Assembly: GCA_965208575.1 (NCBI GenBank)
Contig: CBDBOV010000004.1
Coordinates: 1 to 64,000, forward strand
Direction: 5' to 3'
Origin: Spirochaetia bacterium
Lineage (GTDB): Bacteria > Spirochaetota > Spirochaetia > SZUA-6 > Bin103
DNA: 64,000 bases
Positions within the stretch are counted from its first letter, which is position 1; each line of letters begins with the position of its first letter. A program made the position numbers and the translations under genes. The notes beneath the pieces were generated by a model. The model ran no database searches. It was not told the DNA's origin and saw only the letters and a program-made list of their open reading frames with translations. Positions 1 to 64,000 of this stretch are shown here, piece by piece.

Positions 1-28
1 TCGTGCCGGCGGGCGGCCTGGTTCAGTA

Positions 29-1015
29 ATGTCGCCTCCGGCTGCGGTCGCCCTCGACAACCTCAATTTCCTGCGTGAACTGTGCGGTCCCAACGACCGC
101 AATCTGCGCGCTTTCGAGCGTCTGCTCGGTTTTCCCGTGCGCAGCCGCGGCAACGAGTTGCTGCTTGACTGCGATGACCCGCTGCAACAGCGCCGGTTCG
201 CCGCCATGCTGGAGTGGTTGCGCGAACAGGCGGCGGGCGGGCGCGTGATCGACCGCTTCGCCGTTGCCGCCGCCCACGACGCGGTGAGCACGGCGCCGCG
301 CGACGCGGCCGCGGAGGCACGGTTGCTGATTCCCGGCGGAGGGAGCCGCATCTACGCGCGCGGCGCCACTCAGGCGCGCTACCTGGCGGCCATCGATCGC
401 TATGAGATGGTGGTCGCGGTGGGGCCGGCCGGTACCGGCAAGACCTTTCTTGCCGTCGCGGCCGCGTTGCGGGCGGTGATCGGGCGCGAGAAGCGGCGGC
501 TGGTCCTGACCCGCCCGGTGGTGGAGGCGGGCGAGAGCCTCGGGTTCCTGCCGGGCGACCTGGCGCAGAAAATCGACCCCTATCTGCGCCCACTGTACGA
601 TGCCATGGACGCCCTGGTTCCCGGCGACACGCTGCGCCGCCTCGAAGAGACCAGGGCGATCGAAATCGCGCCGCTTGCCTACATGCGAGGGCGCACGCTC
701 TCCGACAGCTACGTCATTCTCGACGAGGCGCAGAACACGACCCGCGAGCAGATGAAGATGTTTCTGACCCGGCTCGGCGAGGGCACGCGGGCGGTGATCA
801 CCGGCGACATTACCCAGATCGACCTGCCGCGCCGGCACGATTCCGGTCTGGTGCACATCATGTCGGTGTTGTCTCCGGTGCGCGACATCTGCTTCGTCCG
901 CCTCGGCCAGGAGGATGTGGTCCGCAGCGAGCTGGTGCGCAAGATCGTGCAGGCGTACGAGGATGCGGACCAGCCTCGCGAGCATGCCGGACGTCGGTCC
1001 CGAGCGGCTCCATGA
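29..1015 (+). CDS. phoH: PhoH family ATPase
   Basis: GPAGTGKT Walker [32 protein letters not shown] motifs. Confidence 0.93.
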
Positions 1016-1611
1016 CGGTCGCCGACGCGGTGGTGGAAGTGCGCTGGGCCGAGCCCGGCGCGACCGTTGGCGCCGCCGGTGCGGGAGCCGCGCTCGCCGA
1101 CTTGCTCGAACGGTTCGGTCGTCGCGCGCTGGGGCACCTGAACTACCGCCTGGAAGTGTCGGTGCTGCTGTGCGACGCGCGCTTGATGCAGACGCTCAAC
1201 ACGCGCTACCGCGGCGTCGCCGCGCCGACCGACGTGCTGTCGTTCGCGCAGATGGAGGCGCCGGCGCCGCACGCGGCCGAGCAGCCTCGCGGTGCCCGGT
1301 CCGAAACAGCCGGCGCGCGCAGTGGCCGTGCAGACTCACGCATCGGCGCGGCGGGCTGGCCGCGATGCGCGGGTCAGGCTACCGTGCCGGCGGCGGGAGA
1401 CGTGGTGATCGCCACCGACGTGGCCGCCGGTCAGGCAGCCGCGCGCGGCGAGCCGGTGGAGCGGGAATTGTGCCGCTTGCTGTTGCATGGCATGTTGCAC
1501 CTCGTGGGCATGGACCACGCCGACCCGCCGCGCGAGTGCGAGCCGATGCTGCAATTGCAGGAGCGGACGTTGCACGGCCTGCTCGGAGACGTGGCGCCAG
1601 CCACACGATAG
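1012..1611 (+). CDS. ybeY: rRNA maturation endoribonuclease YbeY
   Basis: LNTRYRG..PTDVLSF and [11 protein letters not shown] zinc motif; ATGA overlap with phoH. Confidence 0.9.
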
Positions 1612-1627
1612 GATGAAGGAGATCGTG

Positions 1628-2440
1628 ATGGGTTTCCTGGAGAAGCTGCTCGGCAGGGCAGATCAGGACGACGATGACCTAGCCAACCTCGACGGCGCCG
1701 CCAAGGAGATGATCCAGGGCGTGGTCGAGCTTTCGCACAGTACGGTGAAGGAGATCATGGTGCCGCGCCCGGACGTGATTTCGGTGCCGCTCGACGTGCC
1801 CGCCGACACGCTTCTCGAACGGGTAGCGCAGAGCGGCCACTCCAGGCTGCCGGTCTATCACCAGAACATGGACAACATCGTCGGCGTAGTGTACGCCAAG
1901 GATCTGCTGCGCGCCCAGGTTTCGGCGGCCGGCGAGCCGGCCGGGGAAGCGGTGCTCGACCGCATCATGCGCCGGCCCTACTTCGTCCCGGAGACCAAGA
2001 AGGTCGACCAGCTCCTGCGCGAGTTCCAACTGCGCCGCGTGCACATTGCGGTGGTGGTGGACGAGTACGGCGGCACGTCGGGAATCGTGTGCCTCGAAGA
2101 CGTGATCGAAGAGATCGTCGGCGACATTCAGGATGAGTTCGACGACGAGGCGGAGGAGGTCCTCAAGATCGGCGAGGGCGTCTACCTGTGCGATGCCCGC
2201 GTTCGCCTCGACGAGTTGAACGAGTATGGCGGGTTCGATCTGCCGGCGAACAGCTTCGAGACCCTCGGCGGATTCGTGTTCGACCTGTTCGGAAAGATTC
2301 CGGTGAAGTACGAAAAGGAACGCTACGGCAGGGCCGATTTCGTCATTCAGCAGATGGAAGGAAACCGCATCTCCAGCGTCAAGATCGTGAGCCGCCGCGA
2401 GTCTCCGGCCGCGGGCGGCGGCGACCACGAAGCGGATTAG
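1628..2440 (+). CDS. CorC/TlyC hemolysin-family CBS-domain protein
   Basis: IMVPR, GHSRLPVY, VVVDEYGGTSGIV CBS pair plus CorC_HlyC tail; AAGGAG RBS before ATG 1628. Confidence 0.88.
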   Translation: MGFLEKLLGRADQDDDDLANLDGAAKEMIQGVVELSHSTVKEIMVPRPDVISVPLDVPADTLLERVAQSGHSRLPVYHQNMDNIVGVVYAKDLLRAQVSAAGEPAGEAVLDRIMRRPYFVPETKKVDQLLREFQLRRVHIAVVVDEYGGTSGIVCLEDVIEEIVGDIQDEFDDEAEEVLKIGEGVYLCDARVRLDELNEYGGFDLPANSFETLGGFVFDLFGKIPVKYEKERYGRADFVIQQMEGNRISSVKIVSRRESPAAGGGDHEAD

Positions 2441-2450
2441 GGGGGACGGG

Positions 2451-3635
2451 TTGCACGGCATTCGCAGCATGGGGGCGCTCGACCTGGCCGGGCGCCGGGT
2501 GCTGACTCGCGTCGATTTCAATGTGCCTCTTGCCGGTGGCGCGGTAGCCGACGACACGCGCATTCGCGCCGCGCTGCCCACCATTCGGGCCATTCTCGCA
2601 GCAGCGGACGCGAGCGTGGTGCTGATGAGCCACCTTGGCCGCCCCAAGGGCGTGCGCCGGCCGGAACTCGGCCTGACGCCGGTGGCTGCCCGCCTGGCCG
2701 CGCTGCTGGAACGGCCGGTGCAGATGGCGCCCGACTGCGTCGGGCCGGAGGTGGAACGCCGCGCGGCGTCGCTGGCTCCCGGCGCCGTCCTGTTGCTGGA
2801 GAACCTGCGCTTTCACGCCGCCGAGGAGGCCGGCGAGGAGGCATTCGCCCGGCAGCTCGCCGCCCTTGGCGATGCGTACGTGAACGACGCGTTCGGCGCC
2901 GCGCACCGCGCGCATGCCTCCACCGCCGCGGTCGCCCGGTACCTGCCATCCGGCGCCGGGCTCCTGATGGAGCGGGAGGTCGCCGCGCTCGGCAACCTGC
3001 TGGCGGCGCCCCGGCGGCCGTTCGTGGCGATTGTCGGCGGCGCCAAGGTGTCGTCCAAGCTGGCGGTGCTGGAGAACCTGCTGCCGAAGGTGGACACCCT
3101 GCTGATCGGCGGTGCGATGGCCTACACGTTCCTCGCCGCGCGCGGTACCGCGGTCGGCAACTCGCTGGTCGAGCAGGAACTGGTCGTGGCCGCCGGGGCG
3201 CTGCTGGAGCGTGCCGACGAGCTCGGCGTGCGGCTGCTGCTGCCCTGCGACCACGTCACGGCCGCCGCGCTGACGGACGACGCCGAGCGCGGCGCGACCG
3301 ACGGCGCCGATATTCCGGCCGGCGCCATCGGCGTCGACATCGGCGCGCGCACCGTGGCGGCGTTCGGCGCGGCGATCGCGGACGCCGGCACCGTGATGTG
3401 GAACGGGCCGATGGGCGTGTTCGAGGTGGCGCCGTTCGCCGCCGGCACGTTTGCCGTGGCCGAGGCGGTGGCCGCGTGCCGCGGCACCACCGTGGTGGGC
3501 GGCGGCGACTCGGTGGCGGCGATCAACGCCGCCGGCGTCGCCGACCGGATTGCGCACGTATCGACCGGCGGCGGCGCCTCCCTGGAGCTGCTGGAGGGCC
3601 GGGAGCTGCCCGGCGTCGCCGCCCTTCGGGAGTAA
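2451..3635 (+). CDS. pgk: phosphoglycerate kinase
   Basis: RVDFNVP, SHLGRP, LLENLRF, NDAFGAAHR, STGGGASLE; start may be 2469. Confidence 0.96.
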   Translation: MHGIRSMGALDLAGRRVLTRVDFNVPLAGGAVADDTRIRAALPTIRAILAAADASVVLMSHLGRPKGVRRPELGLTPVAARLAALLERPVQMAPDCVGPEVERRAASLAPGAVLLLENLRFHAAEEAGEEAFARQLAALGDAYVNDAFGAAHRAHASTAAVARYLPSGAGLLMEREVAALGNLLAAPRRPFVAIVGGAKVSSKLAVLENLLPKVDTLLIGGAMAYTFLAARGTAVGNSLVEQELVVAAGALLERADELGVRLLLPCDHVTAAALTDDAERGATDGADIPAGAIGVDIGARTVAAFGAAIADAGTVMWNGPMGVFEVAPFAAGTFAVAEAVAACRGTTVVGGGDSVAAINAAGVADRIAHVSTGGGASLELLEGRELPGVAALRE

Positions 3636-3645
3636 CGACGGGAAC

Positions 3646-4422
3646 ATGACATCCGCAACCAGCAATCGCACGCCGTTCATCGCCGGCAACTGGAAGATGC
3701 ACTTCACCCACACCGAGGCGGCGGCACTCGCCGCCGGGCTCGCCACCCGCCTCGGCGCCTGCGCCGGCATCCGGGTGATGGTGGCGCCGCCGTTCACCGC
3801 CCTGCAGGCGTCGGCGGAGGCGCTGCGCGGCTCCGCCATCGAGCTTGGAGCGCAGGACGTGAATCCGGAGGCCGGCGGCGCCCACACCGGAGAGGTGGCG
3901 TGCGGGATGCTGGCGGCGCTGGGTGTCGGCGTCGTGATTGTCGGCCACTCGGAGCGCCGCCACCTGTACGGCGAGGACGATGCGCTGGTCGCGCGCAAGC
4001 TGCGCGCGGTGCTGGACGCCGGACTGGAGGCGATACTGTGCGTCGGCGAGACGCTCGCCGAGCGCGAGGCGGACGCGGCCGCGGCGGTGGTGGCGCGCCA
4101 GTTGCGCGCCGCCCTCGGCAACTGCTGCGCGGCCGACCTGGGCCGCGTTGTCGTAGCCTACGAGCCGGTGTGGGCGATCGGCACCGGCCGTACCGCGTCG
4201 GTGGCGGACGCCGAGGCCATGCACCGCGAAGTGCGCGCCACGGTGGCGGACCTGGCCGGAGCGCCGGCGGCCGAAGCCCTGCTGGTGCAGTACGGCGGCT
4301 CGGTCAAGCCGGCCAACGCCGGCGAGCTGCTGGCCAGTTCGCAGGTGGACGGCCTGCTGGTGGGCGGCGCGTCGCTGGAAGTGGACAGCTTTGCCCGCAT
4401 CGCCGCCGCCGGCTCGAGTTGA
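3646..4422 (+). CDS. tpiA: triosephosphate isomerase
   Basis: AGNWKM, GHSERR, AYEPVWAIGTG, YGGSVK, LVGGASL. Confidence 0.96.
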   Translation: MTSATSNRTPFIAGNWKMHFTHTEAAALAAGLATRLGACAGIRVMVAPPFTALQASAEALRGSAIELGAQDVNPEAGGAHTGEVACGMLAALGVGVVIVGHSERRHLYGEDDALVARKLRAVLDAGLEAILCVGETLAEREADAAAAVVARQLRAALGNCCAADLGRVVVAYEPVWAIGTGRTASVADAEAMHREVRATVADLAGAPAAEALLVQYGGSVKPANAGELLASSQVDGLLVGGASLEVDSFARIAAAGSS

Positions 4423-4451
4423 ACCGCCGCCGCCCGCGGTCTCCGCGCCCG

Positions 4452-4481
4452 TTGATTCGCGCCTTGCCTAGTGAGTATAGT
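4452..4481 (+). promoter_or_regulatory. sigma70-type promoter for secG (possibly secG-atp)
   Basis: TTGATT-N18-TATAGT upstream of secG. Confidence 0.55.
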
Positions 4482-4528
4482 TGGCGCGGATCGCGCCGCT
4501 CTCGCGCGCCGCTGATCCTGCGAACGTC

Positions 4529-4999
4529 ATGGCAATAGTTTCGATTCTCATCCTCGTCGTGTTCGTCGTGAGCGCGCTGCTGTTGATGGCGGTGGTGCTC
4601 ATTCAGGACGACCAGGGCGGCGGCATCGGCGCGATGTTCGGCGGCGGAGCCGGCACCCCGTTCGGCGCGCGCACCGGCAACGTGATGACCCGCCTCACCT
4701 CCATTCTGGCGGTGATATTTCTGGCCGCGGCGTTCACCCTGGCGTGGATGAATCGCACCCCCGACGCGGGCAACGTGATCGGCCGCGCACGTGCGGAACG
4801 CATGAGCAGCATGGAACGCACCGACTGGTGGGTAGCGGCGCCGGCGCCCGAAGTGCTCACCGAAGAAGCCCCCGCGGCGGTGGACGCGAGTCCGGCCGCC
4901 GCCGACGAGTCGGCCGCAGCGCCGGTGCAGGCGGACGCGCCCGCCGCCGAGGGGGGCGAACCCGCCAAGGAGGAGGCCGCCGCCGAGGGTGGTGGTTAG
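4529..4999 (+). CDS. secG: preprotein translocase subunit SecG with acidic Ala/Pro tail
   Basis: two TM helices, VLIQ..GGGIGAMFGGG linker; canonical position after tpiA. Confidence 0.9.
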   Translation: MAIVSILILVVFVVSALLLMAVVLIQDDQGGGIGAMFGGGAGTPFGARTGNVMTRLTSILAVIFLAAAFTLAWMNRTPDAGNVIGRARAERMSSMERTDWWVAAPAPEVLTEEAPAAVDASPAAADESAAAPVQADAPAAEGGEPAKEEAAAEGGG

Positions 5000-5074
5000 G
5001 CAGCCCGTGGAAAGACTCCGGTTGCAATCGAGCGGCGATCCATCCCGGCTTCCGCGACCGGCTGCCAGGCAGCG

Positions 5075-6019
5075 ATGAAGGTCGTTCTGCTGATCGTGGC
5101 CGCCGTTGCCGTGCTGGTGCTCGGCAACGTGCTGATGCCGGTGCCGCGGGCAGCCATCGAGGTGGCCGCCGAACCGATCGGCCTCGGACGGGTCACCAAC
5201 GCGATGCTCACCTCGTTCATCCTCAGCGCCGTCATCCTGGCGGTGGCGTTCGTGGTCGGGCGCACGCTGAAATTGCGCCCGGGCGGCCTGCAGAACGTGG
5301 TCGAGGCGCTGATCGAAGGGCTCGGCAACCTGGTCAACCAGACCGCCACGCGTACCTGGGCGCCGCGTTTTTTTCCGATCTGCTGCACCATCTTCATCTT
5401 CCTGCTGGTATCGAACTGGTTCGGGATTCTGGGCCCGGCTCTCGGCAGCATCGGTATCATTCACGCCAGCGATCACGGCACGCTGGACGCCGGCGACATC
5501 ACGTTCCTGCGCGGCAACGCCGAACAGGTGCTGGCCGATCACGCCGCCAAGTACGGCGGCGATGCCCATCACGGCACCGACGAGGCCAAGTTCGTGATCG
5601 TGCCGCTGCTGCGCGCCCCGAGCAGCGACCTCAACCTGACCCTGGCGCTGGCCCTGATAACCATGTTCCTGGTGCAGGTATTCGGATTCTGGAGCCGCGG
5701 AATCGGCTATGTCGGACAGTTCCTGCGCTTCAGGAGTCTCAAGACCAAGGGGTTCGGGATGGGCCTGGTGGACATCTTCGTCGGCCTGTTCGAGGGCTTG
5801 AGCGAGTTCGCCAAGGTGATCTCGTTCTCGTTCCGCCTGTTCGGCAACATCTTCGCCGGCGAGGTGATCCTGATCGTGATCACCAGCCTGGTATCGCTGG
5901 TCCTGGTGGTCGTGTTCTTCGGGCTGGAGATGTTCGTCGGCCTGATCCAGGCGTTCGTGTTCTTCATCCTTTCGCTGGCGTTCTTCCACCTGGCGACCGA
6001 GCACCATGAGGACCACTGA
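5075..6019 (+). CDS. atpB: F0F1 ATP synthase subunit a
   Basis: SFSFRLFGNIFAGE with essential Arg, FVGLIQAFVF. Confidence 0.95.
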   Translation: MKVVLLIVAAVAVLVLGNVLMPVPRAAIEVAAEPIGLGRVTNAMLTSFILSAVILAVAFVVGRTLKLRPGGLQNVVEALIEGLGNLVNQTATRTWAPRFFPICCTIFIFLLVSNWFGILGPALGSIGIIHASDHGTLDAGDITFLRGNAEQVLADHAAKYGGDAHHGTDEAKFVIVPLLRAPSSDLNLTLALALITMFLVQVFGFWSRGIGYVGQFLRFRSLKTKGFGMGLVDIFVGLFEGLSEFAKVISFSFRLFGNIFAGEVILIVITSLVSLVLVVVFFGLEMFVGLIQAFVFFILSLAFFHLATEHHEDH

Positions 6020-6040
6020 TCCCACACGACACGCCAATGA

Positions 6041-6331
<291 letters not shown>

Positions 6332-6346
6332 GTCCAAGAGGCTACC

Positions 6347-6847
6347 GTGGAAGCTCTCGGCATCTCTCTGTTCGGGTTGATCGCGTATGCGATCAACTTC
6401 GTGATCCTGGTGGTGCTGCTGCGCGTGTTGCTCTACAAGCCGGTCAAGCAGCTCCTGGAGAACCGCAAGCAGCGCATCGCCGAGGGACTCGATGCGGCCG
6501 AGCGCGCCGCCGCCGACGCCGCCGAACAGCGCGGCAAGTTCGAGCGGGAACTGGACGAGGCGCGCGGCACCGCGCAGGCGGAAGCCGCCAAGCTGGCGCA
6601 GCAGGCCGAGCAGGTGCGCCACGAGGTGCTGCAGGCCGCCGAACAGGAGGCGGCCGAGATCAAGGAGCGCGCCCGCGAGGAGATCGAGCAGGAGCGCCGG
6701 CAGGCGGCGGCTGAGCTGGAGCAACAGGCTGCCGACCTGGCGATGGCGATATCCCGCAAGGTGGTCGGCGCGGCTCTCGACCAGGCGGCGCAGCGGCGTC
6801 TGGTCGATCAGTTCGTGAGCGAGCTCGGTAGCGGGGAGGGCCGGTGA
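6347..6847 (+). CDS. atpF: F0F1 ATP synthase subunit b
   Basis: N-terminal TM (INFVILVVLL..LYKPV) then coiled coil. Confidence 0.94.
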   Translation: MEALGISLFGLIAYAINFVILVVLLRVLLYKPVKQLLENRKQRIAEGLDAAERAAADAAEQRGKFERELDEARGTAQAEAAKLAQQAEQVRHEVLQAAEQEAAEIKERAREEIEQERRQAAAELEQQAADLAMAISRKVVGAALDQAAQRRLVDQFVSELGSGEGR

Positions 6848-7362
6848 CCGACGCCCGCAGCTACGCACTGGCGGCGTTCGCGACCGCGGTGGAGCCGTGG
6901 ATCGATGCACTGCGCAGCGTCCGGGACAAGCTGCAAAGCGAGCCGGAGCTGCTGGCACGGCTCTCGGACAAGGGCATCTCGTTCGATCTCCGTCAGCGGC
7001 AGCTCCGCGCGTCGCTGCCCGAGTCGGCGAGCGCCGAGTGCGGCAACTTCCTCCTCACCCTGATGGAGCGCGGCGACCTGGGGCAACTGGCGGCAATCGT
7101 CGACTGGATGGGCTCGATGGCCAGCGGCGGCCCGCGGGCGCGCATGGCGATCGTTACCACCTCCCACCCGTTGGACGGCGACCAGCGGCAGCGCTTCGTC
7201 GCCACCCTGCAGCGGACCCACGGCGCCGACCTCGGCGTGTCGTTCGCCGTGGACTCCGCGATCGTCGGCGGCGTGGTGGTGCGTATCGGCGACCAGATCG
7301 TCGACGGCAGCGTCCGAACGAGGCTGGAGGCGATCGACGGCGCCCTGGCCCGCGGCGAGTAG
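6844..7362 (+). CDS. atpH: F0F1 ATP synthase subunit delta
   Basis: ARSYA N-terminus, VDSAIVGGVVVRIGDQIVDGSV C-terminus. Confidence 0.93.
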   Translation: MTDARSYALAAFATAVEPWIDALRSVRDKLQSEPELLARLSDKGISFDLRQRQLRASLPESASAECGNFLLTLMERGDLGQLAAIVDWMGSMASGGPRARMAIVTTSHPLDGDQRQRFVATLQRTHGADLGVSFAVDSAIVGGVVVRIGDQIVDGSVRTRLEAIDGALARGE

Positions 7363-7472
7363 CGCGGGGCAACCCGTGACGAGGAAAACGATGACCAACG
7401 ATGCAAGGCCCCGCCGACGGCGGGGCCGACGGCTGCGCCGGGTGGACCGCCGTGTCTGACGAGCGCGGCGGA

Positions 7473-9002
7473 GTGAGTTTCAAGCTCGACCGGATCACCA
7501 GCGAGATTCGCCGGCGAATCGAACGCTTCGAGGCGCCCCTGGAGGCCAGCGAAGTCGGCACGGTGCTGTCGGTGGGCGACGGCATTGCCCGCATCAGCGG
7601 GCTGTCGGGGGTGATGGCCACCGAACTGCTGGAGTTTCCCGGCGGCGTGCAGGGCATCGCCCTCAACCTGGAGCCGGACGAGGTGGGGGCGGTAATCGTC
7701 GGCGAGTACGCCCACATCGAGGAGGGCGCGCTCGTCAAGAGCACCGGGCGCATCGCGTCGATTCCGGTCAGCGAAGCGCTGATCGGGCGCGTGGTGGACG
7801 CCAACGGTGCTCCGGTGGATGGCCAGGGACCGATCCGCGCCACCGCCACGATGCCGATCGAGCGGGTGGCGCCGGGCGTGGTGGAGCGCGTCAACGTCGA
7901 CACGCCGGTACAGACCGGCATCAAGGCGATAGACTCGATGACCCCGGTCGGGCGCGGCCAGCGGCAACTCGTGATCGGCGACCGCCAGACCGGGAAGACC
8001 GCGCTCGCCGTCGACACCATCATCAACCAGAAGGGCAAGGACCTGATCTGCGTGTACGTGGCCATCGGCCAGCGGCAGGGTCAGATCGCGCAGGTGGTAG
8101 CCACGCTGCGCGAACACGACGCCATGGAGCACACGATCGTGGTGGTCGCCGGGGCAGCCGATTCGGCGCCGCAGCAGTACGTCGCCCCGTACGCCGGCTG
8201 CGCCATCGGCGAGTACTTCATGGAGCAGGGCAAGGACGTGCTGTTGGTGTACGACGACCTGAGCAAGCACGCCTGGGCCTACCGGCAGATTTCGCTGCTG
8301 CTGCGCCGGCCGCCCGGCCGCGAGGCGTATCCGGGCGACGTGTTCTACCTGCACTCGCGGTTGCTCGAACGCGCCGCGCGCTTGTCGCCGGAGCGCGGCG
8401 GCGGATCGCTCACCGCACTGCCGATCATCGAAACGCTCGCCGGCGACGTGAGCGCGTACATCCCGACCAACGTCATCTCGATTACCGACGGGCAGATCTA
8501 CCTGGAGTCGGACCTGTTCTACGCCGGCCAGCGGCCCGCCGTGCACGTCGGCCTGTCGGTGTCCCGGGTCGGCGGCGACGCCCAGACCAAGGCGATGAAG
8601 CAGGTAGCGGGACAACTGCGCCTGGACCTTGCCCAGTACTACGCGCTGGCCGCGTTCGCGCAGTTCGGATCCGACCTGGACCAGACCACGCGCGGCCAGT
8701 TGGAACGCGGCCAGCGCCTCACCGAGCTGCTCAAGCAGCCGCAGTATCAGCCGCAGGAATTGGCCCACCAGGTAATCGGCATCTTCGCCCTGACGCAAGG
8801 CTTTGCGAACGGCGTGCCGGCCAGCGCCATCGCCGGCTACGTGGAGGGCCTGGTTGCCCACATCGCCGGCACCCAGCCGGCGATCATCCGTGCCATCGAC
8901 ACCGAGCGTCAGCTTACCGACGAACTCGAGGCGAGCCTGTCCGAGACCGTGCGGCAGTATACGCGGCAGGCAGGGTACGAGGTGACGGAGGGCCAGGCCT
9001 AG
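7473..9002 (+). CDS. atpA: F0F1 ATP synthase subunit alpha
   Basis: [41 protein letters not shown]; GTG 7473 preferred over ATG 7401. Confidence 0.97.
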
Positions 9003-9020
9003 CGCCTGGCGAGCCTCCGC

Positions 9021-11416
<2,396 letters not shown>

Positions 11417-11417
11417 C

Positions 11418-11909
11418 GTGAGCGGGTCAGGTCACTCCGAACCCGCGGCGGCGGAGGCCGGCGGCGCGGCTGCGCGGGCGGCGGGCGCCGGGCGCCTGCG
11501 CCTGGAGATACTGACCATAGAGCGCCAGTTGTTCGACGAACAGGTGAGCATGGTGATTGTTCCCAGTGCGGACGGCGTGCTCGGCATACTGCCGCTTCAC
11601 CAGCCGATGCTCACGGCGTTGGAGCATGGCGAGCTGGTGATTCGGATCGACGGACAGGACGACCGGTACGTGGCGATCGGCGGCGGCGTGATGCAGGTGC
11701 TGCCCGATCACGTGGTGGTCCTCGCCGATCGGGCCGAACACGCCGACGAGATCGATCTGGCGCTTGCCGAGGAGGCTCATCAGCGGGCGCAGGAGTCAAT
11801 GGAACGCGGCGCGACCGACCTTGAACTCGGGCATGCGCGTGATGCGCTGCGCCACTCCGCCGTGCGCCTCGCCGTCGCGCGGCGCCACCGCGGGGGCACG
11901 CCGCGCTGA
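11418..11909 (+). CDS. atpC: F0F1 ATP synthase subunit epsilon
   Basis: GVLGILPLH, VLADRAE..DEID..AEEA; last gene of operon. Confidence 0.93.
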   Translation: MSGSGHSEPAAAEAGGAAARAAGAGRLRLEILTIERQLFDEQVSMVIVPSADGVLGILPLHQPMLTALEHGELVIRIDGQDDRYVAIGGGVMQVLPDHVVVLADRAEHADEIDLALAEEAHQRAQESMERGATDLELGHARDALRHSAVRLAVARRHRGGTPR

Positions 11910-11928
11910 CCGTTCGGACTGCGCCCGG

Positions 11929-11978
11929 ACTCGGCGCAGCCGAGCTTCACGGAACTCGGCGCAGCCGAGCTTCACGGA
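11929..11978. repeat. tandem 25-bp direct repeat with internal hairpins; probable bidirectional terminator
   Basis: ACTCGGCGCAGCCGAGCTTCACGGA x2, each with CTCGGC-GCA-GCCGAG, between convergent genes. Confidence 0.8.
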
Positions 11979-11982
11979 CCTG

Positions 11983-13284
11983 CTACCAGCCTCCCGCGCT
12001 CTGCGACTCTCCGGCCGCTGCCGGCCCGTCCAGTGCCACCAGCAACAGCCACAGTTGGTTCGCGCGCCGAAACAACACCGCCAGCGCGCCTCCCGCGCGC
12101 AGCGCCCGCGCGTCCTGCACCGGCTCGCTGCCGCGTGCCAGGATCAGCTTCCGATATGCCCCCTCGGCGTCCGGCGTCACCAGCGAGAGGTGGTACTCCG
12201 GCTCGCCGGCGTCACCGAGCGCAAGTTCCGAGAACAGCACCGTCAGCGCCGGCACGACCGCATCGGTTTCGCCGCGCTCCGGGAACGCCGCGAGCGCATG
12301 CACTTCGCGCGCCAGCGTGATCTTGCGCTCGGATCCGACGGCGCCGCCGTGGTCGACCGTGACGGCGACGATTTCGTGTGCGCCCCGCGCGGCGCCGTCG
12401 CTGGACTCCAGCGCCGTGCGGTCGTCACGCACGTAGGTCACCACGAGTAGCTCCTGGGAGCCACACGCCACCGACAAGGGCGGCGGCGGCAACTCAGGTT
12501 CGCGTCCGGGAAGGTCGACGCGCAGATCGTCGCGGCCATCTTCCACCACCAGCAGTCCGCCGTGGTCGAACATCGACAAGCCGTGCCGGCCGGCGCAATG
12601 GTAGGGGCTGAGCGCAGGGCCCGGCGCCTCCGGCGCGCCGGTGGGCGCCGCGTCCGCAGGCAGGGTCCGGTCGCCGGCGTGGATCGGTGTCGACTGGTCC
12701 TCCAGCAGCGCCGGACGGACGTCGAATGATCGTATGGCCTCGTCGTCCTGTTCACCGAGCAGGCCGAACAGCGTGAACCCGGCCGGTTCGAAGTCCGAAG
12801 CGGGACCGGGCAGCACGCCCACCGGCACGACCGGTTCCGGAAGCAAGTCGACGGTCCACGGCTCAGCGCCGTCCACCGGGCGATGGATCCACTTGGTGAC
12901 GCGTGCATCGGCGAGTTCCTGGTCGGTGTACAACAGGTGTTCGATCCCGTCGTGCTGCAGGAACGCATGGCGCCCGAAGTAGGGATTGATACCCGGCACG
13001 AGATCGACGCGGTCGATGGTCACCACTTCGTCCGCGTGTGCCTGCCCAGCGGCCAGCGAGCCGCGCGCCAGACGCAGGGTCAGGTCGGCCGCGTCGGCGT
13101 ATACCGCAATCCACTGGCCTCCGGCGGCCGACTCCTGCAGCGAGTAGAACGGCGGTGCGTGTTCGGCGAGCAACACGCCGTCGGGCAGCGCCAGGATCGG
13201 TTTGGGCGAGGTGGGAGCGTCCGGCTTCGTGCAGGTGGACAGCGCGGCCAGCACGCCGAACAGCATGGCCGCACGCACCGCCAT
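11983..13284 (-). CDS. hypothetical lipoprotein
   Basis: long ORF, signal peptide ending AALSTC; start uncertain. Confidence 0.65.
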   Translation of the reverse strand: MAVRAAMLFGVLAALSTCTKPDAPTSPKPILALPDGVLLAEHAPPFYSLQESAAGGQWIAVYADAADLTLRLARGSLAAGQAHADEVVTIDRVDLVPGINPYFGRHAFLQHDGIEHLLYTDQELADARVTKWIHRPVDGAEPWTVDLLPEPVVPVGVLPGPASDFEPAGFTLFGLLGEQDDEAIRSFDVRPALLEDQSTPIHAGDRTLPADAAPTGAPEAPGPALSPYHCAGRHGLSMFDHGGLLVVEDGRDDLRVDLPGREPELPPPPLSVACGSQELLVVTYVRDDRTALESSDGAARGAHEIVAVTVDHGGAVGSERKITLAREVHALAAFPERGETDAVVPALTVLFSELALGDAGEPEYHLSLVTPDAEGAYRKLILARGSEPVQDARALRAGGALAVLFRRANQLWLLLVALDGPAAAGESQSAGGW

Positions 13285-13391
13285 GCGCCGCCAGACCGGG
13301 ACGAAGAGGCTGCCCGCGTGCCGCTCGCCGGCCGTTGACCGCGCGATTCGCCGCTCCCTATACTGCCTCAAGTGCCGACATCTCCTTGCAT

Positions 13392-13805
13392 ATGCGTATC
13401 GCGGTAGTATTCTTCGAGGGCAAGAATCGCAAGCGGCTCCTGTCTCTGGCGCAAGCGCTGGCGAAGGGAATCGAGTCGCAGGGCCACCAGGTCGATGTGA
13501 TCGACGGTGCTCACGACATCAACAGCAAGCTTACCATCTACGGGTACGTTGCCATAGGCGGGGAGTCGATCACGACGTTTACCGGCAAGATTCCGGAAGT
13601 GATCGACCGCTACCTGAAGAACGCGGGGATGATCTCCGGCAAGCGCTGCTACGCGTTCGTCTGCAAGAGCCCGGTCAGCGCCAACCGCGCCCTGCAGCGG
13701 ATCATGAAGGCGATGGAGGGGGAGGGCATGTTCCTCAAGAATTCCGGCGTCCTCAACTCCGAGGTGGAAGCGCAGGAGGTGGGGCGCCGCCTGCACGTCT
13801 CCTGA
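13392..13805 (+). CDS. flavodoxin-fold hypothetical protein
   Basis: MRIAVVFF..LAQALAKGIESQGHQVDVID flavodoxin-like N-terminus. Confidence 0.7.
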   Translation: MRIAVVFFEGKNRKRLLSLAQALAKGIESQGHQVDVIDGAHDINSKLTIYGYVAIGGESITTFTGKIPEVIDRYLKNAGMISGKRCYAFVCKSPVSANRALQRIMKAMEGEGMFLKNSGVLNSEVEAQEVGRRLHVS

Positions 13806-13826
13806 GCCGGAGCGTGCGGAGCGCGG

Positions 13827-14600
13827 CTACTCCTTCCACGGGAATATCATGCCGCGCAGCGTGCGTTTCCCCACCCGGTCGCGGTCATCCACCAGCAGGG
13901 CGTCCCAGGGAATCTCCTTGCGGTCGGCGTCCGGATGCTCCTCCAGGTAGTCGTACTTGTAAAGACGCAGCTTCAGCGCGACGTTGTGCCAAACGAGAAT
14001 CGCCGCGAGCCCCGGCAATATGCCGCCCGTGAACAGCGACACCAGCAGGATAGCCAAGGCCCCGACCGCGAGTACCAGCATCAGGCCGGTGTTGTCGAAG
14101 AACAGGAGCAGCATCTTGCGCACCATCTTGCGGGGGTTGCGTTCCAGCCGCGACTGGATCGGAAAAAAGAACTGCGCCGCAAGGATCCAGCCAACGGTGA
14201 CCCACAGCAGGATGATCTGGCCCATCATGCCGAGCACCGGTTGGTCCACCTGGGCGTACACGCGGATCGCCACCTGCAGGATCACGAAATAGACGCCGTT
14301 GACCAGCGCGAACAGCAGCGTCGTTCGGTAGGTATCCCGGATCGCATCCCAGAACAGCGCAAAGCCGGGCGACTGGTAATCGGCGATCGCGCTCGCCACC
14401 GCGCTCGCCCCGCCGGTATAGACACAGAAACAGGCCAGGGCGACGACCTGCAGCGCCAGGGTCAGGGAGAGTACCGGGGCAATCACCGGTGCGTATACGA
14501 GGAGAGCGACCGGGGCGTAGAACCCGATGTTCAGGAGCAACACCCGGAACAGGTTGTCCCACGTATCGAAAAACGCCTTCTTGACCAGAAATCCGAGCAT
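13827..14600 (-). CDS. conserved integral membrane protein
   Basis: multiple TM segments; KKAFFDTWDN start and KRTLRGMIFPWKE end, recalled as spirochaete-conserved. Confidence 0.75.
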   Translation of the reverse strand: MLGFLVKKAFFDTWDNLFRVLLLNIGFYAPVALLVYAPVIAPVLSLTLALQVVALACFCVYTGGASAVASAIADYQSPGFALFWDAIRDTYRTTLLFALVNGVYFVILQVAIRVYAQVDQPVLGMMGQIILLWVTVGWILAAQFFFPIQSRLERNPRKMVRKMLLLFFDNTGLMLVLAVGALAILLVSLFTGGILPGLAAILVWHNVALKLRLYKYDYLEEHPDADRKEIPWDALLVDDRDRVGKRTLRGMIFPWKE

Positions 14601-14743
14601 CTTGGGCAGTCGTGTGCTTCCTTGTATCACGGTGCCGGGCGGTATACAACAACCTCCGGGCGGCTGCCTCCGGCGCCCCCGCCTCGCCACCGGCCGCCCG
14701 CACCGGGCCCCCGGCGCCCCCGGCTGCCCCCGGCAAGTTGCAC

Positions 14744-14773
14744 TTGACAGTCAAGAATCCCGCGTCCTACAAT
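14744..14773 (+). promoter_or_regulatory. sigma70 promoter, -35 inside palindrome CTTGAC-A-GTCAAG
   Basis: TTGACA-N18-TACAAT. Confidence 0.7.
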
Positions 14774-14864
14774 CGGCGCTGATAGCTGGCGGACGGGCCG
14801 TCAGATTATCGGGCGGGCAGTTCAGGGAGGGGCAGCCCCCGTCACGGTCACATGGGGTTGTGCC

Positions 14865-15662
14865 TTGTCTCCCAACCACTACAAGACCCTCGGTATTTCG
14901 CCGCGGGCCAACGCCGTCGAGATCAAACGCTCGTTTCGCAGACGCGCTAAAGAGCTCCATCCCGACACCGCACTCGTCGGCTCCGACGAACGCATGCGTT
15001 CGTTGATCGATGCCTACGAGGTGCTCAGCGATCCACAGCGGCGCATCAACTACGATCGTACCCACGCGAGCCTGTTCCGTACCGTCACGTTCGACTACCG
15101 CGAGTTTCTCAGGCAGCGCCGCCACGACTACGTAAGTCAGTCCAAGCTCATCTTCTATGATCTGCTGAACTCCCACGACGAGGAGGCGTTGGAGACCTAC
15201 GAACAGCTCCTCATGGCCCACATCGACCTGCGCAAGTACATGTCCCACGAGGACTTCATGGATTGCTCGTTCCTCCTCGCGGAAGCGTTCGAACGGCGCG
15301 GCGACCTGGTGCGGTCGGCGGACCTGTACCGGCGGCTCTACCTGTACGAGCGTGAACGCCCCTACTTCCACCACTTCGTCGACGAGGTTGTGGACCGGTT
15401 GCGTACCCTGATCTGCTTCAAGATGGTGCCGCACCTGCCGGCGGAGCTGGTTGTCGCACACATCGAGGATCTGATCGATATGGACATCTCGCGCAAGGAT
15501 TCGGCGTTCTTTCACAAGAAGATAGCCGAGATCTACTCCAGCAACGGCGACAACCACCGCGCCGCCGAGCACCTGCGCCGCGGGCTGGCCCTGGACACCA
15601 AGCTCGCCGGCGTCAAGAAGCTCAAGGAAAAGATCGGCTTTCCCGAACTGGCCGCCACCTAG
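14865..15662 (+). CDS. J-domain (DnaJ-like) protein with TPR-like C-terminus
   Basis: NHYKTLG, LHPD motif, AYEVLSDP.RR.YD. Confidence 0.85.
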   Translation: MSPNHYKTLGISPRANAVEIKRSFRRRAKELHPDTALVGSDERMRSLIDAYEVLSDPQRRINYDRTHASLFRTVTFDYREFLRQRRHDYVSQSKLIFYDLLNSHDEEALETYEQLLMAHIDLRKYMSHEDFMDCSFLLAEAFERRGDLVRSADLYRRLYLYERERPYFHHFVDEVVDRLRTLICFKMVPHLPAELVVAHIEDLIDMDISRKDSAFFHKKIAEIYSSNGDNHRAAEHLRRGLALDTKLAGVKKLKEKIGFPELAAT

Positions 15663-15776
15663 CCGAGACCGCACGGCCGGGCGTTCCATGCCGCCGGCAC
15701 GGCGGTGTGCACCGTTTGTGATCGCAATGTTCGTCCTGCGACCGTGGCGCGTGGTATATTGCGTCCCGGAGGAGCA

Positions 15777-16844
15777 GTGTTCGCCCGCACAACCTGTCTT
15801 GCTCTCATTCTCGCCAGCTTGCTTCCCGCCGCGGTCGCCTCGCAGGCGATCGACCGCCCGGCCGCCACGGTACGGCTGCACAAGACCGATGTGATCGGCA
15901 TACGCGAACTGCGCACGCAGATCGAGCTGCTCGAACTGCGCACCGGTCAGCCGGTACCGGTGGAACAGCGCCCTGCGATCCTGGATCTCCTGGTCGGGGA
16001 GAGACTGTTCGATCAGGCGGCGGAGCGCGAACGCGTGACGGTGAGCGACGCCGACGTGGACACGCGCATCGGGCAGCTTCGAGACCAGGAAGGGCAGCGT
16101 CTGAACCTGGAGCGCGCGTTGACCGATGCCGAGTACCGGTCGCTGGTCAGCGAGACCGGCCTGTCCTGGGGCGAGTACCGCGAGCAGCTTCGCAAGGCGC
16201 TCATCCAGCAGCGCTACGTGGCGCGCGTCCGCGGCGACGAGTTGCGCGCGGTCGAGTTGCCCAGCGGCGCCGACGTGGAGGCGTTTTACGAGGCAAACAA
16301 GACCACCGTGTTCGTCCAGCCCGACATGGTGCAGTTCAAGCACATCTTCTTCGACACCCGCGGTGTCAACGAGGCATCCGCACGCTTGGCGGTGCGCGAG
16401 CGCGCGGAGCGGGTGCATCGCGAACTGGTGAACGGCGCCCATTTCGACAACCTGGTGCGCACCTACTCCGAGGACGCGGAGTCGCACGACTCGGGCGGGC
16501 TGTTCGGTACCTACCTGCGGCGCGATGACCAGGCGACGAGCCAGCTCCTGGGGCGGGAATTCTTCGATGCGCCGTTCGCCATGGACGAGGGCGAGACCAG
16601 CGGCGTGCTGCGCTCCAACGTCGGATTTCACATCGTGCGCGTGGTCGACAAGGTGTCGGCGCGTATCCTCGGCCTCGACGATCCGGTCAATCCGATGTCG
16701 GAGAGCACCGTCCGCGACCAGATCCGCGTGCTGCTGGCGAACAGCGTGCAGACACAGGCGTACCAGAGCGCCTTGCTGGCGACCCTGGAGGATCTTCGCC
16801 GGCAGGCGGAGGTGCGCATTTTCGAGGACAATCTCCGGTGGTAG
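15777..16844 (+). CDS. SurA/PpiC-type peptidyl-prolyl isomerase
   Basis: signal peptide, FKHIFF, YSED, GFHIVRV parvulin motifs; GGAGGAG RBS. Confidence 0.85.
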   Translation: MFARTTCLALILASLLPAAVASQAIDRPAATVRLHKTDVIGIRELRTQIELLELRTGQPVPVEQRPAILDLLVGERLFDQAAERERVTVSDADVDTRIGQLRDQEGQRLNLERALTDAEYRSLVSETGLSWGEYREQLRKALIQQRYVARVRGDELRAVELPSGADVEAFYEANKTTVFVQPDMVQFKHIFFDTRGVNEASARLAVRERAERVHRELVNGAHFDNLVRTYSEDAESHDSGGLFGTYLRRDDQATSQLLGREFFDAPFAMDEGETSGVLRSNVGFHIVRVVDKVSARILGLDDPVNPMSESTVRDQIRVLLANSVQTQAYQSALLATLEDLRRQAEVRIFEDNLRW

Positions 16845-16875
16845 GGCGCCGCTGTGCCCGCACGTGCGGTCGGTG

Positions 16876-17322
16876 ATGCACCAGCGGCGCGATGCACGGA
16901 CGATCGCCGTGCAGTCGATGTACCGGTTCGAGATTTCACGGGCACCGCTGGAGGAATTGCTCGATTACTCGTGGATCGGCGCACAGCGGCGGCGCAGCAT
17001 GGCACCGGCCACGCTCGAATTCGCCTCCCTGCTGATCGCCGGATGCATCGGCAACCTGGATGCGATCGACCGCGAGATCGACCTCCACCTGGAACACTGG
17101 GACATCGAGCGCGTTTCGCGGATCGACCTGTCGGTGCTGCGCGTCGGCACCTACTGCCTGCTGCATCAGCGCGACATCCCCGCGGAGGTGACGATCGACG
17201 AAAGCGTCGCCGCCGCCCGGCAGTTCGGCGGAGAGCATTCCTACCGGTTTGTAAATGGCGTGCTCGACGGCATTTACCGCCACGTTGTCGGCGCCCCCGG
17301 CAGGGTCGCCACGGGCTGCTGA
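16876..17322 (+). CDS. nusB: transcription antitermination factor NusB
   Basis: RRDARTIAVQ, W.IERVSRIDLSVLR, FVNGVLD. Confidence 0.93.
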   Translation: MHQRRDARTIAVQSMYRFEISRAPLEELLDYSWIGAQRRRSMAPATLEFASLLIAGCIGNLDAIDREIDLHLEHWDIERVSRIDLSVLRVGTYCLLHQRDIPAEVTIDESVAAARQFGGEHSYRFVNGVLDGIYRHVVGAPGRVATGC

Positions 17323-17389
17323 TGAATGCCGCCGCTCGTGCAGCAGTTCCGTGCGGCCGGTCTTGGCGTGCCGGTTCCCCAATGATAGG

Positions 17390-18070
17390 GTGGCGGCGGT
17401 GATTTGCTTGTACCGGTGGTCCCGGACCGCCGCTCTTGGGGTGCTGCTGCTGGGCGGGATGCTGGTCCTGCCGGCCGTCGCGCATGCACAGGATCAGGAC
17501 GAAGGCGGCAGCGGAGAGGAAAGCGAACCGTTGGTCGCGCCGCGCTACGGATTGGGCGACAGCACGCTGGCCATGCGGCTGGGAATCGCCTTGCCGTTGT
17601 TTCTGCTCGCGACCGACGAGGTGGAAACTCCGGACGGCGAGAAGGACCACGTGCTTCCGGCCAACCTGTCCGTGGTAGGCACGGCCGCGGTCAACTGGAA
17701 TGCCTACTTGAACGAGTCGTTCACGATCGGAGCGGAACTCGGCGGCGGCCTGGGCGTCGACATCAACGACGCCCTCTGGTACATGGTGCCGATCCTGGTC
17801 CGTACCGGATACGTGATCAACCTGCCGCAGATGGAGATTCCGATCAGTGCCGGAGTCGGCGCCGTGGTGATGCGCCTGGTGGACAACACCCGCGTGGCAT
17901 TTGCCCTGCAACCGAGCGCGGGATTTCTGTGGCGCGCCACCCCCGACTGGTCGTTCGGCGTCACCCTCGAGTACTGGTTCTCCTGGGAACCGCCGTGGGC
18001 GGAGGCGAACGATCCGCACTTCTTCGGCAACTTCCTCAGTGCCACCGCTACCGCGGTGTACCATTTCTGA
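17390..18070 (+). CDS. outer-membrane beta-barrel, TP0733/OmpW-like
   Basis: signal peptide, amphipathic strands, C-terminal AVYHF; start uncertain. Confidence 0.65.
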   Translation: MAAVICLYRWSRTAALGVLLLGGMLVLPAVAHAQDQDEGGSGEESEPLVAPRYGLGDSTLAMRLGIALPLFLLATDEVETPDGEKDHVLPANLSVVGTAAVNWNAYLNESFTIGAELGGGLGVDINDALWYMVPILVRTGYVINLPQMEIPISAGVGAVVMRLVDNTRVAFALQPSAGFLWRATPDWSFGVTLEYWFSWEPPWAEANDPHFFGNFLSATATAVYHF

Positions 18071-19146
18071 TGGCTGCACGCGGCACGATTCCCGCCCGGC
18101 GGGGCGGCGCGCGCGCCGGCCGGTACCTGCCGGCCCTGTTGCCGGCGCTGCTGCTGGTGGTGGCGTGCGAGAGCAGCGTGCCCGGAATATTCCACACGCT
18201 TGCTACCGAGAGCGAGCGGGCCAACCGCAACCTGCACGACGAGCTGACCGTGAGCGCGGTGGCGAAGGTGGGAGACACCTACTACGTGGCCGCCCACGGA
18301 ATGTGGAGCCGGCCGGCCGCGGGGGACAGTTGGCAGGCGGTGGCGCGCCCGCGATCCGGTTCCACCGAGGTGCCCGTGCTCGGCATGGCGCAGAGCGCCG
18401 CTACGCTGTGCGTGGGCACCGAGAACGGCGTGCACTACGCTGTCGCCGATCCGAAGTCGCCGCGCTGGGAGCGGGCCGGCGGGGTGTCGGGGCAGATCGT
18501 GCGGGTGTTCGCGATCCGCGGCAGCGAGCGGAAGATTCTGGCGTTTACCGAGGATCACGAGGTATACCTGAGCGAGAACGCGTGCGCGAGCTTCACCAAG
18601 GTGACGCCGGACGGCGCGGCCGGGCCCCCGTTCGATGCGTCCCACGACGGTAGCCGGTACTGGTTGACGGTCGGGAACATGGTGTACTCCGGGGACGATC
18701 TGCACAGCCTTGCACCGGAAGCCACGCCGCCGGAGGCCGAAGCGCGGTTTCGCGGGATCTGGTGCTTCGAGGGCGGCGCGCGTTGCCTGTTCGCCAACGC
18801 CGTCGGCGAGGTCTGGGAACACGACGGCAACGGTTGGGAACGGCTCGGACAGATCGAGCCGCCGGACGACGAGGAACCGACGGTACCCCTGACGCTGTTC
18901 ACCCAGATCGGCGACCAGCTCCTGGTCGGCACGCGCGGTTACGGATTCTACCAGTTTGCCGAGCACGACCTGGATCTCGACAGCGTCCGGCGCGGCCCGC
19001 GCAGCACCAGCCAACTGTATCGCGCGCACGTGACCGTGTTCGCCCGCCACGACAACCTGGTGTTCGCCGGTACTGCCGGCGACGGACTGTCCAGCATCGA
19101 CGTCGGCACGGCCGCGAAGGACACCGGCACCTGGGATTGGGAGTAA
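18070..19146 (+). CDS. lipoprotein, probable beta-propeller
   Basis: LLVVAC lipobox; repeated VGTENG/VGTRGYG/AGTAGDG blade motifs. Confidence 0.65.
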   Translation: MAARGTIPARRGGARAGRYLPALLPALLLVVACESSVPGIFHTLATESERANRNLHDELTVSAVAKVGDTYYVAAHGMWSRPAAGDSWQAVARPRSGSTEVPVLGMAQSAATLCVGTENGVHYAVADPKSPRWERAGGVSGQIVRVFAIRGSERKILAFTEDHEVYLSENACASFTKVTPDGAAGPPFDASHDGSRYWLTVGNMVYSGDDLHSLAPEATPPEAEARFRGIWCFEGGARCLFANAVGEVWEHDGNGWERLGQIEPPDDEEPTVPLTLFTQIGDQLLVGTRGYGFYQFAEHDLDLDSVRRGPRSTSQLYRAHVTVFARHDNLVFAGTAGDGLSSIDVGTAAKDTGTWDWE

Positions 19147-19176
19147 TCCGCCGGCGACGGTGACCGGGCGCGCACG

Positions 19177-19920
19177 CTATCCCGTGAGGACCTCGGTGCG
19201 GTCCTTGAAGATCGCGATGGTGTGCTCGAAGTGGGCTGACGCCCGCCGGTCACCGGTAACCACGGTCCAGCCATCATCGCGCACCGCAATCTCGGAAGTT
19301 CCGAGGTTGAGCATCGGCTCGATCGCCAGCACCATGCCGGGCTTGAGGCGCGGATTTTCGCCGCCGGCAGGATAGTTCGGTACCTGCGGATCTTCGTGCA
19401 CGGCGAAACCCACGCCGTGGCCGCAGTATTGCCGCACGACGCCGTAGCCGGCCGCGCGGGCACGTTCGTAGATGGCGTTGGAGATGTCGCGGACGCGATT
19501 GCCCGCTACCGCCTGCCCGATCCCCGCGCGCAGGCACTCCTCGGTGACCTGCAGGAGTCGCTGCAACTCCTCGGACACCCCGCCCACCGGGACCGTGAGC
19601 GCCGCGTCGGCGAAGTACCCGTCGATCTCCACCCCCAGATCCAGGCCGACGATGTCGCCGTCGCGCAGCCGCCGCTTGCCGGGAATGCCGTGAATCACCT
19701 CGTCGTTGATCGACGCGCAGATGGCCGCCGGATAGTCCATGTATCCGAGGAACGCCGGGCGCGCGCCGCGCGAGGTGAGAAACCGCGCTGCGATGTCGTT
19801 CAGGTCGGCGGTGGTAACGCCGGGGCGCACGCTGCGGCGCAACAGGCGCAGGCTCTCCCTGACCAGGGCTGCCGACTGCCGAATGCGTTCGATGTCGGCG
19901 TCGCTCTTCAGCCGTCTCAC
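19177..19920 (-). CDS. map: methionine aminopeptidase type I
   Basis: CASINDEVIHGIP, GHGVG..HEDP, AIEPM, SAHFEHT. Confidence 0.96.
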   Translation of the reverse strand: MRRLKSDADIERIRQSAALVRESLRLLRRSVRPGVTTADLNDIAARFLTSRGARPAFLGYMDYPAAICASINDEVIHGIPGKRRLRDGDIVGLDLGVEIDGYFADAALTVPVGGVSEELQRLLQVTEECLRAGIGQAVAGNRVRDISNAIYERARAAGYGVVRQYCGHGVGFAVHEDPQVPNYPAGGENPRLKPGMVLAIEPMLNLGTSEIAVRDDGWTVVTGDRRASAHFEHTIAIFKDRTEVLTG

Positions 19921-20357
19921 CGCGGTCCTTCGAGCCGCAGCGGCTTGCCCTGGGTGTCCGTGAACGCCTCCTCGGCATCCGCTCCGTATGCGCTGCGGAC
20001 CGCATCGACGACGGTATCCGGCTGATCCTGCGTAATGGTGACGTTGCCGCTGTGGACGACTCCCGGCTCGAGGGTGAGCTTGGGGGTGGTGATGCTGCCG
20101 AGTACCTTGCCGGTCTGTGCGACAAACACTTCTTCACTTGCCGTGATGTTGCCGATGAAGGTGCCGGCCACCACCACCTTGCCGGTCGTGATGTCGGTCT
20201 TGGCCTGCCCGGTGGGGCCGATGATCACGTCCCCCTCGGTATGGATGTCGCCCTGGAACTTGCCCTCGATTCGAATCGTCCCGCTGATGTGAAGCTTGCC
20301 ATGAAAGATCGACCCGGCGCCGATGGTGCAGTTCGCGGCCACGTGCCTCGCTGCCAT
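19917..20357 (-). CDS. bactofilin (polymer-forming cytoskeletal protein)
   Basis: TIGAGSIFHGKL..IRIEGKFQG beta-helix repeats. Confidence 0.88.
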   Translation of the reverse strand: MAARHVAANCTIGAGSIFHGKLHISGTIRIEGKFQGDIHTEGDVIIGPTGQAKTDITTGKVVVAGTFIGNITASEEVFVAQTGKVLGSITTPKLTLEPGVVHSGNVTITQDQPDTVVDAVRSAYGADAEEAFTDTQGKPLRLEGPR

Positions 20358-20423
20358 GTTCGCCGTCCTATCTCCGTCCCGCGGTCGATGCGTGAATATC
20401 GATTGTCATCTCCCCCATCCGTG

Positions 20424-20471
20424 TCGTGGAACGACTCGTGGAACGACTCGTGGAACGACTCGTGGAACGAC
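20424..20471. repeat. intergenic tandem repeat TCGTGGAACGAC x4
   Basis: four exact 12-bp copies. Confidence 0.95.
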
Positions 20472-20627
20472 CGTGTTGCCTGCGCTCAACGAGTCTCCAG
20501 CACCATACCGAATTGCCATCGAGGCTGCAAGGCGAATACCTGTCCGGCCCGGTCCGGCCGATCCGCGGCCAAGCCGGTGGACGCCGGGTCTGACGGATCG
20601 CTACCTTTGTATGCGAGGGGGCCGATC

Positions 20628-20852
20628 ATGTCGGATATCGTGCCGCGAGAGAAGGTATCGCAACAGGGCGTGCGCGCCGCGGGAGGTGTCGCAGGGGCGC
20701 TCGCCCTGCTGTTGCTCGGACCGTTGGTAGGCATGCTGCCGGTGCTCGGCGGCGTGCTGAAGACGTTGATGAGTATCGGCGGCATTGGCCTGCTCGGTTT
20801 CGGCGGATACAACCTGTACCAGTTCATCCGCAACCTGCGCCGCCGCATGTAG
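20628..20852 (+). CDS. small membrane protein
   Basis: GAGGGGG RBS, 74 aa, two Gly-rich hydrophobic helices. Confidence 0.65.
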   Translation: MSDIVPREKVSQQGVRAAGGVAGALALLLLGPLVGMLPVLGGVLKTLMSIGGIGLLGFGGYNLYQFIRNLRRRM

Positions 20853-20884
20853 CTCCGGCAGCGCACCTTGCACGCGGGCAGCGT

Positions 20885-21373
20885 ATGAAACCTGCCGATA
20901 ATCAATCCGTGAAGGACCGCGCACCGCTACCCTGGAGAGTGTTCGGCGTCATCGGGTTGTTGATCGTGGTGACCGCCTATTCGGCGTTGAATCTGGAGAA
21001 CCGTTCCGACGTGTCGCTGGGAGTGTACACCTTCCGTGGCGTGCCGGTGTTTCTCACCAGCCTGATCGCGCTCATTCTGGGCGCCGTACTGGTCGTGCCC
21101 ATGACGCTGCGCAAGCGCGTGCGGCGGCAGGCCGACGCCGACGCCGAGGATGTGGAAGTGGCCGCCGAAACATTGCCCGACGAACCCGAGCCCGCGGCGC
21201 CCGACGAAACGCCGCAGCAGGACGGCCCGGGCGACGCCCAGGAAACGGAGGATGCGCCTCGCCGGCGCGTGCGCTGGCCGTTCGGTGCCCGGCATCGGGA
21301 CCAGGATCCGGCCGGCGCCCCGATGCGCGACCGCGGCACCGGCGGCGACCGCGATGCTGGCGGTGGCGGCTAA
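20885..21373 (+). CDS. LapA/DUF1049-like membrane protein
   Basis: TM-NLENRSDVSLG..VPVFL-TM then acidic tail; start may be GTG 20909. Confidence 0.65.
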   Translation: MKPADNQSVKDRAPLPWRVFGVIGLLIVVTAYSALNLENRSDVSLGVYTFRGVPVFLTSLIALILGAVLVVPMTLRKRVRRQADADAEDVEVAAETLPDEPEPAAPDETPQQDGPGDAQETEDAPRRRVRWPFGARHRDQDPAGAPMRDRGTGGDRDAGGGG

Positions 21374-23210
21374 CTCGGGAGCGTCGATCACCGCGCCCCC
21401 CGCAGTCCGCGTCCGGTCGCGGCTGCGCAACCCGCTCGCAGCCTGCCTGATCGCCGTTGCGGCCATGGTGGCGGTGCCGACCGCGCACTCGGCGCAGCCG
21501 CCCGGCGATGCCGCGGCCGAGCTGGCGGCCAGCGGGCGGCTGGACGCCGCACTGGCGTTGCTGGATGGATGGCTCGCCGAGCACCCAGGCGATGAACGCC
21601 TGTTCCGGGTGGTGTTGCAGGTGGTCACCGCGGCCCCGGAACAGAGCACGGTGGATGCGGTGCTCGGGCGCTTCGAACACGCGCTGGCGGTGGAGAACGT
21701 GGGCGTGTTGCGCGCGGTCCCGGCTGACTTGGCGGAGTTGCGCGGTGGCGTCGAGCAGGCCCTCGTCGAACTCCGCCGGTCGCGACTTCCCGGTGCGGCC
21801 GGGCGGCGGGCGCTGCTGCTCCTGGAGCTCGGACAGATCGGCGATGGGGCGCCACCCCGGGACGCGCCGGTGGCGATGCATGCGGGTCTGGCACGTGCCG
21901 GCCAGGGCCTGGAGGAGTCTACCCTGGAGCAATCGCTGCGCACGGCGTTCGCGCACGCCGGCCAAGCCGGCGGCGGCGCCGATGGAGCGGTAGCGGGTTA
22001 CGGTCTGGTGGCTCTGCTGAACGCCTCGGAACGTGCCCGGGAGGCGTCCACCGTGCTCGCCGAGCTGGGCCGCCGCTATCCGCGCAGTCCCGAGTACGCG
22101 TTGGCGGCGGCCGAGCTGGGCGGCGGCGGGGCCGCCGCCGGCGCCGGGTTGCCGCCGGTGGTGGCGCTGCCGTCGCCGGCGATGTTGCTCGCCCGTGCCA
22201 TGTTGGCGTGTCCGGCTCCCTGCATGATACCCGCGGTGGCACTGCCGCAGCCGGCCGCGCCGAAAGCGCCGCCGGCGCCGGCCGCCGGGCCGCGGCAGAT
22301 CGAGGCTGCCCGCGTGGCGGCAACCGCGCCGCCGCCCGCCTCGCCGCCAAGCGAACCGCGTGGCGAACCGCGTGGCGAACCGCGTGGCGAACCGCCACCG
22401 GATCGGGTCGTGCTGGTACCCGCACGCGTGGCGGAGCCGGTCTCCGAGCCGCGGCAACCTGCCGCGGACGCGCCCGCGGTGCCGCGTCCGGCACCTGCCG
22501 CCGCTACCGGCGGCGGCAGCCGTACCGCAGGCTCCGGTGCCGCGGCTCGCACGGCCGCGGCGGCAGAAGCGCGCGCCGCCGCGGCGCCGGCGGTCAGGTC
22601 GCGGACGGTCCGGTACACGTCGGCGGAGCCGGAGGAGGGCAGCGGCGCGACGCCCGGTGTCGCGGCATCCAGCCGTCCCGCCGCCGCCGCGGCGCCCACA
22701 CCGGCGCTGCCCGCGGGCAAGTTGATCCGGGTCACCGCGCAGCCCGCTACGCGCCCCCTGTTGTCGACCGACCGGGTGTTCGTGCCCGCCGAGCCGGACA
22801 CCGGAACTACTCGGCGGTCGCCGTCGGCCCGGTCAACACCGGTCGCCGCCCGCGGCGCGGCAGACCGCTCCTCCGCGGCCGCGGCCGCGCCGCAGGCGCC
22901 GCCGACCTCCGCCGTGCGCGTCTCCTCGTTGCCCGATCCGGCCGCGTTCGTCGCCCAGGTCGGTGCCTACGTCGACCCGGACAACGCGCTCGAGATGGAG
23001 TTGCGACTGCGCCAGGCGGGGTTTCCGGCGACCGCCCGCTCCTACCGCCACCGGGATGGTTCCATCGTGCACCGGGTCGGAGTAGGCGGGAATCTGACCC
23101 GCGCGAAGGTTGAGCAATTGCTCGCTCGGCTGCAGGATGCCGGATTCGAGGCCTACATCAGCCGGCGCGACGTGGTGTCTTATCTGCCGCCGGCGCCGCG
23201 CAAGCGATAG
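21354..23210 (+). CDS. SPOR-domain protein with helical N-terminus and Pro/Ala linker
   Basis: C-terminal FVAQVGAY...NA...L..AGF...HRVGVG; start uncertain. Confidence 0.75.
   Translation: MLAVAANSGASITAPPAVRVRSRLRNPLAACLIAVAAMVAVPTAHSAQPPGDAAAELAASGRLDAALALLDGWLAEHPGDERLFRVVLQVVTAAPEQSTVDAVLGRFEHALAVENVGVLRAVPADLAELRGGVEQALVELRRSRLPGAAGRRALLLLELGQIGDGAPPRDAPVAMHAGLARAGQGLEESTLEQSLRTAFAHAGQAGGGADGAVAGYGLVALLNASERAREASTVLAELGRRYPRSPEYALAAAELGGGGAAAGAGLPPVVALPSPAMLLARAMLACPAPCMIPAVALPQPAAPKAPPAPAAGPRQIEAARVAATAPPPASPPSEPRGEPRGEPRGEPPPDRVVLVPARVAEPVSEPRQPAADAPAVPRPAPAAATGGGSRTAGSGAAARTAAAAEARAAAAPAVRSRTVRYTSAEPEEGSGATPGVAASSRPAAAAAPTPALPAGKLIRVTAQPATRPLLSTDRVFVPAEPDTGTTRRSPSARSTPVAARGAADRSSAAAAAPQAPPTSAVRVSSLPDPAAFVAQVGAYVDPDNALEMELRLRQAGFPATARSYRHRDGSIVHRVGVGGNLTRAKVEQLLARLQDAGFEAYISRRDVVSYLPPAPRKR
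22351..22395 (+). repeat. coding tandem repeat GCGAACCGCGTG x3.75 (EPRG)
   Basis: direct inspection. Confidence 0.9.
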
Positions 23211-23216
23211 ACCCGG

Positions 23217-24380
23217 TCAGCCGCCGCCGGCCGGTGCGGGTTGGACGCCGCCCTCGGTTTCGGCGGCGTCCGGAACGTCGGCGGCATCCGAGGCGCCCGA
23301 CAGCTCCACTTGTTCGAAGTGGAGGGCGGTAGCGCCGACGGCGGCCAGCCCGGTGATTTCCAGCGTCGCCGGATGGAGGATGAGCGATCGGCGCACCCGT
23401 TCGGCGCCTCGATGTTCGCGGAATTCCAGTGTATAGGCGCGGATGTCGCTGGTGTGCCCGGCTCGCGACACGACCTTGAACACGATCACCGTGACCCCTG
23501 CCGAGTAGACGGCGAAGCCGCCGGTCAGGCTGCGGCCGTCCTGCCGCCACGTGAACCGTGGCGCATCGAACAGAATCGCTTCGCCGTCGCTGCCATGGTA
23601 CAGTCCGTTCAGTTCCAGTTGCGCCATGCCCGGCTGTGGCACCGTGGTTCGGACCAGCTCGTGGCGTGCCGCCCTGCCAAGCCGCCGGTAGGTGCCGTTG
23701 CGATCGCTCTCGTCGTCGGAGTCGCTGCTCCAGACGCGCAACCGCAATTCATCGCTCGCGGCCACTTCCGCTACCACCGTTTTCTCGACCGAGGGGACCA
23801 GCGCGTTGTGCATCCGGATTGCGATCCGTGACGCGGTGCGCCGATCTGACCTGTCCCAGGAGTAGATCTCCTGCACTTCGCCGTCGAAGAACGTGATGCG
23901 CCGCTGTTCGGGCTCGAAGTGGATGATATCGACCTGCTGCCGGTCCGGAGCGCCGCTGTCGTCTACCGCACCGCGATACCACGGCCCGGCCAGGAACCGC
24001 TCGAACGGCTCGGCGCCGCTGCTGTCGATCAACTCCTGCCGCGTGCGCGGCCCCGGCCGCCCGGCGGGCGGCGGTTCGGTGGCACCGGCCGCGTGCGCGC
24101 GCCGGTCGCTGCCGGCCGCAACGGTTGGCCCGGCAGCGTTGGCGGCATCGTCCGAGCCCGTAGTGCCGGCATCGGTGGCGGTGCCGCTGCCGGTGCCGCA
24201 GCCGGCGGCCAACAACAGGACTGCCGGCAGCAGGCCCGACGTCGCGCACCAGCGGCGCAGTCGTGCGGCTCGCTTCCGGCATCCGTACTCGTGGGTGGCC
24301 GATCCGAATTGCACCGCGGCTGCTCCGGACGGCACACTACCACGGCGCCGCGCCGACGTGGCAGGCGGCGAGACGGGCAC
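23217..24380 (-). CDS. lipoprotein, possibly pallilysin-related adhesin family
   Basis: LLAAGC lipobox; FERFLAGPWY..FDGEVQEIYSW recalled from spirochaete family; start uncertain. Confidence 0.5.
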   Translation of the reverse strand: MPVSPPATSARRRGSVPSGAAAVQFGSATHEYGCRKRAARLRRWCATSGLLPAVLLLAAGCGTGSGTATDAGTTGSDDAANAAGPTVAAGSDRRAHAAGATEPPPAGRPGPRTRQELIDSSGAEPFERFLAGPWYRGAVDDSGAPDRQQVDIIHFEPEQRRITFFDGEVQEIYSWDRSDRRTASRIAIRMHNALVPSVEKTVVAEVAASDELRLRVWSSDSDDESDRNGTYRRLGRAARHELVRTTVPQPGMAQLELNGLYHGSDGEAILFDAPRFTWRQDGRSLTGGFAVYSAGVTVIVFKVVSRAGHTSDIRAYTLEFREHRGAERVRRSLILHPATLEITGLAAVGATALHFEQVELSGASDAADVPDAAETEGGVQPAPAGGG

Positions 24381-24894
24381 GAATCAACGCCGCCGCCCGA
24401 CGCGCGGCGGCAGGCGGCACCAGGCACTCATCCTGAAAGGTTCGCCCCAGGAACGAGCCGATCGTATCGAGCGCTTCCCGCGCCGGCAGGAACAGGAACG
24501 AGAAGTCGACGCCGCCGGGCCGCGCCACGGTGACCACCGCCGAGGCGAGTACCGGGGTGGTGCTTATCAGGATGCGCGAATGGCCTCGCGCACGTACCAT
24601 GGACAACTCGGCGAACGTGTGGGGAACCCGGTGCCGCGCATCGCGTTGCCACGGCTCGGTGCCGGCCTGGGGGTAGCCGGCCGGCTCCACCACGACGTAC
24701 ACCTTGCCCGCGTCGGCGGCGATTGACAGCCCCTCATCGGACAGTCGCAGCGCCTGTGCCTCGCGGTAGGCGACGATCTCGAAGCGTACGTACGCGCTGC
24801 CATCCACCATGAACGACGACACGATGTAGCCGCCGCGCGCCGGGACCCGGCCCGTGCGATACGCGCTGAACAGGTCGAAAGCCTTGCTGGACAC
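24337..24894 (-). CDS. conserved hypothetical protein
   Basis: KAFDLF.AY...GGYIVSSF N-terminus recalled as spirochaete-conserved; GTG start 6 nt after TACGCT. Confidence 0.7.
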   Translation of the reverse strand: MSSKAFDLFSAYRTGRVPARGGYIVSSFMVDGSAYVRFEIVAYREAQALRLSDEGLSIAADAGKVYVVVEPAGYPQAGTEPWQRDARHRVPHTFAELSMVRARGHSRILISTTPVLASAVVTVARPGGVDFSFLFLPAREALDTIGSFLGRTFQDECLVPPAAARRAAALIRARLAACHVGAAPW

Positions 24895-25001
24895 CCGGTG
24901 AGCGTACGCGCGCGTCCGCGGCGCCGCAATGGCGCCGTGCGGGCACCACGGCGGGCACCGCACAGCTTTACAAACGCTTCCCCGCGACGCCATATTGCGG
25001 C

Positions 25002-26453
25002 ATGGCGAAGCCTGATCGGTTCCGCTCCATTTCGCCCCTCGATCACCGCTATTGGCTGGCCAACCGTGACCTGTTCGAAGCGCTCGCCGACCACCTCGGG
25101 GAGGAGGCGAGCGTGCGCTACGCGGTTCGGGTCGAACTTGCCCTGCTCCTTGAGCTGCTGCGCCGGCTGCCCGGGTCTTCATGCGACGCCGACCTGGAGC
25201 GCGACATTCGCGCCGCCGCCGAACGGGTGACCGCCGATGCGGTAGCGGCCGAGGAGCGCGTTACCGATCACAACGTGCGCGCCCTGGTCAACGTGCTGCA
25301 GCGGGAACTGCCGGCCGGCGTCCGCCACCTGGTGCACGTTGGCGCGACCTCCTACGACATAACCGACACCGCCAACGCGTTGCGCTATCGCGACGCACTG
25401 CGCACCGTGATCGTACCGCTCCTGATCCGCCTCGAAAGAGCGCTCATCGACCTGACCGAGCGCGAGGCGGACACCGTTCAGGTGGGCCGCACGCACGGGC
25501 AGTTCGCATCGCCGCTCACGTTCGGCTTTGCCATGGCAGAGTACGTCGCCCGCCTGGGCAAGGCGATCGTGCGCATCTCCGGGCGCGCGGGAGACCTGCG
25601 CGGCAAGCTCGCCGGCGCCGTCGGCGCCTACCACGCGACCAGCCTGCTGGTGGACGATGCGCCGGAGTTGGAGCGCGCGGTCCTGCGCCGGCTGGATCTG
25701 AAGCCGTCGGAGACCGCTACCCAGATCGTGGAGCCGGAGTATCTGCTCGCGGCCCTGGTCGAGGTGGGTACGGCGTTCGGCATCATTGCCAACCTGGCCG
25801 ACGATCTGCGCCAGTTGCAACGCTCAGAGATCGACGAGGTGCGGGAACCGTTCGGCCGCCGGCAGGTCGGTTCATCCACCATGCCGCAGAAGCGCAACCC
25901 GTGGAACTGCGAACACGTCAAGAGTCTGTGGAAGACCTTTGCGCCGCGTATCATGACGTTCTACCTGGACCAGGTGTCGGAACACCAGCGTGACCTGACC
26001 AACTCGGCGTCGGCGCGGTTCGTGCCGGAGTTCGTGGCCGGGTTCGCGGCCGCGGCCAACCGGCTGCTGCGCGTGGTCGACGGCCTGCAGGTGAATCGCG
26101 ACCGGATGCGCATGCGGTTGCGCGACGGCACCTCCGAACTGGTGATGGCGGAAGCGGCGTACGTGTTGCTCGCCGCCTCCGGGAGCGCCGACGCGCACGA
26201 GCAGATGCGCCGCCTCACCGTGGAGTGCGAACGGCGCGGCGTGGGCCTGCTGGACGCCGCGCGTGCCGACCGGGCCACCTGGGAACGCCTCGAGCACGCC
26301 GTGCAGGCACGCTTCGCCACCACGGCACTCGACTTCTTCTCGCACCCGGAGCGCTACGTGGGGCAGGCCGCGGCCAAGGCGCGGGCGATAGCGGAACGAT
26401 ACCGCGGCCTGATGGATGGCATCGCGCCGGCGGCCCGGAGCGGCGATGTCTGA
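25002..26453 (+). CDS. purB: adenylosuccinate lyase
   Basis: ISPLD.RY, GRTHGQ, GSSTMPQKRNP; upstream of guaA. Confidence 0.92.
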   Translation: MAKPDRFRSISPLDHRYWLANRDLFEALADHLGEEASVRYAVRVELALLLELLRRLPGSSCDADLERDIRAAAERVTADAVAAEERVTDHNVRALVNVLQRELPAGVRHLVHVGATSYDITDTANALRYRDALRTVIVPLLIRLERALIDLTEREADTVQVGRTHGQFASPLTFGFAMAEYVARLGKAIVRISGRAGDLRGKLAGAVGAYHATSLLVDDAPELERAVLRRLDLKPSETATQIVEPEYLLAALVEVGTAFGIIANLADDLRQLQRSEIDEVREPFGRRQVGSSTMPQKRNPWNCEHVKSLWKTFAPRIMTFYLDQVSEHQRDLTNSASARFVPEFVAGFAAAANRLLRVVDGLQVNRDRMRMRLRDGTSELVMAEAAYVLLAASGSADAHEQMRRLTVECERRGVGLLDAARADRATWERLEHAVQARFATTALDFFSHPERYVGQAAAKARAIAERYRGLMDGIAPAARSGDV

Positions 26454-28020
26454 GCCGGCGGTCGATACCATCCTGGTACTCGATTTCGGCGGCCAGACCT
26501 GTCAGCTCATCGCTCGCCGCATCAGGGAGAGCGGCGTCTACAGCCGCGTGCTGCCGGGCGACATCCGGTTGGCGGAGGTCGACGCAATGCAGCGTGTGCG
26601 CGGCATCGTGCTGTCCGGCTCCCCGGCATCGGTGCACGACCGCGAGGCCCCCACTCCCGACCGCGACCTGCTGCGGTGCGGCGTGCCGGTGCTGGGCATC
26701 TGCTACGGCATGCAGCACCTCATGCACCGTGGCGGCGGCGTGGTGTCGGCGACGCACGTCAGCGAGTATGGCCGGGCGCGGGTCGAGCGGGTAGGCGAGT
26801 CGCCTCTGTTCGCCGGCATCCCGGCCACGTTCCACTCCTGGATGAGCCACGGCGACGCGGTCGAGCGCATCGCGGACGGATATCGGCGGGTTGCCGGTTC
26901 CGAGTACGGCGGCATTGCCGCGGTCGAGTCGGTGGATGCATCGGCGCCACCGACGTTCGGCATCCAGTTTCATCCGGAAGTATCGCACACCGAGTACGGC
27001 ACCCGCATGCTCGGCAACTTCGCCACCGCCATCTGCGGCGCCCGGCGGCAGTGGAACATGACCTCCTTCGAACGCCGTGCGATGGCCGAGTTGCGCGCCA
27101 CCGTGGGCGACCGCCCGGTCGTGCTGATGATCTCCGGCGGGGTCGACTCCACGGTGGTGGCGGCGTTGCTCCTCAAGGCGTTGCCGGCCGACCAGGTGCA
27201 CCTGCTGTACGTCGACACCGGGCTGATGCGGTTGCACGAGACGGCGGAAGTAAGGGCCATCCTGCAAGGGCTCGGTGCCACCAATGTGCAGGTGGTCGAC
27301 GCATCGGACCGGTTCTACGCCGCGCTCGCCGGCACCACCGAACCGGAGGCGAAGCGGCGCATCATCGGCGACCTGTTCATCGAGGTGCAGCGCGACGCGG
27401 TGCAGCAGGAGTGCGGCGACGGCTTCCTGGCGCAGGGCACGCTGTACACCGACTTGATCGAGTCGGGCAAGGGCGTGGGCACCAAGGCGCACGTCATCAA
27501 GTCGCACCACAACGTCGCCGCGCCGCTGGTCGCCGAGCGGCGCGCGGCGGGCCGGCTGCTGGAGCCCCTGGCAACCCTCTACAAGGACGAAGTGCGGCGC
27601 CTGGGGGAGGGGCTGGGGGTGCCCGCGCGGGTGATCGCGCGCCATCCGTTTCCCGGCCCTGGTCTCGCCGTGCGCATACTCGGCGAGGTAACCCGCGCGC
27701 GCTGCGACCTGCTGCGCGCCGCGGACGCGATCTTTCTCCAGGAGCTGCGCAGCCGCGGCCTGTACGACAGCGTCACGCAGGCATTCACGGTCCTGCTGCC
27801 GGTGCGCTCGGTCGGCGTGACCGGCGACAGCCGCCGCTACGGGGAGGTGGTCGCATTGCGCGCGGTAGTGAGCGACGACTTCATGACCGCGGCAGTGTTC
27901 CCGTTCGAGATGGCCGACCTGCTCGAAATCTCGGCGCGCATCACCAACGAGGTGGTGGCCGTGGGCCGCGTGGTATACGACGTGTCGAGCAAGCCGCCCG
28001 CCACGGTGGAGTGGGAGTAG
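26446..28020 (+). CDS. guaA: GMP synthase (glutamine-hydrolysing)
   Basis: LDFGGQ, GICYGMQ, QFHPEV, SGGVDS, IKSHHNV, KPPATVEWE. Confidence 0.97.
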   Translation: MSEPAVDTILVLDFGGQTCQLIARRIRESGVYSRVLPGDIRLAEVDAMQRVRGIVLSGSPASVHDREAPTPDRDLLRCGVPVLGICYGMQHLMHRGGGVVSATHVSEYGRARVERVGESPLFAGIPATFHSWMSHGDAVERIADGYRRVAGSEYGGIAAVESVDASAPPTFGIQFHPEVSHTEYGTRMLGNFATAICGARRQWNMTSFERRAMAELRATVGDRPVVLMISGGVDSTVVAALLLKALPADQVHLLYVDTGLMRLHETAEVRAILQGLGATNVQVVDASDRFYAALAGTTEPEAKRRIIGDLFIEVQRDAVQQECGDGFLAQGTLYTDLIESGKGVGTKAHVIKSHHNVAAPLVAERRAAGRLLEPLATLYKDEVRRLGEGLGVPARVIARHPFPGPGLAVRILGEVTRARCDLLRAADAIFLQELRSRGLYDSVTQAFTVLLPVRSVGVTGDSRRYGEVVALRAVVSDDFMTAAVFPFEMADLLEISARITNEVVAVGRVVYDVSSKPPATVEWE

Positions 28021-28034
28021 CGGTCCCTGGCCCG

Positions 28035-28688
28035 ATGACGCTGTTCGTCCACCTTGCCACGCCGTTGTTCGTGCTCGCGGTCGCCGGCCACGCGCATGCC
28101 CGCGGGCAAGGCGACGGCTGGGCCCTGCTGCATGCGTACACCGCCGCCGGACTGTCGGCAATTCCGCTGTATCCGCTGTTCGAGATGCTGGCGGCCACCT
28201 TCCCGCCTCTGGTGCAGCCGCGATTGCAGTATGCACGGCTGCTGGCGGTCGACCACGGCCTGCCGCTGATCGCGGCGGCGGCGGCAACGCTCGGCACGCA
28301 CCGGTATCGGCGCCGCAGGCATGAGGCCGGCGCGCTGCGCGCGATCACGTGGCTGGTCGGCATGGGAGGGTTCTTCAGCGTGTATGCCGTTCTCGACCAG
28401 TTCGCCAATCATGCCGACCCAAGCATGTATCGGCTGGTGCTGCTGCCGATGTTGCGGCTGGCAGCGGTTACCGCGACGGCGTACCTGCTGACGCGCGCGG
28501 CGCGCGGTGCGCGGTGGTGGGCAGCCGCCGTGCCCGCCATACCGTGCGTGACCGCGGGCATCGCGTACGCGGGCACACTGCAGCAGCCGGATCTCGCGGC
28601 GGTCGGCGGCGCGGCGTTGCTGGCGGTGTGTCTGCCGCTGGTGTTCGCGAACTCGGTTTCGGAGGCCCCCGACGAGTTGTCCCGGTAG
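28035..28688 (+). CDS. hypothetical integral membrane protein
   Basis: multiple hydrophobic segments; ATG 14 nt after guaA stop. Confidence 0.65.
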   Translation: MTLFVHLATPLFVLAVAGHAHARGQGDGWALLHAYTAAGLSAIPLYPLFEMLAATFPPLVQPRLQYARLLAVDHGLPLIAAAAATLGTHRYRRRRHEAGALRAITWLVGMGGFFSVYAVLDQFANHADPSMYRLVLLPMLRLAAVTATAYLLTRAARGARWWAAAVPAIPCVTAGIAYAGTLQQPDLAAVGGAALLAVCLPLVFANSVSEAPDELSR

Positions 28689-28698
28689 TCGTCGACCG

Positions 28699-29640
28699 GT
28701 GCGCCGCGCGGTGCGGGCGGTTGCCGGCACCTTGCTCATCCTTGCCGCCATGGGCGGCTGCGTACGCTCGCGAACGAGCGACACCTACCTGGTGGCGCTG
28801 GAAGCGCCCTTCTGGCGAGCGGTGAGCGAGGCGTACCCTGACTTGGAAGCCGACCTGAGCGCGTCGGTATTCGCGGGCGGGCGGCGGCTCAGCATAGCCC
28901 ACATCGATTCCGAGCAGCCGCTCGACGCGTTGTACGCACGGCTCGCGCGTGCCCGACCCGCGGGAGTCGTGCTGACGCCGCTGCTGTCTCTGCAGGCCGA
29001 TGAGGTGGCCGCCGCGCACCCCGGCCTGCCCATCGTCGTCCTGACCTGGAGCGGCGAGTCGGCAGCCGGCTCCACCGCGCCGCCCGGCGGACCGAACGTA
29101 ACGTCGGTGTGGTTCTCGCGCAGCGACGCGCTGACCCGCGCCGGAGCGTTGCTGGCCGCCTACATCGCCGGACAGCCGGAGGGCAGAGTCGGCATCCTTG
29201 CCACTGGCGGGCGCGTGGAAGGCGCCCATGTGGCCGCGTTCCGCCGTGGCGTCACGAGCGCCGGCGCCGCGGCCCGCCTGACCGAGCGCCGGATCGACCG
29301 ATCGGCCGACAGCGGGTCGCTGAAACGATCCCTCGATGCCTTGCAGCGGTCGGACGTGCGCGTGGTGTTCCTGGAGGTGGGGTCGCTGACCGGGGCCGCC
29401 CTGGAGGCCCTGGCGCGTGACGGAACGTTCGCGATGGTCAGAAACTGGGGCTATCGCGCCGGCTTCGAAGAGACGGTGCTGGTGTCGGTGAACGATCCTC
29501 CGCTGGCGGCCCTTCGCGCCGGTATCGACGCTGCCCCGGGCAGTACGGTAGAGGTGGCGTCGGAGGTGGTCTGGGGCGCCGGCGCCCCCCTCCCTGACGG
29601 CTCGAACGGCCTTGTCGACGCGGTACGCACCGTTCCGTGA
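28699..29640 (+). CDS. lipoprotein, periplasmic-binding-protein-like
   Basis: AAMGGC lipobox; alpha/beta pattern like BMP/PBP type I. Confidence 0.55.
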   Translation: MRRAVRAVAGTLLILAAMGGCVRSRTSDTYLVALEAPFWRAVSEAYPDLEADLSASVFAGGRRLSIAHIDSEQPLDALYARLARARPAGVVLTPLLSLQADEVAAAHPGLPIVVLTWSGESAAGSTAPPGGPNVTSVWFSRSDALTRAGALLAAYIAGQPEGRVGILATGGRVEGAHVAAFRRGVTSAGAAARLTERRIDRSADSGSLKRSLDALQRSDVRVVFLEVGSLTGAALEALARDGTFAMVRNWGYRAGFEETVLVSVNDPPLAALRAGIDAAPGSTVEVASEVVWGAGAPLPDGSNGLVDAVRTVP

Positions 29641-29685
29641 CACGCTGTCGCCAATCACGCGTCATCCGTATTAGCCTTTGGCCGG

Positions 29686-30093
29686 ATGCGCAACGATTTC
29701 AAGCCCAACACAACAATCGGCGAGGGCTCCCGTTTCGAGGGACAGTGCGCGGTACACGGCAATCTGCGTATCGACGGTCGTTTCGCGGGCCCGGCGCTGC
29801 AGGTCGATCAGCTCTACGTGGGCGCGGCCGGTCGAGTCAAGACCGAGGTCGTGGCCAACGTGGTGGTCGTGGAGGGGGTAGTGGTGGGCAACATCAGCGC
29901 CGCCAGCCGCGTGTTGCTGCTTCCCAGCGCGCGCGTGTTGGGCAACTTGCTCACGCCCGAGCTGGTTCTGCAGGACGGCGCGATGCTGGACGGAAACTGT
30001 TCCGTCGGACAGGTTCACGGCGAGGAAGCGCGGCGCATGATTCGCGACCTCTGGGAGGGGCGAACAGAACCGGCCACAGGCACCGGCGGCTGA
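29686..30093 (+). CDS. bactofilin
   Basis: TTIGEGSRFEG..GNLRIDGRF..VVEGVVVGNI. Confidence 0.88.
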   Translation: MRNDFKPNTTIGEGSRFEGQCAVHGNLRIDGRFAGPALQVDQLYVGAAGRVKTEVVANVVVVEGVVVGNISAASRVLLLPSARVLGNLLTPELVLQDGAMLDGNCSVGQVHGEEARRMIRDLWEGRTEPATGTGG

Positions 30094-30114
30094 CCCCGCG
30101 GACGCCGGCGGGGG

Positions 30115-30144
30115 TTGACAGGGCGCCCCCGGGCGCCATACGTT
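30115..30144 (+). promoter_or_regulatory. tRNA-Glu promoter
   Basis: TTGACA-N18-TACGTT. Confidence 0.6.
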
Positions 30145-30156
30145 ATCGATGCCCGT

Positions 30157-30228
30157 GGCCCCTTCGTCTATCGGCTAGGACATGAGACTCTCATTCTCAA
30201 AAGAGGGGTTCGATTCCCCTAGGGGCTA
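30157..30228 (+). tRNA. tRNA-Glu(CTC), CCA not encoded
   Basis: acceptor GGCCCCT/AGGGGCT, anticodon arm TGAGA-CTCTCAT-TCTCA, T loop TTCGATT. Confidence 0.95.
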
Positions 30229-30305
30229 TCCGCGCGTCTCTGTCACCGGGACGCCGTCCACACACTCATGAATCCCCCGACTGATTGACCCCGAGGAATC
30301 GCATT

Positions 30306-30764
30306 ATGGATCTCGCACGAGCGTTCTCTCCGGCGGCGATTCTGGTACCGTTGCGGGCCAGGAGCGACGATGACGCGCTGCGCCAGTTGGTCGAACGGCT
30401 GGTCGTCGCCACCGGCCTCAGCGACCCGGACCGCATCATGCGCCATCTCACCGAGGAGGCGGCACTCAGGGCCACCCTGGTCGGCCACGGCGCCGGCATC
30501 GTGCACACGCGGCTGGATGCGCTCGATGCGCCGGTGGCCGCGCTCGGCATCCTCGCACCGGGACAGTCGTTGCACCTCGGCTCCGGCCTGCAGTTCGTCG
30601 TGGACGTGATCTTCCTCGTGCTGTCGCCCCTGTCGCCGCCGGAGCCGCACCTGGAACTGGTGTCGTCGATTGCCACGCTGGTGCGCGATCCGGTGCTGAA
30701 CGGGTTGCGCGCCGCCGCCGATGCGCACGACGCGCTGGCGGCGCTGGCCGAATTCGGATCGTAG
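30306..30764 (+). CDS. PTS IIA (Ntr/fructose-type) domain protein
   Basis: TLVGHGAGIVHTR phospho-His motif, VIFLVLSP, HLELVS. Confidence 0.8.
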   Translation: MDLARAFSPAAILVPLRARSDDDALRQLVERLVVATGLSDPDRIMRHLTEEAALRATLVGHGAGIVHTRLDALDAPVAALGILAPGQSLHLGSGLQFVVDVIFLVLSPLSPPEPHLELVSSIATLVRDPVLNGLRAAADAHDALAALAEFGS

Positions 30765-30783
30765 TCAGGGTCGCCGCGGTAGG

Positions 30784-32019
30784 TCAGGAGAGGAACACGT
30801 CGAGGAACCGCTCGGTTTCGAAGTGCTCCTCGAACAGGCGTTCGATTTCCGCGATCTTGCCGGTGTCGAATACCTGCAGCTTGGTGTTCTGGTAGAGACG
30901 GAACAAGCGCTCTTCGGTAGCCGCCGAGTCCTCGCTGACGAACAGTGCCGGGAGGTTCGCGCGAATCAACTCGTCGCGCACCGGCGGCTCGACCTTCTCG
31001 GTTTCGCCGCAGGTCAGAATCAGGCCGCCGACGCCGCCGCGATGCAGAACGTCCTCGTGAAACTCGATGATCTGCCTGATGCGCGGCGTGGAACTGGCGC
31101 CGATGATCAGCACGTCGCCCGGCCCCACGTAGTGGCGAAGCTGCGACTGCAGGTGCTGCGCCGGCAGCGACACCAGCTTGATGGCCGCACAGGGCCGCCG
31201 CCAGGCGATCGTTTCGGGGTCGCCCAACGGCTGCACGTGAGGGAGGGCACCGAGAATCACCCGCATCGACGGATGCGGCAGGTCGGGTATCGTCGGCATG
31301 TAGCCGAACACGTGCATCGGTGCGCCGTTCGCGGTGGCGTAGCGCTGGTTGATCAGATCCTCGGTAATGTACCGCTTTACCTGTCCGGCCTTCTCCGGGA
31401 TCACCTTGTTGACGATCAGACCGCTGACCCGGCACCCGTGATACAGAAAATAGGTCAGGTCGACGTCGATGGTGTCGAGCGCGCGCCCTATGCCCCCGCC
31501 GGAGACGAAGATCGTCTGCGCGCCGAGCAACTTGCCGACCGCGGCGTTGGACAGCCCCACCACGCTGCCTACTCCCGGGTGCCCGGACCCTTCGGCGATG
31601 ATGATGCGCCGGTCGGCGAGTTGATCCACCGAGCGCTTGATTTCCAACGACAGCGCGCGTGTCAACCGCGTGCGGTACTTCGAATCGAGGTAGGAGCGGG
31701 TGAAATTGGTGGAGAACCGTACCGGCGAAAGCTTCTCGAGCGGCAGGTCGGCGAGGCCGGCGAATTCGCCGATCAACTCCACGTCCTTGTCGACCGTAAC
31801 CCCGCCGGCCGCTCGCACGAGTTGCTGGCCGACCGGTTTCAGGTAGCCGATCTGGCGCGCGTCGAGGTGCTTTCTGAGCTGGGAGATGATGCCGAGACTG
31901 GTAACCGTCTTGCCGGCGTGCTGGCGAAACCCGGCGAGGTACACCACCACGGGCCGGTGCCGTCCGCGGTCATGGTTCCCGGCGCCGGCGCCGCCGCCGC
32001 TGCCGGCGCTGCCGGTCAC
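30784..32019 (-). CDS. BioD-like P-loop ATPase with DRTGG-like domain (phosphotransacetylase N-terminal family)
   Basis: HAGKT, GYLKPVGQ, AEGSGHPGVGSVVGLSNA, GGGIGRALD, LIVNKV. Confidence 0.8.
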   Translation of the reverse strand: MTGSAGSGGGAGAGNHDRGRHRPVVVYLAGFRQHAGKTVTSLGIISQLRKHLDARQIGYLKPVGQQLVRAAGGVTVDKDVELIGEFAGLADLPLEKLSPVRFSTNFTRSYLDSKYRTRLTRALSLEIKRSVDQLADRRIIIAEGSGHPGVGSVVGLSNAAVGKLLGAQTIFVSGGGIGRALDTIDVDLTYFLYHGCRVSGLIVNKVIPEKAGQVKRYITEDLINQRYATANGAPMHVFGYMPTIPDLPHPSMRVILGALPHVQPLGDPETIAWRRPCAAIKLVSLPAQHLQSQLRHYVGPGDVLIIGASSTPRIRQIIEFHEDVLHRGGVGGLILTCGETEKVEPPVRDELIRANLPALFVSEDSAATEERLFRLYQNTKLQVFDTGKIAEIERLFEEHFETERFLDVFLS

Positions 32020-33926
32020 TCGAACAGGCGGGCTATCCGCGCGGCGTATCGCTCGGCAATCACGTGGCGGCGCATCTTCTGGGTATGGGTAAGCTCGTCG
32101 CCCACCTCGAACGGGCGGTCGATCAACGCGATGCGGGCGATTCTTTCGAAGCTCTTGAAGCCGTTCTTGGCGCTTACGCGGCTCTGCACCTCGCCCCGGA
32201 TCAGCCGCTCGATCGGCTCCGCGGTGACCAGGGTTGCCAAGTCGTCGCCTGCCACGCCGTGGGCGGCGGCGTACGTCTTCACCGCGGCCAGCTCCGGAAC
32301 CACGAGCGCACCGAGCAGGCGCTGGTCCTGGCCGACCACCATGATGTGTTCGACATACTCCGACTGGCGCACCAGATCCTCTATCGGCTCCGGCTCGATG
32401 TTCTCGCCGCCGAGCAGCACGATGGTGTCCTTGGCCCTGCCGGTGATGCTTATCTCACCGTTCACGGTCTGGGTGCCGAGATCGCCGGTATTCAGCCAGC
32501 CGTCGCCCGACAGCACCGCGGCGGTGTCGCCGACGCGCTTGTAGTAGCCCTTCATTATCTGCGGACCGCGCACGTGGATCACGCCCTGCTGTCCGGGGAG
32601 CGCCGCGCCGCCGTCCTCCTTGACGATCTTCACCTCGGTGCCGGAGATCGGCGGACCGACGGTGCCGCTCACCGGGTGGCGGTAGGGGCGTACCGACACC
32701 AGCGGCGCCGCCTCGGTGAGCCCATAGCCCTCCAGCACCACGATTCCGGCGGCGGCGAAGAAGTCGTCAACGTATCCCGGCAGCGCTCCGGCGCCGGAAA
32801 TGCCGGCCTTGAAGCGGGTACCGAGGCGTGCGGTGATCTTCTTGAACACCAGCACCTTGCCCAGAAGCGCCAGCGGCGTGAGCAGGACCAGCGGCACCGC
32901 CGCCGCCAGCACGTCCAGCATGCGCGGCCTCACCTGGTAGCGCGGCACCCGGCCGCGCAGCAGCCGCGACATGGCGCTGTGCGCGGCGCCCACCGCGACG
33001 AAGAACTTGAACAGCGCCGCCTTGATTCCGCCCTCCGCCTCCACGGTTCGGTAGACGCCCGCGCGAACGCCCTCCCACACGCGCGGCACACTCGGGAAAT
33101 AGGTCGGATTGGCGGCGATCAGGTCCGCCAGCATCACTTCGCGGATCGGCTTCGAGAACGCTATGCCGGCGCCGGCGAACAGCGCCGCGTACTCGCACAC
33201 GCGCTCGTAGGAGTGCCACACCGGCAGCACCGACAGCAGCATGTCGCCGGGACCGAGCGGCACGGCGTCCGGGATCACGTCGACCTGGTACACGAAATTG
33301 GCGTGGGTGAGCATCACGCCCTTCGGTTCGCCGGTCGTGCCGGAGGTGTAGATGATGGTGGCGAGGTCCTCGGGCCGGCCCTTGGCCAGCTCCGCGCGCA
33401 GCAGCGCCTCCGCCTGCCCATGCTCGGCGCCGGCGCGCACCAGGTCGTCCAGCGTGATCACCTCGAGGCCGCGGCTCCGGGCCTGGGCCAGCGCCGCGCT
33501 GCCGATGTCGGTGCTGTCGAGCACGATGGCGCGCGCCAGCTTCGGCAGCCGCTCCTTGATGCCGCCCACCTTGGCCAACTGCGCGGCATTCTCGACCGCG
33601 GCCACCGCGCAGTCGGCGTGCTCCAGGATGTAGGCGATCTCGTCAGCGGTCGAGTCGCTGCCGCGCGGCACGTCCACCGCGCCGAGCGCCAGGACCGCGA
33701 GGTCGATCAGCAGCCACTCCTTGCGGGTGTCGCAGATCAACCCGACGTGGTCGCCGCGAGCCACGCCGTTGGCCGCCAGTCCGGCGGCGACATTGGCGAC
33801 CTCGGACCAGAGCTGAGCGAAGGTGGTGGGCTGAAAGTCGCCGCCGCCGTTCCTGGTCAGCAGCGCGGTGCCGGCGCTGTGCTCCTCGCACACCTGCTGC
33901 CAACGCTGCGAAAGGGTACCCGACAT
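32016..33926 (-). CDS. long-chain fatty acyl-CoA ligase
   Basis: YTSGTTGEPKG, EGYGLTE, WLNTGDLG, GRAKD..GGENIEP; GAGGAG RBS. Confidence 0.92.
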   Translation of the reverse strand: MSGTLSQRWQQVCEEHSAGTALLTRNGGGDFQPTTFAQLWSEVANVAAGLAANGVARGDHVGLICDTRKEWLLIDLAVLALGAVDVPRGSDSTADEIAYILEHADCAVAAVENAAQLAKVGGIKERLPKLARAIVLDSTDIGSAALAQARSRGLEVITLDDLVRAGAEHGQAEALLRAELAKGRPEDLATIIYTSGTTGEPKGVMLTHANFVYQVDVIPDAVPLGPGDMLLSVLPVWHSYERVCEYAALFAGAGIAFSKPIREVMLADLIAANPTYFPSVPRVWEGVRAGVYRTVEAEGGIKAALFKFFVAVGAAHSAMSRLLRGRVPRYQVRPRMLDVLAAAVPLVLLTPLALLGKVLVFKKITARLGTRFKAGISGAGALPGYVDDFFAAAGIVVLEGYGLTEAAPLVSVRPYRHPVSGTVGPPISGTEVKIVKEDGGAALPGQQGVIHVRGPQIMKGYYKRVGDTAAVLSGDGWLNTGDLGTQTVNGEISITGRAKDTIVLLGGENIEPEPIEDLVRQSEYVEHIMVVGQDQRLLGALVVPELAAVKTYAAAHGVAGDDLATLVTAEPIERLIRGEVQSRVSAKNGFKSFERIARIALIDRPFEVGDELTHTQKMRRHVIAERYAARIARLFE

Positions 33927-33928
33927 GG

Positions 33929-34360
33929 TTAAGCTCCTCGTAGACACAGCCACTCTGCTTCGGCTGCCAGTTCCTCTCCGACGTATACCTTGCCGCTCTG
34001 CCGGATGGCTACGGCGGTGCGGCGCTTGGTGACTACCACGATGCGAACCTCTTCGCCCGGTCGCACCGGACGGCGAAACTTCGCCTTCTCGACGCTGGCC
34101 AGAAACGCGCGCTCCGGCTCGCCGCCGTCGTCCGGCGCCGGCTCGCGCGCGGCAGCCAGACCGGCGCCGCCGCATTGCGCCATGCACTCAACCAGCAACA
34201 CGCCGGGCACCACCGGAAAACCGGGGAAGTGGCCGGCGAAGAACGGTTCGCTTGGGTCGAATCGCTTGTGTCCGACGATCTCGTCGTCGCCGGCAACGGA
34301 CAGCCGGTCAACGAACAGGAACGGGGGACGATGCGGAATCAGGTCGGTAATCGGCCTCAT
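33929..34360 (-). CDS. fabZ: 3-hydroxyacyl-ACP dehydratase
   Basis: [38 protein letters not shown]. Confidence 0.9.
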
Positions 34361-34367
34361 GGCGCTT

Positions 34368-35600
34368 TCAGATAATGCCCAGGGCGCGGCCCTGCCTGGC
34401 GCACACCTCCAGGGCACGGTCCAGTTCGTCGTCGCTGTGGATGGCCATGTAGGAGGTGCGAATGAGCGCCCGCCCCGGCGGGACGGCCGGGGCCACGACC
34501 GGGTTTGCATACACGCCATGCTCGATCAGCGCCCGGTAGAACCGGAACATCAGCAGGTCGTCTCCGATGATGAGCGGAATGATCGGGGTTTGCGCATCGC
34601 CGACATCGAATCCGAGCCGTTTGAACTCGGCGATCATGCGCGTGCCGATCGCCTGCAGGCGCTGCACGTGATGCGGCTCCTCCTTCATGATGCGCAGCGC
34701 GGTGGAGACCGCGGCGATCGTTGCCGGAGGCATGCTCGCGCTGAAGATGAATGAGCGGGCGTGGTGCTTGATATGGTCGACCACGTCCGCGTCGGCGGCG
34801 ATGAAGCCGCCGACGGCGCCGAACGACTTGGAGAACGTGCACATCACCACGTCCGCGGTGTCGTAGCAGTCGAAGTGTTCCTGAGAGCCGCGGCCGGTGG
34901 CGCCGATCACGCCGAGCGCGTGCGCCTCGTCGAGGTAGACGCGGGCGCCGTAGCGGCGGGCGAGCGCGCCGATCTCCGGCAGTGGAGCGATGTCGCCCTC
35001 CATCGAAAACACGCCGTCGGTAACGATCAGCTTGCCGCCGTCGTCGTCCACCGTGTTCAGGAGCCGTTCCAGCTCGGCGAGGTCGTTGTGCTGATAGCGG
35101 TGGATGCGGGTGCCGCCGGTGGTGCCGGCGGCAAGCAGAATGCCGTCCACCAGGGAGCCGTGGTTGAGCCGGTCGGAGAATACGTGGTCGTGGCGGCCCG
35201 AGAGCGCCTGAATTGCACCGAGGTTGGTCTGATAGCCGGTGGTGAAGGAGAGCGCCGCCGGTTTGCCGGCGAACTCTGCCAGCGCGGTCTCCAGCTCCTC
35301 GTGAAGACGCAACGTACCGTTCAGGAAACGCGATCCGGAGCAACTCGTGCCGTAGCGCCGGGTGGTTTCGATCGCCGCCTCGATGACGCGCGGATCCCAT
35401 GACAGGCCGAGGTAGTTGTTGGAGCCGATCATGATCAGCTCGCGGCCGTCGATTATGACGCGCGAGCCGTGATTCTCCTCGACGGCGGTGTAGTAGGGAT
35501 AGAACCCGATAGCCTCGATCTTGGCCGCTCTCTGTGCGGCCATGCTGTGCACCTTCTGGAACAGGTCGACGGAATTGCTGGTGGTAGTTGGTTGCTCCAT
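34368..35600 (-). CDS. alpha-oxoamine synthase, serine palmitoyltransferase-like
   Basis: [46 protein letters not shown] lysine, FSASMPP. Confidence 0.85.
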
Positions 35601-35724
35601 TCTATCTTGTCATCGTGTTGGTTATCGGCGTGACTGTCGACTCAATGGGTACACCCAATGGCGCACCGTGTAAAGATCAACCTCCGCGCTCCCGCACTCC
35701 GGCACTCCCGCACTCCGCGCAGGC

Positions 35725-36384
35725 TCAGGGAGATGACGGGGTGCGGTTGGTCAGGGCGCGCAACAGCGCGGCGAATTCCGGCGCCGCCCATTCGCGGACG
35801 CCGATGATGCGCGCCAGGATGGAGCCGTCCTTGTCGATGATGTAGCTCATCGGGAGGGTGCGGGCGCCGTATGCCGCCGATGTCTCGCCGCTGCTGTCGA
35901 GCAGGATCTGAAACGAGAGCTCCAGCTCGGCGGCGAATCGGCGCACCTGCGCCGCATCCTCCTGGAGATTGATCGCCAACATGGTGAACTCCGCGGTGTC
36001 GCCGAGCTCGTCGTGCAGTTCCTGCAGGTCGGGCATCTCGATGCGGCACGGCGCGCACCACGTGGCCCAGAAATTCAGGAACACCACCGAGCCGCGGTAG
36101 CGCTGCAGCGAGTGGACCTCTCCGGCCAGGTCGGCCAGGTCGAATTCCACCGCCTGCACCGAGCGGCTCGGCAGTTGGAAGCCGAGGTCCTGCATCCGGT
36201 CGGTCAGCGCACGGTCTGGGGTCGCGGCGCCGCCGGAAACCGGCGCCTCGGCTCCCGGCGCCGGTTGCGCCTGCGAAATGGAAGCCGGTGCCGGATCCTG
36301 CCTCTCGCGACGTCCAAACGCATGCCCGGAGGTCGCCGCCAGGCCGGCCGCGAGCACCAGCAGGAGCAGCCGTGGCGTGCGCAT
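35725..36384 (-). CDS. TlpA/ResA thiol-disulfide oxidoreductase
   Basis: signal peptide, LNFWATWCAPC. Confidence 0.9.
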   Translation of the reverse strand: MRTPRLLLLVLAAGLAATSGHAFGRRERQDPAPASISQAQPAPGAEAPVSGGAATPDRALTDRMQDLGFQLPSRSVQAVEFDLADLAGEVHSLQRYRGSVVFLNFWATWCAPCRIEMPDLQELHDELGDTAEFTMLAINLQEDAAQVRRFAAELELSFQILLDSSGETSAAYGARTLPMSYIIDKDGSILARIIGVREWAAPEFAALLRALTNRTPSSP

Positions 36385-36451
36385 CGCGGCGCGCCGGAAC
36401 GGCCGCTCCGGCGCGCGGTCACTTCCCATTGCGACCGATGGTACCGGACGG

Positions 36452-37147
36452 CTACCCACCGAACAAGGTGCCTGCCAGCACCGTGCCGTTGAACATGGCG
36501 TGTGCAAACACCACGCGATGCAGGGACGGGCGCTGCTGGAACAACAGGGCGAGAGCGGCGCCCATCAGGACGGCGAACACGGCCGCGCCCCATCCCTGGT
36601 AGAGATGGCCGGCGCCGAACAGCAGGGCGGAGCCGAGCGTGGCCAGCCACGCCGGCGCTCCCGCGCCCCGGAGCAGGGTCAGGCAGTAGGCGCGGAAGTA
36701 GGACTCCTCGCGGTAGGCTCCCGCCACCACGAATGCCGCCGCGAGCGGGATTTGGCCGACGCGTTCCAACTGCCATCGGTGGCCTCGCCGCAACACCCCG
36801 CTTACCGGTTCCGGGAACACGTTCACGAGCGCGCTCACGGCCGCCAGGGCCGCAACCATCGCGGCCGCGATCAGCAGCGCCTCGCCGGCGTCGCGGCCGC
36901 GTACCCGCCAGTCGACGGTCGCGCGCGCGGTGTCGAAGCGGAGGATCGGCAGCATCACGCCTGCCTGGAGCGCCGCGAGCAGGGCGCCCGCGGCCAGGGT
37001 GCGCGGCAGCGGCACCAGCAGCGCCGGAAGTGAAAGCAGCACGTACACCACGCCCAGGCGTGCCAGGGCGGCGGCTGCACTGCGTCCGGACGGCGTCCCG
37101 GTGGCCGGCTCCCCCGTTCCGGCGAGTGTCCGCGGCGTGGCGCGCAT
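36452..37147 (-). CDS. CPBP (CAAX/Abi) intramembrane metalloprotease
   Basis: EESYFR, FGAGHLYQG, HAMFN motifs. Confidence 0.85.
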   Translation of the reverse strand: MRATPRTLAGTGEPATGTPSGRSAAAALARLGVVYVLLSLPALLVPLPRTLAAGALLAALQAGVMLPILRFDTARATVDWRVRGRDAGEALLIAAAMVAALAAVSALVNVFPEPVSGVLRRGHRWQLERVGQIPLAAAFVVAGAYREESYFRAYCLTLLRGAGAPAWLATLGSALLFGAGHLYQGWGAAVFAVLMGAALALLFQQRPSLHRVVFAHAMFNGTVLAGTLFGG

Positions 37148-37239
37148 CGGCACCATCATACTCGACACATTCGAGCTTCGGCGGGTTGTGGGAGCGGTGC
37201 GATTGAAGCGCGAGTGGACGGCATGCCGTTGGTTGGTGT

Positions 37240-38661
37240 GTGGCAGAACGAACAAGGCATCACCCAATCCGGATCACGCCCGCGGTAGCGGCCGCGGGTG
37301 CCGCGGTGGGCTACCTCCTGGCGGCGGACCACCTGCCGGGCTCCTCCCCCAACGCCGTGCTGGCACTGCTCCTCGCCGGGCCGGCCTGCTGCCTGGTCGC
37401 GGCGGCTCAGGCGTGCGGCGGTGCGTACCGGCGCCTGCTGCTGGCCGCGGCGGCCGGTTGCGCGCTGGCCGGCGGAGCCGAGCTCGGCGAGCGCATCGCC
37501 GGCGCCGGCGCCGGCGCCGGCCTGCCGCTGGAGCAGGTGGACGAGTTGCACGGCGTCCTGCTTCAGGATGCATCGTTGCGCGATGCCGGCGTCCACTACC
37601 GCATCGCCGTGGATCAGGTCGGTTCCGCGCGCCTGGATGCGCACGCATCCGCGCGCTTCGTTGCGCACGTTGCGTTGCCGGCGGAGGTTGCCGGACGCGC
37701 GTACCGCGGCCGGCGGGTGGCTGTGGACGGTGTGGTGCTGTTCACCGCCGGTGCCGGGGCGGCGGTGCGCGGACGCGCGGACGAGGTGCGCCGCAGCAGC
37801 TTCGCGTCGTCGCTCGCCGCCGCCCGCGCCACCATGCGCAGCCGCCTGGAGCAGCTCGTCCTGGATCTGCGCGGGCCCTCTTCCGCGCTGCTCGCGGCGG
37901 TGTTGCTCGGCGACCGGCACCACCTCACGGCGGAGCAGATGGCGGGATTCCGGCGTGCCGGAGCGCTCCATCTGCTGGCCCTGTCCGGGCTCCACGTCGG
38001 ACTGGTATACCTGTTGGCGGTATGCGCCGGACGCGCGCTGGCGATGGCCGGGATGGCGCTGGTGCCGCGCTGGCAGCGGGGCTGGGTAGCGGGCGCCGGG
38101 TTGCTCGGCGTCGGGGCGGTATTCCTGTACGTGGAGCTTGCCGGTGCGCGCCCCTCCCTGGCGCGAGCCACCACCATGCTCGCGCTGGCGCGTCTGGCCG
38201 CGGCCTCCGGCCGCCACCCGGGTGCCGTGAACGTGCTCGCCCTGTCCGCGCTGGTGATCGTCGCGACCGACCCGCGCTCGGTGCACGAGTTGTCGTTTCA
38301 GCTCTCCTATGCCGCGCTGCTGGGTATTCTGCTGGCCGGACCGCCGCTGGCGCGCCGCCTGCCGGGCCTGCTGCCGCCGGGGGCGCGCGCCGCGGCCGGC
38401 ATGGCGGCAGGCGCGCAACTGGCCACCCTGCCGCTGGTGCTCGCGACGTTCGGCCGGGCGCATCCGATCGGGTTGCTGTCCGGACTGGTGCTGGTACCGT
38501 GCACGGCGCTGTTCCTGTGGGCAGGCATCGGCGCCGTGGCGTTGTCGGCGCTCAGCGGCGGCGCGCTCGATCCGCTTACCCGCGTCCCGCTGCACCTGTT
38601 GTATAGTGCACTTGCCATGCTCAACAGTCTGTTCGGGCACGCGCCCGGAGTGCGCTGGTGA
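37240..38661 (+). CDS. comEC: ComEC/Rec2 competence membrane protein
   Basis: FRRAGALHLLALSGLH, SFQLSY; no metallo-beta-lactamase tail. Confidence 0.85.
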   Translation: MAERTRHHPIRITPAVAAAGAAVGYLLAADHLPGSSPNAVLALLLAGPACCLVAAAQACGGAYRRLLLAAAAGCALAGGAELGERIAGAGAGAGLPLEQVDELHGVLLQDASLRDAGVHYRIAVDQVGSARLDAHASARFVAHVALPAEVAGRAYRGRRVAVDGVVLFTAGAGAAVRGRADEVRRSSFASSLAAARATMRSRLEQLVLDLRGPSSALLAAVLLGDRHHLTAEQMAGFRRAGALHLLALSGLHVGLVYLLAVCAGRALAMAGMALVPRWQRGWVAGAGLLGVGAVFLYVELAGARPSLARATTMLALARLAAASGRHPGAVNVLALSALVIVATDPRSVHELSFQLSYAALLGILLAGPPLARRLPGLLPPGARAAAGMAAGAQLATLPLVLATFGRAHPIGLLSGLVLVPCTALFLWAGIGAVALSALSGGALDPLTRVPLHLLYSALAMLNSLFGHAPGVRW

Positions 38662-39572
38662 ACCACAATTCACCGGCCGAGATTCGTGCCGAGTTGGACC
38701 GTCTCACGGTGGAGCCCAAGAAGCGGTGGGGGCAGAACTTCATGGTCAACCCGCGCACTCGGCGGAAGCTGATCGACACCCTGGAGATCGGGAAGGGCGA
38801 GACGGTGTGGGAGATCGGCCCCGGCCTCGGCGCGCTCACCGAGGAACTGGTGCCGCGATGTGCCCGGCTGGTATTGTTCGAAATCGATCACGGCCTGATC
38901 CGCCACCTGAACGACGAATTGCGCGATCACGCCCACGTCCGCATCGTGGCGGGCGACGTTCTGCGCACCTGGCGGCAGGCCAGGGTCGAGCACGGCGTAC
39001 CGGATCGGATCGTCGGCAACCTGCCGTACCGCAGTGCGTCGGCCATCGTCGCCGCGCTGCTGGAACACGACGCGCGCCCGGTGCATGCCGTGTTTACCGT
39101 CCAGAAGGAGCTGGCGGACCGCATCGTGGCGCCGGCCGGATCGCGCAACTACTCGTCGTTCTCGGTGCTCTGCCAGTGCCTGAGCGAGGTGCGTGCGTAC
39201 GGTGAACTGGCGCCCGGCACGTTCTACCCCGTCCCCGAGGTCACTTCCACGGTGATCGGCCTGCGCCCGGGCGGCGCGGCACGCCGCGTGCGCAATCGTG
39301 ACGTGCTGTTCGCGCTGATCCGCGCCGCCTTCCAGGCGCGCCGCAAGACGCTGCGCAACAACCTGCTCGCCGGGGGCGGCTTCGGGCTCAGCAAGGCGGA
39401 TCTCCTGGACGCGGTCGAAGACGCCGGCGTGAATCCTGGCAGCCGCGCCGAGGAACTGGCTCCGGCTACCGTTGTGCGGCTCGCCGACGCGCTGGCCCGC
39501 AAGGGCGCCGCGGTGCCGGCGCAGCCGCCGTTCTGCCCCCCGGACGACGACGAGGAGACGGCGGGCGGATAG
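38658..39572 (+). CDS. rsmA: 16S rRNA adenine dimethyltransferase
   Basis: KKRWGQNF, EIGPGLGALT, GNLPY, F.ARRKTLRNNL. Confidence 0.95.
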   Translation: MNHNSPAEIRAELDRLTVEPKKRWGQNFMVNPRTRRKLIDTLEIGKGETVWEIGPGLGALTEELVPRCARLVLFEIDHGLIRHLNDELRDHAHVRIVAGDVLRTWRQARVEHGVPDRIVGNLPYRSASAIVAALLEHDARPVHAVFTVQKELADRIVAPAGSRNYSSFSVLCQCLSEVRAYGELAPGTFYPVPEVTSTVIGLRPGGAARRVRNRDVLFALIRAAFQARRKTLRNNLLAGGGFGLSKADLLDAVEDAGVNPGSRAEELAPATVVRLADALARKGAAVPAQPPFCPPDDDEETAGG

Positions 39573-39575
39573 CTG

Positions 39576-40454
39576 TCAGATGACGCCGTGTTCCTTGAGC
39601 ACGCCGTGCAGCTTCTGCTTGCCGGGCTCGGTGAGCGGGGTCATCGGCAGACGGTAGCTCTCCTCCAGCAACCCGGCCGCGTGCATTGCCCCCTTGACCG
39701 GTATCGGGTTGGTGTCCAGGCCCATCAGGGCGTTGATCACCGGCAGAATCTCGTAGTGCACCGCGCGCGCCCCGGCGGTGTCGCCGTCGAGCATGCGCTG
39801 CACCAGGTCCACCATCTTCCCCGGCAGCAGGTTGCTGGTCACCGAGATGATCCCGTTGCCGCCGAGCGCCATCAGGGGCAGCGTGATCGCGTCGTCGCCG
39901 CTGAGCACCGTGAAGCCGGGCGGCCGGCGCAGAATCAGGTCCATCATCTGGTCAATGTCGCCACTGGCCTCCTTGACGCCGACGATGTTGGGGTGCTCGG
40001 CGAGCGCGAGCATGGTTTCGTTGTCGATGTTCTTGCCGACCCGGCCCGGGATGTTGTACACGATCAGCGGCAGGTCCACCGAGTCGGCGAGCAACTGGAA
40101 GTGGCGCAGAAAGCCGGTGGCGGACGGCTTGTTGTAGTAGCCGGCGACGTGCAGGCTGGCCTCGGCGCCCACCTCCTTGGCGAACTTGGTGTGCTCGAGC
40201 GCCTCGACGGTATTGTTCGATCCGCAGCCGGCGATCACCGGTACGCGGCCCGCGCACTGCTCCACCACCACGCGGATCACCTCGTGGTGTTCCTCGTCGG
40301 TCAGCGTCGGGCTCTCGCCGGTCGTGCCGACCGGGACCAGCCCGGTGATGCCGGCGTCGATCTGGCGGTCGACCAGCTTCCTGAGGGTGTCGCGGTCCAA
40401 CTCGCCGGAAGCGGTGAACGGCGTCACCAGCGCGGTAAAGGTTCCTTCAAACAT
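39576..40454 (-). CDS. dapA: 4-hydroxy-tetrahydrodipicolinate synthase
   Basis: GTTGESPTL, YYNKP, YNIPGR, GVKEASG, TNPIPVK. Confidence 0.95.
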   Translation of the reverse strand: MFEGTFTALVTPFTASGELDRDTLRKLVDRQIDAGITGLVPVGTTGESPTLTDEEHHEVIRVVVEQCAGRVPVIAGCGSNNTVEALEHTKFAKEVGAEASLHVAGYYNKPSATGFLRHFQLLADSVDLPLIVYNIPGRVGKNIDNETMLALAEHPNIVGVKEASGDIDQMMDLILRRPPGFTVLSGDDAITLPLMALGGNGIISVTSNLLPGKMVDLVQRMLDGDTAGARAVHYEILPVINALMGLDTNPIPVKGAMHAAGLLEESYRLPMTPLTEPGKQKLHGVLKEHGVI

Positions 40455-40497
40455 CGGTCTGGTGATCTCCTTGCCTCGACCGGGTCAGCGCCCCGGA

Positions 40498-41253
40498 TCA
40501 GGCCAACATATCATCGATCAGGTCGTCGATTCCATACATGCCGCGCCGCCCGCCGGCCGCGGTGAGCCACTCGGCGGCGCGCAGCGCGCCGGCCGCCAGG
40601 TTTGCGCGTCCGCGCGCCCGGTGGGTCAGTTCGATGGTGTCGTCGGCCGAATCCCACACCAGGGTATGGGTGCCCGGCTCCTCCCCGCCGCGCACCGATG
40701 CCACGTGCAGCTCGTCGCCGTCGATCGGTCGGTCGAGCCGCTCGGTTGCGACACGCTGCTTGCGCGAGCTGGCCCCGAGCACCGCCTCGGCGATGGTCAG
40801 GGCGGTGCCGGAAGGGGAGTCCGCCTTGCGGCGGTGGTGGCGTTCGAAGATCGCGATGTCGTAGTCCTCGAACGGGTCCAGCAGTGCCGTTGCGCGCGCT
40901 GCCAGGCGCAGGAACAGTTGCACGCCGAGCGAGAAGTTGCTCGCGTGCAGGTAGCCGCTGCCGCCGGCCTCCACGATGGCGCGCACCTCGGCCAGGCGGT
41001 CGCCCCAGCCGGTGGTGCCGACGGCCGCGGCCAGGCCGTGCTGCGCGTAGCGGCGCGCGTTCTCCACCACCGCTTCCGCCGCGCCGAACTCGATCGCCAC
41101 GTCCGCCGCGGCGGCAAGGTCTTCGTTCAGCGTGGCGGCATCGGCATCCGCCACGTGCGGGTCGATGCGGGCGACGATGTCATGGCCGGCGGCGCCGGCG
41201 AGCCGTTCGGTCTCACGGCCCATGCGTCCGTAACCGACAATCGCGATCCTCAT
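40498..41253 (-). CDS. dapB: 4-hydroxy-tetrahydrodipicolinate reductase
   Basis: GYGRMG, GTTG, NFSLGV, ERHHRRKADSPSGTA. Confidence 0.94.
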   Translation of the reverse strand: MRIAIVGYGRMGRETERLAGAAGHDIVARIDPHVADADAATLNEDLAAAADVAIEFGAAEAVVENARRYAQHGLAAAVGTTGWGDRLAEVRAIVEAGGSGYLHASNFSLGVQLFLRLAARATALLDPFEDYDIAIFERHHRRKADSPSGTALTIAEAVLGASSRKQRVATERLDRPIDGDELHVASVRGGEEPGTHTLVWDSADDTIELTHRARGRANLAAGALRAAEWLTAAGGRRGMYGIDDLIDDMLA

Positions 41254-41322
41254 GGCGCGCCCATCATAGCGCGCCGTGCCGGATGTTGCGACCGGCGCGC
41301 GCCTTTTCGTATGATCGGGCGT

Positions 41323-42048
41323 GTGCAAGTAGGCATCTACGGCCTGGGACGCTTCGGGGTGTTCTGGGCCGCTCAGTTGGCGCGCCACCTGCCGGTGTGC
41401 GCATACTCGCGCCGCCTCCATCGCCCGCCAGCGGGCGTGCGCATGGTTTCCGAGCGGCAAGTGCTGGATAGTCCGGTCGTGATTCTGTGCGTCGCCATCT
41501 CCGCCTTCGAGGAGGTGGTCGACCGCATCGCTCCTCGCCTGAAACCGCGCACGCTGGTAATGGACACCTGTTCGATCAAGGGGATGGCGGCCCGCGTCAT
41601 GGAGCAGCGCCTGCCGCCCACCGTCCAGATACTCGCCACCCATCCCATGTTCGGCCCCGACTCGGCGCGCGGCGGCATCGCCGGCCTGCCGATGATCGTC
41701 TGTCCGGTGCGTATCTCCGCCGGCGGCCTGCAGGAGTGGCGTCACCGGTTCGCGGCGATGGGGCTGCGCGTGATGACGATGACCGCCGACGAGCACGACC
41801 GCGAGGCGGCGTTCACCCAGGGAATTGCCCACTACCTCGGCCGCGTGTTGGCGGAGATGGGACTGCATCGCTCCGAGATCGCTACCGTCGGCTACCAGAA
41901 GCTGCGCGAGATCGTGGAGCAGACCTGCAACGACTCGATGCAGCTGTTCGTCGACCTGCAACGCTACAATCCCTACACCGCCGAGATGCGCGCGCGGCTC
42001 GAAGATGCCTTGAGCAGCGTGCGCAGCCAGCTCGACGCGCGCTGCTGA
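41323..42048 (+). CDS. tyrA: prephenate/arogenate dehydrogenase
   Basis: GLGRFG, DTCSIK, THPMFGP, EHDR; GTG 41323 or ATG 41311 start. Confidence 0.88.
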   Translation: MQVGIYGLGRFGVFWAAQLARHLPVCAYSRRLHRPPAGVRMVSERQVLDSPVVILCVAISAFEEVVDRIAPRLKPRTLVMDTCSIKGMAARVMEQRLPPTVQILATHPMFGPDSARGGIAGLPMIVCPVRISAGGLQEWRHRFAAMGLRVMTMTADEHDREAAFTQGIAHYLGRVLAEMGLHRSEIATVGYQKLREIVEQTCNDSMQLFVDLQRYNPYTAEMRARLEDALSSVRSQLDARC

Positions 42049-42159
42049 CAAGCCGCGGCGGGCCCGGCATCGCACGCCCGCATGCAGCCGTGTTTCGCCA
42101 CCGGTTGCCCGGTACGGTTTACTTCGGCGCCCGCGCTGCCTTACATTCTCAGTCCACCC

Positions 42160-42232
42160 GGGCCGCTAGCTCAGTCGGTAGAGCAACAGCCTTTTAAGCT
42201 GTGGGTCGACGGTTCGAATCCGTCGCGGCTCA
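42160..42232 (+). tRNA. tRNA-Lys(TTT), CCA not encoded
   Basis: acceptor GGGCCGC/GCGGCTC, anticodon arm ACAGC-CTTTTAA-GCTGT, T arm GACGG-TTCGAAT-CCGTC. Confidence 0.96.
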
Positions 42233-42321
42233 ATCTGATAGGGGGCCGTCAGGTCAGGCTGGCTGGTACCACCTGGCGGGCGCGAAACAGGTTCGCTGGC
42301 CGTTCAGGCCGGGTCGGCACG

Positions 42322-42351
42322 CCTGGCCGCCGCCACGGGGCGGCGGCCAGG
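42322..42351. terminator. 13-bp GC hairpin between tRNA-Lys and convergent binding-protein gene
   Basis: CCTGGCCGCCGCC-ACGG-GGCGGCGGCCAGG. Confidence 0.7.
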
Positions 42352-42375
42352 GGCGAATCGCATAATGGGGAAGGG

Positions 42376-44415
42376 CTACTGCGCCGACTCCGGGATGAGA
42401 AACCAGGTGTCGGGCATGAACGGCATCAGCGGCGGCAGCGAGGCGAACACGCCCTTGTCCCGCTCCATGTTGGCGACCCGGTTGTTCAGAATCACCACGG
42501 TGGGCGGCATCGAAACCAGGCCGACGAAGTACTGGCCTTCGACGTTGCGGCGGATCAACTCGTTGCTCAGCTCCTGGTAGCGCTCGGTGCCGCGCTTCTC
42601 CAACCGCCACGCCTCCGCGACTTCCCAGATATCCTTGATGTCCTGAGGCGGCTCCATGCCCTCGGCGCCGTCGCTGTCGAGCCACTGCCGCCACGGTACC
42701 GACGACATGGCGCAGCAGCCTACCCAGTGCCAGGGCGGCACCAGGGTGATCGGCTCGGAGCGGCGCGCGCGGAACTCGGAGGTGGTGGCCGTTTCACCGA
42801 TCATCAGTTCCAGCTCGTTCGCCTGGGCGCGCTGGAAGCCGAGCTCTTCCGGGACGAACTTCGGCTCCATGCGAATCCCGACCCGCGCCCAGTGCTCCTT
42901 CACCAGGTCCATCAGGTCGCTCATCCAGCCGAACCACTCGGTGACCCACAGACCCTCGATCAGCAGCGGTTCACCGTCCGGGCGCAGCCGCCACTGCTCG
43001 TTGCTGTCCCACTCGAGGCCGATTTCGTCCAGCAGCGCGTTGGCGCGGTCCAGGTCGAACTCCGCGTAGTAGGTCGCGAACCAGTCCTCGAAACCGGTCC
43101 ACGAATTGGGCACCGGGGCGGTGTGCGGCCGGGTCAGCCCCAGGAACAACGTCTCCGACATGTCGTCCCGGTCTACCGCCAGCGACAGCGCCTGCCGGAA
43201 GCGGACGTCGTTGTACAGCTCGCGCAGCACGGGGTCCTTGTGGGTGTAGTTGAACACGAAGCCGGCGGCGAAGCCCTTGCGGTTGTTGTCGAACAGGCCC
43301 ACCGTGTAGCCGCCGGACTCCTCGTTGCGCTTGTAGATCGGATAGTCGGCGGTTTTCAGGCCCCACGTTGCCAGGTCCAGCTCGCCTGCCATCGCCCTGA
43401 TCGACACCAGGTCGGCGAGGTTCTCGACCTGCGCCGAGAACACGCCATCAATGTAGGGGAGCTGGTTGCCGGCGATGTCCACCTTCCAGAAGTAGGGGTT
43501 GCGCTCGTAGATCTTGGCATCCATGCGCACCGTCGCGGTGCGCCACGCCACCAGGACGGGGGTCTCCGGCTTGCGGGTCTTGGCGCTGCGGAAGCCATCG
43601 TACTCGGCCTGGATCGCCTCCCACCACTGGTCGTAGCCCTGGCTCTTGGCCAGGTCCTGGGCGCCGTCGTTGTGACGCGGATGCCACTGCTTCAGGTAGT
43701 GGGCGGGGGCGAACGGCCGCGACAGCGACCACTGGCTCAGGGCGCTGTGCGCCGGCACCGGGAAGGTGTAGCGAACCGTGAGCGGATCCACCACGTCCAT
43801 CTGCACCAGCGAACCGCCGATGCGGTACGCGCGCGGCGGCCGTTCGGTGACGTCGCTGTCCGCGATGATGTCTTGGTAATCGAAAACGAAGTCCTCCATG
43901 TCGAACGAGTCGCCGTCAGACCACTTCATGCCGCGGCGCAGGGTAAGCGTGAGGGTGGTGGCGTCGTCGGACAACTCCCATGCGCGAATGACGTTGGGGA
44001 CGATGTGCCGGGTATCGGGTCCGAACGTGGCGAGATACTGGGCAGCGCTCTCGATCGGGTTACCGATCTCGCCGGATACCGTCATCGCCTGAAAGGTGCC
44101 GCCGTACACGCCGATGGCGTCGCGCGGTCGGACCACCAGCACGTCCTGCGGCAGCCGCTCCTCGACCGGCGGCAGGTCGCCCTCGGCCACCCGCGCCGCG
44201 AGCAGCGGCGACTCGTTGAACTGGGCGATGGTGTTGCCGGTGGCCTGCTCGTACTCCGCCACCGACTGGTAGATGTGGTCGACGTACGGCTCGCCCTCCA
44301 CCGGCGTGCCGCCCTGCACTGCACCGCCCTCTTCCTCGCCGCTGGCGAACAGCGCAAGTGGTGCCGCGGCCAGCAGCATTGCCACAATGAGCGCCAAACT
44401 GAACCTGTCTTTCAT
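42376..44415 (-). CDS. ABC substrate-binding protein, family 5 (DppA/OppA-like)
   Basis: LFASGEEE signal end, LPPVEERLP, LRRGMKWSDG, GNQLPYID; AGGAGG RBS; possible internal promoter TTGCAA-N18-TAGAGT. Confidence 0.9.
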   Translation of the reverse strand: MKDRFSLALIVAMLLAAAPLALFASGEEEGGAVQGGTPVEGEPYVDHIYQSVAEYEQATGNTIAQFNESPLLAARVAEGDLPPVEERLPQDVLVVRPRDAIGVYGGTFQAMTVSGEIGNPIESAAQYLATFGPDTRHIVPNVIRAWELSDDATTLTLTLRRGMKWSDGDSFDMEDFVFDYQDIIADSDVTERPPRAYRIGGSLVQMDVVDPLTVRYTFPVPAHSALSQWSLSRPFAPAHYLKQWHPRHNDGAQDLAKSQGYDQWWEAIQAEYDGFRSAKTRKPETPVLVAWRTATVRMDAKIYERNPYFWKVDIAGNQLPYIDGVFSAQVENLADLVSIRAMAGELDLATWGLKTADYPIYKRNEESGGYTVGLFDNNRKGFAAGFVFNYTHKDPVLRELYNDVRFRQALSLAVDRDDMSETLFLGLTRPHTAPVPNSWTGFEDWFATYYAEFDLDRANALLDEIGLEWDSNEQWRLRPDGEPLLIEGLWVTEWFGWMSDLMDLVKEHWARVGIRMEPKFVPEELGFQRAQANELELMIGETATTSEFRARRSEPITLVPPWHWVGCCAMSSVPWRQWLDSDGAEGMEPPQDIKDIWEVAEAWRLEKRGTERYQELSNELIRRNVEGQYFVGLVSMPPTVVILNNRVANMERDKGVFASLPPLMPFMPDTWFLIPESAQ

Positions 44416-44488
44416 GGATCCTCCTATGATCTGACTGATCTGTATTCCCGGCCACTCTACAGGGGAGCCGGACACACTTGCAAAGGAG

Positions 44489-45670
44489 TTACTGCTTGTA
44501 GGGGTCGGCGGCGTCGCGCAGGCCGTCGCCGAGGAAGTTGAACGCCATCACCGTCACCACCACGAACAGCGCGGGGATCATCAACCAGGGGAAGATCACC
44601 ACGCTACGGATATTCTGCGCCTTCTGCAGCAGCACGCCCCAGCTCACCACCGGTGAGCGCAACCCCAGCCCCAGGAAGCTGAGCGCCGTTTCCGAGAGGA
44701 TCATTTCCGGCACTGCCAGCGTCAGGTTGACGATCAGGTAGCTGGCGAAGTTGGGCAGCAGGTGACGCCAGATGATCCTCGACTCGCGCATGCCGGCCAC
44801 GCGCGCGGCCGTGGTGAAGTCGAGCTCGCGCAACTCCAGCAGCTTGCCGCGTACCACCCGCGCCAGGCCGCCCCAGCGGACCAGGGAGAGAATGATGACG
44901 ATGCCGAAGTACACGCGCAGCACCGGCCAGTCCTGCGGCATCGCCGCCCCCAACGCCATCCACAGCGGGATGGTGGGAATGGAGATCAGGAACTCGATGA
45001 GCCGCTGAATGGCGGTGTCCACCGCGCCCCCGAAGTAGCCGGAGATGCCGCCGAGCACGATGCCGATCAGGAAGGTGATGGTTACGCCTACCAACCCGAT
45101 CGACAGGGACACCCGCGCCGCGTGCACGGTGCGTGAGAACAGGTCGCGGCCGATGCTCTCGGTCCCGAACAGCCACACGGCGCCGGGCGCCTCGGCGCCG
45201 AACAGGTGGATGTCGCTGGCAATCACGCCGAGCAGGCGGTACGGCTCGCCGCGCGCGAACAGCCGCACCGGGTAGCGCGCGCTCCTGTCCTCGGTGTAGA
45301 TCATCTCCAACGTCTCGGGATCGCGTTGCTTCGACACCCCGTACACGAAAGGCTGCAGACCGAAGCGCCCATCCTCGTCCACGAAGTGCAGCCGTGACGG
45401 CGGATGGTGCGGCCACTCCTGAAACCGCAGACCGGCGGGGTAGGGCGCCACGAACTCGGCGAAGATGGCGACGAAGTAGAACGCCGCGAGCACGCAGCCG
45501 CCGGTGATCGCCAGCCGATGGCGCCGGAACTTGCGCCAGATCAACTGCCACTGGGAGGCGACGTAATAGGCCTCCATCTCCCTGGTTTCGGCGCTCCCCG
45601 GCGCCTCCTCCACGACGGCGCCGGCACCTGCGCCGCCGGCGTGCGCCGACCGCCACGGCAGCCGGATCAT
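44489..45670 (-). CDS. ABC permease, DppC/OppC-like
   Basis: FGTESIGRDLFSR, ETALSFLGLG, GDGLRDAADP. Confidence 0.9.
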   Translation of the reverse strand: MIRLPWRSAHAGGAGAGAVVEEAPGSAETREMEAYYVASQWQLIWRKFRRHRLAITGGCVLAAFYFVAIFAEFVAPYPAGLRFQEWPHHPPSRLHFVDEDGRFGLQPFVYGVSKQRDPETLEMIYTEDRSARYPVRLFARGEPYRLLGVIASDIHLFGAEAPGAVWLFGTESIGRDLFSRTVHAARVSLSIGLVGVTITFLIGIVLGGISGYFGGAVDTAIQRLIEFLISIPTIPLWMALGAAMPQDWPVLRVYFGIVIILSLVRWGGLARVVRGKLLELRELDFTTAARVAGMRESRIIWRHLLPNFASYLIVNLTLAVPEMILSETALSFLGLGLRSPVVSWGVLLQKAQNIRSVVIFPWLMIPALFVVVTVMAFNFLGDGLRDAADPYKQ

Positions 45671-46659
45671 CGACTCGCCCTCGAGTACCGGATGCGCGGG
45701 TCCACCACCACCAGCAGCACGTCCGATACGAACGTGCCGACGAGGGTGAGGAAGTTGAGGAACAACAGCAGGCTCGAAGCCAGGAACATGTCCTGGAACT
45801 GCAGCGCACGGAACAGCAGCGGTCCCGTGGTGGGGAGTCCGAGCACCATGGCGGTGATCGTGGAGCCCGACACTATGGTCGGCAGCAGCCAGCCGATGGT
45901 GCTGACCAGCGGATTGATCGCCACCCGCACCGGGTACTTGAACAGCAGCCGGGTCTCCTGCACGCCCTTGGCGCGGCCGGTGATCACGTACTGCTTGGCC
46001 AGTTCGTCCAGCAGCGTGGCGCGCATCACCCGTATCAGCTCCGCGGTGCCGGCGGTCCCCACGATGATGATCGGCAGCGGCAGGTGCTTGAGCAGGTCCC
46101 AGACCCTGGCCACGCTCCAGGCCGCCTGGTTGAACTCGGGCGAGAACAGGCCGCCGACGCTGATGCCGAGACTGAAAAACGCCAGCATCAGAATCAGAGC
46201 CAGCAGGAAGTTCGGTGTGGCCAGGCCGATGAACCCGACCGACATGAAGAAGTAGTCGCCGACCGAGTATTGCCTGGTGGCCGAGTAGATCCCGATCGGG
46301 ATCGCCGTCACGTAGGTGAAGGTGAGGGTGAAGATCGAGATCGCGACGGTCAGCGCCAGTCGTTCGCCGATGATCTCCACCACCGGGCGGCTGAATTGAA
46401 AAGAGTAGCCGAAGTCCCCCTGCAGCGCGTTGCGGAGCCACTTGAGATACTGGGCGTGCAGCGGCTGGTCGAGCCCGTACCTGCGCCGCAGGTTGTGCAG
46501 CAACTCCTCGTTCACCTCTTCGCCGCGCTGCGCGAGCTGGGCCGCCAGGGTGGTCACGTAGTCGCCGGCCGGCAGTTGGATGATGAAGAACACGACCATG
46601 GTGAGGATCCAGAGCATGATCAACATGTAGAAGGCGCGGCGTGCGAGATAGTTGAGCAT
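45667..46659 (-). CDS. ABC permease, DppB/OppB-like
   Basis: YGLDQP, GDFGYS, YVITGRAKG, DPRIR. Confidence 0.9.
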   Translation of the reverse strand: MLNYLARRAFYMLIMLWILTMVVFFIIQLPAGDYVTTLAAQLAQRGEEVNEELLHNLRRRYGLDQPLHAQYLKWLRNALQGDFGYSFQFSRPVVEIIGERLALTVAISIFTLTFTYVTAIPIGIYSATRQYSVGDYFFMSVGFIGLATPNFLLALILMLAFFSLGISVGGLFSPEFNQAAWSVARVWDLLKHLPLPIIIVGTAGTAELIRVMRATLLDELAKQYVITGRAKGVQETRLLFKYPVRVAINPLVSTIGWLLPTIVSGSTITAMVLGLPTTGPLLFRALQFQDMFLASSLLLFLNFLTLVGTFVSDVLLVVVDPRIRYSRASR

Positions 46660-46886
46660 GGCGACCGGCGCTGATTCTCACCCGCACGGCGGGCCTGTGC
46701 AACCCGCCACCGACCGATCCGCCGAGTCGGAGCCGGCGTCAACCGCTCGGACCGCGGGCTTCCGCCGGCCTTGCCGGCCTTGCGCCGCCGCTTGCCGCGC
46801 ACCCGGCATCGCGATAGGCTGCGCAGCGGAATCCCGGTCCGGAGCGCCATGCCCGAGTTGCCCGGCCCGAGGTTTCATCGTCGTCC

Positions 46887-48089
46887 ATGCCACCGAGTGA
46901 ACGCGTGCTGCCGCTATCGAACTACACCGTGCTCGATCTCACCATCGCCCGCGCCGGGCCCACGGCCGTGCGGCTGCTCGCGGACTGGGGCGCCAACGTC
47001 ATCAAGATCGAGCCGCCGCCGGGACGCGGCCGCACGCCGGCCAAGGTCACCGGTGCGCGGCACGAACCCGACGAGCAGAACATGCATCGCAACAAGCGCG
47101 GCCTGACCATCGACCTGAAGAATCGGGACGGCAACCGGTTGTTCATGGAGCTGGTGAAGAAGGCGGACGTAGTGGCCGAGAACTTTCGCGCCGACGTCAA
47201 GCATCGCCTCGGCGTCGATTACGAATCGGTGCGCGAGGTGAACCCGAAGATCATCTACGCGAGCATCTCGGGATTCGGGCAGGCCGGTCCGTACCGCGAT
47301 CGTCCCGGCGTGGACCAGATCGTCCAGGGCACCTGCGGGCTGATGTCGGTGACCGGCCATCCGGGCCACGGGCCGGTGCGCGCCGGCATCGCGATCAGCG
47401 ACACCTCGGCCGGCATGTTTCTCGGCCAGGGCATTCTGCTTGCCCTGCTGCACCGCGAGCGGACCGGCGAAGGCCAGTGGGTGCACACCTCCCTGCTGGA
47501 GGCGATGCTGTGCAAGATCGACTTTCAGGGCGCCCGCTACACGATGACGGGCGACGTGCCGAAGCAGCAGGGCAACAATCATCCCGTGTACGTGCCGATG
47601 GGCACGTTCGAGTCGAAGGATGGACTGGTCAACCTCGCGGCGAACTCGCCGAAGATGTTCGCGAATCTGTGCAGGGCGACGGGCGCGGACCGCCTGCTCG
47701 ACATTCCCGCGTTTGCCGACGACCGGGGGCGCCGCAAGCACCGGGCGGCGCTCAACGAAGAGGTGAACCAGGTGACGCGCAAGTTCACGACGGCGGAACT
47801 GGTGGCGAAGCTGAACGCGGTCGGCGTTCCCTGCGGGCCGATCTACGACATCGGCGAGGCGTTCGAGGATCCGCAGGCCAGGCACCTGCGCATGACCCGG
47901 GTCGCGCACCACAAGGAGCTCGGCGACGTGGAGTTGATCCGCTCGCCGATCAACCTGTCGCTGTTCCCGCACGGCGGCGAGTTCCATCACGCGGCGCCCG
48001 ACCCGGGCGAGAACCGGACGGAGGTGCTGCGCGATTTCGGCTACGATGACAGTGAGATCGACCGGCTGATTGCGGCGGGAGCCGTTTGA
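46887..48089 (+). CDS. CaiB/BaiF class III CoA-transferase
   Basis: VLDL..AGP...LADWGA.VIKIE, RNKR, ENFR, ISGFGQ.GP, ISD catalytic Asp region. Confidence 0.92.
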   Translation: MPPSERVLPLSNYTVLDLTIARAGPTAVRLLADWGANVIKIEPPPGRGRTPAKVTGARHEPDEQNMHRNKRGLTIDLKNRDGNRLFMELVKKADVVAENFRADVKHRLGVDYESVREVNPKIIYASISGFGQAGPYRDRPGVDQIVQGTCGLMSVTGHPGHGPVRAGIAISDTSAGMFLGQGILLALLHRERTGEGQWVHTSLLEAMLCKIDFQGARYTMTGDVPKQQGNNHPVYVPMGTFESKDGLVNLAANSPKMFANLCRATGADRLLDIPAFADDRGRRKHRAALNEEVNQVTRKFTTAELVAKLNAVGVPCGPIYDIGEAFEDPQARHLRMTRVAHHKELGDVELIRSPINLSLFPHGGEFHHAAPDPGENRTEVLRDFGYDDSEIDRLIAAGAV

Positions 48090-48114
48090 GGTCGTTTAGG
48101 AAGGGAGACGTCCG

Positions 48115-48909
48115 ATGCAACTCAACACCGACAAGATGCTCGCCGAGGTGGACGGCGGCATCGGCTGGCTCACCTACAACAATCCCGCGCGCCACAACGC
48201 CGTCTCGCTGGAGATGTGGGAGGCGCAGGCCGCCGTGCTCGAATGCTTTCAGAACGACGACGACGTGCGTGTCGTGGTCCTGCGCGGGGCGGGCGGGAAG
48301 GCGTTCGTGTCGGGCGCCGACATCTCGGAGTTCGAATCCAAGCGCGCCACCGCCGAGCAGCGCGAGCACTACGCGAACGTATCGGGCGCGGCGGGTCGCT
48401 GGCTCGGCAAGCTCGACAAACCGTTGATCGCGATGATCCAGGGCTACTGCATCGGCGGCGGCCTGGCCACCGCGCTTTCCGCCGACGTGCGCATCGCCAC
48501 GCCCGGATCGAAGTTCGGCATCCCCGCCGCCAAGCTCGGGCTCGGCTACGAGTACGGCGGTGTCGCCGCCCTCGCGCGCCTGGTCGGACCGAGCGTGGCG
48601 CGCGACATCCTGTTCAGTGCGCGAATGCTCGACGCCGAAGAAGCGCTGCGCGTGGGCCTGGTCAATTTCATCGTCGACGACGACGCACTCGAAACGCGCG
48701 TGCGCGAGTACGCCGGCCTGGTCTCGGCCAACGCGCCGTTGACCGTCCGCCTGTGCAAGGCCGCCATCAACGAGTTCGAACGCAATCCCGGCGAGCGCGA
48801 CCTCGCCAGGCTCGAAGCGATGGTCACCGCCTGCTTCGACAGCGAAGACTACAAGGAAGGCCGCCGCGCCTTCATGGAAAAACGCCGCCCCAACTTCCGC
48901 GGCCTGTAA
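48115..48909 (+). CDS. enoyl-CoA hydratase/isomerase
   Basis: AFVSGADISEF, GYCIGGG, EGRRAFMEKR.P. Confidence 0.92.
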   Translation: MQLNTDKMLAEVDGGIGWLTYNNPARHNAVSLEMWEAQAAVLECFQNDDDVRVVVLRGAGGKAFVSGADISEFESKRATAEQREHYANVSGAAGRWLGKLDKPLIAMIQGYCIGGGLATALSADVRIATPGSKFGIPAAKLGLGYEYGGVAALARLVGPSVARDILFSARMLDAEEALRVGLVNFIVDDDALETRVREYAGLVSANAPLTVRLCKAAINEFERNPGERDLARLEAMVTACFDSEDYKEGRRAFMEKRRPNFRGL

Positions 48910-48970
48910 TCCGCCCACCGGCGCGAATTAGCTATCGCAATGTGACGAAAAATGCTACTTTGAAGGCGTC

Positions 48971-49771
48971 ATGTATGCGCCCACGGCTCCACGCGCCCGT
49001 GACTTTATCGCGGATCTGTCCGCTCGCGGCCGGTATCACTTTAGGTCGGCCGAGCTTCGTGCGGCCCTCGGCGTTTCGGCCGCGGCGGCACGACAGGCGC
49101 TGAGTCGCCTGGCCGCCAAGGGCGCGATCGCAAGCCCCGCGCGCGGGTTCTATGTCATCGTACCGCCGGAGTACCGCAGGATCGGTTGCCTGCCGGCGGA
49201 GCAGTTTGTCCCCGCGCTCATGGAGTTCCGAAGGGTGCGCTACTACGCTGCCCTGCTGTCCGCCGCACAATACCACGGCGCCGCGCATCATCGCCCGCAG
49301 GCGTTCCAGGTCATGCTCGGCCGGAACAGGCCCGCGATTTCCTGCGGCGCCGTCCGGGTATCGTTCGTCGCCCGTCGAAACGTGTGCGACGTCCCGGTTC
49401 GGACCTTCAATACGCCGCGCGGAACCGTACTGGTCTCCACTGTCGAGGCTACCGCGTTCGACCTCGTCGGATACATGCATCGCGCCGGCGGCGTGGATCG
49501 CGTGGCGGCGCTCCTCTCCGAACTCGACGAGGAGATGGACCCGGCTCGCCTCGTCGAGGCCGCGAAATCGGCGTCGACCCCGTGGGCGCAGCGACTGGGC
49601 TACCTGCTGGAACGGGTGGGAGCGGGGGACAAGGCCGAACTTCTCAAGGAGCACGTGCGAAATCAGGTGTGCAACTTCGCGAAACTCCTGCCGGCCGCGT
49701 CTGCCGACAACGTGCCGCGAAGCCGCGACTGGCGCTTGTACGTGAACGCCAACATCGAGACCGAACCGTGA
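48971..49771 (+). CDS. type IV TA antitoxin, AbiEi family
   Basis: N-terminal wHTH, GFYVIVPPEY, LSAAQYHGA, QRLGYLLE; GTGA overlap with toxin. Confidence 0.85.
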   Translation: MYAPTAPRARDFIADLSARGRYHFRSAELRAALGVSAAAARQALSRLAAKGAIASPARGFYVIVPPEYRRIGCLPAEQFVPALMEFRRVRYYAALLSAAQYHGAAHHRPQAFQVMLGRNRPAISCGAVRVSFVARRNVCDVPVRTFNTPRGTVLVSTVEATAFDLVGYMHRAGGVDRVAALLSELDEEMDPARLVEAAKSASTPWAQRLGYLLERVGAGDKAELLKEHVRNQVCNFAKLLPAASADNVPRSRDWRLYVNANIETEP

Positions 49772-50589
49772 TCCCGCGCGACTACATCACCGCGTGGCGA
49801 GCACGGGCACCGTGGATAGAAGATTTCCAGATCGAGCAGGATCTCGTCATCAGCCGTGCGATGGTCGAGATATTCTCCGAACCCTCGCTCGCCGAGGCAC
49901 TGGCCTTCCGGGGCGGCACGGCGCTCTACAAGCTCTACCTGACGCCACCGCCTCGCTACTCGGAGGACATCGATCTCGTGCAGGTCGCAGCGGGACCCGC
50001 CGGTCCCATGATGGACGCCGTGCGAAGCGTGCTCGATCCGTGGCTTGGCGGGGCGCGTTGGAAGCAGTCGAAAGGCCGGGTGACGTTCGATTACCGTTAC
50101 CTGTCCGAGCACGTGCCACCGATGCGGCTGCGTCTCAAGGTCGAGATCAATACCCGCGACCACTTGGCACTCTACGGCTATACGGGTCGTCCCTTCTCGG
50201 TGGAGTCGAGCTGGTACTCCGGGTCCGCGACCATCAACACCTTCGAACTCGACGAGTTGCTGGCGACGAAGCTCAGGGCGCTCTACCAACGAACGCAGGG
50301 CAGAGATCTGTTCGACTTGGCTACCGGACTCGGTGACGACCGGAGCGAGCCCAGGCGAATCGTGACCGCCTTCGGAGAATACATGAACCGCGCCGGCAGT
50401 TCGGTGACGCGCGCCATGTTCGAAAGGAACCTCGCGGCGAAGCTGAGGGATCCCCGGTTCAGCGCCGATCTGAGTGCACTCCTCACGCCGGGCTACCAGT
50501 GGCAGCCGGCGGAAGCGGCGCGAACTGTCTCCGAGCGCCTGATCCGGCTCCTTCCAGGCGATCGGTGGAAAGGTGGAGTGGTGGAGTGA
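49768..50589 (+). CDS. type IV TA toxin, AbiEii nucleotidyltransferase
   Basis: IEQD, FRGGTAL, RYSEDIDL, KVEIN, KLRAL.QR..GRDLFD. Confidence 0.88.
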   Translation: MIPRDYITAWRARAPWIEDFQIEQDLVISRAMVEIFSEPSLAEALAFRGGTALYKLYLTPPPRYSEDIDLVQVAAGPAGPMMDAVRSVLDPWLGGARWKQSKGRVTFDYRYLSEHVPPMRLRLKVEINTRDHLALYGYTGRPFSVESSWYSGSATINTFELDELLATKLRALYQRTQGRDLFDLATGLGDDRSEPRRIVTAFGEYMNRAGSSVTRAMFERNLAAKLRDPRFSADLSALLTPGYQWQPAEAARTVSERLIRLLPGDRWKGGVVE

Positions 50590-50733
50590 TCGAACAGAGC
50601 CCTCAAAAAGCAGGCGAACCGGATCCGTACGCTACGCAGTGCAACTCAGGCGAGAATCAGGACTGCCACCCGACGGTGGCCACCACGTCTTGAAAATAAG
50701 GGTTCACACCGGGTATCACAGCCGGTGTGCGCC

Positions 50734-50934
50734 ATGCGCGAACCGAGTTCTCTCACCATCCAGCATCAAGGTCCGGCTGCCATCCAGGAACCGCGCCCCC
50801 TTACCACCGACGAGATCCGCTTCTTTCGCTACACCGGCTTCCCAAAGCTGCCGTGGCGCCTGCCCGCCGAGTTGGTCGCGGCGATCAAGAAGCAGGCGGC
50901 TGACGAGATCGAGCGGGGGCGCGGCGCACTGTGA
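50734..50934 (+). pseudogene. N-terminal stub of a PhyH-family dioxygenase
   Basis: LTTDEIRFFRYTGF resembles PhyH N-termini; stops after 66 aa. Confidence 0.5.
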
Positions 50935-52019
50935 GCAACACGCACCCGCCGTTGCGGCGCGATGACGGCGACAAGCCGCGCATCCTGTTCGCGCCGGCCC
51001 GCGAGCACACCCAGAAGGTGTTCGCCCCGGAGGTGATGGCGCGCCTGGAGGCACGCTTCGACGTGGACCGCAACCACCGCGACACCGACCTCTCCGAGTC
51101 CGAGTTGCGGGAGCGCATCGCCGGCTGCGACGGCCTCGTGACCGGTTGGGGCGCGAGCGACCCGCGGGTGTTGCGGCCGCGCGGCGCCATGGCGCTGACG
51201 CCGGCGATCATGGAGGCGGCGGAGCGGCTCCGGATCATCGCGCATGCGGCAGGGTCGGTGCGGCAGATGCTCGGCGAGGTGTGGCGGGATTACATCGCAG
51301 CGCGCGGCATCTGTGTGTTCACCGCCACCGTAGAGATCGGCTACAACGTGGCGGAAACGGCGGTCGGACTGATGATCATGAGCGCCAAGCGCCTCATGGA
51401 GTACGCCCTGCACGTGCGCGACACCGGCGGTTGGCGCAGCCCCGGCATCCCGGTGGATGAGCAGCACCTGTTCGGCGCCACCGTGGGCATCGTGGGCGCC
51501 AGCGACGTCGGCCGTCAGGTGATGCGCCTGCTGCGCCCGTTTGACGTGCACCTCCTGTTGTTCGATCCCTACGTCGACGCGCAGGAGGCGGGTGCGCTGC
51601 ACGCCGATAAGGTGGAGCTGGACGAGCTGTTCACCCGCGCCGACATCGTGTCGCTGCACGCGCCGAGCATCCCGGAGACCCGGCACATGGTGGGCGCGGC
51701 GCAGTTGCGGCGGCTGCGTGACGGCGCGCTGCTGGTCAACACCGCGCGCGGCAGCCTGATCGACCAGGAGGCCCTGATCCGGGAGGCGGGCAGCGGGCGC
51801 ATCCGGGTGGCCTTGGACGTGACCACCCCGGAGCCGCTGCCGGCCGACAGCCCGCTACGGGCGATGCCGGGCGTCATCATCACCCCGCACCTCGCCGGCC
51901 AGGGCCGCTACGGCCACACCCGCATCGGCCACGCCACCGCGCATGCACTGGAGGATTTCTTCGCCGGGCGGCCGGTGAAAGGAGCCATCACCCACGCCCG
52001 CTGGGAGCGCCTCGCATGA
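50931..52019 (+). CDS. D-isomer-specific 2-hydroxyacid dehydrogenase
   Basis: GIVGASDVG, SLHAP, NTARG, LDV..PEP, TPHLAG. Confidence 0.9.
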   Translation: MSNTHPPLRRDDGDKPRILFAPAREHTQKVFAPEVMARLEARFDVDRNHRDTDLSESELRERIAGCDGLVTGWGASDPRVLRPRGAMALTPAIMEAAERLRIIAHAAGSVRQMLGEVWRDYIAARGICVFTATVEIGYNVAETAVGLMIMSAKRLMEYALHVRDTGGWRSPGIPVDEQHLFGATVGIVGASDVGRQVMRLLRPFDVHLLLFDPYVDAQEAGALHADKVELDELFTRADIVSLHAPSIPETRHMVGAAQLRRLRDGALLVNTARGSLIDQEALIREAGSGRIRVALDVTTPEPLPADSPLRAMPGVIITPHLAGQGRYGHTRIGHATAHALEDFFAGRPVKGAITHARWERLA

Positions 52020-52163
52020 CCCGTGCAGTCCGCTTCGCGACTTCGGACCCCGCTGCAAGCGCGCCGGATGGCGACTCGCGACGCGGAGTGGGCACAACCG
52101 GCGACGCCGCCGGTGCGTTCGCTCCATTGCAGCGCTCCCGGCGGTCACCGACCGCTTCGACCC

Positions 52164-53036
52164 GTGGGGCTGACTGACCAGATCGTCGCCGCCACCGGGC
52201 TGGCGCTCGAGCGGTTCCCGCACCTGCTGTTCGGGTTCCTGTTCGGCTCGGCGGCGGCCGGTAGGCTGCGCAGCGACTCCGACCTGGACGTGGCAGTGTA
52301 CCAGGCGTCCGGCGGCTACCTGGAGATCGAGGCGGCACGCGAACTCGAACGGGAAGCTGACGTCCAGGTCGCGCTCGAACGTGCGACCGTGCGCAACGTC
52401 GACCTGCTGCTCCTGAATTGCGCGCCGGCCTCCGTGTGCGCCGCGGCGCTGCTCTCCGGACGGCCGCTCCTGGTGCGCGACCGGGCGTTCTACACCCGCT
52501 ACTTTCTCGCCGTCACCGCGGTGGCGAGCGACTTCCTGGAGACCGAGCGCGAATACCGCGCCATCCGCAACCGCAGCCGCTCGCTGTCGGCAATCGACCG
52601 CAGCCGGCTGGAACGCATCCTTGACTTCATCGGCACCGGACTGCAGGACCGCGATCGGTTTCGCAACGTCACCCTGGACCGCTACCAGGGCGACCGCGAC
52701 CTGCGGCGCAATCTCGACCGCTGGGTGGAGATGCTGATCAACGCCGCCATCGACACCGGCAAGATAGTGCTCGCCTCGGAACGGCGAGACGTCCCCTACA
52801 CCTACGGCCAGATCCCCGCCGAACTGGAAGCCGTGGAACGGTTCTCGGATCTGGCCGGCCGCCTCCGCCCGTTGGCGGCGCTGCGCAACGTGTTCGCCCA
52901 CGAGTACCTGGAACTGAGCTTCGGGCGCGTGCAACGCTTCGTCGCTTCCGGAGCGGACGCGGTCGATCAGCTCGCCCGCCTCGCCCGCCTGTGGCTGCGT
53001 GACCTGGACCGGCCCGATACTGACGACTCCGACTGA
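52164..53036 (+). CDS. fused MNT nucleotidyltransferase + HEPN (DUF86) RNase
   Basis: GS-X10-DLD and RNVFAHEY in one frame; GTG 52164 assumed start. Confidence 0.85.
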   Translation: MGLTDQIVAATGLALERFPHLLFGFLFGSAAAGRLRSDSDLDVAVYQASGGYLEIEAARELEREADVQVALERATVRNVDLLLLNCAPASVCAAALLSGRPLLVRDRAFYTRYFLAVTAVASDFLETEREYRAIRNRSRSLSAIDRSRLERILDFIGTGLQDRDRFRNVTLDRYQGDRDLRRNLDRWVEMLINAAIDTGKIVLASERRDVPYTYGQIPAELEAVERFSDLAGRLRPLAALRNVFAHEYLELSFGRVQRFVASGADAVDQLARLARLWLRDLDRPDTDDSD

Positions 53037-53166
53037 TCCGCGTGAGTGCGCCTCGGTAGGCGACGGCGAAAGATGATCGGGGCCATAATGAAGGCCGCCG
53101 GTTGTCGCGCGGAGGTCGCCGCCTATCCGGGCATCAGGCGGGTTACCCGTCTACAACTAGAGCGGT

Positions 53167-53336
53167 GCGTTCAGCTGCAAAGGGTTCTACCTCTGGCCGT
53201 CGGGTAGCCAGAAACGATCGCTTCCATTTGCCGAGCATCTCACTGAGGAGGTGCTTCTGAACTTGCCGCATCGCCAGTTTGTGTTCGCCCTGCCGAAGGC
53301 GTTGCGCATCTTCTTCCGCCACGACCGCCGGCTCAC
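53167..53336 (+). mobile_element. degenerate IS91-family transposase fragment (Zn-binding region)
   Basis: FSCKGFYLWPSGSQKR...PHRQFVFALPKALR; CPSC motif decayed. Confidence 0.7.
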
Positions 53337-53496
53337 AACCTCAAGTAAGTGCGTGGATTCGCCTCGGCTGGCCCGGGCGCGAAATCGTGCAGCAGGCTGC
53401 TGCACAGTCCCGTGGTTCCACAACTGCGTTTCGTCGATAGGGTGTCGGATCGTCGAACCCGGATAGGTATTGCGACGGGAGCCTACATTGGCGCAC

Positions 53497-53706
53497 TCAG
53501 GCGAAGATTAGCCGCCCCTTCGGCTGCGGGATCTCTCTGCCGAGCTCCTTGGCGGTGTCGATCCACTCGCGGATGACCACTTGTACGTTGTCCAGAGCTT
53601 CCTGATAGGTACTGCCGTCGGCGGCACAGCCCGGCAGTTCAGGGACTTCGGCGATAAACGCTTCATCTTCCCCGCTCCAATAGATGATGATCTCATACTT
53701 GACCAA
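53497..53706 (-). CDS. hicB: HicB family antitoxin (short)
   Basis: EVPELPGCAADG.TYQEAL, GREIPQPKG. Confidence 0.88.
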   Translation of the reverse strand: MVKYEIIIYWSGEDEAFIAEVPELPGCAADGSTYQEALDNVQVVIREWIDTAKELGREIPQPKGRLIFA

Positions 53707-53956
53707 GTTTATCTCCCAAACGGTACTTCAGGATGACGGCGCGAACTTGCTTGACCTGGTACGTCTTCGCCTTCCCTGACCTCGGCTGCAGGTTCAGAAT
53801 CTCCTCGACTCCATCACGGGTGAAGATGTGATGATCGCCTCGGACACGACACGAGAAGCCGAGTCCCTCCAGTAGCCGGCACAGCTCCCGAAACGGAATA
53901 TTGGCATCGGACTGTCCCCGAAGTACTCGGGCGAGCAGCCGCTCGGTGCGTGCCAC
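53693..53956 (-). CDS. hicA: HicA family toxin
   Basis: LLEGLGF..RVRGDHHIF, KAKTYQVKQVR; overlaps hicB. Confidence 0.88.
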   Translation of the reverse strand: MARTERLLARVLRGQSDANIPFRELCRLLEGLGFSCRVRGDHHIFTRDGVEEILNLQPRSGKAKTYQVKQVRAVILKYRLGDKLGQV

Positions 53957-54054
53957 TGATCAGTATTGTTGTCGATGTGCCGGTCGTTGTCACTACCCTC
54001 AGATCAGATTGGCAGGCCGGCGACGCCGGGGACCCTTACCGGTAACATGGCGGT

Positions 54055-54951
54055 ATGAGTAACGACATCGCGCCGCCCGCCGTCGACTACGACCGGAAGG
54101 GGCGGGAACTGATCGAAGAGGGGTTCTGTGTGCTCGAGGGCATGCTCGACGCCGGCACCCTGCGGCATACCCGCGATGTCGCCATGGGGGCGGTCAGCGG
54201 GCTCTCGGAAGAGCAGTTGGAGGCTACGCGGTCGCCGGGGACGCTGATCAACTCGAATGACCATCCGGGGCTGGCGGAGTGTGTCGGCAACCCGAGGGCG
54301 CTGGCGGCGCTGGCGGCGATGGGGTTCGGCGGCAGCAGGTTCTGGAAGGCGGTGATCATCAGCAAGCCGGGGCCGAGCCCGCGGTTGTATTGGCACCAGG
54401 ACTGCATGTGGTGGGACGACCCGCGCGCCTACAGCGACTACTCGCCGATGATCTTCCTGATGTACTACCTGGACGACACCTCGCGCGAGAACGGCTGCCT
54501 GCGGCTGCTGCCGGGCACCCACCGCCGGTGGCACCAGCTCCACGACATGGGGACGGCGCACACCAGGGACATCAACCGGATGGACGACGAGCACGACCCG
54601 CGCTTCGCCGACTACCCGGGCGAGGTGGACGTGCCGGTGCAGGCGGGAGACCTGGTGGTGGGGGACGCCCGGATGTTCCACGCTACCCACGCCAACACCA
54701 CCGGCGAGTACCGGACGGTGATCACGATCTGGTTCCACCCGCTGTTCGAAGGCCTGCAGGAACCGACGCAGAGCTGGATCCACCACGCCTTCCACCACCA
54801 GCACGCCGGGTGGCCGCGGGAGGCGCTCGACCAGATCCGCCCGGTGATCCCGGACTACCGGGGAACAGTCGAGCCGCCCGACTTCAACCGCCAGCCCGAC
54901 CGCGCCAAGCTGGACCAAGCCGCAAGCCGGGCCCGGTTGCAGATGCGTTGA
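54055..54951 (+). CDS. PhyH-family Fe(II)/2-oxoglutarate dioxygenase
   Basis: WHQD, NGCLRLLPGTH, FHA..N...R triad. Confidence 0.9.
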   Translation: MSNDIAPPAVDYDRKGRELIEEGFCVLEGMLDAGTLRHTRDVAMGAVSGLSEEQLEATRSPGTLINSNDHPGLAECVGNPRALAALAAMGFGGSRFWKAVIISKPGPSPRLYWHQDCMWWDDPRAYSDYSPMIFLMYYLDDTSRENGCLRLLPGTHRRWHQLHDMGTAHTRDINRMDDEHDPRFADYPGEVDVPVQAGDLVVGDARMFHATHANTTGEYRTVITIWFHPLFEGLQEPTQSWIHHAFHHQHAGWPREALDQIRPVIPDYRGTVEPPDFNRQPDRAKLDQAASRARLQMR

Positions 54952-54985
54952 GGCGACGGCGTTCCGCGCGACGCATGCGGCTGCC

Positions 54986-56533
54986 TCAGGCGTCGGCGGT
55001 CTCGAAGGCGGTGATGTTGCGGGTGGCGCGGCTGAACTCGACGCCAACCAGGTGGATGGGGGCGCCGGTGGCGCGGTACTTGTCGGCGTAGCGGCGCTGC
55101 CGCAGTTGGGCGAGGGCGGAGCCGGGCGGCGCCATCTCGGCCACCTTGAACTCGAACAGGTATACGTGGCCGGCGGCGCGCACCGCCATGTCCAGGCGCC
55201 CGTGGCTGCTCGATTCCTCCACCGAGATGTCGTAGCCGAGGGCGGCGAAGTAGGAGTAGCACACGCTGGCATAGAAGCCCTCGTAATCCGCAATGTGGTT
55301 GTTCGTGTACCATTGGTAGGGAATGCTGGCGAAGAAGGCGTGGAACAGCTCCTTCATGCCGGCGCAGTCGTGCGCCTCCAGAAGCGCGGCCAGACGGATG
55401 CTGTTGGCGGTCTGCCGGTCTGAATCCTGGACCAGGTGGCGCAGCAGATGCTCATTCAGGCTTTGCCGCACCTCGCGGTTGGGATAACCGAGGCGGTACA
55501 GCGCCTTGCCGCCCAGTTCCTGTTCTTCCGTGATGGTCAGGTAGCCGGTCTGGAACAGTAATGCTTCCGTCCCGATCTTGTTCACGTCGAACGCCGACAG
55601 CAGATCCTCCGTACCCAGCATTCCGTCGAGTGACACTGACGAGACGCAACGTTCGAACAGCTTGTCCACCAGGAACGCCGGTGTACCAGTCTCGAACCAG
55701 TGAGCGGCGAACTTGCGGCGGCGCAAGAACAACAGCACGTCATAGGGGTTGTACACCTTCTCCGTGCCCAGCCAGCTATAGCCGTTGTACCATTCACGCA
55801 CCCGCTCCCGGTCCAGCCCGCCGAGTTCGGGCGCAAATACCGAATCCAGGTCTTCCTCCGTATACCCGCAGATCGACGAGTACTCGGGATCCAGGGTGAT
55901 GTCGGTCAGGTTGTTCAACTGCGAGAACAGATTGACCTTGGAGAACTTGCTGATGCCGGTCAGGAACGTGAACCGTACGTGTGCGTCGTTGTCCTTGATC
56001 ACGCCATACAGGCCGCGCAGGTAGTCGCGGTTGGCGCGCGCCGGCTCCGGCTGCTCCAACATGTCCAGGATTGGCTTGTCATACTCGTCCACCAGCACCA
56101 CGACCCGCTGGCCGGTCTGCCGGTGCAGTGCGTCCAGCAGATATGCGAAGCGGCCGGCGGCGGTCAGATAGTCGGATACCACTCCCAAGCGCCGTTCGGC
56201 GGCGGCGAGTTGCTCCATGACGTTCGCTTCCAGCGCGTCCGGCCCGGTGAAGCTGCCGCCGCCGAAGCTCAGGCGCACCACCGGATGGCGCTCGGACCAG
56301 TCGTGGCGGCCGTGGATGTGCAGCCCGACGAACAGTTCCTCGCTGCCTTCGAACAGCTCCTTCAGCGTGTCCAGGAACAGGCTCTTGCCGAACCGGCGGG
56401 GGCGAGACAGGAAGTAGTGCGCGCCTTCGTCGAGCAGACGTTGGAGGTAAGGGGTCTTGTCGACGTAGTAGCAGTTCTGTTCCCGCAGCGTGCGGAACGT
56501 CTGCATGCCGATAGGCAGTCTGCGCTTTGCCAC
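54986..56533 (-). CDS. AAA-ATPase-like protein with C-terminal PD-(D/E)XK nuclease
   Basis: LPIG.QTF, YVDKT, RPRRFGKSL, VDEYDKP, GRLDM..FEFK, Q...RRY. Confidence 0.88.
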   Translation of the reverse strand: MAKRRLPIGMQTFRTLREQNCYYVDKTPYLQRLLDEGAHYFLSRPRRFGKSLFLDTLKELFEGSEELFVGLHIHGRHDWSERHPVVRLSFGGGSFTGPDALEANVMEQLAAAERRLGVVSDYLTAAGRFAYLLDALHRQTGQRVVVLVDEYDKPILDMLEQPEPARANRDYLRGLYGVIKDNDAHVRFTFLTGISKFSKVNLFSQLNNLTDITLDPEYSSICGYTEEDLDSVFAPELGGLDRERVREWYNGYSWLGTEKVYNPYDVLLFLRRRKFAAHWFETGTPAFLVDKLFERCVSSVSLDGMLGTEDLLSAFDVNKIGTEALLFQTGYLTITEEQELGGKALYRLGYPNREVRQSLNEHLLRHLVQDSDRQTANSIRLAALLEAHDCAGMKELFHAFFASIPYQWYTNNHIADYEGFYASVCYSYFAALGYDISVEESSSHGRLDMAVRAAGHVYLFEFKVAEMAPPGSALAQLRQRRYADKYRATGAPIHLVGVEFSRATRNITAFETADA

Positions 56534-56578
56534 CCGCCCATCTTACCGCGCGCGGCGCCGGCGCAACACCGGGCAAGG

Positions 56579-56612
56579 ATGGGGGATGTATGGGGGATGT
56601 ATGGGGGATGGG
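56579..56612 (+). repeat. ATGGGGGATGT x~3; G-quadruplex-type motif
   Basis: G5-ATGTAT-G5-ATGTAT-G5-AT-G3. Confidence 0.85.
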
Positions 56613-56757
56613 TGTGGACGGCGAGTCCAGCGGGTCCGCCGACGGTCACGGTGGTCCGGTCCGCGGTCCGTGGGGTCCGTGGCGCGGAGCCTTGACCGGC
56701 GCTCCGATCATTGGTACAGCTTGCATCTACACGCATGACAACAGGAGGAATGCACAC

Positions 56758-58089
56758 GTGAAGAAAACAGCTTTGATGCTGCTCGTGCTCACCATGGTGG
56801 CGGGCATGGTGTTTGCCGCCGCCGAGTCGGAGGGCGCCGCGGATGGTCCGGTGACCGTCGAGGTCTGGCTCGATTCCAACAGCGGCGATGTCCGGCAGGA
56901 GCGCTGGGAGACCATGGTATTGAACCCCTATACCGAGGCCAATCCCAACGTCCTGTTCGAAATTGCGCTGATTGCCAACCTTTACGATGCCACCCGCACC
57001 GCCCTCGCCAGCGGCGCCGGCCCCGACCTCGTTATGACCTATGGCCCGTTCGCCCTGGAGCTGGGCCGCAACAAGCTGCTGGTGCCGCTGGACGGGTACG
57101 TTGAGCGATTCGGCTGGGACGACCACTTCGCCCCCTGGTCGCTGGCCTCGTTCGACGTGGACGGCGTGCCGGTGGCGGTGCCGGACGAGATCGAGACGCT
57201 GGTGCTGTACTACAACGAGACGCTGTTCGAGCAGCACGGCTGGCCGGTGCCCGATACCCTCGACGAGCTGTTCGCGGTGGCCGAGCAGGTCGAGGCCGCC
57301 GGGATCGTTCCCTTCGGGCATGCCAACGAGTGCTGGCGGGGGACCAACGAGTGGTTCATCGGCGAGTTTCTGAACGGCTGGGCCGGGCCCGACAACGTCT
57401 ATGAGGCGATCGTCGGCAACATGAGCTTCGCCGAGCCCGTGTTCGTGGAGTCGATGCAACTGCTCGCCGACATGCAGCAGAACGGCTGGTTCTCCGGCGG
57501 CCTGGACCGCTACTACACCGTGCCGTGCGCCACCGCCGGCGCCATGTTCGGCAGCGGCGAGGCCGCGATGCGCATCTCCGGAACCTGGTCCATCGGCCGC
57601 TTCCCCACGGAGTTCGGCGCAGAGGCGGGCAACGACAACGACTGGAACTGGACGGCTATGCCCACCAGGACCGGCGTCGACATCTTCAACGTCGGCATCG
57701 GCAACGCCTTCGGCATCAGCGCACACAGCGACACCCCCGACGCGGTCGCCGAGCTGCTCGACTACTACTACTCCTCGGAGGTACAGGGCCGGCTGTTCGT
57801 CAATCACGGCAAGGCGCCGGCGCCGGTGAAGGTGGACCCCAACGACCTGCAGGGTGCGGATCCGCGCTACATCGACATTCTGGCGGCCATGAACGAGGCC
57901 TTTGCCGCCGACAACTACGGCTACACCACCTGGGTGTTCTGGGGTCCCAAGACCAACCAGTACATGATCGAAGAGGTGGAACGGCTGTGGGCCGGCGATA
58001 TCACGGCGCAGGAGTACATGGAGGGCTGGCAGAAGCTGCACGTCGAGGAGATGGCGGAGGGCATGGTTCCGCCGGCTCCCGCCCGCTAG
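56758..58089 (+). CDS. sugar ABC substrate-binding protein (family 1)
   Basis: signal peptide, GAGPDL, LYYNETLF, GEAAM..SGTW; AGGAGG RBS. Confidence 0.9.
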   Translation: MKKTALMLLVLTMVAGMVFAAAESEGAADGPVTVEVWLDSNSGDVRQERWETMVLNPYTEANPNVLFEIALIANLYDATRTALASGAGPDLVMTYGPFALELGRNKLLVPLDGYVERFGWDDHFAPWSLASFDVDGVPVAVPDEIETLVLYYNETLFEQHGWPVPDTLDELFAVAEQVEAAGIVPFGHANECWRGTNEWFIGEFLNGWAGPDNVYEAIVGNMSFAEPVFVESMQLLADMQQNGWFSGGLDRYYTVPCATAGAMFGSGEAAMRISGTWSIGRFPTEFGAEAGNDNDWNWTAMPTRTGVDIFNVGIGNAFGISAHSDTPDAVAELLDYYYSSEVQGRLFVNHGKAPAPVKVDPNDLQGADPRYIDILAAMNEAFAADNYGYTTWVFWGPKTNQYMIEEVERLWAGDITAQEYMEGWQKLHVEEMAEGMVPPAPAR

Positions 58090-58190
58090 CCGCAAGGCTG
58101 CTGAGCTGACCCCGGCTGCATGAGCTCGCTGCCGGCGAGCTCCCCAACCTGGACAAGACCTCTGCGGCGGCCCCGCGCGGGCCGCCGCGG
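58089..58190 (+). promoter_or_regulatory. stem-loops between binding-protein and permease genes
   Basis: GAGCTCGC..GCGAGCTC and GCGGCGGCCC..GGGCCGCCGC; typical mRNA-stabilising spacer. Confidence 0.5.
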
Positions 58191-58214
58191 ACGGCCTCCC
58201 ATGCCACCAAGACA

Positions 58215-59087
58215 ATGACCATGAGCAGGACACGCCTGATCGCCTGGGCGTTCATCGTCCCGATCCTGCTGCTGCACTTCGTCGTCAAGATCAGCCCGTC
58301 GGTGAGCGCCGTCTACTACTCGATGACCGAGTGGTCGGGCATCGGGGCGGCGGAGTTCATCGGGCTGGAGAACTTCCGCAAGCTCCTGTTCGAGGACCGC
58401 GCCTTCTGGCAGGCGTTCTGGCACAACTGGCTGTGGCTCTCCTTTTCGGTGTTCACCTTTGCCATGGCGCTGCTGGCGGCGACGCTGCTGGGGTTCATCA
58501 GCAAGGCCAGCCTCACGTTCCGCACGCTGTTGTTTATCCCCTACATCCTGCCGAGCGTGGTGGTGGCGGGAATCTGGCGCAACCTGCTCAATCCCGACCT
58601 CGGCATCGGTGCGCAGCTTGCCGCCATCGGCATCCCCGGCCTCGACATCGCCTTCCTCGGCATCCCGGAGACGTCGCTGGCCGCGGTGTTCTTCATCGAC
58701 AACTGGCGCTGGTGGGTGTTCATCATGCTGCTGCTGCTGGCGGCGCTGCAGAACATCTCCATCGAGCTGTACGAGTCGGCGCGGGTGGACGGCGCGAGCG
58801 CCTGGCAGGAGTTCTGGCACATCAGCCTGCCGGGCATCCGGCCCACGCTCATGTTCCTGATCCTGATGGTCAGCATCTGGACCTTCATGGTATTCGACTT
58901 CGTCTGGCTGCTGACCCGCGGCGGGCCGGCCGGGTCGTCGGAGGTGCTCAACACGCTGGTGATGAAGCACGCGTTCCTGCGCTTCGACGCCGGCTACGCC
59001 ACCGCCATCGGCCTGCTGCTGAGCCTGATCTCGTCGGTGTTCATCGTGATGTTCGTGATTCTGCGGCGCAGGGGGTGGGAGATATGA
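58215..59087 (+). CDS. carbohydrate ABC permease (UgpA/MalF-like)
   Basis: FIGLENF, ELYESARVDGA EAA loop. Confidence 0.9.
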   Translation: MTMSRTRLIAWAFIVPILLLHFVVKISPSVSAVYYSMTEWSGIGAAEFIGLENFRKLLFEDRAFWQAFWHNWLWLSFSVFTFAMALLAATLLGFISKASLTFRTLLFIPYILPSVVVAGIWRNLLNPDLGIGAQLAAIGIPGLDIAFLGIPETSLAAVFFIDNWRWWVFIMLLLLAALQNISIELYESARVDGASAWQEFWHISLPGIRPTLMFLILMVSIWTFMVFDFVWLLTRGGPAGSSEVLNTLVMKHAFLRFDAGYATAIGLLLSLISSVFIVMFVILRRRGWEI

Positions 59088-59920
59088 ACCGCAATCTGCG
59101 TGGCCGCACCTGGTTCAGCTACGCGGTGCTGTCGCTGCTGCTGGTGTTCGCGCTGTATCCGATCCTGGTGCTGGTGTTCAACTCGGTGAAGACGGCGGCC
59201 GACATGGCGCTCAACCCGCTCGGATTCCCGCGCAGCATCAACCTCGACAACTTCGTGCAGGCGTGGGTCCGGGGCAGCTTTGCGCGCACCGTCCCCAACA
59301 CCCTGCTGCTGGTGGTGGGCAGCGTGGCCGGCATCCTGGTACTGGGCGGACCGGCCGCCTACAGCATGTCCAAGCTGGACCTGTCGCGCGGCGCGGTGAA
59401 CGCCCTCATCGTCTACCTGCTGGTGCTGCAGAGCCTGCCGATCCAGCTCTTCCTGGTGCCGCTGTTCTCGTTCTGGCTGCGGCTCGGCCTGGTGAACACT
59501 CACTTGGGCGTGATCCTGATCTACATCGCGCTGGGGTCGCCGTTCTCGATGTTCCTGATGCGCTCCTACTTCCTGCAGATTCCCGACGACTTCCGCGACG
59601 CCGCCCGCGTGGAGGGGGCCGGCGAGCTGGGCATCTTCTGGCGCATCATGGTGCCGCTGACCTGGCCCGCGTTCCTGACCGTGGCGCTGGTCAACTCCAT
59701 GAACATCTGGAACGAGTTCCTGATCGCCACGGTGTTCCTGACCAAGACCGAGAAGTTCACCGTGGTCACCAGCTACCAGGCGTTCACGGTGCGCTTCGGT
59801 CGCGACTGGACTCTGACCAGTGCCGCGTCGCTGATGATGATCTTTCCCATCGTGGCGATGTTCCTGGCCCTGCAGCGGCGCTTCGTGCAGGGACTGACGC
59901 AGGGCGGACTGAAGAGCTGA
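59084..59920 (+). CDS. carbohydrate ABC permease (UgpE/MalG-like)
   Basis: DAARVEGA, WNEF, QRRFVQGLTQG. Confidence 0.9.
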   Translation: MNRNLRGRTWFSYAVLSLLLVFALYPILVLVFNSVKTAADMALNPLGFPRSINLDNFVQAWVRGSFARTVPNTLLLVVGSVAGILVLGGPAAYSMSKLDLSRGAVNALIVYLLVLQSLPIQLFLVPLFSFWLRLGLVNTHLGVILIYIALGSPFSMFLMRSYFLQIPDDFRDAARVEGAGELGIFWRIMVPLTWPAFLTVALVNSMNIWNEFLIATVFLTKTEKFTVVTSYQAFTVRFGRDWTLTSAASLMMIFPIVAMFLALQRRFVQGLTQGGLKS

Positions 59921-59944
59921 CCGCGAGCGCCGTAGCCGGGCAGA

Positions 59945-60733
59945 CGCGAGGAGATCAACGATCTCATATTCCTGGGGCTGGCGACGCCGCGGCAGGCGAC
60001 CATCAGCAGCAACGCCACCTTTTACCAGGCGCGCTGGGGCGAAGAAAATCCGTGGATCGCATACGACCCGGATGAGGCGAATCGCATGCTCGACGCGCTT
60101 GGCCTCGAGGAGCGCCACCGGGACGATGTCCGGCTGTTGAACGGCGAACCACTGACCCTCACCCTGGTGTTCTTCTCGGGCCCCGCGAACGTCGGCCTGG
60201 ACCTCACCGCCGAGTTGGTCAAGGAGTACTGGGAGGATGTCGGCATCGGCATCCAGCTCAACCAGATGGAGCGTGCGGCTATCGACGAGGCGCAGGATGC
60301 CGGCCTGGTCGATGTCTACGGCGAGGTGACCCACGGCGCCGAGGTATACGACTTCCTGTCCACCATCGGCGGCACGGTGAATGCCGGCCGGGAGGGCGCA
60401 ACGCGTTACTGGAACCACTGGACCGCGGTACGGAACGGTGCCGATCCGAGCGAAGCGCCGGGCGAGAAGCCGCCGGAACTGCTGCAGATGCTGTACGACA
60501 CGGCGCTCACCGAGAGCCAGTCGACGGTGTTCGGCAGCGACGAATACCATGAAGTGCGCACCCGCGTGTACGAAATGCACTATGACAACCTGTTCACCAT
60601 TGGCACGGTCGGCCTGGCTCCACAGCCGATCATCTACCGGGCGAACCTCGGCAATATCGCACGCGGACTGCCGCCCTGGGCGGAAGGATCGCTCACCTTC
60701 AATTACTACTCGAACATGTGGTACTTCAAGTAG
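59945..60733 (+). pseudogene. 5'-truncated family 5 ABC substrate-binding protein
   Basis: frame reads REEINDLIFLG..YDPDEANRMLD, matching the C-terminal part of 42376-44415; in-frame TAG at 59933, no signal peptide. Confidence 0.8.
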
Positions 60734-60762
60734 CCGGCGGTATCGTATCGAGGTGATGAGCC

Positions 60763-60787
60763 AAGCGCCCCGCACCGCGGGGCGCTT
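60763..60787 (+). terminator. 11-bp hairpin after binding-protein gene
   Basis: AAGCGCCCCGC-ACC-GCGGGGCGCTT. Confidence 0.6.
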
Positions 60788-60796
60788 CCATTTCTC

Positions 60797-61792
60797 ATGG
60801 CACTGCTCATAGTCCGCCGCATCCTCTACATGGTCGTGCTGCTGGCCGTGCTGTCGATGGTGGCGTTCCTCATCATCCAGCTTCCACCGGGCGACTGGGT
60901 CACCACGTTCGTCTACCAGATGCAGCAGCGCGGCATCATCGTGGACGACCAGATGATGCAATCGTTGTACAAGCGGTTCGGCTTCGACCGGCCGCTGCAC
61001 GCGCAGTACCTGAAGTGGATCGGCAACATCATTCTGCGCGGCGACTTCGGCGAATCGATGACCTACAGCGATACCGTGTCCAACCTGATCCGGGAGCGGA
61101 TCGGACTGTCGGTGGTGCTCTCTCTCGCCGCGCTGCTGATCTCCTACGTGTTGGCGGTGCCGATCGGCATCTACTCGGCCACGCACCCTCATTCGGCGGG
61201 CGACTACGCGTTCACGGTATTCGGCTTCATCGGCCTGGCAACGCCCAATTTCCTGCTTGCGCTGATCCTGATGTTCCTGTTTCAGCGCATCCTGGGATGG
61301 AGCCCGGGCGGGCTGTTCTCGCCGGAGTACCTGGCGGCGCCCTGGAGTTTCGGGCGCGTGATCGACCTGCTCAAGCACATGCCGGTGCCGCTGATCGTGA
61401 TCGGCACCGCCGGAACCGCGGCCATCATCCGCATATTGCGCAGCTCGCTCGCCGACGAACTGTCGAAGCAGTACGTAATTACGGCGCGCGCCAAGGGAGT
61501 GGGCGAGCGGCGCATCCTGTTCAAGTACCCGGTGCGCATCGCGTTCAATCCCATCATTAGTGCCGTCGGCTACATCCTGCCGACCATCGTTTCGGGGGAG
61601 GCGCTGGTCGCCATCGTCCTGAGCCTGCCGACCATCGGGCCGCTGCTGCTGCACGGCCTGAGCAACCAGGACATGTATCTCGCCAGCGGCATCATCCTGA
61701 TCCTCGGCGCCCTGACCATGGTCGGCACGCTGGTTTCGGACCTCTTTCTGATGGCAATAGACCCGAGAATCCGCTTTGAGGCACGCGCTTAG
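60797..61792 (+). CDS. ABC permease, DppB/OppB-like
   Basis: GDFGES, YVITARAKG, DPRIR; paralog of 45667-46659. Confidence 0.9.
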   Translation: MALLIVRRILYMVVLLAVLSMVAFLIIQLPPGDWVTTFVYQMQQRGIIVDDQMMQSLYKRFGFDRPLHAQYLKWIGNIILRGDFGESMTYSDTVSNLIRERIGLSVVLSLAALLISYVLAVPIGIYSATHPHSAGDYAFTVFGFIGLATPNFLLALILMFLFQRILGWSPGGLFSPEYLAAPWSFGRVIDLLKHMPVPLIVIGTAGTAAIIRILRSSLADELSKQYVITARAKGVGERRILFKYPVRIAFNPIISAVGYILPTIVSGEALVAIVLSLPTIGPLLLHGLSNQDMYLASGIILILGALTMVGTLVSDLFLMAIDPRIRFEARA

Positions 61793-61793
61793 G

Positions 61794-62891
61794 ATGCGCA
61801 GCGAAATGGACACCGAGCGATACTACGTCGCCTCGAGCTGGAGCCTGATGTGGCGCAAGTTCGTCCGCCACCGCGTCGCCCTGGTAGCGGGCATTCTCCT
61901 GGCCGGGCTCTATATCACCGCGAGTGTTGCCGGCTTCGTGGCGCCCTATCACAAGACCGACAGCCGCGGCAAGTTTGCCCTCGCGCCACCCATGAGGGTG
62001 CGGATTCTCGATGACGGGCGGTTGCAGCGACCGTTCGTCTACGGGCTCGACCGCGGGCGCGATCCGGTAACCCTGATGTTCGTCTACGAGGAAGATCGCG
62101 AGGCCATCTACCCGATACGGTTTTTCGTGCGCGGCGATGAGTACGATTTCATCGGCCTGTTCCGAACCGACCTGCACCTGTTCGGGGTCGAGGAGCCGGG
62201 CACCGTATTCCTGTTCGGAACCGATCAGCTCGGGCGGGACGTGTTTTCCCGCATCATGTACGGCGCGCGCATCTCGCTCTCGGTCGGGTTCCTGGGCGTG
62301 GTGCTCAGCTTCATCTTCGGCTGCCTGCTCGGCGGCGTGTCGGGGCTGTTCGGCGGCGGCATCGACACGGCGATCCAGCGGGTCATCGAGTTTCTCATAT
62401 CGCTGCCGACCATCCCGTTGTGGATGGCGCTTGCCGCGGCGATTCCGATCGACTGGCCGGCGATCCGCACCTACTTCATGATCACGATAATCCTCTCCAT
62501 CCTGGGGTGGACCGAGCTGGCGCGGGTGGTGAGGGGCAAGGTCCTGGAGCTGCGCGAGGAAGACTACGTGATGGCGGCGTCGGTGAGCGGATCGACCGCG
62601 GCACGCATCATCACGCGCCACCTGCTGCCCAACTTCATCGGCTACCTGATCGTGCACTTCACGCTGGCGGTGCCGCGGATGATTCTCGCGGAGACCGCGC
62701 TCAGCTTTCTCAACGTCGGCTTGCGCCCCCCCGTGGTGAGCTGGGGGGTCGCCCTGCAGCAGGCATCCAACGTCCGCACGGTGGCGCAGAACTGGTGGCT
62801 GCTGATACCCGCCCTGTTCGTGGTGGCCGCGGTGCTGTGCTTCAATTCCCTCGGCGACGGCCTCCGCGACGCCGCCGACCCCTACAAGTAG
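61794..62891 (+). CDS. ABC permease, DppC/OppC-like
   Basis: FGTDQLGRDVFSR, GDGLRDAADPYK; paralog of 44489-45670. Confidence 0.9.
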   Translation: MRSEMDTERYYVASSWSLMWRKFVRHRVALVAGILLAGLYITASVAGFVAPYHKTDSRGKFALAPPMRVRILDDGRLQRPFVYGLDRGRDPVTLMFVYEEDREAIYPIRFFVRGDEYDFIGLFRTDLHLFGVEEPGTVFLFGTDQLGRDVFSRIMYGARISLSVGFLGVVLSFIFGCLLGGVSGLFGGGIDTAIQRVIEFLISLPTIPLWMALAAAIPIDWPAIRTYFMITIILSILGWTELARVVRGKVLELREEDYVMAASVSGSTAARIITRHLLPNFIGYLIVHFTLAVPRMILAETALSFLNVGLRPPVVSWGVALQQASNVRTVAQNWWLLIPALFVVAAVLCFNSLGDGLRDAADPYK

Positions 62892-63184
62892 GGACGTGGC
62901 AAGAGGATGACACAGTTCCGGCCGCGCCGTACGGTCATTGCGACGACGCGACTGCGCGGAGCCGCGACAACGCGGCCGGGGCCGACTTGGCGGTGCCCGC
63001 CAGGTTGACGGCAATGCCCGTAACGCCGCATCGTTCAGTAGTGGCGCTCGTTCCGGTGACCTGAGGGAGCCCGCGGTTCCCGCCTGGAGGTCGAGTTCGG
63101 CCGCGTAGAAGGCTACGGAATTCGTCGAGTGTCAACTTGACGATGCGGACGACGCGTAACCATCGACCTGGGTATGTGTTGCGC

Positions 63185-64000
63185 TCACTGAGGTCGCTCA
63201 CTCTCCGGCTCGAACACCAGTTCGGGGACCACCGCCTCCCAGGCGTCGCATCTCAGGGAGTCGCGGTATTTCGGGTCTGACCCCTCCCGGTTCCAGCCCA
63301 CGACCGCGAACACTTCCGCCTGCCGGCACCGTGACCCGGACGGCGGCCTGAACGACCCGGCGAGGCGTCCCACAACTCGCCCGGCCCGGTCCAGCAGCGT
63401 CCACCGCCCGTCCTCTCCGACCCGCACGTCCAACCGATCGCCGATCGACAGCGCTGTGATGGCGCCGTGTACAGGATCGCCGGCACGACGGCGTCCCGCG
63501 AATCCCAGATCGACCTCCTGGAGGGTGGGCCGAACATGGCGGCGCTCCATCGCCTCCGGGCTCGGAGCAAGTTCGACAGCCTCGCGACGGATCGTGGCTG
63601 GATGGTCAGCCAGTTCGCCATGAAAGCTCCGGGAGCCGTCGAGCCCTGCCAGCGTCAGAGTCTGCCGGGCCCGCGTCATCGCCACATAGTACAACCGGCG
63701 CGGCGCGTCGGGATCCTCGTCGCGGCCCACGCGGCCCCAGCCGCCGTCCAGGACCGCCACGTGATCGAACTGCAGCCCCTTGGCGCGATGGGCGGTGAGC
63801 AGCAGCAGTCCCCGCTGGCGGCGGCGTATGTCCCGACCCCACTCGGCAAGCCACTCGATGAATTGGTCCACCGGTGTTTCTCCGCCGCCGGTTTCCAGCG
63901 CGTGTTCCTCGACCGCCTGCCGCAGCAGTTCGTGCCAGGGATCGGAGGGCCTCCCATCGGCCCACCCGCGCAGAGACGCGCCGTCGACAATCCGCGTTTC
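63185..64000 (-). CDS. helicase C-terminus with UvrD-like motifs (partial; possibly a large RecQ-UvrD fusion)
   Basis: LTAHRAKGLQFD, RRLYYVAMTRAR; frame open to window edge. Confidence 0.8.
   Translation of the reverse strand, partial: ETRIVDGASLRGWADGRPSDPWHELLRQAVEEHALETGGGETPVDQFIEWLAEWGRDIRRRQRGLLLLTAHRAKGLQFDHVAVLDGGWGRVGRDEDPDAPRRLYYVAMTRARQTLTLAGLDGSRSFHGELADHPATIRREAVELAPSPEAMERRHVRPTLQEVDLGFAGRRRAGDPVHGAITALSIGDRLDVRVGEDGRWTLLDRAGRVVGRLAGSFRPPSGSRCRQAEVFAVVGWNREGSDPKYRDSLRCDAWEAVVPELVFEPESERPQ

Follow-up and report, generated by a model that had tools for sequence, protein, structure and literature searches.

Organization of the locus

The window, the whole 64,000-nucleotide stretch of DNA that was analyzed, contains four adjacent genes on the minus strand, preceded by a promoter-like motif:

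35648..35674, minus strand: promoter-like motif (TTTACA, 17 nt, TACMA-type box) about 50 nt upstream of the AOS start; putative function
34368..35600, minus strand: gene 1, predicted Spt-like PLP-dependent long-chain alpha-oxoamine synthase (AOS), 410 aa, with His147 and the PLP lysine Lys258
33929..34360, minus strand: gene 2, FabZ 3-hydroxyacyl-ACP dehydratase, 143 aa
32016..33926, minus strand: gene 3, long-chain fatty acid AMP-forming ligase (acceptor CoA or ACP), 636 aa
30784..32019, minus strand: gene 4, stand-alone "phosphotransacetylase family protein", 411 aa from GTG

The open reading frame coordinates agree with the layout given in an earlier, sequence-only reading of this DNA, with junctions of 7 nt and 2 nt and a GTGA stop/start overlap, and profile searches returned the families named there (AOS/Aminotran_1_2, FabA-like/FabZ, AMP-binding and AAA_26). 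Homologues of all four genes are present in the same order, at 89-93% identity, in locus L001, so the genes are real. L001-L003 resemble the window in having an in-frame GTGA overlap, with leaders that differ by multiples of three. The pattern of the motif upstream of gene 1 recurs before the orthologue in L001-L004 and, with a spacer one base longer, in L006; there is one unrelated match, in L033. A promoter/terminator scan with the sigma-70 consensus gave no promoter in positions 29500-37500 and nothing above chance, and an Rfam scan of positions 28000-40000 detected a tRNA-Glu only and no riboswitch. The motif is the probable start of the operon, and the genes appear to be co-transcribed in this organism, as had been proposed.

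Gene 1 is predicted to encode a long-chain alpha-oxoamine synthase of the Spt-like clade

The best sequence, profile and structure match of AOS is the Bacteroidota-type serine palmitoyltransferase (SPT) of S. multivorum (PDB 3A2B/8GUH; NF047600). Against PDB sequences, this SPT scored 365.8 bits and the second-best match, a BioF/Kbl-type entry, 291.9; with the AOS family profile, the respective scores were 476 and 335. In the fold search, SPT (Z 49.6) and Kbl (Z 47.7) were barely apart, and identity to S. multivorum SPT in the structural alignment is about 40%. Among the NCBIfam models, SerpalmtaseCFB ranked best, and it exceeded bioF by about 95-140 bits for the window AOS and for all 15 further proteins of the spirochaete clade that were scanned; as controls, E. 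coli BioF, E. coli Kbl and Alicyclobacillus BioF each scored best on their own models. None of the curated SPT cut-offs was reached by AOS (CFB, 466 vs 640; BetaP, 371 vs 500; AlphaP, 303 vs 670), and three spt-trio-associated enzymes were likewise below them (377-487). Because AOS falls below the curated SPT cut-off, its activity on serine and long-chain acyl substrates is treated here as a prediction.

The sequence and profile scores, like the trees described below, bear out the earlier placing of AOS with SPT rather than with BioF or KBL. YPYY occupies residues 34-37 and [13 protein letters not shown] residues 84-96; AOS and S. multivorum SPT have in common the YxY(F/Y), GSRFLNGT and TFSKS motifs and the majority of the residues of the serine site, and AOS has CTFSKS where the SPT pattern is GTFSKS. 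The stretches [12 protein letters not shown] and TFSKS set AOS apart from BioF and Kbl, and its sequence differs from the SVRFICGT-type motif of Kbl. Among the S. multivorum SPT residues named in the accessible portion of the source, 16 of the 19 checked are identical in AOS when hand-mapped on the sequence alignment, several of the 19 being common to BioF and Kbl as well; the serine-site residues Asn52, Gly80, Ser81, His138, Ser243 and Lys244 (S. multivorum numbering) are conserved, and Ala79 and Met271, near the substrate site, are replaced by Ser and Ile, respectively.

In two phylogenetic trees, built with only 4 outgroup rows, without HemA, CqsA or CFAT, and with Spt references classified by HMM rather than assayed, AOS was placed on the Spt side, apart from BioF/Kbl (support 96/88 and 98/96), which answers the phylogenetic check suggested earlier in favor of the Spt-like assignment. 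Approximately unbiased (AU) tests rejected trees uniting AOS with either Kbl (p 0.001) or BioF (p 0.009), and the result for BioF and Kbl jointly was borderline (p 0.048). AOS makes up a separate spirochaete branch, which arises from an unresolved polytomy together with FAAL-ACP-AOS and FemAB-GNAT-AOS fusions; given this position and the missed SPT cut-off, serine specificity, too, is presumed. Among the best 150 profile relatives, 3 are fused to bCerS-like domains and 12 carry an acyl-AMP ligase domain, and none is fused to FabZ or gene 4. Homologues at 59-96% identity are widespread and come from Spirochaetia wherever the organism is named; AOS is a member of a broad Spirochaetia family. Overall, gene 1 is a credible candidate for the enzyme that would initiate the synthesis of sphingolipid-type lipids.

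A cysteate acyltransferase (CFAT/SulA) was considered as well and rejected: AOS has Ala288, Ser90 and Asn126 at the equivalents of Lys280, Ala82 and Asn117, and scored 201 bits for CFAT vs 366 for SPT. This comparison was hand-mapped through S. multivorum SPT, with the CFAT type defined by trans-subunit Lys280, Ala82 and the absence of Asn117.

FabZ and the acyl ligase

Gene 2 scored above the NCBIfam PRK00006 cut-off (116.4 vs 113) and below that of TIGR01750 (109 vs 155), and probably encodes a general FASII FabZ. The His/Glu motif, which we take to be the catalytic dyad, is present in 120/120 homologues. In a FabZ homologue search, the best 120 of 2767 matches were all at least 64% identical and fell short of the wider clade. 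Thirteen contigs, matched by size, are common to the best 120 FabZ and AOS homologues, which confirms linkage only inside the lineage; there, FabZ is encoded directly behind the AOS gene in 13/13 AOS-bearing loci.

The ligase matches Pfam AMP-binding and AMP-binding_C_3, reached no NCBIfam cut-off among the best 25 models, and falls in Atlas clusters named AMP-dependent synthetase/long-chain acyl-CoA synthetase. It is encoded in 7 of the 14 loci of the lineage (L001-L007) and is missing from the other 7, which make up the sister clade, so it appears to be dispensable at this locus. Assignment as an AasR-type acyl-ACP synthetase was rejected because there was no ACP match and the similarity to the ligase of L091, a beta-proteobacterial spt locus whose ligase was taken as AasR-like from context, was only local (127 aa).

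Gene 4 is a stand-alone Pta N-terminal module

The product of gene 4 matches Pfam AAA_26 and, partially, the NCBIfam Pta model NF004167; the Atlas names are likewise stand-alone "phosphotransacetylase family protein". Sequence and profile searches of the PDB gave no meaningful match, and the protein was placed only by structure search and pairwise profiles. Its AF2 model (pLDDT 92) aligned (VIA) with dethiobiotin synthetase (DTBS; Z 19.8, rmsd 3.0, 215 aligned), with the DRTGG domain of AF1212 through residues 232-362 (Z 14.5, rmsd 2.8, 116 aligned) and with the N-domain of E. coli Pta (Z 12.4). In hhalign, the match to E. coli Pta 13-372 was 91.6% over 338 columns, and that to BioD 62% over 173. 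The DRTGG domain is thus supported by structure and profile, Pfam DRTGG having no match on the window protein itself. The GKT P-loop, Lys44, Asp60/62 and Glu126 are invariant and align to DTBS residues, so gene 4 could be catalytic.

Of the "BioD-like ATPase" in the sequence-only reading, the BioD fold and the P-loop stood, whereas the DRTGG domain and the whole-length match to the regulatory N-terminus of class II Pta did not fit that label. Its make-up, AAA_26+DRTGG without the PTA_PTB catalytic domain, is that of a Pta N-terminal module standing alone. The two-domain architecture is the same as in the N-terminal region of class II Pta and in AF1212; compared with E. coli Pta, gene 4 is without the PTA_PTB domain and has a canonical GKT P-loop, which E. 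coli Pta does not. Dethiobiotin synthetase itself, a single domain of about 225 aa, was rejected given the length of about 390 aa with DRTGG, the absence of an NCBIfam BioD match and the replacement of LGCIN by GIGRA. Our literature search found no paper giving stand-alone AAA_26+DRTGG members a function.

Gene linkage across relatives

The linkage survey covered 80 gene-4 loci, 14 in the lineage and 66 outside. AOS is encoded in 13 of the 80, and all four genes occur together in 6, all from one subclade; none of AOS, FabZ and the ligase is encoded at any of the 66 remaining loci as far as their sequence extends, more than 4 kb upstream in 50 of them. The cluster conservation check thus went against the earlier proposal, the genes being largely unlinked in relatives. 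Within the lineage, AOS, FabZ and gene 4 lie within 4 kb of each other in 13/13 AOS loci, across about 50% gene-4 identity. An opposite-strand DOMON gene separates gene 4 in 7 of the 14 loci; L015 is without DOMON and without the ligase, and gene 4 is 19 nt behind FabZ. The unrelated TlpA, ComEC and KsgA genes are syntenic in 12/13, 11/13 and 11/13 AOS loci, respectively, so plain synteny explains the neighborhood. The closeness of AOS, FabZ and gene 4, the in-frame overlap and the L015 arrangement fit real co-expression.

The commonest neighbor of gene 4 is citramalate synthase, with gene 4 directly behind it in 22/80 loci and gaps as tight as here; hexokinase (8 loci) and glutamate-synthase-type genes (6 loci) follow. 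The gene 4 sequences of the lineage form a single clade (support 99) within a region of the tree in which ilv/leu-linked loci predominate. Most likely, gene 4 is a passenger in the lipid operon. A predicted complex of citramalate synthase with gene 4 (the L022 pair) scored 0.00 and was counted neither for nor against.

Comparison with known systems

The absence of bCerS and CerR noted earlier holds: tblastn searches with three bCerS-like and four CerR-like proteins, taken from plasmid spt loci and identified by gene context, gave no match in the window or L001-L018, the search space consisting of the window plus flanking sequence, at most 10 kb, around gene 4. Weak epimerase matches occurred only in L055 and L058, and no ACP-like gene was detected in the window. 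In the Bacteroidota, according to PMC11334938, bCerS/CerR are likewise not adjacent to spt. Unlike the Bacteroidota-type SPT, AOS scores 466 where the cut-off is 640 and belongs to its own spirochaete clade; two Bacteroidales spt copies adjoin a diacylglycerol-kinase-family gene, whereas at this locus the adjoining genes encode FabZ and the ligase.

AasR is a precedent for an spt-adjacent ligase that activates fatty acids (PMC9386255), and the rhodobacterial acpR-spt + aasR arrangement (Caulobacter, E. coli BL21) resembles the present locus in having an acyl-AMP-forming ligase near spt, a potential source of the acyl thioester; it differs in that here there is no ACP gene, the ligase is missing in the sister clade, and AOS lies outside the alpha/beta Spt group. 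As for the spt-bCerS-cerR cluster, AOS is in the same broad clade as the enzymes of spt-GNAT-epimerase trios (Aureispira, Rubrobacter, Streptomyces plasmids), a clade that also holds Spt-bCerS-like fusions, but neither the window nor, in the lineage loci, the sequence up to 10 kb from gene 4 contains a bCerS-/CerR-like gene. The order of chemistry matches that of BioW/BioF/BioD, namely, ligase, AOS and BioD-fold protein; however, the BioW/BioF/BioD logic invoked earlier fails in its parts, given that AOS is not BioF, the ligase is without BioW similarity, there is no BioA/BioB, and gene 4 has DRTGG and is without the LGCIN loop seen in E. coli BioD.

Interpretation

We lean, at slightly better than an even chance, towards a lineage-specific lipid operon, found in one clade of uncultured Spirochaetia and built around an Spt-like enzyme, with a general acyl supply and gene 4 as a passenger. 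Beyond what was observed, namely, which families the proteins belong to, that AOS sits with Spt-like proteins, and how the genes are linked across loci, the following chemistry can be proposed. AOS would carry out a decarboxylating condensation of L-serine and a long-chain acyl thioester to a 3-ketosphinganine-type base. FabZ and the ligase would provide a general acyl supply (de novo acyl-ACP and activation of free fatty acids, respectively), co-transcribed and not pathway-specific, and any N-acylation and reduction would depend on genes outside this locus, as is the case in Bacteroidota. Gene 4 would be a Pta N-terminal module that binds nucleotides and is linked to central or amino-acid metabolism; it would have become a neighbor once, in the ancestor of the lineage, and would abut the ligase because this subclade lacks the DOMON gene that otherwise intervenes on the opposite strand.

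The product of AOS could differ from a serine-derived sphingoid base: glycine or alanine would give 1-deoxy-type bases, or a free aminoketone lipid would be formed and never a ceramide. We consider this rather unlikely, although AOS is under the SPT cut-offs, branches beside the FAAL-ACP-AOS and FemAB-GNAT-AOS fusions, has the Ser and Ile replacements near the substrate site and is not accompanied by bCerS-/CerR-like genes, and although SPTs also accept Ala and Gly (PMC10196870). The serine-site residues are conserved, cysteate-type features are missing, and producers with Spt and no adjacent bCerS/CerR are known (PMC11334938). Improbable, too, is a housekeeping BioF/Kbl-type enzyme (promiscuous, ThAOS-like) in a cluster unrelated to sphingolipids. 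The label "8-amino-7-oxononanoate synthase" that many homologues carry at JGI, the second-best PDB match and the borderline joint AU test speak for it; against it stand the motif differences, the position in both trees, the absence of bioA, bioB, bioD and tdh matches from the window and the lineage loci, and the scores, both models being about 100 bits under the SPT model. BioF was rejected specifically with TIGR00858 at 369 vs 426, ranked third, and Kbl at 362 vs 460 and 317 vs 493, in each case together with the AU result and the lack of the respective partner genes nearby (bioA/B/D and tdh).

The dedicated four-gene pathway proposed originally, in which fatty acid is activated by the ligase, given its chain structure by FabZ and condensed by AOS, and the BioD-fold protein performs an ATP-dependent ligation (for example, an N-acylation replacing bCerS) or acts as a regulator, is highly improbable. 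The tight junctions, in-frame overlap and common upstream motif in the window and L001-L003 are compatible with it, as are the potentially catalytic P-loop and DTBS-aligned residues of gene 4 and its position less than 4 kb from AOS in every AOS locus; moreover, judging from equal contig sizes (832790, 587326, 70388, 47768, 358645, 849842), homologues of AOS and gene 4 may lie on common contigs in further Spirochaetia. This proposal is undercut by the rarity of the complete set, the missing ligase in the 7 sister-clade loci, the DOMON gene before gene 4 in half of the lineage, the other neighbors of gene 4, citramalate synthase above all, the whole-length alignment of gene 4 to the Pta regulatory region, and the lack of AOS fusions with gene 4 or FabZ among 150 representatives. 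Equally a long shot is the broader version, in which many Spirochaetia make sphingolipid-type membrane lipids via their own Spt clade without canonical bCerS/CerR, and gene 4, with an intact BioD-type ATP site, was recruited in this lineage to finish or regulate the long-chain base.

Returning to the operon with a passenger gene 4, the locus hints at sphingolipid-type synthesis in Spirochaetia, not at a new four-gene pathway; whether Spirochaetia make long-chain-base lipids we regard as about evenly balanced. If AOS is a true SPT, sphingolipid-type synthesis would extend to Spirochaetia, for which our literature search found no report, with the qualification that Spirochaetota may be in the supplement of PMC11334938. 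The surprise would be limited because Spt-like genes have been reported from 38 phyla, often without adjacent bCerS/CerR, in that paper. AOS is a soluble enzyme and directly assayable. The citramalate synthase link, in turn, offers a lead on the uncharacterized stand-alone Pta N-terminal family.

Organization of the four-gene locus

The locus consists of four minus-strand genes with gaps of 7 nt and 2 nt at the first two junctions and a GTGA overlap at the third, the layout that the sequence-only reading had described:

34368-35600, minus strand: gene 1, alpha-oxoamine synthase (AOS)
33929-34360, minus strand: gene 2, FabZ
32016-33926, minus strand: gene 3, AMP-forming ligase
30784-32019, minus strand: gene 4, Pta (phosphotransacetylase) N-terminal-like protein

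The four genes are flanked by a TlpA-type thioredoxin gene on the upstream side and by a convergently oriented PTS EIIA gene on the downstream side. A promoter-like motif ~50 nt before gene 1 is common to the window and L001-L004 (loci of gene-4 relatives), so that the four genes probably form a single transcript in the window; a scan for sigma-70 consensus promoters found none at the four-gene region. In the window and L001-L003, the GTGA overlap lies in frame and the leaders vary by multiples of three; in L004-L006, gene 4 has its own starts.

FabZ and the ligase are ordinary enzymes. FabZ passes one of the two FabZ NCBIfam equivalogs and keeps the catalytic motif, and gene 3 is a long-chain AMP-forming ligase by Pfam domains and Atlas names. 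The ligase shows no similarity to BioW, and its similarity to the ligase encoded at a beta-proteobacterial spt locus is only local. A ligase adjoining spt is an arrangement already known from the acpR-spt/aasR system (available part of PMC9386255); however, a homology search found no ACP gene at our locus, which rules out that system here.

Gene 1 is a serine palmitoyltransferase-like enzyme

The AOS resembles serine palmitoyltransferase (SPT, Spt) rather than BioF or Kbl. In a PDB sequence search, the top match was the S. multivorum SPT, with 365.8 bits, the best BioF/Kbl-type entry reaching 291.9; with a family profile built from 36 sequences, this gap widened (476 vs 335). Among NCBIfam models, Bacteroidota SPT ranked top with 466, below its cut-off of 640, and bioF (369, cut-off 426) and Kbl (362, cut-off 460) were both missed; the ranking was the same in 15 of 15 further spirochaete-clade proteins scanned, and E. 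coli BioF, E. coli Kbl and Alicyclobacillus BioF each scored highest on their own model. When 19 S. multivorum site residues, those named in the accessible portions of PMC10196870 and PMC13692747, were mapped by hand on the PDB-search alignment, 16 were identical in the AOS, several of the 19 being common to all AOS enzymes. The residues kept include Asn52, Gly80, Ser81, Phe83, His138, Thr241, Ser243 and Lys244 (S. multivorum numbering), and Phe28, Ala79 and Met271 are altered. The discriminating blocks are [12 protein letters not shown] and TFSKS; cysteate-type features were not found in this mapping.

Phylogenetic analysis, the check proposed by the sequence-only reading, likewise set the AOS apart from BioF and Kbl. 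In a 22-row tree (a subset of 46 rows, chosen for speed), the spirochaete clade (100/99) fell on the Spt side (96/88), and AU tests rejected its union with Kbl (p 0.001) or BioF (p 0.009). A 51-row tree, to which 29 of the best 150 profile relatives were added, gave the Spt side again (98/96), but here the spirochaete clade shares a polytomy with curated Spt, with trio-associated enzymes and with both Spt-bCerS-like and FAAL-ACP-AOS fusions. The Spt references in these trees are HMM-classified, unassayed proteins, and the outgroup comprises four rows. Thus, there is good support for gene 1 as a long-chain oxoamine synthase, and it is likely to be specific for serine.

The best 120 homologues share 59-96% identity with the AOS, and the NCBI names given among them are of the Spirochaetia type, save one “bacterium”; the AOS is therefore not peculiar to the four-gene cluster. 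Among the best 150 profile relatives, 12 carry an acyl-AMP ligase domain and three carry fused bCerS-like domains (P0365, P0380, P0487), and none matched FabZ or gene 4. A distinct set is fused to FemAB-like GNAT domains (P0378, P0379, P0386, P0408, P0421, P0433), two of these also with PilZ.

Gene 4 belongs to a stand-alone Pta N-terminal family

The sequence-only reading took gene 4 for a BioD-like ATPase. The dethiobiotin synthetase (DTBS) fold is indeed shared (model pLDDT 92; Z 19.8), but gene 4 is not BioD: the gene-4 profile aligns with BioD over 173 columns only (62%), there is an extra DRTGG domain (residues 232-362; AF1212, Z 14.5), and 338 columns of the profile (91.6%) align with residues 13-372 of E. 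coli Pta. The Atlas name is phosphotransacetylase-family protein, and the matching region is regulatory in class II Pta, according to excerpts of PMC12724200. Given the invariant GKT P-loop and the retention of Lys44, Asp60/62 and Glu126, the protein probably binds and may hydrolyse nucleotide. Among the matches listed in literature searches (30 of 53 for one search), no paper addressed the function of stand-alone Pta N-terminal proteins.

A species-genome scan with the gene-4 alignment yielded 130 relatives; the best 80 served as loci, a set that favours close relatives and hence linkage. In these 80, the commonest partner is citramalate synthase, immediately upstream in 22 and spaced as closely as the genes of the window; one citramalate synthase representative passes TIGR00977:

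L013, L014, L022, L028, L030, L031 and 16 more, gene-4 match on the plus strand: citramalate synthase, then stand-alone Pta N-terminal gene, at the end of ilv/leu operons

In branched-chain amino-acid synthesis, the family is a candidate for a regulatory or partner role. Other contexts among the best 80 of 130 are hexokinase (8 loci) and glutamate-synthase-type genes (6). Some hexokinase-linked loci have, a few genes from gene 4, an OlsF-like amino-lipid acyltransferase (L029:4682-5770; 175 vs a cut-off of 620), a family also present in L019, L037 and L050 and probably unrelated.

Conservation of the linkage

Within the best 80 of the 130, the AOS lies no more than 10 kb from gene 4 in 13 loci. 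All four genes occur together in only six (L001-L006), a result that goes against the dedicated four-gene pathway of the sequence-only reading; L007 ends inside the ligase, and a sister clade has AOS and FabZ without the ligase in seven loci. No AOS, FabZ or ligase was found in the other 66, with more than 4 kb of upstream sequence present in 50 of these. In the gene-4 tree, the window and the 14 loci of its lineage form a single clade (99) inside a part dominated by ilv/leu-linked loci, which points to a single origin of gene 4 in this neighbourhood, with no repeated recruitment. An opposite-strand DOMON gene immediately precedes gene 4 in 7 of these 14 loci, including L007, where it parts the ligase from gene 4. 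This gene (L007:1095-1445, L008:9363-9971; also L009-L012 and L018) is not in the window or L001-L006, and its full-length copies apparently have a signal peptide.

Possible mechanism and alternatives

Acyl-ACP from fatty-acid synthesis, or fatty acid activated by the ligase, would supply the acyl group, which the PLP enzyme encoded by gene 1 would condense with serine to a 3-keto long-chain base; unlinked genes would finish the product, with gene 4 as a passenger. On balance, we lean towards this scheme as a whole. An amino-lipid made without serine, or left unfinished, is a less probable but appreciable alternative. As the sequence-only reading had noted for bCerS and CerR (background: PMC11087976, in part), neither was found: bCerS-like and CerR-like queries, the second and third genes of three spt-GNAT-epimerase trios in plasmid records, identified by context, gave zero matches in the window or L001-L018. 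In this respect, the locus resembles the Bacteroidota producers and 33 Cloacimonadota MAGs in which, according to PMC11334938, spt is not co-located with bCerS/CerR. In a Priestia megaterium (Bacillota) plasmid, an Spt-like gene (L084:5938-7152; CFB model 522) adjoins a methyltransferase and an acyltransferase, with no annotated bCerS/CerR pair.

That gene 1 encodes a BioF/Kbl enzyme is improbable given the database rankings and the trees, although an AU test joining the spirochaete clade to BioF and Kbl together gave only a narrow rejection (p 0.048), and the predicted fold barely tells SPT (Z 49.6, rmsd 2.0, 390 aligned) from Kbl (Z 47.7, rmsd 2.3, 393 aligned). A dedicated four-gene pathway appears very improbable. 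Of the 13 AOS loci, 12 show synteny for TlpA and 11 each for ComEC and KsgA, so that no pathway is needed to account for the neighbourhood. Nevertheless, a functional link between gene 4 and the AOS is possible, considering that gene 4, FabZ and AOS stay within 4 kb in 13 of 13 AOS loci, that the window and L001-L003 have the in-frame GTGA overlap, that gene 4 starts 19 nt after FabZ in L015, and that AOS and gene-4 homologues of other Spirochaetia apparently lie on the same contigs (48 kb, 70 kb and larger), as judged from matching sizes only.

Literature searches, which covered few subscription papers, turned up no account of spirochaetes making sphingolipids among the matches listed (25 of 366 for one search) or in passages of PMC9246714. 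A Black Sea study found Spt-like genes in 38 phyla, with spirochaetes unnamed in the main text or preprint as available (PMC11334938); its supplement may include them. The Spt-like gene in a spirochaete is a real but modest lead.

Other features of the window

The PTS EIIA gene (30285-30764, plus strand) converges on gene 4, with 19 nt between the two; L006 has it in inverted orientation, and in L005 an inserted gene displaces it. Synteny with relatives is lost past this gene and near tRNA-Lys (42160-42232, plus strand), beyond which lie ABC transporter, toxin-antitoxin-like and catabolic genes; tRNA-Glu is at 30156-30231 (plus strand). Spirochaetes are usually described as having a V-type ATP synthase; judged from a reading of the translations, 5075-11909 (plus strand) is an F-type ATP synthase operon. 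The gene at 23217-24032 (minus strand) encodes a pallilysin beta-barrel domain (Pfam PF18663).
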